The notes under the pieces were generated by a model. It had not been told where the DNA came from, did no database searches, and saw nothing but the letters and a program-made list of their open reading frames with translations. A stretch of 62,104 nucleotides of DNA, counting the filler, from Hausera hauseri (Eukaryota), in assembly GCA_046269625.1 (NCBI GenBank). It is 11 parts of 11 records of this genome, joined end to end, with 100 filler letters (N's around TTAATTAATTAA, not from the genome) between each part and the next. Parts side by side here need not be neighbours in the genome. Positions count along the whole stretch, not along the records: positions 37,484 to 43,406 come from JBJURY010167641.1; 10 more parts are not named here. One strand, given 5' to 3'. The stretch's first letter is position 1. Each line of letters starts with the position of its first letter. The translations under genes and the position numbers were made by a program. Positions 1-62,104 of the stretch are shown here, one piece after another.

Positions 1-304
1 AAACTGATATGGACAGAGATACATGACACGTCCTTCCAAAATTTGAAAAACGCACTGGCAAACCCTCCAGTACTGGCTAGAATTTTTTTCTGAGAAATTA
101 AATAACCATAAGTTGACATGTTGTAATTACGTTCTACAAGTTTGTTGAACAAAAGAAACACGTTCTGTGTAATTTCAGCATCGTATCAGGCCGTTTTCAA
201 AGAGATTAAATGCTAGTTCAAATCTGACTTTTCATCCATTTGATATAGAATGAAAGTTCGTAGAAGAATGCAAAAGTTTATTAATGATAAAATGAAAAAA
301 ATAA

Positions 305-684
305 ACATTCGAGAACGAAAGTTTCTTCCAATCATTCAACGAATCTATGCTTATTGGTGGACTTGAAATATTTGTCATATATTGCGTGTTTATTCAAAAT
401 TTGCAATGGAATTCAACAGAGAAGACATACAAAAATTAATTTACTACGACTGGAAACAGGGACTGTCAGTATCTGACATCGACAGGGAGATAAATCACAC
501 CTTGGGTGAGGGAACCCGCAAGTTCTCCGTAGGTTCAGAATTCCTTGTAGGTGAGGATCGACTCCAAGAAGGTATCAACAAATTGCCCGGTCATTGGCAA
601 AGATGCATTGACCATATTTTGATCAGTTGGCTGAGAATGAATTGGTTTTATTTTCGGAAGAAACTTTCCTTCCAGCACGGTATA
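305..684 (+). mobile_element. Internally deleted mariner-type DNA transposon
   Basis: Mariner-like N-terminal HTH (MEFNREDIQKLIYYDWKQGLS...INHTLGEGT) is joined directly to the mariner C-terminal motif (EGINKLPGHWQRCID). Inverted match GAAAGTTTCTTCC (317-329) / GGAAGAAACTTTC (656-668); right end followed by TA. Outer left boundary approximate. Confidence 0.75.
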
Positions 685-1115
685 AAATGTCCAGCACACT
701 TTCAACAAAAACTCGCTACTAAGACCATTCTGAGAAAAACCCTCCCCCACCCCAGGGACTGCCTGATAGTCCTCTTATCAATGCAATTTTTGTACTGGAT
801 GATAAAATGGTCCGTGCATGAATAGTAGAAAGACGGCGGTCGTATTCTTACCCAGTAAACTCGTGTGATAGAATCACAGACAATATAAATTGACTTTCCC
901 GTAGTTCCATTGTTGTCTACGTATACACAATCCAACAAATAACCGTTGATGTGTAGATTAACCTAGCGGCACTTATACAAAAATGACGTCAAATTAATTT
1001 AGTCACAGTAGTAAATAGGCTCATATTATTTCCAGTAACCTTCTACAACTGTATGGTTGTAAATAGAATGGAATTTTATCTATCCAGTAATTCATATAAA
1101 CAAATTTTGTTGTCG

Positions 1116-1680
1116 GGAGGATAGTACACATGTGCCTATTTACCATCATCCCCACAGAAAGCTAATGTTCTTATGGGCGGATAGTAAACATGTGCTTATT
1201 TACCTTTTCACCATCATCCCCACAGAAAGCTAATGTTGTTATGAGAAGGATAGTACACATGTGCCAATTTACCTATTTACTATCATCCCCACAGAAAGCT
1301 AATGATTCATGGGGAGGATAGTACACATGTCCCAATTTACCTATTTACCATCATCCCCACAGAAAGCTAATGTTCTTATGGGGCGGATAGTACACATGTG
1401 CCTATTTACCTTTCACCATCATCCCCACAGAAAGCTAATGTTCTTATGGGGTGGATAGTACACATGTGCCTATTTACCTTTTCACCATCATCCCCACAGA
1501 AAGCTAATGTTCTTATGGGGCGGATAGTACACATGTGCCTATTTACATATTTACCATCATCCCCACAGAAAGCTAATGTTGTTATGAGGAGGATAGTACA
1601 CATGTGCCAATTTACCTATTTACTATCATCCCCACAGAAAGCTATTGTTGTCATGGGGAGGATAATGCATATGTACCGAT
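1116..1680. repeat. Minisatellite, about 8 copies of a 68-69 bp unit
   Basis: The core (C/T)ATCATCCCCACAGAAAGCTA recurs at 1144, 1212, 1281, 1349, 1417, 1486, 1555 and 1624. Confidence 0.95.
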
Positions 1681-1822
1681 AATTAGTTAGGTCTGCATTT
1701 CCTACATTTCACTTTTATAAAATTCCCCAAATAAATCGATACGTGCACATGTCTACAAATTTATCCCATCCCAAAAATAAACCTAATCAATAACCGTAAT
1801 GATTAAACAGAATTTACCCCAC

Positions 1823-3136
1823 CTTTGGTTCCGATGGAAATGCCTCCACAATCCGAAGAATGTGATCAACATTCTGACTAATAAAAATCCCCATACCCCG
1901 TGCAAAATTCCACGGTTTAACAATCCAAACCGGTCCGACATTCTGACGAATAGACCGACAGGTCTTATCCGATTCACAGATACCACAATCGACATTTAAA
2001 TGATGACAATTACACGGGCAATTATCGTTTGTTGGATCGATTAATTCTCTGTTGTCAAATTCTCGTTCCAACTGACAGAAATACTTAATGAAATTGGCCA
2101 ACTCAATTTTCAAATTAAACGTGATCGGCAGCCAGTTACTTCCTTTGGCCAATTGACCGAGTAGATCCTTTGTCGTGACGACAGTTTCCGATGGAAATTG
2201 ATTGACTAACGTTTGCGGTTGTTCACGAGACAGACTCTCGAAATCTTTAAAATGATCAAACAGCCATAAAATATCGGCATCTTCTTTTTTCTTGGTAATT
2301 TCAAATCGCGGATCAGTGAGAGAATTTTGGACAAAAACGACGTCACTGTAGACTTTAATTGGTTGTTTTTCTTTGTCGATAATACCCAAATTTGGTATAG
2401 AATCGTCGGGATTTGATTCCATTACTCTGTGGCTTAAGAAGAACTCCGGATTTAAATTATCAAACAGTTCATCGTTTGCTGATGGTTCACTACGTGTCCA
2501 AATGTAGCGAATGCATTCCCGTAAGGTAGGTTCAATGATGTGTTCGACTCGATTGACGGACAAACAATCGAATTCCTTGAGATCTCGAATAAGCCACAAA
2601 ACAGAATAACAGACACCATTTGGGATATAAATGAATGGCACAATTTTCACTGACGGTGAATATTCATCGTGCTTTATGTACGATCCTACTTCATCGAGAA
2701 TATACCAAATTTTCTTGCGTTCTTCTGGATTTTTAATGGTAATATCGTAATAACGCAAATAAGGCCACATATTACACAATATCGAATCCACAACTAAATC
2801 AACTTCTGCGCCATCTGTATCTAAACCAACCATGGCTGCCACACGTTCCCTTAACTTTGAATTTTCATTCAAAAGCATTCGTGCCTTGTCCATCTCAAAT
2901 GACCATGCATTGTCAATAAGATAAATATTTTCTCCATCTGATGCTTTTAACGGTTTTGTTATTTGACACTGAACACTGGATTCGTCGTTGTTAAGCATCA
3001 ATTCACAAACATTACCGATATCGTAGAGATCCTCGTTTAATTTAACATGGAGACTGTGCCAAAAATATTCCGGTATGTCAGCTGATAAAAGTTGCGATTT
3101 GTGTTCGGCGATAAATTGTGGAAAACTGTATGACAT
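1823..3136 (-). CDS. TTLL12: Tubulin-tyrosine ligase-like protein 12, first large exon (gene incomplete)
   Basis: TTLL12-type motifs IYLIDNAWSF, WYILDEVGSYIKH (SET-like part), KVYSD, ADILW, VNQFPSE, WLPITFNL, WIVKPWNFARGMG. The reading frame runs into a GT donor after EPK (1822); C-terminal exons were not found. Confidence 0.9.
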
Positions 3137-4679
3137 TTCTTGAAGTCTCTAAATTAAGTATAAATACATCGCGAAAAAAATGGAACAAACGTTTCAACAC
3201 CCTGTAGTGGTAAAAAATTTTCGAATATTTAGTATTATATAAACAAAACAAATTGTATTGAATTGTTAAGATTAAACTTATGCAGTTTCCCTTTACATGC
3301 ACATAAAATGTCAATAACTGATAATTGCATATTGTGTTTTCCAGATCGCCATCATGGGCTATACAAGTTCCATCCAAGTAAAATGTATGCACTTATGAAT
3401 ATTCAAGTTTGGTGGCTGACTTTTGTATCATTAATTATAATATTTAATAAAATACTATTAGTTCGTGTCAAGATTTTGGTTTCCTTATTGTGGAACGGTA
3501 AATAAATACCATGACATTTTAAGCTATTATCGAGGTGGAAAATTCATTTTACATCAATGCAAAAAATAAGTTATAACGACGAGGTTAGTTTACAAAATAT
3601 AAATGCAGCTAACATTGTTTTTGAAAGTTCATAAATATAAGTCTATACTGCAGAATGATGCCTCTTACATATATCCAAAATGATAAAAATACTAGCGGCT
3701 AGTAATATTGAGCTTGTTGGGCCTAGAACAAGTTGCCATTTACAATGATTCAATTATTGACAAAAATTGCATTTTAGAAATTTTCAACAACTAAAGAATC
3801 ATTATTAAAACATTAAGTTTACAAACCACATTGGTTTTGCACAACATATGTCTAATTAAGGTCAACACTGTCAACAACGGATAGAAGTCAAGCTTGATTT
3901 TATTATAGTTAATTTTAAGTAGTTCATGCGATGACACCATCAGAATTTTTCCAATGTACTTATATAGCGTATGTGGCAAATAAATTAGATTATAATTTGG
4001 AGCGATGTAGAGAGGTTTACGAAAAAATCTGTAATAAGAAATGAAGAAGTAATGTTGAAGTAATGAAAATATGATAGAATTCTGAAAGTACATTTAGGAT
4101 TGCCATATTCTCAGTGTCTTAGTTGGTAACAAATTAACTTAATTTCATAACTAGAAGGATTCAGAACTGGTACCGGCTCCACTCCACGGTCTCATCACAT
4201 TTAATTTCAATTAATTCTTAACCGGACTGGATTATATATTGATTATTACTAGGAATAATCACAATTCATTTTAAAGAATCATTAATTGAAACTTTATAAA
4301 GATAAATTTAGAATTTAACAGAATACCACAGAGTAAAGTCAAAGAAACAAATTTATAATATCCAGGCACATAAAAAGATACTGAACATTTATTTCTGTAG
4401 AATTTCACGCAGAGAGTATTCCATTTCAATATGTGCGAGAGAAAAACATTTGAAATTTAATATTCTTTTATTATTTTCTGAGAAATTAAATAAAAATATT
4501 TCAGAAATATTTCCGGATTATATAAGATAAAAATATTCGTTTCAGAAATGCAAATAATTATATATATTAAACAATTTCATATGTATACAAATTGGGTGTC
4601 GAATTGGAATGTTTATTTGGTACTTCTTCACAATGCGCAACTTTCTTGGTAGTTCTTAATTTCCCTTATATCTAGTGCT

Positions 4680-4779
4680 NNNNNNNNNNNNNNNNNNNNN
4701 NNNNNNNNNNNNNNNNNNNNNNNTTAATTAATTAANNNNNNNNNNNNNNNNNNNNNNNNNNNNNNNNNNNNNNNNNNNN
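4680..4779. other. Artificial contig linker N44-TTAATTAATTAA-N44 (same at 9379-9478, 14628-14727, 18762-18861, 23714-23813, 28122-28221, 32698-32797, 37384-37483, 43407-43506, 49490-49589)
   Basis: Identical 100-bp spacers with stops in all six frames; sequence content changes abruptly across each. Confidence 0.98.
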
Positions 4780-5150
4780 CCACGTTACTGTACCAATAAA
4801 GTGCATGACGTTGGTGGTTGCCATAGTGCAATGGAGCAATACTATGGCACCACAACAGTGCACAGTAAACGGGCCTATGTATGTCCAGGTTGTTCTATAG
4901 CTAATGATTAAATCAACTATGAACAGTTTTATAATCAGCACCATGACCACTTAACCCAGTTTAAACGGTTAAAAAAAAATATTAATGGACGCAGTAAAAA
5001 GCAGCAGTAGCAGCAGTATTCCCTCAACAAGTAGTAAGCGCCAGGCATCAACAAGCCTTGACGAATACTTGAAAAATAACAGAAATCAAAAGCAGCAGAA
5101 GGAGCAGCAGGAAGGAACCACGTATTACTGTCAAGTACGATCTGAAAAAA

Positions 5151-8100
5151 TTGTACGTGGATATAAAAGTGAACACGTCAGCGACAACAACAACGCAATT
5201 GAGACATGTTCCATCCATTGTGCGAAATCGGTTGGAATCTGAAGTGAACAAATTCCAACACCACTACAAAGTGCAGTATTATGCACTTGCAGAATTCAAA
5301 AATGTGCAAGGTGACAGGAAACAATGGTACCTGTCACATCGAGCTGCACCATATACCGAGGATTTTATCGTTGAGATTGGCAAAAACCTCGAGGAGAAAA
5401 TCGCCAACTACACGGAAAAGGGTAGTCGATGTCGAATTGTAAAGGTTGTCACTCTCGGCTTTATCATTACAAAGTCGAGTGACATGATTTACTTGTCGGG
5501 GAGATCGTTCATACCGACACCTGCAGCTCTAAAGCACTCTAAAACTGTAGTCAATGTAGAACATAATAGCGACGAATACTGTTTTCTTTACAGTATTTTA
5601 GCCATCTTAAAATATGACGAAGTGCCCAGAAATCGTGCAAATCGTTCAAAACAATATCGTCAGTATTTTTCCGAATTGGACTTTGATGAAAGCTGAATGC
5701 CGATGAAACTCAAAATCATTTCGGCTTTTGAACGGCATAATCCGACACTGTCAATCAACGTTTTCTGTTACAACTCAGTAATAAAGATAACGGCATATGA
5801 GGAAATTTACAAGAATCCCCACGTGGACATAATCTATCAAAGTCGGAACTCGAATGGACGTCCAATATACCTGTTGCTGTTGGAGCAAGCAGAAAAATTT
5901 TATTACATGGCCGTAACAAATCTGGACAGACTGCTGAACATGGACCATGACCAGTTCATCCAAAAACAAATACGTTGCAAATGGTGCTCTATGATTGCAT
6001 GGCTTCAGATCAGAAGCGACATGGGAAAAACACGTGGCGCCATGCAGAAAAAACGTATCGGGAACAACAATGCACGTCATGCTCATCAAAAAGGAGCTGA
6101 GATTCGGTGGTCGAAAACGGACAGTCCGACATATGTGGTCTATGCCGATATTTAAGCAATTCTACCGCGGAACAACGTATACGACCAAAAACACATTCCA
6201 ATCGCCGTCGGTATGTTGCTAGTACCAATAAAAGCCACCGGACAACCGCAGTATTACGTTTTCCACGGATGGAACTGTGTACGTGATTTCCTGCGCCAGT
6301 TGGAAGCAATAGTAAAAGCGGAAATCGCACCGTGGTACAGTAACAACAACATTAAGCTTTGATCTGGACAGACGAATAGGAACGCTTTACGTTCGCCGTC
6401 ACAGATAAATGCTACCTGTGCCACAAAATATTACCATTCGATAAACAGGAACGGCTTGTACCCCATCACGACCACTTTACCGGACGATACCTAGGAGCAG
6501 CATGCAATTCATGCAATTTAACATGGCGTGTGTAGCTATTCCTGCCGGTGATATTTCATAACTTCAGGGGTTATGATTGTCACCATGTTCTAAAATTGGC
6601 GATGGAGAAATACCTGTCTCTGTCCACACTCATATAAACCGGTTCCAGGTGCGATTCCTTGACTCATTACAGTTCCTCAATGAGTCTCTAGCAAAGCTGG
6701 TAAATGCCTTGCCGGATGTGCCGTTAACATCAACGCAGTTACCGATGCATATTGCACGTAGCAAAGGCATATTCCCGTATGACTTTGCTACATCGTACGA
6801 GCGCCTTCAGACAACAGAGGAATTGCCGCCGCAGTGACCCAGTATAAAAAGATGAATATCTCAGAGCACAGGAATCTTGGTCAGAGCTCGGCTACAGAAG
6901 CCTGTTGGATTACATGCTCCAGTATCTGAAACTGGACGTGTTCTTACTGGCTGACGTATTTCAGATATTTCGGACTAAGGCGTTGGCGGAAGATAGGCTG
7001 GAGCTGCACAACATTTACTCCATACCGGGAATGAGTCAGGCGTCGGCTCTGATATCACTGGACCGGGACATTGAGCTGTTGCAAGACCCAGAAATGTACC
7101 GACTATTTGATTTGGTATTCGTGGCGGTATGACATTTGTCAACAAGCACTACGTAACCAGTGTTGATAACACCACATCACTGCTGTTCATTGACATTAAT
7201 AACCTGTATGGCTGGGCGCTTTCGCAACTCTTGCTGTATGGTTCATTTGAATGGTTAACGGACAAGCAAGATCTGGCGGCAATATTGGAAAATTTACCGA
7301 GTAAACACGGCAGAAAATAGCTCATTCGGCTACCTGATGGAAGTTGATCTCGTGCTACTGGATGATTTACATGATGCTTTGGACCAATTGCCTGTCGCAC
7401 CAATCAGCCAATGTCCGCTCGGCGGCTCAAGTGAAGAAACTCCTCATGACGCATGAACCGAAGCTGAATTACTTGGTCCATTGGCGTCTGCTACAGTTCC
7501 ACATGCAGCTCGGGGTATGTGTCACAGCTGCATCGCGCAATCAAATTCAATCACGCGCCAATATTCAAGGCACACATTGACGGAAATTCAGAAAAACGAG
7601 CCTCAGCTTGTACAAAGTTCGAAAAGGACTACTACAATTTGAAAAATAATTCTCTACGGCAAAACGGTAGATAACTTCAAAACGCAACTAAATATGCGCC
7701 TATGTAACAACGAAAAGCGTCTGGTTGCGTACACCAGCAAGGCTCAGTTAAGGCGGTCAATGCACATTGCCTATGGATTGATCGCCGTGCTGTTAAACAA
7801 AGAAGAAGTCGTACTGGACCGACCAAGTTATATCGGATTAGTGGTATTGGGCCTGAGCAAGTTGCGAATGTATGAGCTCCAGTATCGCCACTTGGCACGA
7901 TACCGGCAAATGTTCGATGGCTCTGAGTTCAGTATCGTTGTCGGTGACACAGACAGCTTCCTTGAGCTGAAAAACGTCAATCGAGACCACCTGCTCGGCT
8001 GCTTCAAGGATGAAAGCAAAGGCCGTGTTCAGTACAGAGAATGGATATTCCTGCGTCCAAAGTGCTACAGTCTTCTGACGGACTGTGGACCGAAAATGCG

Positions 8101-8290
8101 CGCAAAAGACGTTCAGCTGTCCCAGACGGAAATAAGCCACGGTGATTATCTCCGTATCTATGAAGCAGCAGCAGAAGATGGAAGACGACAAGGAGGAAGA
8201 GGAGGACAATCAATGGCTGTGTCAAACAACCATAACAAACTATAACACAAAAATCGCTTTGTCATGCAATGATGATAAGCGAAAGTGAGT
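5151..8290 (+). pseudogene. Protein-primed family B DNA polymerase (Polinton/Maverick/adintovirus type), with many frameshifts and stops
   Basis: Motifs in order: CFLYSILA, FERHNPTLSINVF, ExoI YVVYADI, HNH-like HHDHFTGRYLGAACNSCN, ExoII FHNFRGYD, RFLDSLQFL, KGIFPYD, ExoIII YLKLDVFLLADVF, PolA DINNLYGWALS, PolC GDTDS, FKDE, LRPKCY. Confidence 0.92.
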
Positions 8291-8596
8291 GGGGCGAAAT
8301 AAGAATTGGGCGTATGGGCATTGGCGTTTGAAATAACACACGTGATTTCTTGTGTTCCGATGATTCGAAGCAGACAGTTACAATCATTTGTACATTGTGA
8401 CAATCACTGAAATATGATTTTTATTGTTATGTCACAATAATGTATTTTCGTTCACCGACTTTTTTAGTTCTGTTTTATATAGTTATTTAATTTTCTTCAT
8501 ATTAAATGATGACTAAGAAAACAGTATTAGAAGTCAATTTAACACTACAAATGCAAATATGTTTATTAAGCATTAATCACAAATCACAAGATCACG

Positions 8597-9043
8597 TCAA
8601 ATCAAACTGAATTTTGTCAGTTTCCACATAGGGGATTTCACGAACATCATCTTGTGGCCTTTCAGCTTCAGAATTAAGTAGCCTTTAGCTCCTTCAACTG
8701 GCAATGCTGCTGGTGCTTCTCCATTTGAACGGACAATTTTCCGTATATTGCCCTTAAGAAAAAATGAGGAGGTATCTCGGGTATCTTTAGACAACCCGAA
8801 GTCATTGTCGAGCTTTATCATTGTTTCCTCCATCGCGTCCAAATCACTGCCGCTGATTTTCTTGGCCAGCAGACCATACTTCACCTGTTTGAGTTTTATC
8901 GGTTGTGCCAACGTCAATTGAACAGGCTTTCGTAGAAAGTTCAACTGGTACCCATTGTACAACCGGGCCGGTCTAAACGAATATTCGTTGTATTTTGGCT
9001 GACACGCAGCAGAACTCAAATTGTTTGCTTCATCGGAATTCAT
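8597..9043 (-). CDS. Small hypothetical protein convergent with pPolB, probably part of the same element
   Basis: Uninterrupted frame of about 148 codons from ATG (MNSDEA...), with an AT-rich region between it and pPolB. Confidence 0.55.
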   Translation of the reverse strand: MNSDEANNLSSAACQPKYNEYSFRPARLYNGYQLNFLRKPVQLTLAQPIKLKQVKYGLLAKKISGSDLDAMEETMIKLDNDFGLSKDTRDTSSFFLKGNIRKIVRSNGEAPAALPVEGAKGYLILKLKGHKMMFVKSPMWKLTKFSLI

Positions 9044-10560
9044 TGTCGTAGAGAGACGGAGTGAAATGAAATTATAGCGCCATATATACACCTGTCTAAC
9101 AAGTTTTGCTTATATTATAAACGTGTCAACATTGAGTATTTACATATAGAGTCATTGTAACAAATTGTCCCAATGAACTCCACGAAGCTGTTGAGTTACA
9201 CATTACAAAAGTCAATGTATTCATTTATTCACAATAAATGTGTATAATTTCCATTATAGCACATTTACATTCTGGACATTGGTGGGTTACTTTGGTGGTG
9301 GTGGAACACATTTGACAAACGACGAGATGGCCGCACATTAAGAATTCCGCATCCACTTTTTTTGTTTACATGGTACATNNNNNNNNNNNNNNNNNNNNNN
9401 NNNNNNNNNNNNNNNNNNNNNNTTAATTAATTAANNNNNNNNNNNNNNNNNNNNNNNNNNNNNNNNNNNNNNNNNNNNAATTGGTTCGTTTTTGTTAATA
9501 ATGAATATATACATGCATATATACACAATACACGGTCAAAAACATACAGAGAAACAGACAAACAGACTGGGGAATGGCAATAATAATAGTAATAATAATA
9601 ATAGATCTGCACATTGATTTGGAGGTCTGACTTTTGAGACAGGTTTAGCGAAATATCTATAGATCTGTTTGGTTTTAAGCAGCAGCAGGAACTGCAGAGA
9701 TTAAAATGGTACACATGTTAATGACATCTTTTTTACCAATAATTATGACTAACAGTTAGGTTCCGATTGATCGATGACGAGTTTAACAAAGTCTTTAGTA
9801 TTGTTACTGTTAGTATTTGTATTACTGTTCGTACTACTGGAAACGTTAACGCGATCCTGACTAGAGCTGGGGTATGTGGGATACTTTTTTAGGCTCTGCT
9901 AAATGATCTTTATCTGACGGGGAAGAAGCTGTAACGGTAGTGACGTTTGTTTCTGTGTTTGTATTAGTCGGAGAATGTGAGTTTTGGAAATTCTATTTGT
10001 GTGATCAAGTTATTTATGTTCATGAGAACCATGCTTGATCAGTGAAGCAAATTCTCTTTTGAATCATAAATTGAGCGGTAAATGATAAAATGATTGTATA
10101 AGGGGTGCATGTAATAAATAATTTGACTGGGAATATTTAAAGGGGATTCGTCAGATATTTCGTCCTTGACCTCTTCCGCAACGTCTTCGGCCATGTAAAT
10201 TTCTTCCGTGTGATGAAAATCGAATCAAAATGAATAGTAATAAAATAAAGTAACATATTGTAAAACTAATCTAAACGTTCGTTCCATCTCTATAAACGTA
10301 GTAAGGGAGTGATTGTTGTGCAAAGAATTCCGGTGGCATAGAAAAACAACAAATAGATTGAGAGATAACAAAATAAATATTAAGACAAAGGGATGGAAAC
10401 ATAGCAAGATATTCGATAATCTTCTCGTCCAACCCAACGGATAAAATTCTTAAGGCGGATAGTCCGACCCGACTATTGATACAACGCGGAGATAACGGAC
10501 GCCCGGCCGTGCCCGACCAAAATGGGCCAAAGGACACAGGCCGCGATGGGCACCACAGTG

Positions 10561-12945
10561 CTTGAGTAAAGATTTGTGAAAAACTAATCGAACTAACCGA
10601 CCTAGATAAAAAATCAGCAACCAAATTATTAACCCCATAGATATGTTTTATGTCGAAGTTAAAACTAGACAAATATGATATCTGCCGTTCTTGGCGTGTA
10701 GAAGGATGTATCATAGCCATGATGTTCATTTAGGGCTTGTGATCGGTCTGTATGGTAAAATGGCGGGCGACAAGTAAGTGAGAGAAATTCTTTAAGGCGA
10801 GAACGATGGCCAATAATTCCCGATCAAACGTTAAGCATCTAGTTTCGGGGGTGTTAGCTTACAAGAGAAAAATTCTAGCGGTTGATTTTTTCCTTGTAGA
10901 TTTGGTGAAGCACAGCACCTACCGCAGTGGTTGAAGCGTCTGTGGTAAGAATAAGTTCCGAGTCAGCCTTGGGGAAAGCGAAAATATCGGCAGTCTTAAT
11001 TCCTTCGCGTAGCTTATCAAACTTATCAACCAATTCGAATTAATTTGTAATTTCCTCAAAATTGATCTCCGCGTCCCGATCGCGGTAGTCGAAATGCTAT
11101 TTATGTATTTGCTAACGCTTCCAGTGATGCCACTCGTCAGACATCGTTGACTGCAGTTAACTAATAAATTATAATGCGATAAAAAATCAGAACCTAGAAT
11201 AGCCGTCTGGACATTGGCAACTATGAACGTCCAGTGGAAAGGTGAAGGAAATTTTGGTAAGGTAAAAGATAATTTAGCCATGCCAGAAATGTGCAGCGGT
11301 TGACCCGAAGCGGTGTATAAAGACTTGATTTTGAACGGTGAATTTTGGACAGGAAAAGTTTGTGGAAAGAAAGAGATCAGGGCACCCGTGTTAATAAGGA
11401 AATCAACGGATTGCGTTGTAGGAGCGATGATTGTAGCTTTAGGGTAAAGACAGCAAAAGAGGCGTCTTGACATTCAAAAGGTGAAACGGTGCCTTTGTCA
11501 GAGTTTGCCGTGACTTCTGCTGGAGAACTTAGTTTATTTGAAATGGTGAACTGGGACGACTATTAGAAAAAGAGGTAGCACGTCCGTCGTTCGTATCTGT
11601 TTTAAAAGGGCAGCCTGGAATGCATTTACAGGCTTGATTTCTAAACTTTGCGTGGTAAATGCAAAACAACGGTGTCCGAAATAAAAAAATTTTATTGTAA
11701 AATCTGCACCCTAGGCAGCATTTTTTGCACTTTTGTTGAATCTGCTGTGATAATAGCAGATAGACGACTGCGCAGGCGATGGTGACCGGTTTCTAGGTAC
11801 AGAATGGTCGCGATCGGCGAAAAAATCCATTCGGCGGGACAGGGGAAATTCATTTAATTTGTTATTCATATTGTTAATTGTTAGGTGTAGTACTGTATTT
11901 TCGGCACGTAACTGATTTAGTTGTTGCTTTATTAATGTGTTGTTGTTTTGGATACCGTTAGCGGCAACTGCCACCGAAACGATCGGTGGGGAGTTTAAGT
12001 GTAGAACGTTATGTGTCTTGTCGACTAATTAGGCCAGTATCTCAAGATCCGTGGTGTCCTCTACCACAGTAAGTAGAGCCCAAATTTGGATGGGTAAGGT
12101 GTTGAGAAAGTAGTGGCGCAATAGTTCGGGGTTGTTTTCTTTAGTGATGCAGATGTGCCAAAGACGTGCGTAAAAATTCTGATGGTCGTTGTGTGCCTAT
12201 GGCATTTTCGTGGAAGAAGCGTTGTATTATCATGTCCATTGAGGGTTCTGTGATCTTAACAAAGGCGTTGGAAAATTGTGAGTATGGGCCAGGGCGTTCA
12301 CGTATTTCAAGGATGTTGTGAATTCGTGTTTTGATATTGTTAGAGAATAAGAAGAGGAGGTTGTGTGCTTTAGTTAAATGATCGGTAACGTTATTTGCTT
12401 GTAGCCACAAATGGTGGAATTGCAACCAAGTTTTGATCGAGCCTTGGTTGTCGATAAAGAATTCAGTGCAGTAAGGGAAAGGAGTGGAAGAAGTTGTAGG
12501 TGAAGGCTTGTTAGCGGAAGTAGGAGTGGGTTTTTGAAGCAGTATAACAGATTTTGATTTCGTGGTGGTTTCATCTGTGGTGTCTATGGTTGGAGATGAA
12601 TTCATGCCACCACGGACGCGGAAGTGTATATGGAGGTGTATATAAGTTGAAGAAGATCGTAAGGTTTCAGCGATAGGTAATGTAGAGCCGTTGGGCGTTA
12701 TATAAAAGTTAGATGAGTGAAGAAAAGTGGAGATGCCGTTGTAGAAATCTGTAGTGTTTGCGTGTGTTGATGCAATTGTGTAAATGTTTGTTGTTTAAAA
12801 AAACGATAAGAGCAAACGATGTGGACGTATAGCCAGGGGCGTGTCGTGGGGGTCAGCGAACGGTGTCGGCCGACCCAAATCGCACAGGGTGAGCGGCCGG
12901 GACCTCAGCCTCGCAGCGGCGAATCCCAAATTTCGGGGTGACTAA
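10561..12945 (-). mobile_element. Degenerate, internally deleted Ty3/Gypsy LTR retrotransposon (gag, protease, RNase H; RT absent)
   Basis: gag-like 12141-12605 and 11711-11974 with Cys/His motif CYYHSRF; protease FLINTGA...ILGSDFL (10919-11473); RNase H remnants FDRELLAI, IQTDHKP and NLVADFLSR; degenerate PBS-like TAGTCACCCCGA near 12933-12944. Confidence 0.85.
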
Positions 12946-13124
12946 GTTCTCCGCATCGAGCTCCGTTGTACCTATAATGCTGATTGTATATATTTTCGAT
13001 GTAATTTGTAGGATCTGAATTTTAGTGTGGTCATTGGTGACATTTTCAAACGGTAACCCGCAACAGTTAGATATCGGGTTAGTCCCGTGACTTATAGCCA
13101 TTAGAGGTAACTGAATTTGGTTAT

Positions 13125-13895
13125 TTACCTCAACTTCGACTTTGCTGAGAATGAAATGAATAGATCGTATAGACCCAGCGCCCACAGGGAGAACACCGCG
13201 ACTGCCCCAGTGCGTCGATCCTCTGCAACGACACACGACATTCCAAGCCTGATTGGCCGTACAGAACCAATAGAATATACAAAAACTGGGCACTCTAAAC
13301 ACGATCGGCGTTCATTTGTCTCTTGCATGTTTTGGTCATGAACCATCCATTTATATTTATTACTGCATCTGATTGCAGTCAATGCAAATTCAGGGATTGA
13401 TGCCATGTCGGAATATCGTGGCAAAACAAGAGACGATGGAATAACCTTTAATGGTGAAAATATAATCACATCCAGTGTTCGGGTTTCAATCGAGAGTTGC
13501 TTAAGGGCTTCAACTATGACGTTACAATTTACAATATAACCGGTAGCAGTGCTTTTTGCGTAACTTTTAGCTGATGCACGATGAATTGATTGCCGTACAG
13601 AAGTAGGAACACCCTCATAAGAATATTTTCCATCCGAAAATAGCAGTGATATTGTTGCCCCTTTAGTGATGCTTGAAGACCATACATGAGAAAAGAGAAA
13701 TGAGCCTCGTATCGTATAATTTATGCGTGTAAAAGTACTGATGGGTAAAAGAATCTTTGATTCATTTAACTTAAATTCAGTTCCTTTTATTGTATGTACG
13801 AAAAACATAAGAATAAAATCACAGTGCTCACATAGCAATAGCTTCAAAGGAAACGTTTCACATTTAGAGCAACAACCTTTAATGAAACCCCACAT
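13125..13895 (-). CDS. Hypothetical ORF of unknown nature
   Basis: 256-codon open frame with no recognisable motif. Confidence 0.25.
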   Translation of the reverse strand: MWGFIKGCCSKCETFPLKLLLCEHCDFILMFFVHTIKGTEFKLNESKILLPISTFTRINYTIRGSFLFSHVWSSSITKGATISLLFSDGKYSYEGVPTSVRQSIHRASAKSYAKSTATGYIVNCNVIVEALKQLSIETRTLDVIIFSPLKVIPSSLVLPRYSDMASIPEFALTAIRCSNKYKWMVHDQNMQETNERRSCLECPVFVYSIGSVRPIRLGMSCVVAEDRRTGAVAVFSLWALGLYDLFISFSAKSKLR

Positions 13896-14727
13896 ATAGC
13901 CTAAATTTAATCTGTTTTAACCCAACCCTAACATTAACCTAAATCCAAAGTGCATGCAATTTCTTTCTTCAATTTCCAACGGTGTTAGGGGTGCGGCGTC
14001 AGTGCGGTCATACGTCAGGCCACCCATTAGTTAGTGAAATACCTCTCTTAAGCTTTCGGTATTCGGTCACTGGGTGGCCATGTGTGAATGTATGAGTAAT
14101 GGGGTTTTAATTGGTCGTAATTCAAAACACCAAAAGTGATTCTTAGTGGGGCACATACGTCATTTATGGAAATGGATCAAAATAAATATATAGATTAAAA
14201 TAGTTAGTGATTAATTGATTATATAATCGTTACAATCAGCAGCCCTATTAAAAATCTTCTTAGTGAACCTAAGTATTTTTATGCTTTTGCTGTTAATTAA
14301 AAATACGAAATAATATTAAAAAAGATTCCCTTTTCCAAAGAACCCTACTTAACTGCTGCTTTGAAAGAATGAAAGCCTTCCTAAGATCAACCCTGTATTC
14401 ATGTCAAGGGATGTGGAAAGCAAGGGATTTCACGAAAAGGCATCCATTATGGGATGGAATCCCAGACAGAAAACTGTCCATGTCCACCGAAGTTCGAGTG
14501 TCGCCAGTCTTGAATGCGTGGATGAATTTGGCACAACCTCGTGGGTCATGAATTTCATGGATTTCAGACAGAATGAAAAATTCACCTTGTATGCCACAAT
14601 AATTTTTCCATTAATAGTAATTATTCANNNNNNNNNNNNNNNNNNNNNNNNNNNNNNNNNNNNNNNNNNNNTTAATTAATTAANNNNNNNNNNNNNNNNN
14701 NNNNNNNNNNNNNNNNNNNNNNNNNNN

Positions 14728-15310
14728 GACCGTCATTTTTAGTTTGAAAACAAACTGCTCGCTTAGCATTTTTAAGCTGATTCGTTTTCTTAGCACTTAT
14801 TAAGCAAAATCTTCTTTGTTCAGCTAAAAAATTTTTCAATTGCTTGGCGCACTCTGATTTCAAATGTCAGAAAATTTTCTCCTTCTTTTTGATACATGTT
14901 GGCTAATTCGACCACCTCATCGAGAGTGTTCACCTTTCTCATGAACGTCGTTTTAAACCATATTATTGTTTTTTCTTTCGACGGTTGGTTTGCCTTCTTT
15001 TCCTTGAAATCCGTCCACAGAACTCTGGCTTGTTCCGTTAACAGGAATTCACATAGCTTTACAAACGGCCGTCGAAAAAATTTGTTGGCATGAATCATGT
15101 CTTCCAGCCATCATTTTGCCTAATCAGTGAATGATCCATCAAATTGCCGAAGGGAGGCATCGTAGTATTTCCGGAAGTGTTCATGATGGTCCGAAAAACT
15201 TGAGTGACCTTGTCACATTAACCTGGTTGGATAGCCAGTTAAGAAGACTTTGCTCAGCAAAGTGGGGGATCGAAATTCTTGAGTTCACTTGCTTTCATTT
15301 CGCTCATAAT
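14728..15310 (-). pseudogene. Retrotransposon gag fragment
   Basis: Gag-like WLEDMIHANKF...QARVLW...YQKEGENFLTFEIR, broken by stops and frameshifts. Confidence 0.65.
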
Positions 15311-15439
15311 TCGAATATAATTCTAAAGAGATTTTAAAAGTATTTATTTCTTATGCAATATTTAAACAAATTAAAAATAAATAATAATTTGCTTATTATT
15401 TATTTCTGCTGCTCCTTTACTCTACCAGTTGTTCCAAAA

Positions 15440-15960
15440 ATATGCGGAAGGATTTCATCCGAAAGACACATGCGGATCTATGCCACCCGGGCATGAATAA
15501 GAAAAACGATATATTCAACATCACTTCACAGTTCCCGGTTTATCAAAAGAAATAAATGTCATTGGAAAATGTGATGAACGTTTACGTCGGAAAATTCCAA
15601 CAGAAAAGACTAAAGAAAAGTTCATTTCTATTAAGAGCGATAATATTCTGGACCAATTGGTAATAGATATTGCGTATGTCGGAGACAAAGATAGCATGTA
15701 TCCATATATGTTGGTTATTATTGATCAGTTTTCAAAGCTGGTGAGTTTAACAGAAATACGGACGCAGAGGGAAGAAACAATTATCGAGTGCATGCTGGTG
15801 AAATGGATTTACAGATTTGGAAAACCGAAGTCAATCTTGACCGACAACGGTAAGTGTTTTTCGGGAAGCAAATTTGGAGAATTTTGCAAGAAATACGGAA
15901 TTAAGCAAATATTCAGCAGTCCGTTTCAACATCAATCTAACGGGTTGGCAGAAAGGGTGG
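15440..15960 (+). pseudogene. Ty3/Gypsy integrase core fragment
   Basis: HADLCHPG zinc-finger remnant, VIDIAY, IIDQFSK, ILTDNGKCF, QSNGLAER (DDE core). Confidence 0.9.
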
Positions 15961-17890
15961 AGGGGAAAGTAATGGAGTAGCAATAATAAATAAATAAGAT
16001 TATTATTTAATTTTAATTTGTTTAAATATTGGATGTAAAATAAATACATTTTAAAAACTGATTAGACTTCAATTTGAATTGTGTGCGACAAGAACCTAGG
16101 TGATCTTCAGGATTTCGATCCGCCGACTTTGCGGAGCAAAGTCTTCTTTACTTTAATAATGCCAAAGAAGTCAAAATAACGCAACTGGCGCTTTTAACTG
16201 TGACAACATTTCGCACTTGTTCAAATCTCTGCCCACTACGTTTAGGAATTTTGAACTTTTTGGTCGAGTTATGTTTTCTGGACGTTCTGTCTATCTAAAA
16301 TGTATACTTTTTGGCTAGGCACATGAGTGACAGAATATTAAATGATGTTTTTATTTCGATAATTTGGGGTATTGAATATTTAAAAAAACATTAATTCGTG
16401 ACAAGGGACGAGTTCAAAATTTTTAAACGTAGTGAGGGGAGACCTGAACAAATACTAAATGCTGCCATATTTATTAACTCATTACGTTATTTTCTGTTTG
16501 TTGGAAAAACATTTTATCATACTATTAACCTTTATATTTTGCACATCTCTGATTATTATAAAAATCCTGATTTACGGTAAGTGACGTTCCCTTGTAAAGA
16601 TTTAACATGTTAAATTTAATAAGTCAACAATAATTCGTCAATTGTTATTCTGAATTGTTCGTCTAATCACGCTTCAATTTTTTCTATTTAGCTATCCAAT
16701 ATGGAAACATGTTGCTTGCAACAAATTGCAATTGACAGAGAGTCTTGCTTGGACGTAAGATTTTATTTAGATTTTTTTGTCGACTGGTAATGTACAACAA
16801 GTGATTACGTAATTGAAATCCACTTTTTTAATTAATTTAGTCGTTAATTCATTCAGTTCGTACAGTCTTTTTATTTTTAGTGCTTGCTGTCAAAGTTATT
16901 TTCACATGGTCTTCGGACTGGAAGGATTAAGGATTATGAATGACATCAGATTTTCCGCTATTAATTTTTTTACTTTTCCCTCCCTCTGATTTCACATCGT
17001 TCATACATTTCACAGTTGCCAGCATAGCTCTTCACCAACTCATCAACTGTAGGAAAGTGTGTTTGACATAAATTCTGTGACATAGATTCTTGTCATCCTG
17101 CAGTAAACACGCATTCCAACAAGTTTCCACATTGACTCATTATTTACTTGATGACATTCTGTTAGGAGGAATTGAGATGGATATTAATACTCAAAAGATA
17201 ATTCAATAAACAGCCAACAGAAAACCAGGAAATTCAGAAAAGAAGGAAAATAAGACTCATTTACCTAGTGAAGGAGATAAATGTTATAAAAACTTTTATA
17301 ATAAATATCTTATGAATAATTCTATCTTACAATCATCAAATGAGGTTGAGGTCGGGATGGTAGAGACGCGATCTACTAACACCTACTAAACGCCTTTAAA
17401 CTCGATGACTCTTTTGAGATATTTTCAATAAATCTTCAATAGTAGTTTGCTAACCCAAAAAACTTCATTAAACTTTTTTACCCACTTTTGTCTTACAAAG
17501 GTTTTATATTTCCTACTTTTGTTTAATTAGTACAAATTCCATTTTTGTTAATTATTTCATTTCCTTCTTTTTCAATTGACATTTCACTTGCTTAATTTTT
17601 AGATTTACTTATGTAATTTTCTCAAATACTCTTTTAATTGATTTATTTTAGTTGTGGCCGCGTGCGATCCAAAATTTGTTTCAAAAATAAAAAGAAGAGC
17701 TTGTGAATAATTAGATTGGACATTGAATTGAGGGGGTTTGTGAGGCCAAAGAAATAAAATTTCATGAATCGGCTGAACACACCTGACCATTTGGAAATAT
17801 TTGAATTGATGTTTTTTAACTTTTGTTTGAAAATGCCAAGTTATTCAACATTAATTTTTTTGTTTTTATAAACACTTTTCTCATGTATTC

Positions 17891-18761
17891 ATGCTTTCCT
17901 ATACAAACAATACCTTGTTGTTATTAGAAAAATCGAGATTCATAGTCTTCAATCTTAAAAATAAGACCAGCGAAATTATCCATTTGAAGTCTAATTCAGA
18001 AGATAAAACATTGCGTTATGTTCGGACATCAAATTTGTCGAAATGCGGAAAATATTTATGTTTATCCGATGACGTGAAACAATTATTCCTTTGTCAGAAA
18101 TCCTATTATTCTTGGCCACTGTTAAGAAAACGTTATTTACATAGACGTTGTTCAAAAATCAGCTTCTCATTTGATATAGAACATATTCTCGTTGCCGATA
18201 AATATGAATATTTGTTTCTCATTCCGTTCAATTTTAACGATGACATCAAAGTCGATGAGAACGAAGACAATGCAAAGTTAAAACATGTCCTTCTTGGACA
18301 CGTTTCCGTTTTAACAGACTTCAATTTGAACCCGACGCAAAAACTGATCGCGGCTGCTGACATAGGTGAGAAAATTCCACGGTCGTTTTATGAGGAATGC
18401 TTTCAGATTTACGAATGTTTGCTGGGATACAAAAAGCCCATGTCACAGATATGTTTTAGTTCATGCAGAAAGCAATCGTTTTCAGCTTCTCGAAGTGGTA
18501 CTGTTGTCCTTTTTATAATTATCAATATTCAAGTCCATTTGTGCATTTTCTCACCGTATCAAACAATGACTAATGGATCTATTTCAGCCTGTGGCTATGC
18601 CGTTGAAATTCCGTGGGAAGTCATCTGCAAGACGAAATCGTTTCCAGTTGTTTTCAATTCTGAAACGACGTCACTAATGATCTACGAATCTTGGTTGGGC
18701 GCAAATGATTTAGTAGACATCCAGTTATCCAAGCAAAATAAACATTTTATTTGTAATAAAG
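17891..18761 (+). CDS. WDR4: WD40 protein resembling WDR4/Trm82 (non-catalytic subunit of tRNA m7G46 methyltransferase); divergent, truncated by contig end
   Basis: DDVKQLFL, RRCSKI, ILVADK, LLGHVSVLTD, AADIGEKI and CLLGY follow the order of WDR4 motifs (ADKxGD, LLGHxSMLLD, ADRDEKIRVS, CLGH). Confidence 0.75.
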
Positions 18762-18861
18762 NNNNNNNNNNNNNNNNNNNNNNNNNNNNNNNNNNNNNNN
18801 NNNNNTTAATTAATTAANNNNNNNNNNNNNNNNNNNNNNNNNNNNNNNNNNNNNNNNNNNN

Positions 18862-19075
18862 CTCCTTATCAAAATTGAATACGCGACTACGTCCAGCTTC
18901 ATCTTTCAGTGACAGGTTTCCTTCGCGAAATTTTTTAAACTACCTTTGACACTTCCGATCATCAAGAACACCTTTACCGAGTGCACTACAAATGTTTTGG
19001 ACAGCATCTCTCGCGTTTCTTCGCAGCTGGTATTCATAAAGTATGCAGTGCCCAAGATTCTCTTCATCTGCCATT
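18862..19075 (-). pseudogene. Mariner transposase N-terminal fragment
   Basis: MADEENLGHCILYEYQ...NICSALGKGV...CQR*FKKFREGNLSLKDEAGR, with the usual Trp codon mutated to TAG. Confidence 0.85.
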
Positions 19076-19351
19076 TTTCTGCAATTGAATTTTAAATATT
19101 TAAACAAACAAATGTCACATCTATTCTGTGAAACATGTTTACTATACTTCACACTTTTTGAGCGTGTGCAATAGTTTTATATTATGCGCATTAAATTGAC
19201 AATACAACTGTTTGCTGATAATCGGTAAAAAACGACATTAGTTATTACTTGACCTGGCATATATAATCAAAAAAAATCTAGGCCATGAAGTCAGCTGATA
19301 CAAGGAAGGTGCAATATTTTGTATAATCACTGCAACTTAATATTGAAATAT

Positions 19352-19685
19352 AATATGGAATAAAAGTCCTGGTCGTCGAAATGTCATAAATATTGGACAC
19401 GTGTAAAGTAATGTATGTAACTTTGTTAATTAAAAAATAATTATATACATTGAATAAATTAGACAATTTTGGAAGTAACTATAAAGTGTAAGTTGATTTT
19501 CTACATATTATCCATAGCCTATACACGGAAAGGTTACTGAATCAATTTAAACTTTATAGTTAATTCTAAAATTGTCTAATTTATTTAATGTATATAGTTA
19601 TTTTATAATTAACAAAGTTACACTCACTGTTTTCAAGTGTCCGATATTTATGACATTTCGATAACCAGGACTTTTATTCCATATT
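19352..19685. mobile_element. MITE with about 49-bp terminal inverted repeats
   Basis: 19352-19400 is the near-perfect reverse complement of 19637-19685 (AATATGGAATAAAAGTCCTGGT...GGACAC). Confidence 0.8.
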
Positions 19686-19934
19686 GTGTTATAATTTTTT
19701 CTGTATAATGAATTTTTAATTTTTCACTTCTCGTTCATTGGTCAGTTCTAATGGACACGTATTTTCTGTTACAATAATTTTATATCAATTATAATTTTTG
19801 TATTTGCTGTAGTGTGGCCATTGATCGTAGTTTATTCATGCAAATTAGCCCTTTACTGCAATAGTTTGCTCACCCCTAACTTCTTATTTTATATGAAAAT
19901 TTTCATTAGTTAATGTATTTTATTATTTAAACAG

Positions 19935-22900
19935 AAATATGAGTCGGAAATAGAGTCATATAAATCGAAAATCAAAGATTTAGAGGGCATCAGATCGGAA
20001 GACGGTGTTCGAATTAGCGAGTTTGATAAACTCGTTAATACTTTGGGTGAAGATGAATCCGAAATAAAGAAAAGATTGGGTGACATTAGTCGAGAAATAA
20101 CATTATTGCGAGTTAACGAGAATGTATTACAGCGCAAGTTAGCTGCAATACAAGAAATGGAACAGACGTTACGTCGAGTTTGTTATTCGGATTTGCTTTG
20201 TGGGTTTACTTCAGTAGGACAACAACAAATTGAAAAATGAAATGATACAGATTGAGGCCACTGTCACCGAACGTATGGGGTTTTATCGTCGGTTTAAAGA
20301 AACCGCTAATTACAAATTGAATGTCATTCACCGAGAATTGGAAGAATCAATACCGAAAAAAGATTTCGAAAAGCTTCGATCGCGTTTTGATGAATTGACG
20401 GAAAAATATCGAAATTTCTTGGAAAAACAAAATTTCCTCATCAGTCGTGGTCAGTCAATCACACAAATTGAAAGTGAATACAACAAATTACGAATGGATC
20501 ATGAAGCTGTGAAAAAGATTCTTGAAACCGAGAAGCAACGTCGACATGTTCTTGAAGCGGTTCTTGAAGATATTGGTGATGGGGTAATTGTGAAGATGTT
20601 TATTGTATTATTGCATTCAACTGCACATCATTTCTGAGGTTGTTTATGTTCTTGATTTGGATTGTTGGAATTGGTCTATGGCACTTAAGGTTTGTTTGCG
20701 TTACATCTTAAATTGGTACATTTATTGGTTTTGACCTAAATTACATTGTCTTCAAATGATCTTAATTTTTGATTACTTTATATGACTTGGGCTTTAATGA
20801 CCTTGAATTTTTTGACGTTACCCTTGAAATTTGGTGGTTTGACTTTGAATGACCTTGACCTTTGTAGACGTTGATCTTTTATGGCCTTTTTGAACGGCTT
20901 TGTTTTCTATATCTTGACCTTAAAGTTTTATAGTACTGACCTTGAATAACTTTGACCTTTTATGACCTTGAATAACTTTGACCTTTTACCATATTTATCT
21001 TGAACTGCTTTGAATTTGACCTTGAATGACCTTGACCTTTTACATTTTTATCTTCAGCGTCTTTGACCTTGACCCCGAAAATCTTGACGAATTGAAAGAG
21101 AAATTAATTTTAAGAACTCTAGTCTCTCGACAGAATCTATCCAAATAATTGTTCTGTTTTAAATTTGAATTTTGTAATTTATGTCTCATCACTTAATTTT
21201 CATTTTCAGCCATCATCAAGCACTGGCACAGAAAATCTAAAAAAGTCCAAGCCTATTTCAACAGATGCTCATTTGGTGTCCATATCGAAGAAAATGGCAA
21301 CATTGGAAATGAAGGAACTTAACGAACGAGAGAGAGCCGATCATGCTGTACGAATGTATGACAATGTTAAGGTTACATGGAATGAGGCGGAGAAACGAAA
21401 CAAGGAACTGGAAGATAAATTGTCTAGTTTGACTGGGGCAAATTTAGAATTGCAGAAAATTGAACGGGAACTGAGAGATGAACTGATCGATTCGGTGTCC
21501 AAGGAAATCAATGATGTGGAAAAACGGAAAGTCATGGAACTGGAGAAACGAGAATTGGATGCGAAACACGAGATAGACAAACTGAAGGAAATTGCAGAAA
21601 TAGCCACAATGCAGACAGCAACATTGCAGGAGAGACAAATGTCGAGGGACAAAGAGGCTGCATCATTACGTCAGCAACTATTGGACATTCAGTCACAATC
21701 TGATGAGAAGAGTGTCATTGGCAAGTTACATCGGCACATTGTCCACATGCAATTGTCTGAGGCTGCCGCATTGAGGAAATTGGATGATGCACAGCGAATT
21801 CAAAAACGATTAGAAGCCCAAATTCTCCGAACCGAACAAATTTGCGACGAGAAAGATCAAAATCTCTATCACACGCGAACTGAAGCCCGAAATAGAGGTA
21901 AACATTTGAAGGCAACGATAAATTCGTTACGGAGTCAGTTTTCTGGTAGCATTCCATTGTCAAAACAAGAAAGATTCACAACGACATTGGTAATGTTAAC
22001 AGAAGAAAAAGCAAAATTGGACAAAGAGCTTCATGAAACATTGCAAGCAAAGTTCCAAGCTGAAACTGAACTGGAAGCGGAAAAACTGGTGAAGAAAAGT
22101 CATGAAGAATTGGTGTCAGCATTGAAGGACAAGAAAAATGAGAAGAACATTCTCATTCAATGGCAAAATAAATTGGAGTCTGTGCGACTGGATGAACTGA
22201 AACAAAGAAGACAAGTGGATTTACTGCAGCATGAAATTGAACATTTGGAGAGTGTTATCAAATGTCAGGAGAAACAATTAGCACAAATGGAATACGAATT
22301 AGTCCAATTGTCCAAAGAAGCCGATGAAAAGGAAATGATGTGGGAACAACGAGAGAATGAATTAGAAAGGACAATTTACAACATGGAGAATATCCAGGGA
22401 GAAGTGATTATTGCAGCGAACTCGTTCCAAGAAGCCAGTGGAAAGAAAGAATATTACGGAACAATGCCAGATCCAAATGTGCCATTACCGAACCAACTGG
22501 AACAGGCAGTGGCGTCGATAAAAAAGAATATCAGGGTAATATTCGACAAAGAAAATGAAAATAAGGCAGTTAAAAAGGTGGTTTGTGTGAAGATCTGTTT
22601 TTTAGTTAATTCTTTATTCATTTCAGCAAAATAAAGATTTGGAGAATAAAATTCGTGAACTAGAAGGCACGTTACTGAAACGTGAACGATACATCAATGA
22701 GATGCATCTACGATTACCAGCAACAGAGGACAGATCAGATGTGATGGGACAAGTGTCAGAAGTTGTGGTGAAGTCACTTATAAATCAGAATAAACCGGAT
22801 TATGTTGATGAGAAAACTATGTGGGCGGCAATGACAACAGTGACCGGTTTGAAGGAACGAATCAAATCGAAGGACGAATGTTTGACACGATATGAAATCC

Positions 22901-23240
22901 TATTGAAAGAAGCTCGAGACGATCTGATTGATAACAACAAGAGACATGCATTGGAGATACAAACATTGCAGGATCAACTCAACAGTCTCATCCAGTCGAA
23001 GGCATCGCATGTGCTCAACAATCAGAATTCGAATATCGTCATCAAGGGGAAAATTAGCAGTCAACATTTACAGAGGTTGCAGGAAGTCGAGGAATTGTTA
23101 TCGTTAGAGAAACACACGACAGCCGAACAGAAATATCAGATCGAGGAATTACAGAGGCAGTTGAATAGTCAGCGTCAACAGTTGGAGATGAGTGATCGAA
23201 TTTTGCAGTCACGGATGCGGGATGCTGATTCTAAATATAG
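19935..23240 (+). CDS. CEP290: Centrosomal protein CEP290, internal exons 19935-20177, 20218-20583, 21210-22577, 22627-23240
   Basis: Coiled-coil protein with CEP290 motifs LEMKELNERERADH, LRDELIDSVS, QSQSDEKSVIGKLH, EARNRGKHL...LRSQFSGSIPL, PDPNVPLPNQLE, INEMHLRLPAT. GT-AG introns of 40, 626 and 49 nt keep the frame. Confidence 0.93.
20731..21072. repeat. Intronic cluster of TGACCTTG(A) repeats
   Basis: More than 10 copies of TGACCT(T/TG) within about 340 bp of the 626-nt CEP290 intron. Confidence 0.8.
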
Positions 23241-23543
23241 GTTATTGATTTTTATTTTGTATAACTATATAACATTATCACTATAAAATTCTTTACCTAA
23301 ATCCGTTTGTACATTCTGATGATTTCTGTGAGCAGAATAGTTCAATATTCATGTTTCAAAATTATGATAAAGATAGCTGGATAAGAATGGATTGTAAGAA
23401 TCTCATGTATCGGACATTAGGTGTATGCTTTTGCTTCGATTTTTTAAAACTTTAATGGAATGTCATCAAATTTTAGTGTTCCGGACTTTCATGAATATCA
23501 ACTGTAAAATCATTGGACCATATAACTGAGTCAGTACATGGTA

Positions 23544-23709
23544 ATCAGCAGAAAATCGGATATTCGTTCATTTAAATTATATTGCTTCACCTTGTTGCTA
23601 TGGATCTGAACTACATTGTTTTATCATATTATCGTAAGAGAATATAGTTGAGATCCATGACAACAAAGCCAAAATAATTTAAACAAACGAATATCCGATT
23701 TTTGCTGAT
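23544..23709. repeat. Long imperfect palindrome / foldback MITE
   Basis: ATCAGCAGAAAATCGGATATTCGTT pairs with AACGAATATCCGATTTTTGCTGAT; inner ATGGATCTGAACTA pairs imperfectly with TAGTTGAGATCCAT. Confidence 0.75.
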
Positions 23710-24129
23710 CGTCNNNNNNNNNNNNNNNNNNNNNNNNNNNNNNNNNNNNNNNNNNNNTTAATTAATTAANNNNNNNNNNNNNNNNNNNNNNNNNNNNNNN
23801 NNNNNNNNNNNNNTGGATTATTTATAGGAGAATCAAAATACAAAGAAATAACCAAATTAACCTTATTACCAGAAATTAACGATGCAATTTGGTTATCAAC
23901 TAAACGTTGCTCAACCCCATTATTAAATGAAATTTGCCTTATAGACCTTTACTTTCTAACAACCAAAATATTATTAAAACCAAAGCAGAAAATCCTACCT
24001 ATAGCAAGACAGGTATACGTAGAAAAAAATTGGCCCTACCTTTTTCTTTCCTCAAGAGAAGGACAGTGAACCAAAATTAATNNNNNNNNNNACAGGTCTG
24101 GTGAAAAAGCCCTAAACTTTCACATCCAT

Positions 24130-26965
24130 ATGCCATTACTGCAATTCTTCAAAGTAAGGAAAATAACAACACCAACTATAACAATGCTATCAACCACTAA
24201 CAATAAACAAATCACTGTATCCAATCTAAATAAGATACCTGATGTCACCATTATTACAACAGATTCATATATCGAGTTCAAAACCCTACATTTAGTAAAC
24301 AATCCTATTTCCATAATCTGTGTAGGTAAATACCACATCACATATGCCATTATAAAATATTAAAGGATGATCAGATGCATTGATCTCCAACCTGACGAGG
24401 AATCCTTAATTGTTTTAACTCAAAATCATGCATTAACACGACACCAAACAGTTAAAACCCAGACAAAAACTAAAAGATACTTAATACCAGAAAAAATACC
24501 AGTTTACTCACAGACACGATTAGTACCTAACCCTAGTATTCAGACAAATATTTCTAAAATCATAATACCGTTCGTAGTAATAATAATACTGCTACTGTCC
24601 ATATATGCACCCTTTGTAATAATAGAAATAAAAAGATTTTCTAAAAAACAAACCACCATGAATAAGACTCTGTTACTATCAACCAATCTAATTTGTTTAG
24701 TGGATTATAATGTGGAGTGGACAGTCGATGTTGAGAAAGCTAGAAAAATTAAATATAAATATACATACACAAAAGTATACACACCAACATACCCAATAAG
24801 AGATAACAGCAAATCTGAACCAATAGATTTTCACCATAATATTAAACCAATAGAAAACCAGATTGCAACCTACATAATAAACGAGCCTTTAAATACGAAC
24901 CGCTACGTTATTATTTCCTTTTTTAGCAAAATTAACAATCTTCAAACTCCAGAGTACCAGCCAGAAGAAGCGGACGTTGATTTGGATAAACCTGGCAATG
25001 ACTGAGATGATTCAACTGCAACAGTAGTCCCTAACCTTAAAAGAAGGGTCATATTACCTCAAGATCAAGTAATGATCCCTTTCACTTTCCGAAATCCAAC
25101 TCAAACATTTGGATTGACTCGAGGAATTCTCAGTGCACAGGTAACAAAAAAGAAACCAGAAATTTCAGAGTCAATTAAATCATTAACAGAAATAGGAAAA
25201 AATCCATCGGACTTGAAGACATAAAAAGTTGAAACTCGAAAAGCAAATAACGAAAAATCTAAAAGAAACGGAAGAAGACATATTAAAAAATAGAACTTGG
25301 ACAGAAATGTATGATAAATATATCCTAATATATGATGCTAACAAGAATTTATATTCTTCCAAGTTTTACGGCAGATTAATCCAACTTACGGAAGATTCAT
25401 CCGACTTGTTGTTTCCTGAATGTAGATACCTGGATAATTCATTAAAAACTTCGACCATAAATGAGAGATTATTCAGAATCATCAAAATCGAAAAACCGTT
25501 ATATAATGTTGATTTTAATAGAATGTTTCAACCAGAGCAACCTTTTGAGAAAATTTTAATACATGTCGCCTGTGGAAAAACACAATGGCGTGCACAAAAT
25601 GAAAACTATGATGGAATCAATCCACGAATAAATATTTTAGGACCTAAGACGACAATGAGGATAAAATCCAATGTGTTCAGAACAAATATTCACTTTCGAG
25701 TGTTAACGACTCCACTCGTAATGGGTGTTGAAATCTGCCAGTACTTGCACAAAAATTTGGGATTAATGGAACCAATATTTTGCCAGAGACCATCAGAAGA
25801 AGTAAATAATTATCAGCTAACCAAAGCTGTTAATTATCGATACTTAGCAGTTTCTCTGGCATACGCCACAAACGGTGATCCTCTGCCAGTAGAAGTGATT
25901 ATCACAAACCATGACAGATTATTCATTTATCAGTCCTATATCAATCCCAGGCGCAAAATATCTAATACCAACGAGCACATACATGGGTTATCTCTACCCA
26001 TTATTCAGCAGGCAGAAGATGAAGATGTTAGATTCGAATTAATTAAATATCTAACAGGCTACACTGTCGTTAGTGCAAACACTAGAGTCATTCTTAAGGC
26101 TCTAAGAATACCAGAAACCTTTTTGTTTGGTATAATAGACCTCTTATCGATTTCCAATACCAAGGAAAGATTTAAAGAAGAAAATTTAAAGGTCAACTTG
26201 ACACAACTACCAAGAGTCTATGGTTTCACATATGAATTTCCAAAGGTTGCTGAAAACATAATCCAGACGATAATGGATATTTACGAAAAAATAACTAACA
26301 CTTGTTCGAATGAAAAAATGGAGTATGAATGGATGCCTCCACCAAACAATTTGATCGATTATGCTGACTTCAAAACAATAGAAGAGAAATATCATGAAGG
26401 ATATCAATACGAGATCCTACGAATGAATAAAGAAGATACAAAAATTCCAATTCAACAGCTCAAAGAACAAAATTTGTTGATAACAAACAAGAGTCATCCT
26501 ATAAAAGAAGTATCACCAATTAAGTTGTCTCTTTTGATTTATGGAAGAATAAATCATATAATTAATGTGTCATTCATCGTTGAGCCACAAACGACTCAGA
26601 ATTGAAACAACCAGATTATACCTAACGCAGATTTAGGAGTCCTAATAGGATTTATTTATAAACATTTGAAGTGCAATACACTGCACTTAGCTCTGTTTGG
26701 AAATTACACAGACAAACTCTTGGCGTTGAACCACCAACCCATACTGACTCAACAGCCAATTCCGATACAGCTTGACGAAGTTCCAATCCCAAAGCCGAGG
26801 CGAGAAATGACCGTAAAGTTAAAGGGAACGGCCAAACAAAAAATTAAAATGCTTTTATTCGCCAAAAATGACGAATTTATATTGGAAAATCTATTCCGAA
26901 TGGCCACGATGGATCAGACGACAGAAGATCCGAAGAGAAACGTGAACTTTTTAATCCAATTATGA
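24130..26965 (+). pseudogene. Degraded accessory (ORF3/env-position) polyprotein of a probable LTR retroelement: transmembrane segment plus DEDDh-like pseudo-exonuclease
   Basis: ORFs 24130, 24367 and the stretch after 25005 share one frame; 25229 and 26666 share another. TM helix IIIPFVVIIILLLSIYAPFVII followed by KRFSKK; REX4/ISG20-like fold at 25838-26295; located just upstream of a PPT. Confidence 0.6.
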
Positions 26966-27252
26966 ACATTGTGACTTCATCATGAACGACTTATTGTATT
27001 TTATCTTTCTTTTTATCGCTTTTTATTTGTATTTTCTTTCATTTTTTGTTGCTGACATTCTTTCAATCTGTACATTTATTCATTCATTAACAATGACTAT
27101 TCTCTTATGTGATAATTCTACAGTATCATACTTTGTTTTATACTTTTTATTGTATTATTTTGCTTTACAGTGACATTTTTATTAAAAGTTATTTTTATCA
27201 GAATTGTTACTTTGCAGATTCACAAACACAATTTTCTAACGAAAATTTTCTT

Positions 27253-28121
27253 AAAGGGAGGGGAGATGTTGCGGATTAGATAAATAAAAACGGTTTTGAT
27301 AAAGATGTGAGATATTTCACAATAAAGAAGTTTCGGTTTTAAAACGGTTCTAAAAAATGTTACGGTTTACATTTTAAAGTTTAGATTCTAAAAATATTAA
27401 AAATGCTGATAAAAATTCATTGAATTTAAAAAAGAAAAATGTTATTAAAACTTACTAATAATATTGATTTTTGGTACTAAGATCAGTACCACACGTTTTA
27501 GTGATAAATAGACTAACGAAAGTCTACTTATGAAACTTACGTTAAATTTATGCAAATTTATTAATAATTTAAATTTAAAAAGATTTTAAAAACAAAAACA
27601 CAAAATTTATAAGGTTAGTTAAAAAGTAATTAACTTGTCTAAAAGTACCAAAACAGGTACTCAAAAATTTAACTTATTTTGACTCATCTTTGAGTAATTT
27701 ACAATAAAGGTTAAAGCAGACCTCCAGAAAGTTACTATAAAGAGTAACAATCTGACAGGCAATCATAAAGGACCCTTTCAAAATTAAATTATTTAGCTAT
27801 ACAGCCCGGTAAGGTACAAAATCACCCTCATAAACTTATTAAAAAAAGTAAGTTGTAAAACTCCCCTGCAAATTAAAAATACTATTTAAGCAAATGTTAA
27901 AATCATTAAAGACACAGTTTTTGAGACACAAGATTTTAGACACAATATTGTATACTCAATATTGGACACAATTGTTGTGACAACTTTTTAGACAATTTGG
28001 AACAAGCTTTCCGACTTCAATTTTGAAGACCGCAAATTTGATAATCCGCTTCTTCCGGACAAATTTGATATTCCACTTCTTCTGGAATTGGCCCTCAAAA
28101 TTTATTTAGAATTGGGTATAA
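27253..28121 (+). mobile_element. Polypurine tract and start of a probable 3' LTR
   Basis: AAAGGGAGGGGAGA (27253-27266) is immediately followed by TGTTGCGG, the canonical PPT/TG junction. Confidence 0.7.
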
Positions 28122-28221
28122 NNNNNNNNNNNNNNNNNNNNNNNNNNNNNNNNNNNNNNNNNNNNTTAATTAATTAANNNNNNNNNNNNNNNNNNNNNNN
28201 NNNNNNNNNNNNNNNNNNNNN

Positions 28222-28318
28222 AGTGTCTCAACATCAGTAAAATGTCTCAACACATATGTTAATAAAGTGTCTCAAAGTAAAATGTCTCAACACATATGTT
28301 AATAAAGTGTCTCAACAA
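28222..28318. repeat. Short tandem duplication (TGTCTCAACACATATGTTAATAAAG)
   Basis: Direct repeats at the contig start. Confidence 0.8.
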
Positions 28319-28319
28319 C

Positions 28320-28645
28320 ACCAATGGTTCAGTGGAAAGGCTATTCGATACAATTAGAGAATATATAGGTGCGACTCTCCACGATCGACGACGAACCGAT
28401 TGGGAAGAGATGCTACCAGAGATAGAATTCACGTTGAATGCGAAAGTTCAGGCGTCAACAGGAAGAGTCGAGCAGAAATAAAATTAGGAAGAAAAATACA
28501 TAGAAATGGCATTGACAGAATAAAATAAAAGAATCGACAAGGAACATCGACCCAGAAAGGATAAGGGTAAAAAGGGTATTCCAGGTGGGAGAATGTGTAC
28601 TATTACAGAGGGAATCAGGAGCAAAGGCTAAAGATAAATATTTGC
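28320..28645 (+). pseudogene. Gypsy integrase C-terminal fragment
   Basis: TNGSVERLFDTIRE...DWEEMLPEIEFTLN...STG, then FQVGECVL. Confidence 0.75.
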
Positions 28646-31600
28646 ACTGCACTTTCAAATTAGTAGTTCGGTTTAGTATGACTAATGTATTCATGATCTA
28701 CTATTGTATGCGATTTTTCTTCTACGATTATCAACGAATGGAATTTTATTTGTTACTTTCAGATATTACCCTGCAATGCATGCTCAATTCGACTGATTAT
28801 GAAAAGTATTGAGCCTACTGTATATGTTAAGATTCTTATTAGACCACCGTCATAATCGATTTGCTCTAATATGCATGTAATCGTCTCTACTGAAATTTTG
28901 CGATGGTTATTATTTAGTCTATTACATTTCAAACAGAGCTCAGTTACATTCGAAATAAGCAATGTAAATCTGTCAGTATTATTAGAGATTCGCCTGATCG
29001 ATTCCTCATTTCTGTTTTATACTTTTATTGGAATTTGCTTTAACATGATATCTATCAAATAATTTTCTAGTCGAAATATATTATGGTCATGCTCGCTCGG
29101 GAATAGGCTTACATGCATGATCGTTTTACTATTCCAGAGTTGTACCTTTTTAGTATCACAAATAATTAAATTTGGTTCGGTTCTTCATATATTGATTATT
29201 ATTTATATTATATAAAACTTCATTTAACATTTTTATAAATTACGATCTTCATAGTTTGCTGAGATTCCCTAACTCGGGCACCAGAAATGTTGCCCTTGTG
29301 CAGCATTTTTCCGTGGGGATCAAAATTTCTTCTCGAATGTTGATCAAGAAGTTTCTCATATCATCGATCGTCATTATCTCTTGGGCATGTATCGAGATTC
29401 GCACTTATTGTTCAGTTCTCACCAATTAAATAACTTAGACAACGTTTAATCTCGTAACTTTACCAATTAATTAGAAGAACAATTTCACTTAATTCGATGG
29501 CAATAGAGTGTGGCTTGTCTTAACTTGGTATAAGTCGGTAATGTGTTTCAAGGGCTGTAATCAGATCAATTTTAATTACTCGCTTATTGGTTATTATTCT
29601 ATCGCTTATTTAAAATTTACTTGGGCCGTCGTCAGGTAGTTTTGACCTGGTCGACGAATTTATCCACGTTAATTAAGGATTTACTTAATTACTTTGATTA
29701 GTTACTATAACACAACGATGACTCTGATGAAAATGTATATTCAATGATAACTATACAATAAAGGCAAAAACCAATTTACAATCAAACGTACGTACTACAA
29801 ATATACTTACGTGATGTCATAATACAATATTCAGGAGTTGTATAACAATTGTCCAATTTGAAGAAAAATCACAGTTTATATAGTAACTTTTGAGGTAAGC
29901 GATATAAAAAAAATTCCATTGTATATACATAAAATGACAGTCCATGGAAAATTTAACATAAATAAGCACAAAATTGCACATGACATTAAAATCAGTATAA
30001 AATTATACCAATGTATTTACTTTGATCAACGACCTTGCGTGATCAATATAAAAATCGACAGCTACATTTATTTATTCATGACGATAAGAGGTTTAGTCAT
30101 ATTAATCATTAATGGTCTTTGATCTATCATTTATGTCATTTAGTTCGCACAATACGTCGCGATTGTAGATAAAACCACGTTGAAAATCAGACTAATGGTT
30201 AAGTGTTAATATTATTGGCCGAGCAAAATGTAAATATTGATATATTTTAATTAATTGAAAAATGTCATATGTAGACGCGATATTTTAAATTAATATTAAA
30301 ATGAATATTAAAACTGAAATATCTAAATAATCAGTACTCAGTGAAATAATTGTTTGGAAATAAAAATATGGTGAAAAATTGTCTACAACAAAATTGTGTA
30401 AATACCAAACACGAAAACAGACAGAATAACAGATGATAAGGATCAAGTTGTGAAAACAGTGGAAGCTCAGCAAACTGAAATTTCCGAAGTTGAAATTTGA
30501 GTCAAATCCGAGAAGCTTAAGACGAAACGTGTCATTAATCCGAAGAATTGTTATGTCGAAATTGGTCTAAAACCCAATAGATTGTGTTTATCATTCAGTG
30601 TAAATATATTTTGTTACTAGGTATAAGTGTCATTTCGTACTCACTTCACAAAAGTGCTCAGATCGACCTGGACCCAAGTTTCTGAGCATTTTATGTCTCG
30701 AGGTCGGATGGCCTCCCCTTCCCCCGGTTGGAAACGCATGTCATATGTCGCACATGTCACCGACTCAAAGCGATAGAGCTGGACTAGGCGAGAACAATTT
30801 TATAGCGCAGCAAGACTGGAAAATGTTACGGTACAGCGCTAGAAGCAGAAGAAGCAAAACAGGAAATGAGTTTCAAGAAGCAAGGCATGCGTTTGCAGTA
30901 AAACAGTGTTCGGTTACAAACGTCAAATCAATATTGTGGAATCGAATGCGCACAATTGAAGCTTTATCTGACCATGGGAACATGGGAAAAAATCAATGGG
31001 AAATTTTTAAACGGGTAAAAATCCCCCTTGGGCAAGTCAGCTGTATGTGGAAATTCTTTCAGAAGAAAGCCCAAAAGGAGTTGGGCATTTGTAAATTTAT
31101 GAAAAACGCGCTCGTTGGTAAAAACGAAAACGTCAAAATCGAAATCATCATTATCATCATTATCATCGTCACAAAAAATGCGAATCATCACAAAATTTCG
31201 AAAAGTCAAAAATTTGTCCTCACACACACACACACAAAAAATCTATACTTGTAGTTATGATGATAATGATGAAAATCGTCGTCGTCGTCGTCGTGGTCCT
31301 TGCGCACATGTACGGGAAAGGTAGTTGACACTTTCCCACAAGACATGAAATATGGGAATATGTTATGAAAATGTGAGCACGAGATGGGAAATGTGCCTGC
31401 CTGAATGCATGAATGTAACGTTAAATAGTGAGTTGTGACGTGAAATAATTGTTTGTGTTACGCGAAATATGAGCATGAGACCAAAAAGGTGCCGACATGA
31501 TGACAATATGAAATAGTGAGTTGTGATGTGAAACAATTGCGTGCGTGTGTGTGTAACAAAGGGGATGGCAAAGTGGTGAAGTAGTAACACACAAGCACAT

Positions 31601-31659
31601 GTGTAACAAAATACTGTATATTTCAAAATAAACACAAGGTAAATAGTAGTAATAGTATG

Positions 31660-31972
31660 ACCTTTGTTCATCCAAATGTCTGTAATGTTAGCCGCAATAA
31701 GCAATAATGTCCACACAATACTGTCAGTGGATGTTGATTATGAAGTCGATTGTATTCAACATGGTATGATTGTCGTTCAATTTGCGAAACTAATGATGAC
31801 GGATAGTAAAATCAGAGCAGATCGAATACTTTGACGACCGTAGGATCTACGTACACAGCAATCCAATGTTCGCCCGGTAGCGATGACGTGTGTGTATTGA
31901 CAGTGAAGCCGTCGCCTTGTCGAAAGTCATGCGGAACACTGTCCAGCGGAAACGCACCGCGGAATTTCACAC
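31660..31972 (-). pseudogene. Adenain-like cysteine protease of a Polinton/adintovirus
   Basis: Manual translation: FRGAFPLD...VNTHTSSLPGEHWIAVY...VFDLL*FY...NQHPLTVLCGHYCL, with His, Asp, Gln and Cys motifs and one internal stop. Not present in the ORF track. Confidence 0.85.
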
Positions 31973-32097
31973 AATGAGCAGTTTTCTGTAGCGACTGAGC
32001 TCGGTGGAGCTAAATATAAAATGCGGGATTAAAGCATAACAATATTATTAATCAATTACTTCATACTACTGAGTAGTAGTGACTCGTTAGATTTTAT

Positions 32098-32696
32098 TTA
32101 TACAATGACGGTTCCGTTTTTCGTTATTTCCTCCTCGGCATCAAATACACCGTAAATTTGCATCAGAGTCGACTGTTCCAACGCTTTGGCAAAATGAACC
32201 TCCAATCGCAGGTTGCCCTGTTGAGGTAGCTGGGCCTGCTCAACGTCATAGTCCGGAGCCAGGGCAAAGGTAAAGAATGGGTATGTAGACTTGAACAAAT
32301 CCATCAATATGCCATTGTTGATATTTTTGTTCAGCAAACCAATGTTGCGCACGATAGATTGCATGTATGTGCAAACATAATCATTAGACTCAAAGTCTTG
32401 TTTCTACGTCTCAACGAAATCCGCATTCCGATCCAAACTGATGTAATTCACATTGTTATGGGTAAACGTTTTCAAATCGGTCGTATAATTGCTCGTTTGT
32501 TGATCAGTCGTTTGCAATGTAACGAGCATAAATTTCGGCAATCGCATGTCGCCAAACAGTGCATCTTTGTAAAACGTAGTTGAATCTTTGCGTATGGTGT
32601 AAAAGATGATTTCTGTGCGTTGTACCGGATAATAGGCATTTTGTATTTCCAAGCCAAATCTATGTCAGTAGTAGAAAAATTCTGGTCCTGGCTCAC
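32098..32696 (-). pseudogene. Polinton/adintovirus major capsid protein (double jelly-roll), C-terminal part, frameshifted
   Basis: NAYYPVQRTE, ALFGDMRLPKFMLV, NNGI...FFTFALAPD...GNLRLEVHFAKAL...IYGVFD match the Polinton MCP C-terminus; adjacent to the protease gene. Confidence 0.85.
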
Positions 32697-32797
32697 CNNN
32701 NNNNNNNNNNNNNNNNNNNNNNNNNNNNNNNNNNNNNNNNNTTAATTAATTAANNNNNNNNNNNNNNNNNNNNNNNNNNNNNNNNNNNNNNNNNNNN

Positions 32798-35700
32798 TAT
32801 AATCTCTTGATTTTGGTCGATTGAACTTTTCTTCGGATCGTCGGAAACTGACCAGTGTCCATTCGACTATTTCTTGTTTATCCAAATCGGGTACTACAGT
32901 CTTTTTGTATTGTCTTTTGAGTTGAATTCTAACTTGGATATCCAAGGGAATTGTCAGCCTCTTAGTGCCATTCTTCGACTGAAATATTGGGGCTAGATAT
33001 CTGCAGATAGTGTGGTCTTCTCTGGTATATCCGTTTCCATTTACAATTCTTTTAGGAACGGTAGATACATAAAATATAGCTTCCTTGATTTTTCCTTTGC
33101 TATAGTACTTGCCATGACAAGGATTCTTTTATATTCTTTCACTTAACCGAATTCTGTAACGATAATTGGGGTATCTTCTTNNNNNNNNNNTTCCCAGTTT
33201 TTCCGAAGAACGTTGACTTCCGTCTTGAGGGATTTGGATTTAGTAATTTTCAACTGCTTGTCGCTGTTTTCTTTTTTCTTGGTTTGATATTTCTTTCTGA
33301 TCGTTCATGGTATTCATTCTTCATATAATTCCTTGGCTATTTCCCAACACTTGTGTAACCTCGTTTGCAATACTTCGACGAAATTTTGTTCTAAATCTTT
33401 CGTTTGTGTTGTGAATGGAATCAGTCCTAAATCTGTAGGGAGCACTACTTCTCTGCCGTACATCATGAAAAACGGAGTGAATCCTGTCGCGGGATGTGGA
33501 GTAGTATTAATGGCAAACTGTGTACCTTCTAAGAACTCATCTCAATCTTTCTGGTCCTTTGCAACCACTGTCGATAAGATCCGTATAACCGTCGCGTTCA
33601 TCCGCTCGACCATTCCATTACATTGGGAATGATAAGCTGTGGTAGTTAATCGTTCAATCTCAAAAATTTTGGTAACTTTGTCGAACAATTCGCTCGTGAA
33701 GTTTCTTCCTCGGTCTGTCAAAATTTGTTTGGGTGGCCCGTATCTACAAATAATCTTCCGAACTACTACTTTTGCCAGAGTCTCGGCCTTTTGGTCTATT
33801 AACGCTATAAGCTCTACGAAATGAGTTAATTGGTTTACACAAGTCAAAATATATTTGTTTTTATGGGTTGTAGGTATTGGTCCTACAATATCCATAGACA
33901 TTGCTTGCGTTGGTCTATCGGGGACGTCGATAGACTTAAGTTCGGCGACGTAGTTTTTCACTTTCCTCTGTTTGGTTGCGCATACTTCGCAAGCGTTCAC
34001 CCAATTTCTCACGTCGATGTAGATGCTTGGCCAATAATATTTATTTAATATTCTTTCCAATGTCTTTTTTCATGACATGTATCCGGCCAGATATGAATAG
34101 TGTTCGGCCATGAGTACTTCTGTACGCAATCCTTTTGGTATGATTACTAATTTTCGTCCCTTCCGTTTGTAGTATAACACGTTTTCATGGTTCAAATCTC
34201 CAACGACGCATTATTTTTGACTATATCGTCGTAGGTGTTTCCGTAACTGATTACCCTTGGGGGTTACGTTGGTGTCGACGAACTCGATAATTTGTTGTAT
34301 AACCTTATCTTTTCTCTGTTCGACAGAAATTCTCAATGCCTTATCTAGCGTCAGAGTCCGTTGTCTCTCCACTAAATCTTCAAGGTGGGCTTTCCTCATT
34401 ACTGTAACTGCGCTTGTTTTGATTTTAAGTCTCGACAATGCGTCGGCATCAACATGCCTGTTTCCAGGTTTATATTGGAATTCAATATTATAACGTGAGA
34501 TTTCCTCAATCCATCTGTTAAGTCTACACGTTGGATTATTTGCTCTACCCTTCAAAGTCGTAACTTCTTTATGATCAGTAACGATTACGATCTTCTGTCC
34601 GTATACATACACGTTAAAATGTCGCAAGGCTTCTTTCACCGCTAACGTTTCCAACTCCATTACTGAATAGTTCTTCTTAACTTTCTTTAGTGAAAGCCCT
34701 CCATATGCAATCGGGTGTTCTAGCTCTTCGTCTTCCCGTTTCTGAGCTAATTTATATCCGATACCTTCTTTACTGGCGTCTGTTTTGATTATGAACGGTA
34801 GGTTGAAGTCTGGATACCTTAAAACAGGTGCACTAGTTAGAATTTTTTTCATTTCGTCGAAAGCCTTTTGTTCGACGTCGGTCCATTTCCATTTGATTCC
34901 CTTCAATAAACGATACAAAGGTGCGTTTATCTTCGCATTGTCTGGTATGTAAGTAGCATAATACCCACATAATCCTAACCAGTGTCTTAATTCCTTCTGA
35001 TTCTGAGGTTCCATGCAGTCCGATATCTTACTCAATAATGATTTATCCGGTTTCGATCCTCCTTCTCCAACTATATGTCCAAGGTACGACACAGCATTCT
35101 GAGCTTATTTGTATTTCTTGGGATTCAGTTTTAGTCCAGCTTGTTCCAGCCTCATGAATGTACCTTCCATGTCCTTTAAGTGATCCTCTTCCATCTTCGA
35201 CGCAATCATGACGTCGTCCAAGTAAGCGAACGCGTGTTCCAGTCCCATCAGCATTTGGTTTATCATGCGGGTGAAGATGGATGATCCGGTGGTTATCCCG
35301 AATGGCATAACGTTGAATTCGTATATGCCGTCGTGTCTTAAATGCCGTCTTATATCGGTCTTCCTCCTCTATCTTTACTTGCCAATATCCGGATTGCAAG
35401 TCAAGAGTGGTAAACCATTTAGCTCCAGAGTCTGTCCAAAGCTTCCTTTACCAATGGTAACGGAAAAGCGTCTTTCATCATAAGTGTGTTTAGCGCTCGA
35501 TAGTCGATACAAAATCAGTGCTTAGTAGTACCTTTCTTCTTAACCATAAGTATAGGCGAGTACCAAGATCGGTAGCGTGGTCTAATTATGTCGGCCTTTA
35601 ACATTCGTTCAACTTCCTTGGTTATCTTTGGCCTTAGCGAGTGTGGAGGCGGGTACCATTTCGGCATCTTTTGATCCTCCAAATCTATTTCATCTTTCCA

Positions 35701-37383
35701 TCCAGGTTTTTTCTTAAGTGGAATCGTGAGTCTTAAAATCTTGGCTCGGCCAATATCTTCATCTTTCGCGATAATTGAGCTATAACGTCAAAATAAGTCG
35801 TAAAATTGGCAGTAAGATTCCGGCGAGAAATTAATCTCAACGTGAGGTGGGAATTCGGCACCCTTATACGGTTTCTCTTCTATAGTAATTGAGGATACTG
35901 TATACGTGTGTTTCAAAGTGGTATTGGCGTACAGTTTGGTCGGAGTGGGTGCATTATTCGCTATTCTGATTGTTAAGCGGCCTGTTGATACTCTTGTCAA
36001 AACATTGCTGAGTACAAGGTTTGGATTAAGCGATTCTTTCGGCTCGAAATATACTGGCTGATCGTCATCTTGACGTATTTGGGCATATATGAGTACTTCC
36101 GTTCTGGGCGGTATGTTTTCATCTACTGGGATCCACACTTCTCCGAACTTCCTTTCTTTAATGGTTTTAATACCTTTTATTGGGCCAAGTTCTATCAACT
36201 TGCCTGCATTGAAATCGATTGCTATATTGGGTATTTGTTTCAATAAGTCGCATCCTAATACCACATCATCCGTTAACTCTTCCATTGCTGAAAATTCATG
36301 GTGAGAAGATTGTCCCATTATGTGAATTTCTGGCTTCCATCGGAATTTACTTTTCGATGATTGTCCGAAAGCTCCGATACTTCCTGGATCCGTCGTACCA
36401 GGCGGATACAATTACTTCCGTATGAATGGCGGTATTGAATCATATTTTATTAGGGATATTTCGGATCCTGTGTCTATCAGCGCATATACTTCCCAATCTT
36501 CTAATTGAATTTTTCCAAAGGGCCGTCCTTCGATTATCGTACCGTAATAGTTTGCCACATGAGGGCGTCGGATCGTGGACACTTTGTAACCATTAATGGT
36601 GACTTCCGTGGTTCCGACTGGCTGGTCAATCAGCTGTCATAATTCTCCGATTGGGTATAGTTCATTAGTCGCGCCGTTCATGTTTTCTATTCCTTGATTT
36701 CTAGCTGGCGGCTGAACTTCTTGGCTTCTCAGATGGTGTGTTTCACGGCTTCCGGTAAATATTGACTGTCTTTTTTGGCTTAGGTACTCTAGGCGAGTAA
36801 AGTATTCTGTGGTCGTCGACTGCTGATCGATAGTGTGGAGCCGAGGTTCTCTCTGTTCCGTGGATCTTACGCAATATCCCATAGCGTTTTGTTTTTTCGT
36901 AAGGATCCTCTAAACTAAACGTCTTCCGGTAGGTGTCTGTCTGGCACGAGCTCGTAGATTGTTTCTCGCAATTTTCATATATAGGTGCTGTTGGCGGCAA
37001 TATTAGTAGTGGTAATTTCATAGCAGAGTCATTTTTGTGCCTACTCGGCCTGGAGATGACGTCTCCTCCCTTAGGCTCGTCTTCATCGGAATTATCTCTT
37101 CATGTTTTACTGACTGAATTTCTGTCTATAATCGAATAGGTGTCTTTTACGTTTTCGGTTATTGTAGCCAACATGTCGCTCCACATCTGTTTTTCATTTA
37201 CTCTCTTCGTAAGTCTTTAAGAATTTACCGAAAGGGGTAATAATAGCCGTTAAGATTTTGCACGAAAATCCTGTCAAAGTGAATATCTCATCCATTTATG
37301 ATCGCTTGAATTATAGCTTTTACCAGTTGAATTAAGAAGTATATCGCTAGAAATCCTGACGCGGCTTGTCCGAATATCAGGAA
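32798..37383 (-). mobile_element. Degenerate Ty3/Gypsy retrotransposon (PR-RT-RH-IN)
   Basis: Protease ALIDTGSEISL (~36450-36490); RT LDLQSGYWQ, MPFG, YLDD (35100-35410); RNase H TDASKEGIG, TDHK, DADALSR; integrase CEVC, MDIVG, LTDRG, NGMVER. Multiple frameshifts. Confidence 0.93.
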
Positions 37384-37483
37384 NNNNNNNNNNNNNNNNN
37401 NNNNNNNNNNNNNNNNNNNNNNNNNNNTTAATTAATTAANNNNNNNNNNNNNNNNNNNNNNNNNNNNNNNNNNNNNNNNNNNN

Positions 37484-37670
37484 CTTTTCTAAACTACTAC
37501 CTGACAAAGAAAAGAATATGCTGTGTCACTTGAACAGGTACATTTATAGACTGCCAGAATATATACCTGACTCTTTACATCAAGATTTTAAAGTTACCAA
37601 AGATCTTATTCATTGGTCTAAGGACACAGCTCAGGCCATGTTGGCCAACTTTGAAACTTGGTTAAACTGA
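37484..37670 (+). CDS. C-terminal end of ORF1 (continues from 43406 across the terminal overlap)
   Basis: Reads LPEYIPDSLHQDFKVTKDLIHWSKDTAQAMLANFETWLN*; DLIH (37602-37613) is SGNH block V. Confidence 0.88.
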
Positions 37671-39898
37671 GTAGCCCCAGAGGCCCGAATGGGTTGGGGC
37701 CTAGTAAAGGTGTTGTTTTAAATGAAAATATTTACAACCTATCTAAAAACTTTTCGTTGAGCGAAGCACAAAGCTCACTATTAAACAAAGGGCTCACTTT
37801 TATCCCCACCCAGGTCAAAACAGATCATAAAAATGGGATGTTTCAAACCAGGTTTGACCTTCAGAGATATCACAGAAGAGTCAAATTGGCAGTTTATTAC
37901 AAAGAGACCACTACTGCTCCCAGCAATTCTATTTCTCATAAATTTTTACCCGAATCTAATTGGACACCTCCTGATATTATGCTTCCCCCAGAGGTCATAA
38001 CATTGGTTCACAATGACCTGCAGTATTTGGACAAACATTTTAGAATTGTTAAAATCAGACCTAATTTGAGTTCAGCGGAAAACAAAGCTCTCCGTCAACT
38101 AATTGACAATAAAAACATAGTCATCAAACCGGCAGATAAAGGTTCCGCGATCGTCATTATGGATCGAGAACAATATATTTTTGAAGCTAATCGACAACTA
38201 TTTGACACTACCTATTATGAACAAATTGACCAACCAATTTATCTAGAAACCATTCCTATGGTTTCCAAAATAATTGATAATTTGCATAAAAAGAAATTTA
38301 TTACTGCTAAACAAAAAAGCTACCTCTTGGGCTCCTCTGAACCCAGAATGAGGAGATTTTACCTGTTACCTAAAGTCCACAAGGACCCTTCAAAATGGAG
38401 TAAGCCTCACGAAATCCCTCCTGGTCGTCCCATAGTATCTGATTGTGGAAGTGAAACCTATGGAACAGCAGAATTTATCGACCATTTCCTGTATCCGCTG
38501 TCCACGCTCCACAACAGCTACATTAAAGACACTTATGATTTTATAGATAAGATTAAACAAATTACCCTACCCCTTGAATCCATTTTATTCACCATGGATG
38601 TGGATTCGTTATATACTAACATTAAAATTAATCAAGGGTTGGCTGCTATTAAAAACATTTTTCTCAAACACCCAGACAGCAAAAGACCCGACAAAGAACT
38701 CCTCCAGCTCTTAGAAATTAATTTGAAAAGAAATGACTTTCAATTTAATGGCCAATTTTTCCTGCAGATCAAGGGTACCGCTATGGGTAAACGTTTCGCT
38801 CCCTCGTATGCCAACATTTTCATGGCAGCGTGGGAGAACCAAGCTCTTAACGCTTGCAGAAAAAAACCTTTGCATTATTTTAGATATTTAGATGACATCT
38901 GGGGAGTATGGACCTACTCAGAGGCGGATTTTGAGGAGTTCGTTAAAGAACTAAACAACTTCAACCCCTCTATTCAACTCAAGTCTACTAAGAGCGTTAA
39001 AGCTGTAGACTTCCTTGATACCACTACATATAAAGGCAACAAATTCAACACAACACATAAATTGGACATTAAAGTTTATTTCAAACCTACAGACACACAT
39101 GCATTACTCTACAAAACTAGCTTCCATCCCAAACATACTTACGCAGGTCTAATTAAATCACAACTCCTCAGGTTTCATAGAATTTGTACCCTAAGCAGTG
39201 ATTTTGAGGAGGCAGTGGCCGTCCTCTTCGCGGTCTTGGGTAAGAGGGGATATTCCAGATCTTTCCTCCGAGCTTGTAAAAGATCCTTTTTGCAGGCCGG
39301 ACAGCGAGATCCCTCCCCAATGCTCCCCCTGGTGACGACCTACTCCTCCTCAGCCAACCTTCTCATCTGTAATATTAAACAAAATTTCAATAAATTCCAA
39401 TCTGACACCTCCTTGCTTCCTAACCATAGAATAATTGCGGCCTATAAAAGAAACAAAAATTTGAGAGACCTCCTTGTCCAAGCAGAACTTAAACCACTGA
39501 GGGAGGTAAAAACCAAGGGCAAAAAGGAGTTCTTTAAACAGCTACGCTGGGTACAGAATAGGTTTGATAAATCTGTTTACAAACTGGAACAATCAGGTAA
39601 CCCTAAATCCAAAAATTGCATTTATTTAATCACTTGCAAAACATGTGAGATCAATTATGTGGGTGAAACTGGCAACTCCATCCTGACTCGTTTCACCCAA
39701 CACAGATACAATATAGTAAATAAAAAAGATACACACATACCCCTAGTCCAGCATTTTATCCAACATGGCTGGCAGGCGGTATCAGCCACGGTGTTGGAGT
39801 CCAACCTCAGGTGGTCCACAGCCCAAAGAAGGAGAGCAGAAAAAATTTGGATTAGCAGACTCAATACAAGCTTCCCTGGTGGTTTAAATGATCGATAG
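37658..39898 (+). CDS. Penelope-like reverse transcriptase + GIY-YIG endonuclease (intact)
   Basis: IYNLS, LLNKGLTFIP, IKPADKGSAIV, FYLLPKVHK, GRPIVS, MDVDSLYTNI, GTAMG..FAPSYANIFM, RYLDD, VYFKPTD, SFHP; C-terminal CIYLITCKTC..YVGETG..RFTQH..HF..H..E..WI..L.T..P.GLN. Confidence 0.97.
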   Translation: MVKLSSPRGPNGLGPSKGVVLNENIYNLSKNFSLSEAQSSLLNKGLTFIPTQVKTDHKNGMFQTRFDLQRYHRRVKLAVYYKETTTAPSNSISHKFLPESNWTPPDIMLPPEVITLVHNDLQYLDKHFRIVKIRPNLSSAENKALRQLIDNKNIVIKPADKGSAIVIMDREQYIFEANRQLFDTTYYEQIDQPIYLETIPMVSKIIDNLHKKKFITAKQKSYLLGSSEPRMRRFYLLPKVHKDPSKWSKPHEIPPGRPIVSDCGSETYGTAEFIDHFLYPLSTLHNSYIKDTYDFIDKIKQITLPLESILFTMDVDSLYTNIKINQGLAAIKNIFLKHPDSKRPDKELLQLLEINLKRNDFQFNGQFFLQIKGTAMGKRFAPSYANIFMAAWENQALNACRKKPLHYFRYLDDIWGVWTYSEADFEEFVKELNNFNPSIQLKSTKSVKAVDFLDTTTYKGNKFNTTHKLDIKVYFKPTDTHALLYKTSFHPKHTYAGLIKSQLLRFHRICTLSSDFEEAVAVLFAVLGKRGYSRSFLRACKRSFLQAGQRDPSPMLPLVTTYSSSANLLICNIKQNFNKFQSDTSLLPNHRIIAAYKRNKNLRDLLVQAELKPLREVKTKGKKEFFKQLRWVQNRFDKSVYKLEQSGNPKSKNCIYLITCKTCEINYVGETGNSILTRFTQHRYNIVNKKDTHIPLVQHFIQHGWQAVSATVLESNLRWSTAQRRRAEKIWISRLNTSFPGGLNDR
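37661..37703 (+). promoter_or_regulatory. Putative -1 programmed ribosomal frameshift signal (G UUA AAC plus stem-loop)
   Basis: The heptamer sits in the 16-nt ORF1/ORF2 overlap and ORF2 is in the -1 frame. After a 6-nt spacer comes the hairpin GCCCCA-GA-GGCCC-GAAT-GGGTT-GGGGC. Confidence 0.7.
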
Positions 39899-39973
39899 TT
39901 CCTGGGTGGGACTCCCAGTGGGTGCGCCCGTGTATTCAGGGACCTTCTTGCCTTGTGTGAGATGGTCTTTGAC

Positions 39974-40010
39974 GTGAAAGGTCAGCCGCCTCCGGCGGCT
40001 GACTTTCCAC
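39974..40010 (+). other. Strong GC-rich hairpin downstream of ORF2
   Basis: GTCAGCCGCC-TCC-GGCGGCTGAC perfect 10-bp stem, extendable to about 17 bp. Confidence 0.75.
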
Positions 40011-40020
40011 TCTTCTCATC

Positions 40021-40363
40021 CTAACCCTGCCAGTGCCGCCTGCAACAGGTCTCACCCTTGTTTCTTTCTTCCCTGATAACCCCAGGTGTTTTTTATACTA
40101 AAAAACTTCCTAACTCTTAACTCCACCAACCCTAAACTTAACCAGTTGTTAATTAAAACCTAAACCTAACCAACCCAACTCTTTCCCAGGTTTTTATTAA
40201 CCCAAAACTCAACCAACCCTAAGCTTAACCGGTTGTTTATTAGCCCCATAACTTAACCAATCTTAAACCTAACCCTTTGTTTATTAACCCTAAGCTTAAC
40301 CAAACCCAAAACTTAACCTGAACTGAAATAAAAAACGTACTTTACCAGCCCTAATCTTAACCC
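40021..40363. repeat. Degenerate telomere-like repeats (TAACCC / AACCCTAA / CTTAACC)
   Basis: Many TAACC(C) variants arranged in loose units of about 40-45 bp. Confidence 0.7.
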
Positions 40364-40814
40364 TGACTGGTTGTCCTATTGGCCCAAGTTTTTAACTTGT
40401 CTTGGATTTGATGCAGTGTTTTATTTGTTTCATTACTTACGTTGCCCACTAGATGGCAATGTTGCTCTGCGTTGGACAGCTGGATGTCCTCCTTGTAGTC
40501 CTGCTTCCACGTATGACCTGTAAAAAAAGAGAAAAAAAACATTTTTGAGTTACTAGAAGGAACAATAAGAATATAACATTGCTATTTGCACAAACTTTTC
40601 CTGATGTCATTTTGTTTGGTTACTTGAAACCCATTTTTACCCTGCTGGTTCATATTCCACTTGAAGTTCTGATTTGATGTAGTGTTTATGTTTAAGTTCG
40701 TCAGTTGAGACTGTTATTTTCATAGTTATATGTCTTTTATAAGGAACAAGTTGAATGTGATGCCATGGCCCTCAGAAAGGTACAAACTCTTACCTGGCCA
40801 CACCCCCATCCTAG

Positions 40815-40898
40815 GATTGGCAAACACATTACGCTGTAAACCAATCAGGTTACTGTTTTTATTGAAACCCACAATTTGAATGTCTCCCGTATATATAG
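40815..40898 (+). promoter_or_regulatory. Pol II promoter-like region (inverted CCAAT, CCAAT, TATA)
   Basis: GATTGG at ~40815, CCAATCAG at 40841, TATATATAG at ~40890, upstream of the ribozyme and ORF1. Confidence 0.55.
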
Positions 40899-40925
40899 TG
40901 AGACTGTGACTGTTAGAACTTCCTT

Positions 40926-40989
40926 AACAGCATTTTTTTACCTGATGAAGGTCCACAGAGGACCGAAACGTTGTAAACTGAATGCTGTT
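40926..40989 (+). ncRNA. Minimal type I hammerhead ribozyme
   Basis: CTGATGA (40942-40948), stem II GGTCC/GGACC, GAAAC-GTT, stem I TTTAC/GTAAA, and distal stem AACAGCATT/AATGCTGTT. Predicted cleavage after 40972. Confidence 0.9.
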
Positions 40990-41119
40990 TCCCTGTAAAT
41001 ATTGTACATAGTTATTATTAAAAAGCCAAACGGCACTAAAACAAGCTACAATTCTCATTTTTATTCACTTTTTGAATTTTTAGTAAGAGTCCAAACAATT
41101 TAATATTTTTTGAGTTGAA

Positions 41120-43406
41120 ATGGCTGACGACTACGATGAGCCAGGCTGGACCAGAGTTAGCTACAGGAGAGGACGACGACGTCGTTTCAACGGTCACCAA
41201 CAGCCGAATGAGAGTCCCAGGAGATCTGAATGGAGGAGTCGTGACCGTCCGACCTCCAGACCCACACGTAGGAGCTACGCTTCTGTGACCCGTGGACGCC
41301 CTGCTCAACGTTGGACGAACCGAGGGGACAGGAGCCGCGGTGCAGACTCCTATCCCACCCGGAGCTTTAACCCCTCGTTAACCCGCAGACGCTCCCCTCA
41401 GCACTGGACGTCCCGAGATGACAGACGTGATGGGGACTGGTACCCCTCCCGTGACTTTGGCACCTCGGCGACCCGCAGACGCTACAGGAGTCCAGATGGA
41501 GACAGGTATCCCACCCGGAGCTTCAGCGTCTCATCGAACCACGGACGTCCCCACCAGCACTGGAGGACCCGTGAGGACAGGAGTCGAGTTTCAGGCAGGT
41601 ACCGTCCCGGTGGCCCCTCACAACAAAACCGAGGGTACCATCGTCGGGACCACCAGCAGAACGGCAGCACGGCTCGACACGGAGCGCTACAGCGCCGACG
41701 GCAGAACCACAGAAGGAACGGAGACCCTCCCCGTCACAGAGAACCACAACACCGACGCCACGTTAACCCCCCTAATTCATCTCGCCCAGCACAACCACAA
41801 CAACGCTCGGAGGATCCAAACTTCACCAAGAAGGTCAGAGCTATATATAGCATGCTAAGAGCCAAACATCACCTAAATAACGTGTCTGACGACGAACACC
41901 TGCCTCCAGCGATTCAGCGCATCACCCAGCACCTAGGGTCGGTCATCAAACCAGCACAACCGAGCGTAAAAACATCTGACCTTATTGCTGGGAACGCTAG
42001 GTTTTGGGCGTTGAACACTCTTCACATTCTCAGACAGCACTACCAAGACCAGATGCAGGCTGATAAACAGTTTCTCCTCCAACTTGGGGGTGATTTCCTT
42101 GCTCCTTCTGAGGTTGCTGCTAAGTGGGCAAGGCAGAATTTGGGTAAGCGATTCTCTTCACGAACCCCTGATGCTGTCATGGACTATTTGTTTACAGAGG
42201 AGGTGATGACGCAATCACCCGTCGCCGCAGCGGAGGCGCATAACGATGACGCGCCTCCCACCCAAAACTCTAATTTTGAACAAAATCAAGACAGTTCGCT
42301 ACCCACACTTCCTCCTTTGCTTTCAACCGAACCAGACATCACCTCAACACCATCATCTGCTCACCTGGAACAGCAACCACCGCTTTTAGACACGGACGTG
42401 GATGTCAACAACAGGCCGGAGCCCACATCGACACGCCCACCTTCGACTGCTGCTTCTCCCTCACCTCAACATGAACCCACCTCTAAAACTACAGTGACTG
42501 TGACTGACCTCATCCAATCCTCCGTTTCCTCATCTTTCTCCGGAGACGAGGGACCCAGCACGCTTCTTCACCCCGGCCAGCGACCAGCACACGTCCAGTT
42601 TCCCACACCACTGCCACTTCCGCAACGAGTAACGAACTCCGCCCACAAGTCTGCTGGTACCATCGTGACTGATAGGATGACGTCAGAGGCTCCACCCCGC
42701 ACTCCTCAAATGTCAACACTCATCACAGCTGGAGGTGATCTTGCTTGTTTGGAAGACTTTATAGTCATCCCTCCGCTTCCTGCTCCTCTTTCTTCACCTC
42801 CTCAACCACCTGTTCCTGTAAATCTACCTAACACACCCAAATCAAAGAGAATGAAGCTGCAGCATAGACTGAAGACCAGCACTCAGAGAAAAATTAATTT
42901 TAAAAGGCATACCCCTGTTTATGCCTGGAAAAAGAGAAACATTGCTGAAGCCACTGACATTCCTCCCCATCACAAGGTAAAACTTTCATCATTCCAACAC
43001 AAAAGATCATTCAATAAACCACACGATTGGAGTATCAGATTAGATTCCAAAAAGGTTATCATTGGTGACTCGAATGTGAGCAGACTCCCAGTTCACAAAA
43101 ACAATCCTGACCTGGTTGTTCACTCTTATCCCGGCGCAAAGTGGCAACACTTTGCCACCCTCTTCCACAAAGCTGACATCATGCCAAGGGTCGAACGCAT
43201 GATCATCTCTCTGGGAATTAACAACAGATCCCAGGGAGATGAGAACTCTTTGATTAATGAAGTCAGTGAGACTCTTCAGATAGCTAAGGCTAAGTGTCCT
43301 AATGCTCAAATCTTTGTGCCTTCAGTTCACTTTTCTAAACTACTACCTGACAAAGAAAAGAATATGCTGTGTCACTTGAACAGGTACATTTATAGACTGC
43401 CAGAAT
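41120..43406 (+). CDS. PLE ORF1: Arg-rich region, helical domain, Pro/Ser/Thr linker, SGNH/GDSL esterase (798 aa when closed through 37670)
   Basis: ATG at 41120; VIIGDSN (block I, 43064), YPGA (II), LGINN (III), DLIH (V, after the wrap). Confidence 0.88.
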
Positions 43407-43506
43407 NNNNNNNNNNNNNNNNNNNNNNNNNNNNNNNNNNNNNNNNNNNNTTAATTAATTAANNNNNNNNNNNNNNNNNNNNNNNNNNNNNNNNNNNNNN
43501 NNNNNN

Positions 43507-46500
43507 ACGAACAAATGAACGAAGTAACGAAGTAACGAACGAAAGAACGAACGAAAGAATGAATAAACGAATGAGAGAACGAAGAAACGAAAGAACGAAT
43601 GAAAGAATGAATGAACGAACAAATGAACGAAGTAACGAAGTAACGAACGAAAGAACGAACGAAAGAATGAATAAACGAATGAGAGAACGAAGAAACGAAA
43701 GAACGAATGAAAGAATGAATGAACGAACAAATGAACGAAGTAACGAAGTAACGAACGAAAGAACGAACGAAAGAATGAATAAACGAATGAGAGAACGAAA
43801 GAAAGAAAGAACGAACGAAAAACGAAGGAACAAACGAAGGAAAGAATGAACAAAAAAACGAACGAAAGAACGGACGAAAAAACGAACGAACGAAAGAACG
43901 AACGAAAGAAAGAATGAAAGAACGAATGAACGAACAAACGAACGAATGAATGAAAGAAAGAATGAACAAAATACGAAAGAAAGAAAGAAAGAACGAAAGA
44001 ACGAATAAATGTAGGAACGAACGAACCAGCCAAAAAATGAAAGAAGGAAAGAACGAACGAATGAACTAACGAATGAACGAACGAACGAAGGAAAGAAAGC
44101 TTTAAAGAACGAACGAACGAACGAAAGAACGAAGAAACGAAAGAACGAATGAAAGAATGAATGAACGAACAAATGAACGAACGAAGGAACGAAAGAAAGA
44201 AGGGAAGAACGAAAGAATGAAGGAAAGAACGAACGAATGAACGAACGAAGGAACGAAAGAACGAATGAACGAACGAACGAACGAACGAACGAACGAAAGA
44301 AGGGAGGAACAAACGAAAGAACGAACTAAAGAATGAAGAAACGAAAGAACGAATGAAAGAATGAATGAACGAACAAATGAACGAAGGAACGAAGGAACGA
44401 ACGAAAGAAAGAATGAAAGAACGAAGGAACGAAAGAAAGCATAAAAGAACGAACGAAAGAATGAAAGAAGGAACGAATGAAAGAATGAAAGAACGAATGA
44501 GACAACGAACGAAAGAACGAACGAATGAAAGAACGAATGAAAGCATGACAGAAAGAAAGAAAGAACGAAGGAAAAAACGAACGAACCAAAGAACGAACGA
44601 AATAATAAAGGAAAGAACGAAAGAATGAACGAACGAAGGAAAGAAAGAACGAACGAACCAAAGAAGGAACGAACGAACGAAAGGACGAACGAAGGAAGGA
44701 ACGAAAGAACGAAGGAAAGAACGAAGGAACGAACGAACGAATGAGAGAACGAACGAAAGAAAGAACGAACGAAAGAACGAAGGGACAAATGAACGAAAGA
44801 ATGAACAAAAAACGAACGAAAGAACGAATGAATGTACGAACGAACGAACGAGCCAAAGGATGAAAGAAGGAACGAACGAACGAATGAACGAACGAACGAA
44901 GGAAAGAAAGCATTAAAGAACGAACGAACAAACGAAGCAAGGAACGAAAGAACGAACGAAAGAACGAAGAAACGAAAGAACGAATAAATGAATGAATGAA
45001 CGAACAAATGAACGAAGAAACGAAGGAACGAACGAAAGAACGAACGAACAAAAGAACGAACGAACGAAAGAACGAAAGGACGAACGAAGGAACAAAAGAA
45101 CGAACGAACCAAAGAAGGAAAGAAGGAACGAACGAACGAAAGGACGAACGAAGGAAGGAACGACCGAACGAAGGAAAGAACGAAGGAACGAACGAACGAA
45201 TGAGAGAATTAACGAAAAAAAGAACGAATGAAAGAACGAAGGGACAAATGAACGAAAGAATGAACGAAAAAAAGAACGGAAGAACGGACGTAAAAAGGAA
45301 CGAACTTACAACCGAAAAAACGAAAGAAATAACCAATTAAGGAAAGAAAGCATGAAAGAACGAACGAACGAACGGAGCCAGGAACGAAAGAACGAAAGAA
45401 AGAACGAAAAAACGAAAGAACGAACGAAAGAATGAATGAAAGAACGAACTATAGAAAGCATTAAAGAACAAACGAACGAACGAATGAATGAATAAAAGAA
45501 CGAACGAAAGAATGAAAAAAAGAACGAACGAACGAACGAATGAACGAACGAAAAAACGAACGAACGAACGAACAAACGAAAGAAAGAATGAAAGAACGAA
45601 TGAACGAACAAACAAACGAATGAATGAACGAAAGAACGAACGAATGAAAGAAGGAACGATCGATAGAAGGAAGGAACGAACTAAAGAACGAACGAAAGCA
45701 CGTAAGAACCAAGGAACGAACGAATGAACAAACGAACGAAGGGAAAAAAGCACGAAAGAACGTGCGAACGAACGAAGCAAGGAACGAAAGAACGAACGAA
45801 AGAACGAAGAATGAATGAACGAACAAGTGAACGAAGGAACAAACGAAAGAAAGAATGAAAGAACGAACGAACGAAAGAAAGCATGAAAGAACGAACGAAA
45901 GAATGAATAAACGAACGAACGAACGAACGAACGAAAGAACGAAAAAATGAACGAACGAACGAACGAACGAAAGAAAGACTGAAAGAACAAATGAACGAAT
46001 GAGTGTACGAACGAACGAACGAGCCAAAGAATGAAAGATGGAACGAAGGAACGAATGAACGAACGAATGAACGAACGAACGAATGAAGGAATAAAAGAAG
46101 GAATGGAAGAATGAACAAAATTGCGAACGAACGAACGAAAGAACGAACGAAAAAACGAACGAAGAAAAGAAGCAACGAACGAACGAAAGAACGAACGAAA
46201 GCACACAAGAAGGAACGAAAGAACGAACGAAGGAACGAACGAAAGAACGAATGAACGAAAGAAAGATCGAACGAACAAATTAACGAGTGAACAAACGAAC
46301 GATCGAACGAACAATGGAATGAACGAACAAAAGAACGAAAGAACGAATGACCGAATAACGAACCAACGAAAGAAAGAAGGAACGAACGAACGAACGAATG
46401 AAAGAACGAACGAACGAACGAATGAAGGAATAAAATAACGAACGAAAAAATGAACAAAGGAACGAAACAAAGAACGAATGAACGAATGAAAGAACTAATG

Positions 46501-49489
46501 AAGGAAAGAAAGCATGAAAGAACGAACGAACGAACGAAGTATAGAACGAAAGAACGAAGGAAAGAAAGAAGAAACGAAAGAACGAACGAAAGAAAGAATG
46601 AACGAACGAATGAATGAACGAAAGAATGAACAAAAAACGAACGAAAGAAAGAAAGAACGAAAGAACGAATGAATGTACGAACGAACGAACGAGCCAAAGA
46701 ATGAAAGAAGGAAAGAACGATCGAATGAACGAACGAATGAAAGCATGAAAGAACGAAAGAAAGAACGAAGGAACGAACGAATGAACGAAAGAACGATCGA
46801 ATGAACGAAAGAAAGAACGAACGAAAGAAGGCAGGAAAGAACGAATGAATGAATGAGGAAACGAAAGAAAGAACGAACGAACGATTGAAATAAAGAAAGA
46901 AAGAAAGAAAGAAAGAACGAAGAAAAGAATGAAGGAACGAAAAAAGGAACAAATGAACGAACAAAAAAGGAACGAAAGAACGAACGAAAGAACGAAGGAA
47001 TGAACGAACGAACGATCGAAAGAGCAATGGAATGAACGAACGAAAGATCGAAAGAAAGATCGAACGAACGAATGAACGAACTATCGAACCAAAGAAGGAA
47101 CGAACGAACGAACGAATGAAAGAACGAATAAACGAACAAATGAAAGAAAGAACTAACGAAGGAAAAAACAAACGAAAGAAGGAACGAAAGAACGAACGAA
47201 AGAACGAAAGATCGAACTAACAAACGAACGAAAGAACGAAGGAAAGAAAGGACGAACGGCGGAATGAACAAAAGAGTGAAAGAAAGAACGAATGAACGAA
47301 CGATCGAACGAACGAACGGACTAACGAAAGAACGAACGAACAAAAGAACGAAAGAAAGATCGAACGAACGAATGAACGAACTATTGAACCAAAGAAGGAA
47401 CGAAGGAACGAACGAACGAACGAACGAACGAATGAAAGAACGAATAACCGAACAAATGAAAGAAAGAACTAACGAATGAAGGAACAAACGAAGGAAGGAA
47501 CGAAAGAACGAAGAAACGAAAGAACGAACGAAAGAATGAATGAACAAACAAATGAACGAAGGAAGGAACGTAAGAAAGAATGAAAGAACGAACGAAAGAA
47601 TGAACAAACGAACGAACGAACGTAAGAAAGCATGAAAGAACGAACGAAAGAATGAACAAACGAACGAACGAACGAACGAAAGGTCGAACAAATGAACGAA
47701 CGAATGAAAGCATGAAAGAAGGAAAGAAGGAACGAATGAAGGAACGAACGAAGGAACGAAGGAATGAACGAACGAACGAACGAACGAAAGAAGGAACGAA
47801 GGAAAGAAGGAACGAACGAACGAAAGAACGAACGAAAGCACGCAAGAAGGACCGAAAGAAGGAACGAAGGAACGAACGAAAGAACGAATGAACGAACGAA
47901 AGAACGAACGAACTAACGAAAGAACGTACGAAAGATCGAATGAACAATGGAATGAACGAACAAAAGAACGAAAGAAAGAACGAAAGAACGAATGACCGAA
48001 TAACGAACCAACGAAAGAAAGAAGGAACGAACGAACGAACGAATGAAAAAAAGAACAAACGAACGAATGAAGGAATAAAAGAACGAACGAAAGAATGAAC
48101 AAAAAGCGAACGAAAGAAAGAAAGAACGAAAGAACGAATGAATGTAGGAACAAACGAACGAGCCAAAGGATGAAACAAGGAACGAACGAACGAACGAAAG
48201 AATGAACGAACGAACGAAGGAAAGAAAGCATTAAAGAACGAACGAACGAAAGAAGCAAGGAACGAAAGAACGAAGGAAAGAAAGTAGAAATGAAAGAACG
48301 AACGAAAGAAAGAAAGCATGAAAGAACGAACGAAAGAAAGAATGAAGGAATAAAAGAACGAACGAAAGAATAAAAAAAAGAACGAACGAACGAATGAACG
48401 AACGTAAAAACGAAGGAACGAACGAACGAACGAAAGAAAGAATGAAAGAACGAATGAACGAACAAACGAACGAATGAATGAACGAAAGAATAAACAAAAA
48501 ACGAACGAAAGAAAGAAAGAACGAAAGAAGGAATGAATGTACGAACGAACGAACAAGCCAAAGAATGAAAGACGGAACGAACGAACGAAAGAACGAACAA
48601 ATGAACGAACGAATGAAGGAAAGAAAGCATGAAAGAACGAACGAACAAACGAAGCAAGGAACGAAAGAACGAACGAAAGAACGATCGAATGAACGCAAGA
48701 AAGAACGAAGAAAAGAATGAAGGAACGAAAAAAGGAACAAATGAACGAACTAAAAAGGAACGAAAGAACGGACGAAAGTACGAAGAAACGAACGAAAGAA
48801 CGAACGAATGAACGAACGAACGAACGTTAGAAAGAAGGAAAGAACGAACGAAAGAATGAACAAACGAACGAACGAACGTACGAATAAACGAACGAACGAA
48901 AAAACGAATGAACGGACGAACGAACAAAGGACGAATGAAAGAACGAATGATGGAACAAATGAACGAATGAATGAAGGAAAGAAAGCATGAAAGAACGAAC
49001 GAACAAACGAAGCAAGGAACGAAAGAACGAACGAAAGAACGAAGAAACGAAAGAACGAACGAAAGAATGAATGAACGAACAAATGAACGAAGTAACGAAC
49101 GTAAGAAAGAATGAAAGAACGAACGAAAGAATGAACAAACGAACGAACGTAAGAACGCATGAAAAAACGAACGAAAGAATGAACAAACGAACGAACGAGA
49201 AAACGAATGAACGAACGAACGAACGAAAGGACGAATGAAAGAACGAATGATGGAACAAATGAATGAATGAACGAACGAAAGAACGAAGGAACAAACGAAC
49301 GAAAGAATGAACGAAAGAATGAACAAAAAACGAACGAACGAAAGAAAGAACGAAAGAACGAACGAAAGAATGAACAAACGAACGAACGAACGAGCCAAAG
49401 AATGAAAGAAGCAAAGAACGATCGAATGAACGAACGAATGAAAGCATGAAAGAACGAAAGAAAGAACGAAGGAACGAACGAATGAACGA
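43507..49489. repeat. Complex (GAAC/GAAT/GAAA/GAAG)n satellite, about 6 kb, with higher-order structure
   Basis: The whole contig is GAAN variants; a 108-bp higher-order unit starts at 43521, 43629 and 43737. Confidence 0.97.
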
Positions 49490-52400
49490 NNNNNNNNNNN
49501 NNNNNNNNNNNNNNNNNNNNNNNNNNNNNNNNNTTAATTAATTAANNNNNNNNNNNNNNNNNNNNNNNNNNNNNNNNNNNNNNNNNNNNTTTCGCACTTA
49601 ATGACCCTTTCTGCGATGTGTAAAGTTGTATTCTTGTTTCTTCCTTGGATAGCTTAACGTTTTTTTATGTTATTACATTTTCCGACTTCAATAACCTTTT
49701 TTCCCCACTTCAATAACCCTTTCTACGATATATCACCCCTCCATTTTTTTGCGTTTTTTAGATAAAAACGTTTCTGAGCGAATACTTTTGTAAGTAAACT
49801 ATCACTCTTATGCTACCCGGCACGTAACTTGCTGATGTCCGGACCTCATGTCCCGTTTTGGTATTGCGACGAATTCGTATTTATAATTATGACTATCAAT
49901 ACATTATATCTTTGACGTCACATTTGTTAACGTTATTTCTATATTATGTGATAACACGCAAATCAATCTCTTTTCCTTCAATAGTTCGTATTGAAAGGAT
50001 TCGAAAATTAATTTCTCTCACTTTTTGTGAATTTCAAGATCCCTCTGTGTGCATGTGCGGCGTTTCCGGCTCGTTTTCAAATTTTCAATTTCCGTCCGTC
50101 CGCATGATAAATATGGAAGGTATGTCTTGGTGGTGGGTTGATAAGATAAGTTCGTTATCGTAATCAACCAGACTGGTGGTTACTTTATCTTGTTGCTAAT
50201 CATTTCATTTAACTAAATATTCGTTTTAGTTACTGGTTCATCTGACCGTACATATGGGTTACCATCCCATCATTATTATTAGAGAAAAAAAAAAAATGGC
50301 TTGCCCCTTCATTCAAGCTGTCAATTATTGTGTTTCTTAAAAAAAAATTGCTGCCCTTGCACACAGTATCCTAATAATGTGTTACTATCTGAAAATGGTA
50401 TTACAGGTAAATTTGCAAAATAAGTCACCAACAAGATCTGTCTATCCGCTATCCATCTGTCATCATACAAAATTGACAAAAAAAAAATTACTGACAATAC
50501 ATACTTTGCTTAATGTTGCATACTCATACATTTACATACATGGTCATACGTATAACATGGTATTGAATACACGTTTACAACATCCAATGTGAATCATATC
50601 AACTATTAAAACCATAATGCATAATAGCACGAAAAACATAAAAAAAAACCTTTGCTACATCATTGTGAAAATAAGCCTTACAACATGTTTGATATGTATT
50701 AATAGAATAATTATTTTTCCTTTCATTCCAACAAACTCATATAGTGTGAAGGCTCAGGAGATTTTCTCTGGTAAGGTTTGGAAGCAAGATGCCTCTGTGC
50801 TGCAAAAATGCAATCGGTCTTGCATGCCACTGCAAGTTCCATGAAAGGATTTCATTCATTATAAAATGGTATGTTCCAATATATATATATATATATTTTC
50901 ATTTCACCTTACTCACTACCCAGAATGAGTGTGTGCATCAATGACATTTCTCCAGGAGTCATTATTTCCCAATCTGTCGGCTTCATGTATCTGGTTAATC
51001 ACCTTATCATGATTAGCCCTAGTATGGCCCACACCATTCTTGACCATCCCACTCAATAGTCTACCATGATTCCAAATCTACATCATATTCTAAAATAAAA
51101 TACATGCAAAACATGAAAATATGTATTTCATCATTAATTATTAATAGATCCACATATGTAATAATACAAGGCATGCCCATAATTTTTCATATTTGCAAAC
51201 ATGTTACAGCAACATGCCCCATAAAATACTCTGGCAACAGTCATATGTACCAAGTACCGAAAATAAAAAAAAAACGCTCTATATCAGACACATCAGTGAC
51301 AATTTACAATGCTTAGGTTCATGGGAGCAATACAATAATACAAAAATTTCCATTCAAAGAAAATCAATTGAGAAAACAAAATTTTCCTTCATTCCAGGGA
51401 AATCCAACTCCCATACTACATTAAAACTCTCCCACACAAACCAGTGTATTTGTTTAATGCACATTTTGAATTCATTCAAGATATCTGTGAGAACATTTAA
51501 AAAAAAACAAATCTTCTCCGAGTTACAATGCCATTATTAAGAGGTATCCCCTCGTGACAAACTTATTAAAACATGGCCATTTTCTTCAGAGTTATTCACT
51601 CTCGAAAAAAAAATATTAATGTGCGCTTACTCTCCAAACCATCATGTTCTCCGTGGACATCATGACATTTTGCCAAGTTTTTCTCTGGGAAGAAAAGTAT
51701 GATGGGTCAAACCCCATTAAGGATGATTATCATCCAAGTGGCTGTTTGCCGACCCATGTCAGTCATAAACATGTCCATTTCATAAATGGTCAGTGTGTTT
51801 CTGCATAACAGGTACTCTCCTGTCTGATTACAATGTCTCCTTAAAATTTCTTCACCATAACAAAATTTTTACATTCAGAACAATCCAGCTGAAGTAAAAA
51901 AAATAATTTCACACAAACAAAAAACAAGTCATCTCATCAAAAAAAATACAAAAAGAAAATGAACACATTCATCATCTTCATAACAAATATGCATATGAAC
52001 ATGTATTGACATGCAAAAAAAAAGTTTCATAGAAGTGAATCATAGAACGTACAATGACTGTAATTATACAGAAAAAAAACTGCAAGTTTCAAGGCACATA
52101 TCGCCATGTCGAAACCATGATCCCTGAATAGAACACAAGGGTTCAAATCTTCAGAGTCTGCTCAGGGTCCTGTAGACCACAACTTCATCTTCATAGTATA
52201 AAATCTTCTGCTACACAATGCACATGCCAAAATGGTCTCCAGACAACCGAGTGTATTCTACAGTCCTGTTCATTCCCCATTGGCTTAAGAAAACACAAAA
52301 TCCTTGTTTGGTCCCTGAAAACAATAAAATATTTCTTTGCTCGCACACCACACCATACCTTTCAAAAGAAATTCCCGTGCGTTTATCAATAAGGTAATAA

Positions 52401-54698
52401 TCTCACCCTAGTTGTAATATTTCAACCCCTCATTCAAAAATAGGTTATTTCAAAGAGGTTACAATGCCACTCAGTCATGACCAAAAAAATTCAACCTTGA
52501 GGTTTGCCAATCAAAAATTCATGGAGAGCTCTCATTACTCTCCAAAAAAAAAAATAATATCCCAAAGATCACTCAATCCCTTCGGTTTACAGGCTGTAAG
52601 CCTTTTATATTCCCCTGGGATATCTTGTCACCCTTCTCATGTTTACCTCTGCTGTTTGCACTCCAGCAGCGGGTCCTATGGGCCTCTCCCTACCAATGAA
52701 AGTGTGGACTCAGATTTTTCATCCCCTGGAACCAAGGTCAGTCTTACATTCCCTTCCCTGACGTTGCTGCCTGTTTTGGAAATATAAAAGATATGTAAAT
52801 GGTCATAATAAAAAAAATCCAATGGTTTTCACACCATTCCATAGGCAACATCTGCCTGCACTCCCCCAATCGGTTTGGTCACACATTCTGAAAGAAATAA
52901 GGTAAAAATGTATATGTGGACCATACATGTGATAGTGTAAACCTTTGAACTGTGTGCCTCCTTAGGTCACACCATTTGTTCCACTGGTAAAAATTATGCA
53001 AAAATATAATTTTGGTAAACATAGCAACACTTTACATTCAACTGTTATAAAAACTGGGCATAGAAAAAAAAAATCAAGCAAATATAGCAATTCACAACTG
53101 TTTATATTACATTCCATTGTTACAAAAATTTGTATATATAATCTGGGCATTATTTTCCTCCCTTAGCATTTGTCTATTCTTCATCTATCATCACTTTCTC
53201 TCCCAGCCAGGGGACCTGATTGCAAAACCAGTCTCTGGACCATGACTAGTCTCCTGCCTCAGTCATGTCTTGGAAGTATGCGTTCCAACTTTCCATTGAC
53301 TTTTCTTCCTCTCAGCTTTGGGCTTATTTTAAAACTGGGGTAAGACTTAACCCTTTATAGCAAAATTATGCAGAGTATTACCACCTCCACCTCTATTTTC
53401 ATGTTGCAGCCTACTTTTGGGGAAAGAAAACAAATATTTGATTAATTCATTGATTACAACCACTCTCCTATGTGCCCACAATTTCCCAGCCAGTTTTCTT
53501 TCTGCATAGTCTGGTCAAGACTTCTGCAAATAGATATAATGAAAATCAGGTATAATACAAAAATGAACAATAACACAGTGCATACCCACATGTCATCCCT
53601 GGCAAAATAAAAGTTACAGTACATGTCATTAAGATTGCCTGGCAATAAAATCATAACCACATTGAAATCAAATGCAATTAACAGACCAAAAAATGCACGG
53701 GTTATATACATGTATACACTTCCATAATTAGAAACCCCCCAAAAATATATAAATATATATATGTTTTTCTTTTCCCAGCCAGGAAACCTGACTTCAAAAC
53801 CAGCATATGAGATTTTGTTAGCCCAATTGCTGTCTAACTTCAGGATCTGTGCCACATGATGCATCATCATCATGCCCTGCAGCATCAACTCTCATGCGTT
53901 CGTCAACAGATGAAGCCTCCCAGGGTGATTGTTGTTTCAATCGACACCTCAAGCAAGGGCCTGGGTTCATTGACATTTGTATGTGTAAGTGTAGTGTGTA
54001 ATTGCACTGAATTGTATGTATGCTACACTGCAAATCCCAATTTTTCCCCGTTTACTTCTCATAAGTATTTCCATCCATATTCTCATGCTGTATAATCCCT
54101 CTATATCCCCTTCAGTCTGTTACCTCTGTTTGCTCAATCATCATGGGAATCTACTTGTCACTATAACTGCTTCATACTATTATTTCTACCTGCAATTTGA
54201 ATGCCTTCATAATATTATCCCTACCAGGATCTTGGGTACATTTATAAGCCCAATTACCTTTTGACGTACCCCATAGGTATTGTCACCTGATAAAATTACC
54301 TGCCCTCTATTGCTGTCTTACTGCTGCTAGTCTGCATGTGGAAACTCTCAACCTGTTCTAGGTGATGCTTTGGCTCTGGTATCTGTCAAAAAGTATTTAT
54401 CATTACCTTCTACATCAGTGCCCATAACTCATCTACCCGTAACTCCTGAATCTAAAAAAATCACTTTAATTCCATTAGTAACAGAAAATTTATAATCACT
54501 GTTCTCCTTGATAAATGAGTTATTCCTAATGACCCATAATCAGAACATGCTTCTGCAAATTTAACTCAATAGTTTATCAGCCCCTTTAAATATACCAGTA
54601 AATCAATTTTCCTCCATCTCCTTTTGTGTTCTTGTTATTTCGCTTAGATTACTTAGTAGACCCAAGATAAGTTAATTGATAGTTTGCCCTGTTTACTC

Positions 54699-57600
54699 TT
54701 ATGCTAACTTTCTCACAAGGATATTCATCGTTTCAAGTGCCTGCATATAAGTCCTATTCGCACGTTCACATTCTGATTCCATCTCTGTGGGTTGCACTCC
54801 TCTTTTATTCTTGGCCCTTGGGGTTTTCCCTTGCACCCCTGCTACTACCTGAACTTCATGCACCTCTTTCATTTGTTGTTTTTCTTTTCTGCATTTTTGC
54901 TTTCCACAAGCAGTGTTACTGTCTCTTTTATGTCTCTTCTCGCCCTCCTTCAGGTTAGTTGCATTTTTGCTCCAGCCTTCATTTTTGACTTGGTTCCCTT
55001 TATTTCTTTTTCTTCTTATAGCTGCTGGTGCTTTAATCTTTGCCTTAGGTTCATCTTCATAATCTGTTTCCTCTCCTTCCTGGTATGCCCTTTTTAGGCT
55101 TTCTCGTCTATTTGTTTCCATATCTCCATCTTCTTCACTGGAAGTGCTATACTCCTCTTTTGATGGATCTGAATTGGCCCTGGGTATCATTTCACTCTGA
55201 CTTCCTGATGGCTGACTGCCATTTTCTGATCCTGCCTCTTCTTCTTCATTAACTTCTTGTTTCGCACCTTGTGCACTTACTGCTTGGGTTTCTTGGTTAA
55301 CCCTTTCCTGTTTCTCTACTGTTCTTAATTTTCTCTCCCTAAGCGGCATATCTGATTCATCTGAGGAGTTGTCCCTCACATTTCTATGACGCTTCAACTG
55401 TCTCTGCTTAGCTGCTTCCAGTCTTCGGCTAGCAGCCAATCTAGTATTACGTGCTGGTGGTCTAGACATTGAATCTGTCGAGTCTGACTCCTGTTCAACT
55501 ACCTCCTCAAAATTACTCTCCTCCGATTCGCTGTCTGATGTGAGCTCTCCCGCAATTTCATTTTCTGCATCCTCCTCTACACCATTTTCTTCTTCTATAC
55601 TTAGGTTGGTACCATCTTCCTTGTCACTTTCTTCATCCTCTGTGTTCACATCTGAGTTGTGCATGGCGTTATTACTTTCTTCAACCTCAGTGTTCACATC
55701 TGTGTTGTGCACAGCTTTGTTACTTTCTTCGACCTCAGTGTTCACGTCTGTGTTGTGCACAGCTCTGTTACTTTCTTCAACCTCAGTGTTAACGTCTGTG
55801 CTGTGCGCAACAGACGGAAATGTCACAGGCATATATCCTCCTGCCACCATTGATTCATCCTCTGTATTAGATCTTACGCTATCTTCATTAGTTGACCTGG
55901 TTCGCTCAGTGTCGGAAGTTGATGGGCTAACTACGTAATTAGCTTTTCGTCTTCTTTTCTCTCCCTCCTTTGGTTTTGGTTCTTCCCAATGATGCTCATC
56001 TCTCCTCAAGTGTTCAATATGGGCTTTGGCTTCCTGGCCTGTCCATTGGTTCTTGATTAGGTAACTTACCCGTCCTAATTTCTTGATAACTACATATCCC
56101 TTTATCCAACGTTTGTCCATTTTTGAACTCCTGCGGTGATTTCTATAGTATACCTTATCCCCTATATCAAATTCTTGCATCACTGCATTTTTATCTGCCC
56201 TCCGTTTTTCTCTTTCGAAGGCCTTTTTCATGTTTCTATGGACCCTTTTATGTACTCGATGCATGTCTTGCAACAGTACTTTGTGGAAATCTTCTCCTGC
56301 ATACTTGATGTGTGGTCGCAGTAGTAAATCCATGGGAAGTACTGCGTCTCTCCCATATAACAGTTCAAATGGTGAGTATTTAGTGCTTCTGTTTTCATTC
56401 ATTCGTATTGCGGCCAATGCCTGATTCAAGTATAGGTCCCAATTCCTTTCATTTTCTTGGATGTAAGTGTAAAGAATTTTATAAATAGTAGAATGTTGCC
56501 GTTCATTACGAGCGTTAGCTTGCGGATGATAGTAAGAGGTCGTAACATGCTTTATATTTAACTGCCGCAAGGTATTTTCGAAGGCTTCGCTGACAAATTC
56601 TCGTCCATTGTCTGAAAGTATTACATTCGGACACGAGAAACGAGGTATATAATCATCCACAAGGATGTTAATTATGGTGTTGCTGGTTTTATCCGGTATA
56701 GCATAAGCTTCCGGCCATGCACTGTAGCAGTCGACTATGTGCAGTATGTATTTGTTCCCAGATAGTGTTAACGGGTGAGGTCCCGAAATATCCATACTTA
56801 TTTTCTGCATAGGATAATCTGGCAAATCAGTTGGTTGTAAGGGAGCTTTAAGAGCTCGCATCTTCTGTAACTTGCATGGTTCGCACCGTTGGACATATTC
56901 ATATATATCTTTGACCATATCCTTCCAGAAATATTTCTTTCTAATTGCTTCATACACCTTATCTCTTCCCATGTGGGCATTCTGATCATGAAACTGTTTC
57001 AGCACCCCTTGCTTCAAGTGCTGTGGGATATACTTTTGCAGCTTTGGATCATCATCATTTGTAATGCGATATACTTCATCATCATCGGCCAAGACGATGA
57101 ATTCCTTCCATTTATTTCTTTTATCCTCAATGCCTGACTTAATATCTCTCTTTATTTTCAATATTTTCTCATCCTTTTCTTGCTCCAATTTCATATCAAA
57201 ATCCAACTGCGGTTCATCTGGTTCTGTTGGCACTGTACTCCCTTCTGTGTCCTGTCCTGGTTGGTATAACTGAGGCTGGTTGGAATTTATTATATTAATT
57301 TGAAATGTCCTGTCATCAATATCGGGTGTGCCTTCTCTATTTTCCTCCATTTCTTCTACATCATGTGGTATCCTAGACAATAGATCTGCGCACGTATTCT
57401 CTGGTCCTGGAATGTATTCTATTTGCGCACTGTAACCTTGTAGGTTTAGTACCCAAGTTTGAATTCTCCTGTTGTGGACATCAGATTTTAACCAATTCTT
57501 TAAAGGCATGTGGTCACATTTAATGGTAAACTCTGCATTATGCAAGTAGAAGTTCAATTTCTGTACAGAGTAGTAAATTGCATATGCTTCCTTCTCTACT

Positions 57601-60188
57601 GTTGACCACTTCTGTTGTGATTTACTTAGTTTATGTGATAGAAAATATATCGGCCTTTCATTCTTAGTACCAGGTACCATCCCCTCTGCCCCCTCATCTG
57701 CCTCTTGAGTTAAGACCGCACCTATGCTCATGTCACTAGCATCAGTATGTAAAGTATATTTCTTCCTGGGGTCTGGATGTGCCAGTAACGGAACTGCCGT
57801 AAGACCCTCCTTCAATTTGTCAAAGGCTTTTTGGCATTCTTCACTCCATTTGAATCTAGCAAACTTCCTTGTGAGAGCTATAATTGGCTCTGCGATTTTG
57901 GAAAAGTTTGGGATAAACCTCCTGTAGTATCCACATGTTCCTATAAATCCACGTACTTGCCTTACTGTCCTGGGTGCTGGCATTTGTCTGATAACCTTTA
58001 CTTTATCCTCATCTGGTTTTATGCCACTTCTGTTTATCACAAACCCGAGATATTTTGTTTCCATTTTCAAAAACTCACATTTGCTTAACTTTAATTTCAC
58101 TGAGTGCTGCCTTAATCTGTCAAACACCATCTCAACGTGCCTTAAATGTTCTTCCTTTGTTCCTGCAGTGTGAATTAAAATATCATCAATATAGGCCAAT
58201 GCAAATTTCTGCATCCCTTCTAACACAATGTCCATAAGACTCATATAAGTAGCGGGTGCTCCCTTCAATCCAAATGGCATCACGTTCCATGCGAAGGTTC
58301 CCACATGTGTACAAAAAGCACTTTTTCGCTTTGCGTCTTCTGACATAGGGATACACCAAAATCCGCTCCGTGCATCCAGTGTTGTGTAGTAATCTGATTT
58401 ATTTAGCACTGCTAACACATGCTCGGCATGCGGCATCTCGTAACTCAGATTTGTCGATATTTCATTCAAACGTCTAAAATCGACACAAAATCTTGTACTG
58501 TTGTCCTTTTTAGTAACTAGGACAACAGGGAACGACCACTCGGATCTGATTCGTGTGATTAATCCGGCCTTCAGTAAGTCTTCAATTGCCTTTTCTACGA
58601 TCTCTCGGTTCCTAAGTGGTGTTCGATATGGTTTCATACTGATCGGGGGATGATCCCCTGTATCTATTTCCATCATCACTGTCTTAGTCCTCCCCAGTTC
58701 CATGTCATTCACTGCGAATACATCTGCATGTTTTTCCACAAAACCTTCCATCAATTTCCTGTTCTCACCTTCAGTCGTTAATTGTTTCATTAACTCTTGC
58801 ATCCTCTCCTTACCACTCATTCCTTCTCCATACCTCTGCTTCACCTCCGTCATTTCTCCCACGCTGCTTATTCTTACCTGGTTCTGCCTTGCTCTGTTTC
58901 CATAGTTCCATTTTTGTCTGCTATTCACACAATCTGAGCCACTCTGTCTGGCTTGGTTCCCCTCTGTTCTACTACCATAGTTCTGTTTTTGTCTGCTATT
59001 CGCACAAACTGAACTACTTTGCCTTGAGTGCATGAACCATCTTCTTGAGGAATCATTTTTGCTTTGTCCTCCATTCTGTCTCCATTTCCCATTTCTGCTG
59101 TATCCCCTCTGGTTTAGTCTTATTTCACCAATTTCACTGGTTCCATAGCCATTCCTAATACCGTGGTTATCCTGTCCATGCCTCCTCACACACTGTTCTC
59201 CCCTTAATTCCCTTTTGCTTACATTCTTCCATATCTGTTGTGCCCCAGTTCCATGGCAGTCTGACTCACACCACCACTTGCCCATCTCCTCTCTGCTCCT
59301 CCATCCACTAATTGTCTGTTTATTTACCTGGTGGCCTAAATTCCACCGTGCTTCCCCCTTATCCTTCTGTTTGGCACACTGGCCTTCCCTAGGGTATGGG
59401 TTCATGACCTTACCAATAACACAACCCCTGTTCAGAGCAATGGTTTTGTTTGTTTCATTTGTAATCACCATTGGTACTGTAAAACTTTTGTTTACTTTAG
59501 CTATTCCTTCAGCCAACCATAGACCCGGTTCATCAATTATGTCTCCAGTCCCTAATTCTCCGATTTCCACTGTCTGTCCTTCCTTAAAATATTGCGTTCT
59601 CTTTAGTTTTCCCATTACAAAATTCACCGTGTTAGGTTTGAGTATTACTTTGTCTTTCGCTCGCACCACTGCTGCTATGTGGATATCATCCTGCAGCTCA
59701 ATGTATTGATTCTTTATCCTCATTTTTTGTAAGTCAAAATATAATCTTACGCCATATTTTCGAAGAAAGTCACGACCCAATATCATGGACCTTCCCATGT
59801 TTCTAACAACAAAAAACGGATGGTCAAACGTTAAATTCCCTAATTTAAACTTTAAGGCTGTCAGTCCAATAACTTTTAGTGCATCTCCAGACACGGATTG
59901 CAAGTTCGCTTTTTGGCTTGACAGTTTTCCTTTATTCTTTAAGGAATGATACACTGTTTCTTTAATAATAGAAATCTCTGCCCCAGAATCAATTAAGCTA
60001 CGCACTCTTCTTCTGTCTATTTCTACGATACAGGAGCTTGGGTCATCTGCTAAGTTAATCTGGTAGTGTCTTTCTCTATTTATTTCTTCCCTCCTTCCAT
60101 CCCTGTGCTCTTTCCCCCTGCGGTGGGTTCCTTTACCGCCAAATCCTCCCCAGGTCGAACCCCTTACTGGGTAGGTCCCCCATTTCCC
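54699..60188 (-). CDS. Ty3/Gypsy Pol polyprotein (PR-RT-RH-IN plus long acidic tail), intact, probably made by -1 frameshift from gag
   Basis: LIDSGA, RFCVDFR, LDARSGFW, MPFGL, YIDD, HTDAS, EKEAYAI, CDH, ADLLSR, H-H-CEPC, MDISG, SDNG, NARNER. The frame stays open upstream of 60005 into the gag overlap. Confidence 0.96.
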   Translation of the reverse strand, partial: GKWGTYPVRGSTWGGFGGKGTHRRGKEHRDGRREEINRERHYQINLADDPSSCIVEIDRRRVRSLIDSGAEISIIKETVYHSLKNKGKLSSQKANLQSVSGDALKVIGLTALKFKLGNLTFDHPFFVVRNMGRSMILGRDFLRKYGVRLYFDLQKMRIKNQYIELQDDIHIAAVVRAKDKVILKPNTVNFVMGKLKRTQYFKEGQTVEIGELGTGDIIDEPGLWLAEGIAKVNKSFTVPMVITNETNKTIALNRGCVIGKVMNPYPREGQCAKQKDKGEARWNLGHQVNKQTISGWRSREEMGKWWCESDCHGTGAQQIWKNVSKRELRGEQCVRRHGQDNHGIRNGYGTSEIGEIRLNQRGYSRNGKWRQNGGQSKNDSSRRWFMHSRQSSSVCANSRQKQNYGSRTEGNQARQSGSDCVNSRQKWNYGNRARQNQVRISSVGEMTEVKQRYGEGMSGKERMQELMKQLTTEGENRKLMEGFVEKHADVFAVNDMELGRTKTVMMEIDTGDHPPISMKPYRTPLRNREIVEKAIEDLLKAGLITRIRSEWSFPVVLVTKKDNSTRFCVDFRRLNEISTNLSYEMPHAEHVLAVLNKSDYYTTLDARSGFWCIPMSEDAKRKSAFCTHVGTFAWNVMPFGLKGAPATYMSLMDIVLEGMQKFALAYIDDILIHTAGTKEEHLRHVEMVFDRLRQHSVKLKLSKCEFLKMETKYLGFVINRSGIKPDEDKVKVIRQMPAPRTVRQVRGFIGTCGYYRRFIPNFSKIAEPIIALTRKFARFKWSEECQKAFDKLKEGLTAVPLLAHPDPRKKYTLHTDASDMSIGAVLTQEADEGAEGMVPGTKNERPIYFLSHKLSKSQQKWSTVEKEAYAIYYSVQKLNFYLHNAEFTIKCDHMPLKNWLKSDVHNRRIQTWVLNLQGYSAQIEYIPGPENTCADLLSRIPHDVEEMEENREGTPDIDDRTFQINIINSNQPQLYQPGQDTEGSTVPTEPDEPQLDFDMKLEQEKDEKILKIKRDIKSGIEDKRNKWKEFIVLADDDEVYRITNDDDPKLQKYIPQHLKQGVLKQFHDQNAHMGRDKVYEAIRKKYFWKDMVKDIYEYVQRCEPCKLQKMRALKAPLQPTDLPDYPMQKISMDISGPHPLTLSGNKYILHIVDCYSAWPEAYAIPDKTSNTIINILVDDYIPRFSCPNVILSDNGREFVSEAFENTLRQLNIKHVTTSYYHPQANARNERQHSTIYKILYTYIQENERNWDLYLNQALAAIRMNENRSTKYSPFELLYGRDAVLPMDLLLRPHIKYAGEDFHKVLLQDMHRVHKRVHRNMKKAFEREKRRADKNAVMQEFDIGDKVYYRNHRRSSKMDKRWIKGYVVIKKLGRVSYLIKNQWTGQEAKAHIEHLRRDEHHWEEPKPKEGEKRRRKANYVVSPSTSDTERTRSTNEDSVRSNTEDESMVAGGYMPVTFPSVAHSTDVNTEVEESNRAVHNTDVNTEVEESNKAVHNTDVNTEVEESNNAMHNSDVNTEDEESDKEDGTNLSIEEENGVEEDAENEIAGELTSDSESEESNFEEVVEQESDSTDSMSRPPARNTRLAASRRLEAAKQRQLKRHRNVRDNSSDESDMPLRERKLRTVEKQERVNQETQAVSAQGAKQEVNEEEEAGSENGSQPSGSQSEMIPRANSDPSKEEYSTSSEEDGDMETNRRESLKRAYQEGEETDYEDEPKAKIKAPAAIRRKRNKGNQVKNEGWSKNATNLKEGEKRHKRDSNTACGKQKCRKEKQQMKEVHEVQVVAGVQGKTPRAKNKRGVQPTEMESECERANRTYMQALETMNILVRKLA
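55630..55806 (-). repeat. 48-bp (16-aa) coding tandem repeat, about 4 copies, in the Pol tail
   Basis: H(S/N)(T/S)DVNTE(V/D)EES repeated four times. Confidence 0.9.
60150..60188 (-). promoter_or_regulatory. gag-pol -1 frameshift signal G GGA AAU with candidate pseudoknot
   Basis: Heptamer at 60188-60182 in the gag frame; pol is in the -1 frame. Downstream GGACCT/GGGTTC and CCCAG/CTGGG pairings interleave. Confidence 0.75.
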
Positions 60189-61381
60189 TGGTTCGCGTTA
60201 TTACCAATGGTATGGTTTGCATTGTTACCCCCATTCCTATGATAGTTTGTGCCCTGTGGGTTTATGTTTGTTCTACAATTTCGCGCCCAGTGTCCAACCC
60301 CATTGCAGCGGAAACATCTGTTTAGCCCTGCGGCCCTGGCGATTGGATTATGGTGACCCCTCACATTCCCAATCTTACTGTGGTCATGACCTGTTGCTCC
60401 TTCCCTATTCACTGCTTGTACTGCTCTATTTGGTTGTGCCCTATTCACGTTTCTATTTCTGTCCCTGTGGTTGTGTTCATTTCCTCTCCACCTGGGTCTG
60501 AAATGTTCTATGTCCATTGGTTCTTCGGGTCGCATATGCCCATCCATCCTATCTCTGCCCAACCTTAAATTAAATCTTCTGAGGAGGTTTTCCTCGTCTA
60601 TTGCTATCTGCACTGCTTCCTGTAGGGTATTAGGATTCTTTCTCATTAGCATTAATTTCATTTTGGTACTACTTAGCCCATCAATGAATATAGGTACTAA
60701 TGTTTTGTCAACTTCTTCCTGTCGAGGTTCTTGCCCGATATGTGTCTGTTCCCAAACATTTAGTAGCCTGTCATAATAAAGTTGTATGGTTTCCTGTTTC
60801 TCTTGCTTTATTTTTCTTAGCAACATTATGGCGTAGTGTTCGTCAGTAATTTCTGCGTATCTCTTTGTTAGATCCTTCTTTAATTCCAGCCAAGTTTCGT
60901 TCGGATGACTGTCCAACCGCCTTCTTAAGTAGTCTGATACACTACCTTCTGATGCCAGGAATGCTGCATTTTTCTTTTCGTCTTCAGTGGCCTTCGTGAG
61001 GACGAAAAATTTTTCAAGTTGGGACATATACGTAGCAAAGCTCTTAGGTTCCCCCCGAAAACTTGTGACAAAGGCCCTAACATTTTGTTGCCTGGTATTC
61101 TGGTCTAATCTATTGACCATATGCCCCAATGTATCTAATGCTGTTTTAACTACATCTGAGCCCTCCAATGTGTTGGCTGATTGTCCATTATTTTGTTGTA
61201 TGTTTGTTTGTTGTACATTATGCTGTGTCGCCACTGTAATTTCCTGCTGTAACAATTGCTGTTGTTGTACAGGTAGCTGCTGGAATATGTGGTGGATTAG
61301 TTGGTTCATTTGATTTGGAGTGAGCAGTTCTACATCCCCTGGCAATGGGACACTATTAGCTTCCTCGATTCTTGGGTCCAT
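60164..61381 (-). CDS. Ty3/Gypsy Gag with CCHC zinc knuckle
   Basis: Q-rich N-terminus, IKQEKQETIQLY, FIDGL, EEPMDI, CFRCNGVGHWARNC. Confidence 0.95.
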   Translation of the reverse strand: MDPRIEEANSVPLPGDVELLTPNQMNQLIHHIFQQLPVQQQQLLQQEITVATQHNVQQTNIQQNNGQSANTLEGSDVVKTALDTLGHMVNRLDQNTRQQNVRAFVTSFRGEPKSFATYMSQLEKFFVLTKATEDEKKNAAFLASEGSVSDYLRRRLDSHPNETWLELKKDLTKRYAEITDEHYAIMLLRKIKQEKQETIQLYYDRLLNVWEQTHIGQEPRQEEVDKTLVPIFIDGLSSTKMKLMLMRKNPNTLQEAVQIAIDEENLLRRFNLRLGRDRMDGHMRPEEPMDIEHFRPRWRGNEHNHRDRNRNVNRAQPNRAVQAVNREGATGHDHSKIGNVRGHHNPIARAAGLNRCFRCNGVGHWARNCRTNINPQGTNYHRNGGNNANHTIGNNANQGNGGPTQ

Positions 61382-61776
61382 TCCTTCTGTTATTTCAATA
61401 GCTGACTAAATAATTTAAATTTATATCACTGTGGAAAAAACTTGTGGTTATTTATAAATGTATCATCTGGAAGAAAAAATGTATTACCGATGTAATAAAA
61501 CTGTGAAGTTGCCTTACTTTTGTTACTTCATTTAATGTGTTGTTGAATTTTTGTTGTTGTTGTTGTTCCGGTTGATAATTTATACCTCTATGCTATTTTC
61601 TAAATTAAATAAACACCTGTAACAACTAATACTAAAAACAAATAAAACCGCACGTGAAATTTACAGAATGCAATGTTGCTCATGTCACTTATTCTCAGTC
61701 TCATTTATTTCTCCAAGTTCATTCACTCAGCCTTGTCTGAGATTATTCCTGAGATTCTCTCTGCCAAAGACTGATC

Positions 61777-62104
61777 CTGGTCGAAGCGGCGCCAATTTAT
61801 AAAGGAGGTATTATGTCGCAGGTTAGGTAGTCGCCAGGCCTACTGACATAATCCCGCTAATCTTGGGGTTATGGGAAATTATTGGAGGATGAAAGGATTC
61901 CTGATTCATGAAAGTACACAGTTGGCCATACGCCGATCTTCAGTGCCCTTCCTTATTCTGTAATCGTATAGTGGTTAGTGTTTATTTCCTTCCTATATGA
62001 GTCAGTCGTTTTCTTCTAATATGTCCTTATGCTCCCTCCTACACTCTCCTGTTGACTGTAGCCCCTCCCCTTTGCAGTGAGTAATTTACTTTGACTGAGA
62101 GACA
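61777..62104 (-). mobile_element. Primer-binding site and 3' part of the 5' LTR of the Gypsy element
   Basis: TGGCGCCGCTTCGACCAG (61794-61777) lies about 400 nt upstream of the gag ATG, preceded by CCTTTATA-AAT (non-canonical LTR end). Confidence 0.65.

What the first reader, a model, noticed from the sequence alone, without database searches (positions are those of the whole stretch)
37484..43406. Self-closing 5,846-bp two-ORF Penelope-like retroelement with a virus-like layout (ORF1 esterase, -1 frameshift, RT/GIY-YIG, hammerhead)
Seen: the contig ends overlap by exactly 77 bp. After closure every module is intact, in the order promoter boxes, hammerhead, 798-aa ORF1, slippery site, RT-EN, hairpin, telomere-like repeats. 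Established: PLEs typically encode a single RT-GIY-YIG ORF, carry hammerheads in their pseudo-LTRs and often form head-to-tail tandems. Inference: this is a young, probably active element with a gag-pol-like strategy that exists as a tandem array or an extrachromosomal circle; hammerhead cleavage of multimeric transcripts would release unit-length RNA. I cannot tell from the sequence whether this lineage is already catalogued.
Basis: partly seen in the sequence, partly recalled or inferred. Interest (0 to 1): 0.88.

Follow-up and report, generated by a model that had tools for sequence, protein, structure and literature searches.

The report
Fish two-gene Penelope-like retrotransposon
This is an intact fish jumping gene of a known type whose apparent circle is probably an assembly effect, but it and its many relatives seem to make their copying enzyme by a virus-style ribosome slip from an upstream lipid-binding gene, which the papers we could search do not describe for them.

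Summary
The anatomy is real. The contig ends overlap by exactly 77 bp. Closure gives a 5,846-bp unit with TATA/CCAAT boxes, a minimal hammerhead, a 798-aa ORF1 (Arg-rich region, helical domain, SGNH esterase), RT/GIY-YIG in the −1 frame and a weak telomere-like tract. It belongs to a large fish lineage of Neptune-like Penelope-like elements: best RT hits are 53–73% identical, and a published Fundulus Neptune has the same layout by eye. Esterase ORF1s in Neptune elements, minimal hammerheads, tandems and the multimer-cleavage model are already in print. The 77-bp closure is what a k-mer assembler makes of tandem or pseudo-LTR copies, so it is no evidence of a circle. No capsid fold was found. 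What stands out is the conserved −1 frameshift signal. ORF2 is in −1 behind an in-register slippery heptamer in 5 of 5 loci, 30 of 34 ORF2 homologs carry the matching xK[LI] motif, and 107 of 144 ORF1 homologs have LN at that position. All 120 RT homologs lack Neptune's linker zinc finger, and one relative abuts (CCCTAA)n. None of my ten paper searches found this described; Repbase and Dfam were not checked.

The parts
40814..40898 (+). Putative RNA polymerase II promoter: two CCAAT boxes (one reversed) and a TATA box 52 nt upstream of the hammerhead core
   Evidence: boxes at -126, -101 and -52; similar boxes in L004, none in L002; seen by eye in the Fundulus consensus. Function inferred.
40927..40989 (+). 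Minimal type I hammerhead: core from 40942, 5-bp stem II, palindromic AACGTT in place of helix III, predicted cleavage after 40972, extended stem I
   Evidence: Stems I and II differ in sequence but stay paired in L002, L004, L008 and L016. Matches the min-HHR described in PMC4209133.
41120..41809 (+). ORF1 residues 1-230: Arg-rich (25% R) repetitive region, likely RNA binding
   Evidence: composition; internal repeats. Role inferred by analogy to the arginine-rich motif of ZfL2-1 ORF1p (PMC3905857).
41810..42154 (+). ORF1 residues about 231-345: conserved all-helical domain with no assigned fold
   Evidence: Found in 98 of 99 long ORF1 homologs; AlphaFold model pLDDT 94; no Pfam family.
42155..42979 (+). 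ORF1 residues about 346-620: Pro/Ser/Thr-rich linker
   Evidence: composition; poorly conserved in the alignment.
42980..43406 (+). ORF1 SGNH esterase, first part (blocks I-III: Ser651, Gly672, Asn701); runs off the contig end and continues at 37561
   Evidence: Profile A3 hits PDB 4C1B 'ORF1-encoded protein' at 9.3e-6; Pfam Lipase_GDSL_2 in 4 of 5 members, below cut-off; Foldseek top hits are PAF-AH and other SGNH hydrolases.
37484..37560 (+). 77-bp duplicate of the contig's last 77 bases (assembly overlap)
37561..37670 (+). End of the ORF1 esterase (Asp777, His780) and ORF1 stop
   Evidence: colinear with L001-L004.
37661..37700 (+). Predicted -1 frameshift signal: in-register heptamer G_TTA_AAC (37661-37667), 6-nt spacer, bulged GC-rich hairpin (37674-37700)
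   Evidence: hairpin -16.2 kcal/mol, 2 of 300 shuffles as stable; conservation; no clear pseudoknot.
37655..39898 (+). ORF2: PLE reverse transcriptase plus C-terminal GIY-YIG endonuclease with the CCHH motif; no linker Cys zinc finger
39974..40010 (+). Strong 3' hairpin, not conserved in L002 or L004
40100..40380 (+). Degenerate C-rich telomere-like (CCCTAA-like) tract with an AATAAA at 40327
   Evidence: similar tracts in L002, L003, L004.

Best explanation
An autonomous, endonuclease-bearing Penelope-like retrotransposon of a fish, from a large Neptune-like sub-lineage with two ORFs. Many near-identical chromosomal copies in head-to-tail or partial tandems (pseudo-LTRs) were collapsed by a k-mer assembler into one loop, hence the 77-bp closure (inferred). 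A polymerase II promoter just upstream of the hammerhead drives the RNA (inferred). Most ribosomes make the 798-aa ORF1 protein, which would bind RNA through its Arg-rich end, self-associate through the helical domain and reach membranes through the SGNH esterase (domains shown; roles by analogy to ZfL2-1 ORF1p). A minority slip -1 at G_TTA_AAC before the hairpin and make a 1,541-aa ORF1-RT-EN fusion, fixing the ratio of packaging protein to enzyme (signal and its conservation shown; slip inferred, about 0.85). Read-through transcripts with two hammerheads may cleave as a dimer or with protein help (known model, untested here). The GIY-YIG domain nicks DNA and RT copies the RNA from the nick (established for PLEs). 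The C-rich tract may bias priming to telomeric repeats (speculative, about 0.3).
For: Pfam RT and GIY-YIG. At least 2,592 relatives at E<=1e-20 among 7,998 scored candidates; named ones among the best 120 come from Nothobranchius, Oryzias, Tachysurus and Esox. The ORF1 family has 573 clusters at E<=1e-30, and all four SGNH blocks are kept in 132 of the best 150. ORF2 is in -1 with an in-register heptamer within the last 5 codons of ORF1 in the window and all four fetched loci that carry ORF1. 30 of 34 ORF2 homologs long enough to test have xK[LI]..P at the same place, 23 of them FKL or VKL, against a background of 35 in 75,633 positions. 107 of 144 anchored ORF1 homologs read LN there and 141 of 144 stop within 7 codons. 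The first in-frame ATG of ORF2 is at codon 62, past a conserved N-terminal motif. L002 holds two head-to-tail units of period 5,441. L004 and the Fundulus consensus are also circular permutations broken inside ORF1.
Against: No reads, ribosome data or RNA data were available. Three of the five heptamers fit only a relaxed rule that I set after seeing them, and L003 has no downstream structure. The protein-level motifs do not show codons, and profile A3 contained the LN end. The L002 copies match at 5,546 of 5,577 positions, with no mismatch after base 501, so the second copy may be assembler unrolling. In the one PLE tested in vitro, hammerhead cleavage needed protein, was dispensable for insertion and left no RNA-seq ends (PMC11167929). 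An Esox gene model (P0056) shows ORF1 and RT in one frame. The tree was a quick one without named reference clades.
Confidence: 0.75

Rival explanations
1. The contig comes mainly from true extrachromosomal DNA circles (or circular RNA-derived DNA) of the element.
For: Clean closure with no flank. About 22 of the best 120 RT homologs sit on contigs of 5.4-6.35 kb (hand count). L002 comes from a record titled as a single-cell whole-genome-amplified isolate, a method that favours circles (recalled). Circular intermediates were proposed in PMC4209133.
Against: The overlap equals a standard k-mer (recalled), and tandem or pseudo-LTR copies give the same loop. Another PLE contig, L016, closes with 99 bp. 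L002 starts in sequence foreign to the element and its first 501 bp differ from the next copy, so several distinct copies exist. Precedent for collapse in PMC3846280.
Confidence: 0.15
2. ORF2 is expressed without frameshifting: by splicing, reinitiation or an internal start; the heptamer is a by-product of protein constraint on the esterase C-terminus.
For: PLEs can carry spliceosomal introns (PMC4209133). P0056 is modelled as one fused protein. The LN end could be a helix cap.
Against: The -1 frame is kept in 5 of 5 loci with stops just before the heptamer in that frame. The xK[LI] motif is conserved in the second frame as well. Spacer and GC stem recur in L002 and, by eye, in Fundulus. No close in-frame 1,300-3,700-aa fusion among 19 longer hits (best 46% identity; weak test).
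Confidence: 0.12
3. The lineage is telomere-directed: the C-rich tract pairs with the G-rich chromosome overhang to prime reverse transcription, building arrays at or among telomeric repeats, as in Athena, while keeping its endonuclease.
For: Strand-specific CCCTAA-like tracts after ORF2 in the window and L002-L004 and by eye in Fundulus. L002 begins with about 41 nt of near-perfect (CCCTAA)n joined inside the tract. Sturgeon GIY-YIG PLEs bounded by telomere-like repeats (PMC12031113; family not checked). Loss of the linker zinc finger, which has been suggested to help recognise (TA)n targets (PMC8557442).
Against: One junction only, at a contig end. The window's tract has no tandem CCCTAA and is only modestly above shuffles (13 and 28 of 500). 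The tract is about 600 nt upstream of the predicted cleavage site. No chromosome assemblies could be examined.
Confidence: 0.3
4. A virus-like agent whose ORF1 forms a capsid and spreads between cells.
For: Gag-pol-like frameshift; an esterase whose LINE homolog binds liposomes (PMC3905857).
Against: No protease, integrase, RNase H or envelope domain in ORF2 or ORF1 by Pfam. Homologs are annotated on fish chromosome-scale sequences.
Confidence: 0.06

Closest known systems
Fundulus repeat.CL27 Neptune (PMC12602865), reported 66% similar to Repbase Neptune-2_GA of stickleback
   Same: By eye on the supplement consensus: 5.6-kb circular permutation, near-identical hammerhead, TATA and CCAAT boxes, SGNH ORF1 ending WLN, G_TTA_AAT + 6 nt + GCCCC stem, RT/GIY-YIG without the linker cysteines, telomere-like tract. 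The authors place ORF2 among Neptune elements and report 3-4-fold accumulation in hybrids.
   Different: The authors describe only a 420-nt 'ORF1' with no similarity; the main text has no mention of SGNH or frameshift. I computed no identity to it.
Neptune1_Ren (sponge, Repbase) and other esterase-bearing Neptune-like PLEs of fish and molluscs
   Same: ORF1 with a C-terminal SGNH esterase (residues 383-538 in Neptune1_Ren; PMC3905857 supplement; PMC5408684).
Canonical Neptune clade (Neptune1_Ap, Neptune-1_Ac, Neptune1_Nv)
   Same: RT followed by GIY-YIG with CCHH; RT motifs resemble the Neptune rows of the PMC8557442 supplement by eye; 34% identical and colinear with L006, which has the finger; minimal hammerhead.
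   Different: Lacks the CX2-5CxxC linker zinc finger that defines Neptune (0 of 120 homologs have it); has a long upstream ORF1.
Athena/Coprina EN-minus PLEs and Terminons
   Same: Telomere-like repeats in the 3' region, hammerheads, tandem arrays, GDSL esterase as an accessory ORF. The PLE overview legend lists an ORF1 separated by a frameshift and pseudoknot; the legend does not name the clade, and that it is Athena is my recall.
   Different: This element keeps a fused GIY-YIG endonuclease; the stimulator looks like a bulged hairpin, not a pseudoknot.
ZfL2-1 / CR1 / RTEX LINE ORF1p esterases (PDB 4C1B)
   Same: Homologous SGNH domain (E 9.3e-6); self-association domain plus arginine-rich motif plus esterase.
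   Different: Different RT and endonuclease class; the N-terminal helical domain shows no match to it.
Poseidon PAc of Anolis (PMC11167929)
   Same: Tandem organisation, hammerhead, RT/GIY-YIG, target-primed mechanism.
   Different: Single ORF; different clade.

Membership tests
EN+ Penelope-like elements | PLE-type RT with C-terminal GIY-YIG endonuclease | tested here: met
EN+ Penelope-like elements | CCHH zinc motif in the endonuclease | tested here: met
   C661, C664, H700, H704 invariant in 41 aligned sequences.
EN+ Penelope-like elements | Hammerhead motif in the repeated non-coding region | tested here: met
   motif only, cleavage not tested.
EN+ Penelope-like elements | Tandem or partial-tandem insertions forming pseudo-LTRs | tested here: inconclusive
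   Self-closing contig and two units in L002 fit, but neither separates tandem from circle; no flanks or reads.
EN+ Penelope-like elements (canonical) | Single ORF | tested here: not met
   Two overlapping ORFs here and in L001-L004. Two-ORF exceptions are already published.
Neptune clade | CX2-5CxxC zinc finger in the RT-EN linker | tested here: not met
   No cysteine in the 55 residues before the GIY motif; pattern absent in 120 of 120 homologs, present in L006.
Neptune clade | RT phylogeny within Neptune | tested here: inconclusive
   Quick tree without named reference clades. The published placement of the close Fundulus relative is in Neptune; Neptune is itself paraphyletic in PMC8557442.
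Naiad/Chlamys/Hydra | N-terminal GIY-YIG domain | tested here: not met
   GIY-YIG at residues 654-738 of 747.
Athena/Coprina | No endonuclease domain | tested here: not met
Athena/Coprina | Attachment to telomeric overhangs through reverse-complement repeats | tested here: inconclusive
   Degenerate tract; one telomeric junction in L002.
SGNH hydrolases (ORF1 C-terminal domain) | Catalytic S, G, N, D..H blocks and fold | tested here: met
   the model covered only the 138 residues before the contig end.
SGNH hydrolases (ORF1 C-terminal domain) | Esterase activity | not testable with these tools
   Needs an assay.
-1 programmed ribosomal frameshift signals | In-register slippery heptamer, 5-9-nt spacer, downstream structure, ORF2 in -1 | tested here: met
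   The heptamer departs from strict XXX at its first base; that G_UUA_AAC works in equine arteritis virus is recalled.
-1 programmed ribosomal frameshift signals | Trans-frame product made in cells | not testable with these tools
   Needs a reporter or ribosome profiling.
LTR retrotransposons / retroviruses (gag-pol) | Capsid-fold Gag | tested here: inconclusive
   The helical domain gave no listed capsid match; an unlisted family is not excluded.
LTR retrotransposons / retroviruses (gag-pol) | Protease, RNase H and integrase in pol | tested here: not met
   the gypsy contig in the same window does show them.
Repbase/Dfam family Neptune-2_GA | Sequence similarity to the consensus | not testable with these tools
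   Library not available; only indirect, through Fundulus CL27.

The most novel reading that the evidence does not exclude
A large, overlooked fish lineage of endonuclease-bearing Penelope-like elements has replaced Neptune's linker zinc finger with telomere-repeat-guided priming, builds arrays at telomeric repeats (possibly through circular intermediates), and uses a conserved -1 frameshift to make a membrane-binding ORF1 particle, built on a helical domain of unassigned fold, that carries its RT-endonuclease, a retrovirus-like expression plan on a telomerase-related RT.
Probability: 0.18. Interest if true: 0.8.

Novelty: new variant of a known kind. Interest (0 to 1): 0.47.

Why it matters
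If the frameshift is real, hundreds of fish elements annotated as single-ORF PLEs have the wrong protein: the active enzyme would be a 1,500-residue ORF1-RT-EN fusion. That bears on biochemical work with PLEs and on the Fundulus element that multiplies in hybrids. It gives a large natural set of vertebrate -1 frameshift signals and a simple system to test what retroelement esterases do, which is still open. Telomere targeting, if true, would link endonuclease-bearing PLEs to the telomere-attached ones and so to the origin of telomerase. The circle itself carries little weight until reads are examined.

Tried and rejected
Rfam found no hammerhead in the element (one chance-level hit at E 0.44; none at gathering in the window). 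Pfam found nothing in ORF1 as a single sequence, and a PDB sequence search with its esterase alone gave only cutinase at E 1.1; the signal came from the profile. The ORF1 helical domain gave no match at E<=0.001 in viral or PDB Foldseek and a best Z of 7.0 to generic helical hairpins among 48,161 chains, which shows neither novelty nor absence of kin. A homodimer prediction for that domain returned no verdict. The Atlas could not be queried, nor cluster membership, so hosts of unnamed homologs stay unknown. The first profile search failed on size. No clear pseudoknot at the frameshift site. The 3' hairpin was dropped as a family feature. Bacterial origin of L001-L004 was rejected: they sit among fish proteins in the tree, and such mis-assignment is described in PMC8557442. 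No other copy of the element lies in the window. The careful tree did not finish and was not rerun. PMC5850863 and PMC1890498, the papers most likely to describe frameshifts in Athena, were not held. Ten paper searches found no description of a -1 frameshift, loss of the linker finger or telomere targeting in fish Neptune elements. Repbase, Dfam, most subscription papers, figure images, one supplement file of PMC3905857, bioRxiv supplements, and the metagenome and viral contig collections stayed unchecked.

Full report
Setting. The window is a concatenation of unrelated contigs separated by N linkers, so neighbours say nothing about the element. The contig 37484-43406 is the only one of 13 segments with an end overlap, exactly 77 bp. 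No second copy lies in the window.

Observation. Closing the ends in a script gives 5,846 bp, with ORF1 from 41120 across the join to 37670 (798 aa) and ORF2 at 37655-39898 in the -1 frame. ORF2 has Pfam GIY-YIG and RVT_1 matches; its RT aspartates and CCHH residues are invariant in 41 aligned sequences. The join is correct biologically, because the esterase's catalytic serine and its D..H block lie on either side and four other loci run through without a break. The telomere-like tract is weak by itself (4 exact hexamers; 13 of 500 shuffles reach that, 28 of 500 for the one-mismatch count). The 3' hairpin is strong but absent from L002 and L004. Promoter boxes occur in 2 of 3 loci tested.

Family. 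The RT-EN has at least 2,592 relatives among 7,998 scored candidates; the best 120 are 53-73% identical, with named ones from Nothobranchius, Oryzias, Tachysurus and Esox, plus one filed under a gut bacterium. The host is therefore probably a bony fish (inference). Of 17 loci fetched from prokaryotic genome assemblies, four (L001-L004) carry the same ORF1 esterase upstream of RT; the other 13 are short fragments or more distant PLEs with no ORF1 hit. A quick, midpoint-rooted tree of 27 rows groups the window, L001-L004 and the fish proteins in one clade of 18 (SH-aLRT 99), with the window nearest P0032, P0001 and two Nothobranchius proteins; no named reference clades were available and the careful search did not finish. 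The linker zinc finger that defines Neptune (PMC8557442) is missing in the window and in 120 of 120 homologs, though present in L006, which aligns colinearly at 34%. So it works like a Neptune and is probably derived from one, but it fails one defining feature.

ORF1. It has an Arg-rich N-terminus, a helical domain, a Pro/Ser/Thr linker and a C-terminal SGNH domain. A profile of five esterase domains hits PDB 4C1B at 9.3e-6 (that this is the ZfL2-1 esterase is recalled), a model folds like PAF-AH and other SGNH hydrolases, and 573 protein clusters match at E<=1e-30. All four catalytic blocks are kept in 132 of the best 150. The helical domain occurs in 98 of 99 homologs of 550 residues or more and models confidently (pLDDT 94); it remains unassigned.

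Frameshift. The window has G_TTA_AAC in register at the last two codons of ORF1, a 6-nt spacer and a bulged hairpin. L002 has T_TTA_AAC, a 6-nt spacer and a GCCCC stem; L001 has G_TTA_AAT; L003 has A_AAT_TTC with no downstream structure; L004 has G_GAT_TTA. ORF2 is in -1 in all five. Two of the five fit the strict rule and three a relaxed one set after the fact, which occurs at 32 of 1,502 codon positions in the element. Independent protein evidence: of 119 ORF2 homologs, 102 had the anchor motif and 34 reached far enough upstream; 30 of those 34 show xK[LI]..P at the slip position, 23 as FKL or VKL. Of 150 ORF1 homologs, 144 could be anchored; 107 read LN there and 141 stop within 7 codons. 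The first in-frame ATG of ORF2 falls after a conserved motif. No close in-frame fusion appeared among 19 longer proteins (weak test); one Esox gene model is fused. The predicted product is 1,541 aa. The slip itself is inferred.

Hammerhead. The core at 40942-40972 has an extra base after the first box and a palindrome in place of helix III, the minimal form described for animal PLEs, including fish Neptune elements, as a probable dimer with low activity (PMC4209133). Stems change sequence but stay paired in L002, L004, L008 and L016. Against its necessity, the Anolis Poseidon hammerhead needed protein and was dispensable for insertion in vitro (PMC11167929).

Circle or tandem. An overlap equal to a usual assembler k-mer (77; recalled) marks a loop in the graph, which a circle, a tandem array or collapsed pseudo-LTRs all produce. 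L016 closes with 99 bp, and L004 is a permutation broken in ORF1. PMC3846280 put such contigs down to fused identical copies. L002 holds two units of period 5,441 that match at 5,546 of 5,577 positions, all mismatches lying in the first 501 bases, so it shows at least two distinct copies but may be partly unrolled. Its first 41 bases are near-perfect (CCCTAA)n, unlike the element's own tract: one hint of telomere association. I put chromosomal copies at about 0.85 and circles as the main source at about 0.15.

Prior knowledge. Esterases were reported in PLEs in 2013 (Neptune1_Ren; PMC3905857) and in fish and mollusc Neptune-like elements in 2017 (PMC5408684). The PLE overview legend mentions an ORF1 separated by a frameshift and pseudoknot without naming the clade. 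The Fundulus Neptune CL27, similar to Repbase Neptune-2_GA and accumulating in hybrids (PMC12602865), shows the same layout and frameshift signal when its supplement consensus is read by eye, though the main text does not mention them. Ten searches found no account of the frameshift, the lost finger or telomere bias in these fish elements; Repbase, Dfam and two key papers could not be seen.

What I saw of each paper. PMC8557442: passages, Introduction, supplement passages. Its preprint 10.1101/2021.04.23.441226: passages. PMC4209133 and PMC11167929: parts 1-2 of 4 (20, 24; 38, 100). PMC12602865: passages, supplement passages and part 101 of 400. PMC3905857: passages and one of two supplement files. 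PMC5408684: passages, empty supplement search. PMC12031113: passages and section 3.4. PMC6431247, PMC3846280, PMC5718144 and 10.64898/2026.07.22.740005: passages. No figure images.

Verdict. The element is an intact member of an already catalogued fish lineage, and its self-closure is not evidence of a circle. The lineage-wide frameshift signal, the lost zinc finger, the unassigned ORF1 domain and the telomere hint make it a variant worth describing. Interest 0.47.

Noticed in passing
L002:1-41: Near-perfect (CCCTAA)n joined inside the element's own telomere-like tract; differs from the matching part of the next copy.
   Followed up: partly
window 40445-40460: Match to a CTCF-like motif (consensus recalled) in the non-coding region; a similar motif is visible by eye in the Fundulus consensus; not found in L002 or L004.
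   Followed up: partly
window 40982-41011: Short upstream ORF of 9 codons starting within the 3' arm of hammerhead stem I, before the ORF1 ATG.
   Followed up: no
window 40327: AATAAA after the telomere-like tract, also in L002; transcripts ending there would hold one hammerhead only and could serve as uncleaved mRNA.
   Followed up: no
L001-L004: Fish-type PLEs inside bacterial genome records (Brevinema, Epulonipiscioides, Enterovibrio); probable host contamination.
   Followed up: partly
L016:1-3467: Another PLE contig with a 99-bp end overlap, a minimal hammerhead and a 437-codon upstream ORF unrelated to this ORF1 by tblastn.
   Followed up: no
L012:1-10078: Several PLE copies and several hammerhead motifs in one contig.
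   Followed up: no
L002:5840-6215: A-rich short-period satellite between the telomere-like tract and the hammerhead.
   Followed up: no
window 54699-61405 (-) and 34211-36411 (-): Ty3/gypsy elements: one with gag (413 codons) overlapping a 1,832-codon pol, one fragmented.
   Followed up: no
window 1814-3148, 13125-13916, 21123-22634: Long open frames matching tubulin tyrosine ligase, NUP210 and CEP290 domains; they may come from a second, intron-poor eukaryote in the assembly.
   Followed up: no
window 43507-49489: A whole contig of purine-rich AACG/AAAG-type simple repeats.
   Followed up: no

Follow-up and report, generated by a model that had tools for sequence, protein, structure and literature searches.

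Penelope-like elements (PLEs) are usually described as single-ORF elements, commonly occur as partial tandems, and use nicking by their GIY-YIG endonuclease to prime reverse transcription at the target. Esterases have been reported "even in Penelope-like elements" in the accessible part of PMC3905857, which lists BRIDGE1_FR and Neptune1_Ren. In these two Repbase PLEs, from Takifugu and a sponge, respectively, ORF1 ends in an SGNH domain, which spans ~157 aa (K242-T399) in the fish element BRIDGE1_FR. That source also showed that ZfL2-1 is an active esterase that binds liposomes, and it raised vesicle-borne horizontal transfer as a speculation. The accessible text of PMC5408684 mentions that Neptune-like PLEs of fish and mollusks carry esterases and considers how ORFs are shared among classes of retroelements; membrane penetration and horizontal exchange have also been proposed for such esterases (PMC6431247, in the portion available). 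A GDSL/SGNH ORF is also described, with the same membrane and transfer hypotheses, for the Athena/Terminon PLEs and Vesta LTR elements of bdelloid rotifers (PMC5408684 and PMC6431247, accessible parts). The available portions of PMC11167929 and PMC6515669 contain nothing further on ORF1. Neither the PLE esterase layout nor the membrane and horizontal-transfer ideas are new, all having been published before.

The window analyzed here is a 62,104-nt stretch made of 11 contigs with N44-spacer-N44 linkers in between, and the contig at 37484-43406 (5,923 nt) carries a PLE with an esterase-bearing ORF1. Like BRIDGE1_FR and Neptune1_Ren, the element ends its ORF1 in an SGNH domain, but with 798 aa this ORF1 is about twice the length of theirs. 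Membership in the BRIDGE1_FR family is plausible; a literature search for BRIDGE1 among Penelope elements returned nothing. In the accessible text of PMC3905857, a frameshift signal, a helical domain, and a missing linker finger are not mentioned for the two Repbase elements. Athena/Terminon elements are endonuclease-less and telomeric and Vesta is an LTR element, whereas the window element is an EN+ PLE. We consider the locus to be an intact, recently active two-ORF PLE from a large teleost lineage, similar in layout to BRIDGE1 and most likely part of the host-fish DNA in a mixed assembly that otherwise looks flatworm-like, and assign this reading a probability of about 0.72.

The first 77 nt of the contig (37484..37560) were identical to its last 77 nt (43330-43406). 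This was the only one of the 11 window contigs with a terminal overlap of at least 6 nt, and merging this assembly overlap gave a unit of 5,846 nt. All features described here lie on the + strand. ORF1 starts with the ATG at 41120, where an N-terminal W-T-x-V motif lines up with homolog starts; codons 1 to 762 of 798 occupy 41120..43406, and the reading frame continues over the overlap. At the contig start, the last 25 codons recur and are followed in frame by 36 more up to the TGA at 37668-70. An earlier note had placed esterase blocks I to III at the contig end and block V at the contig start in one frame. The exact overlap and the coordinates agree with this, as GDSN (43064), YPGA (43127), LGINN (43211), and DLIH (37602) all start in the ORF1 frame.

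The note had also made its claim dependent on the junction that supplies DLIH, and this junction proved genuine. It was crossed by contigs in three of four runs (X1, X2, and X3) at an offset of 5846, with at least 255 nt on the shorter side and with the unit broken elsewhere in each. The assembly of the fourth run, X4, was fragmentary, and no crossing contig was listed for it. Since X1 showed 0 differences and may be the source, X2 and X3 count as the independent witnesses. Contiguous natural homologs aligned without gaps over the joint, with DLIH falling on their D-x-[IV]-H-W column, and the 36 residues gained via the joint matched a homolog-only profile with a single-sequence E of 7e-12. Among relatives, L004 had a 184-nt terminal direct repeat with copies 5,780 nt apart, and L006 had two 5,441-nt units head-to-tail, which may reflect assembly doubling. 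A circular unit and these repeats fit the pseudo-LTR or partial-tandem organization, as judged from assembled contigs. The circularization of the unit need not imply a DNA circle, and its most likely source is the partial-tandem habit of PLEs.

Homolog alignment located Ser651 (43070-72), Gly672 (43133-35), and Asn701 (43220-22) in blocks I to III (43040..43406), and Asp777 (37602-04) and His780 (37611-13) in block V at the end of ORF1 (37561..37670). The full catalytic set that had been claimed is thus present. Profile evidence from the piece lacking block V was low-scoring: Lipase_GDSL_2 (PF13472) matched with an E value of 0.011 and 16.6 bits against a curated cut-off of 32.9. The same family matched 5 of the 9 alignment members (best E, 0.002), and a single-sequence PDB search with the truncated esterase retrieved nothing beyond a cutinase at an E value of 1.1. 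Structure prediction, one of the checks proposed in the note, supported the flavodoxin-like alpha/beta fold of SGNH hydrolases. The window's fold was read from an AlphaFold model of the domain of homolog P0004 (pLDDT, 71), which is 44% identical to that of the window and had window pieces in its alignment. This model matched PAF-AH with a Z score of 14.3 and an rmsd of 3.5 over 169 residues, its top matches were all SGNH hydrolases, and it matched 4C1B with a Foldseek E value of 1.1e-4.

Placement of the domain in the ORF1 of a PLE was borne out by the downstream pol with its RT and C-terminal GIY-YIG. The note's view that esterases are uncommon in PLEs did not hold, as the domain is clade-wide and PLE esterases are already in print. 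A profile search for the esterase yielded 1,539 clusters (50% identity) at E≤0.001, 1,008 at 1e-10, and 433 at 1e-30. Together with the first search, the best 150 of the 1,539 representatives gave a set of 160 distinct proteins, in which the five catalytic residues were complete in 146, a fraction biased upward by the use of top profile matches. In all six related loci with both (L001 and L004 to L008), the esterase immediately precedes a PLE pol. This linkage was seen in these six loci and in the Esox model P0216, the other homolog proteins coming without genomic context. For the one pair compared, L001 versus L004, dN/dS was 0.19 for the esterase and 0.13 for pol. Codivergence of esterase and RT over seven loci was not significant (Spearman 0.44; exact Mantel 360/5040 = 0.07). 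The window esterase is divergent, with a mean identity of 0.37 (fourth lowest of 165), yet every catalytic residue is kept, and its net charge is only +2. Divergence and low charge could reflect a relaxed function or another binding surface.

The Arg-rich arm of ORF1 is followed by a helical domain and, after a Pro/Ser/Thr linker, by the SGNH domain. The N-terminal region (41120..41800) is internally repeated (repeats D1 and D2) and contains 8 to 14 Arg per 50 aa over residues 1 to 250, which suggests a putative RNA-binding arm. It is followed by a conserved five-helix domain at 41801..42208, predicted by AlphaFold with a pLDDT of 95.8 and found in 129 of 133 homologs of at least 400 aa, drawn from the best-scoring esterase matches. 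This domain had no named family or fold match: there was none in Pfam, the best Atlas value was 0.81, Foldseek against PDB and viral structures gave 0 matches at E≤0.001, and VIA-align gave no Z≥8 (best Z, 7.7). The missing matches do not establish a new fold.

The pol ORF spans 37655..39898 (747 codons, counted from stop to stop) and is shifted by -1 relative to ORF1. Its RT carries the DK-type motif IKPADKG (IKPADK at 38123) and YLDD (38885), its GIY-YIG domain runs from 39617 onward, and pol also has a CxxC...H...H pattern; Pfam matches were RVT_1 (E, 4e-6) and GIY-YIG (E, 7e-7). These motifs identify a C-terminal EN+ PLE. RT with C-terminal GIY-YIG and the hammerhead are shared with the Neptune clade (PMC8557442 and PMC5408684, accessible parts), and so probably is the pseudo-LTR/tandem layout, but the linker zinc finger of that clade is missing. 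The CX2-5CxxC linker, characteristic of Neptune and Nematis according to the available text of PMC8557442, was absent from the window pol and from all 111 scorable sequences among the best 120 pol matches (0/111), and it was present in two more distant loci, L009 and L015. Because the linker finger is absent, the element should not be classed as Neptune in the strict sense, as far as these pol sequences indicate. In a 26-row RT tree, which has long branches and was built without named Neptune references, esterase-bearing and fish pols formed one clade of 18 rows (support, 100/99) adjoining the zinc-finger loci. The best named pol matches were from Nothobranchius (66 to 69%), followed by Oryzias, Tachysurus, and Esox (56 to 60%). 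IMG/VR gave 0 confirmed loci for the pol and ORF1 queries. GTDB gave 0 loci for ORF1 and 16 for pol, of which only L005 to L008 had an esterase.

Upstream of ORF1, a minimal type I hammerhead ribozyme was identified by hand at 40926..40989 (z, -5.58; 0 of 200 shuffles), with a CUGAUGA core at 40942, a GGUCC/GGACC stem II, a palindromic ACGU helix III, and a predicted cut after 40972. Rfam did not report it. It was the sole hammerhead match in the window on both strands; hammerheads upstream of ORF1 were also found in L003, L004, and L006, and their stems covary. Hammerheads of this sort have been described in fish PLEs (PMC4209133, accessible part). The non-coding region also contains a degenerate 44-nt tandem repeat with CCCTAA-like words (40125..40318; 4.4 copies; score, 191). 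A TATA-like word is located at ~40890.

Signals for -1 frameshifting consist of a slippery heptamer, a 5- to 9-nt spacer, and a downstream structure at a -1 overlap, and heptamers such as those considered here are used by nidoviruses. In the window, a putative slippery heptamer, G_UUA_AAC (37661..37667), abuts the ORF1 stop, and 6 nt past it lies a putative frameshift-stimulating hairpin (37674..37700) with the base stem GCCCCA/UGGGGC. The hairpin was predicted at -17.2 kcal/mol with a z score of -1.73, and 13 of 200 shuffles folded equally well; by itself it does not stand out in stability. Junctions were compared in seven loci, from which L002 (a near copy of L001) and L003 (truncated) had been left out. 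In every one of them, the window included, the pol frame is -1 relative to ORF1 and overlaps its end. Five of them (the window, L001, L004, L005, and L006) have a heptamer at the same place, a 6-nt spacer, and a CCCC/GGGG hairpin at a conserved position. The heptamers are G_GUA_AAC in L001 and L004, G_UUA_AAU in L005, and U_UUA_AAC in L006, the last being canonical and followed by a structure of -25.7 kcal/mol; G_UUA_AAC and G_GUA_AAC are imperfect heptamers. Beyond CCCC/GGGG, the fifth pair reads A-U in the window but is switched to U-A in L001 and L004, and the stem of L005 has mismatches. In L007 and L008 the -1 overlap is preserved without a clear heptamer-hairpin pattern. A search for the heptamer, 6 nt, and NCCCC...GGGG, with a pattern drawn post hoc, gave 7 matches in 215,294 bases, all at junctions, compared with an expectation of 0.12 per strand.

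The first 300 codons of pol have no Met at all, or none before the conserved N-terminal motif, in six of seven loci; in the window, the first Met is codon 62, and the motif is at codon 25. Met counts in database pol proteins were uninformative, since gene callers write alternative starts as M. Of 153 homologs, 133 have the ORF1 stop 0 to 4 codons past the slippery Asn; among 85, S, A, T, or P (codons NCN) occupies residue +3 in 75, and Pro occupies residue +4 in 62. This residue bias is the footprint left by the CCCC strand. Only the window sequence allowed a pseudoknot to be drawn, with a third loop of 1 to 3 nt, whereas L001, L002, and L004 did not, and a hairpin is preferred. According to the Fig. 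1 legend of PMC8557442, a partly accessible source, ORF1 of a PLE can be set apart by a pseudoknot-associated frameshift; the structure of the window lineage differs in looking like a hairpin. No description of the heptamer-hairpin arrangement in fish PLEs was found in the literature searched, which largely excluded subscription papers, and no RNA run with the element was listed among 24 runs. We judge that a programmed -1 frameshift quite probably yields an ORF1-pol fusion.

Several other explanations have to be weighed against these readings. An assembly artefact at the joint, or motifs due to chance, might be suggested by the Lipase_GDSL_2 match that stays under its cut-off and by the ability of collapsed repeats to yield circular contigs. 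The artefact is refuted by the run crossings, with X2 and X3 as two further runs that span the joint, and by the gap-free homolog alignment; with the SGNH fold modeled for P0004 added, the chance of this explanation is negligible. As to the origin of the esterase, the earlier note inferred module exchange between retroelement classes, and one of the closest comparisons is ZfL2-1 ORF1p (4C1B), from a zebrafish CR1/L2 LINE. It has the SGNH fold, Ser-Asp-His triad, and Gly/Asn oxyanion hole in common with the window domain, as well as GDS, FPGA-like, and GxN blocks, and both domains are C-terminal in ORF1 behind basic and helical regions. The two are, however, only ~16% identical, and ZfL2-1 belongs to a LINE with an AP endonuclease, not a PLE. 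4C1B was the sole SGNH protein that two sequence profiles retrieved from the PDB, and the available text of PMC3905857 argues that transposon esterases are monophyletic, which would favor descent from, or one origin with, the CR1/L2/RTEX ORF1 esterases; but the E values (0.11 and 0.66) are not significant, and PAF-AH and bacterial enzymes outrank 4C1B by structure, although its domain-swapped form lowers its score. The same text calls H191 and S228 of ZfL2-1 transposon-specific residues and reports that their double mutation blocks activity. With the register taken from HMMER alignments to 4C1B, in which S228 was placed one residue past the printed alignment, His occupied the H191 position in 0 of 165 esterases and Ser the S228 position in 3 of 165. 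The PLE clade instead has Ser/Ala at H191, Pro at S228, and an invariant Asn at I144. Because this signature is absent, exchange with CR1/L2/RTEX is unsupported; bdelloid PLE and LTR esterases likewise do not cluster with LINE esterases in the accessible part of PMC5408684. A LINE-related origin is somewhat less probable than a separate one.

Instead of frameshifting, pol could be made by splicing, termination-reinitiation, or a non-AUG start, with the hairpin serving that process or RNA packaging. Spliceosomal introns are retained in PLEs (PMC8557442, accessible part), the imperfect heptamers and the pattern missing from L007 and L008 fit such a route, and the Esox RefSeq model P0216, as annotated, passes from ORF1 into pol at this same L-N junction. 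On the other hand, the -1 frame in all seven loci, a 6-nt spacer invariant over five families, and the canonical heptamer and stable structure of L006 speak against it, and we regard expression without a frameshift as unlikely. As to residence, the contigs at 1-37383 have intron-poor genes and a CpG o/e of 0.78 to 1.2, and the best matches of TTLL12 on the flatworm-like contigs are cestodes and a trematode (32 to 34%). An element of fish type in the same assembly, with copies showing 0 to 2 differences over the pieces listed from four runs, each under its own organism code, might have settled in a flatworm-like genome, perhaps of several parasite species, after recent horizontal transfer from fish. 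However, CpG o/e is 0.61 on the PLE contig and 0.49 in its pol, compared with 0.84 to 1.29 for genes and transposons of the flatworm-like contigs, and a second repeat contig, carrying Gypsy (49590-62104), is also CpG-poor (0.49). Both contigs are CpG-depleted in a vertebrate-like manner, and the Gypsy contig points to host DNA in general; against this, two relatives, L005 and L008, have a CpG o/e of 0.80 to 0.84. One sister family was present in all four runs with identical substitutions. Its depth ratio to the element was steady between runs (7.2, 9.0, 7.6 to 8.3, and 3.5 to 4.8 in X1 to X4, respectively), while absolute depth, a rough measure and a poor proxy for copy number, spanned ~60-fold. 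These ratios are most simply accounted for by one shared fish genome at varying share, and no contig joins the element to flatworm sequence. We consider transfer improbable, clearly more so than expression without a frameshift; the fish-type element in this flatworm-like assembly is probably host DNA.

Under the preferred reading of an active fish PLE, partial or full tandem copies would cause the unit to assemble as a circle, the cut having fallen inside the esterase. A promoter in the 1.2-kb non-coding region may drive the transcript, which the hammerhead would trim to unit length. ORF1 would contribute its Arg-rich arm, helical domain, Pro/Ser/Thr linker, and SGNH domain with five catalytic residues. 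At G_UUA_AAC, before the hairpin, some ribosomes would slip by -1 and produce an ORF1-esterase-RT-GIY-YIG fusion, and most would stop at the UGA in Gag/Gag-Pol fashion. By analogy with ZfL2-1, for which alone esterase activity and liposome binding have been demonstrated, there is an even chance that the domain, as a slow carboxylesterase, attaches to acidic membranes and assists in placing or assembling the RNP. None of the results pointed to the cell-to-cell or horizontal transfer that the note had suggested for the esterase. From what is known of the family, the GIY-YIG nick would then prime reverse transcription at the target. In its working, the element may resemble an esterase-bearing LINE ORF1 combined with a Gag-Pol-type frameshift.

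To the known PLE esterases, the element adds a probable frameshift signal that is conserved, a lineage of large size, and residues that argue against simple LINE exchange. The occurrence of fish repeats in parasite and gut-microbe assemblies is a warning about contamination. If fish-to-flatworm transfer were true, it would be a live case in which to ask whether retroelement esterases promote transfer between organisms. Between 433 and 1,539 clusters (50% identity) belong to the lineage, according to the cut-off chosen, and it may deserve its own clade description, given the lack of a linker finger and of H191/S228 and an unmatched helical domain. As a clean, intact, and apparently young copy, the window element lends itself to tests of whether a PLE ORF1 has esterase activity and binds lipids, and of whether a -1 frameshift of the Gag/Gag-Pol kind occurs, which would tie this esterase to the RT-endonuclease.

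The window is a mixed assembly, in which flatworm-like contigs (1-37383) occur alongside vertebrate-type repeat contigs (37484-43406 and 49590-62104). The former are intron-poor, with an observed/expected CpG ratio of about 1, and harbor TTLL12 (1814-3148, minus strand), a NUP210-like gene (13125-13916, minus strand), and a CEP290-like gene (21123-23286). Both repeat regions displayed CpG depletion of the vertebrate type. ORF pieces interrupted by stops were also noticed at 5073-8245; on visual inspection, they bear a likeness to the region of a Polinton/Maverick-type protein-primed DNA polymerase and may derive from one. The contig at 43507-49489 consists of six kilobases of degenerate (GAAC/GAAA/GAAT)n simple repeat, and the long "ORFs" on its minus strand are apparently artefacts that the repeat produces.

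An apparently intact, CpG-depleted Ty3/Gypsy element occupies 54699-61405 on the minus strand. Its gag (413 amino acids, with a zinc knuckle) overlaps a pol of 1,832 amino acids comprising protease, RT, RNase H, and integrase; about 500 further pol residues were without a clear Pfam match.

ORF1 of the Penelope-like element (PLE) contains a conserved domain at 41801-42208, predicted to fold into five helices with a pLDDT of 95.8. This domain is carried by nearly all of the long homologs, and its invariant residues are Pro, Asn, Trp, Leu, and His. Comparisons of this domain with known families and folds gave no match. The non-coding region of the element harbors a degenerate 44-nt tandem repeat (40125-40318) that includes telomere-like CCCTAA words. 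Tandem repeats likewise occur at the equivalent place in L004 and L008, two esterase-carrying PLE loci from other records.

Distant PLE-type RTs were observed at three loci (L017, L019, and L020), all in bacterial MAG records, and none of the three matched the GIY-YIG motif. A Lys/Arg-tailed ORF is present in L019 and L020, lying upstream of the RT in L020. These loci are possibly Coprina-like eukaryotic contaminants. Fish-type PLE contigs (L005 to L008) were found within bacterial MAG or single-cell records of Brevinema, Epulonipiscioides, and Enterovibrio, with one of their pol proteins (P0258) annotated as a bacterial hypothetical protein. Host contamination is the probable origin of these fish-type contigs.
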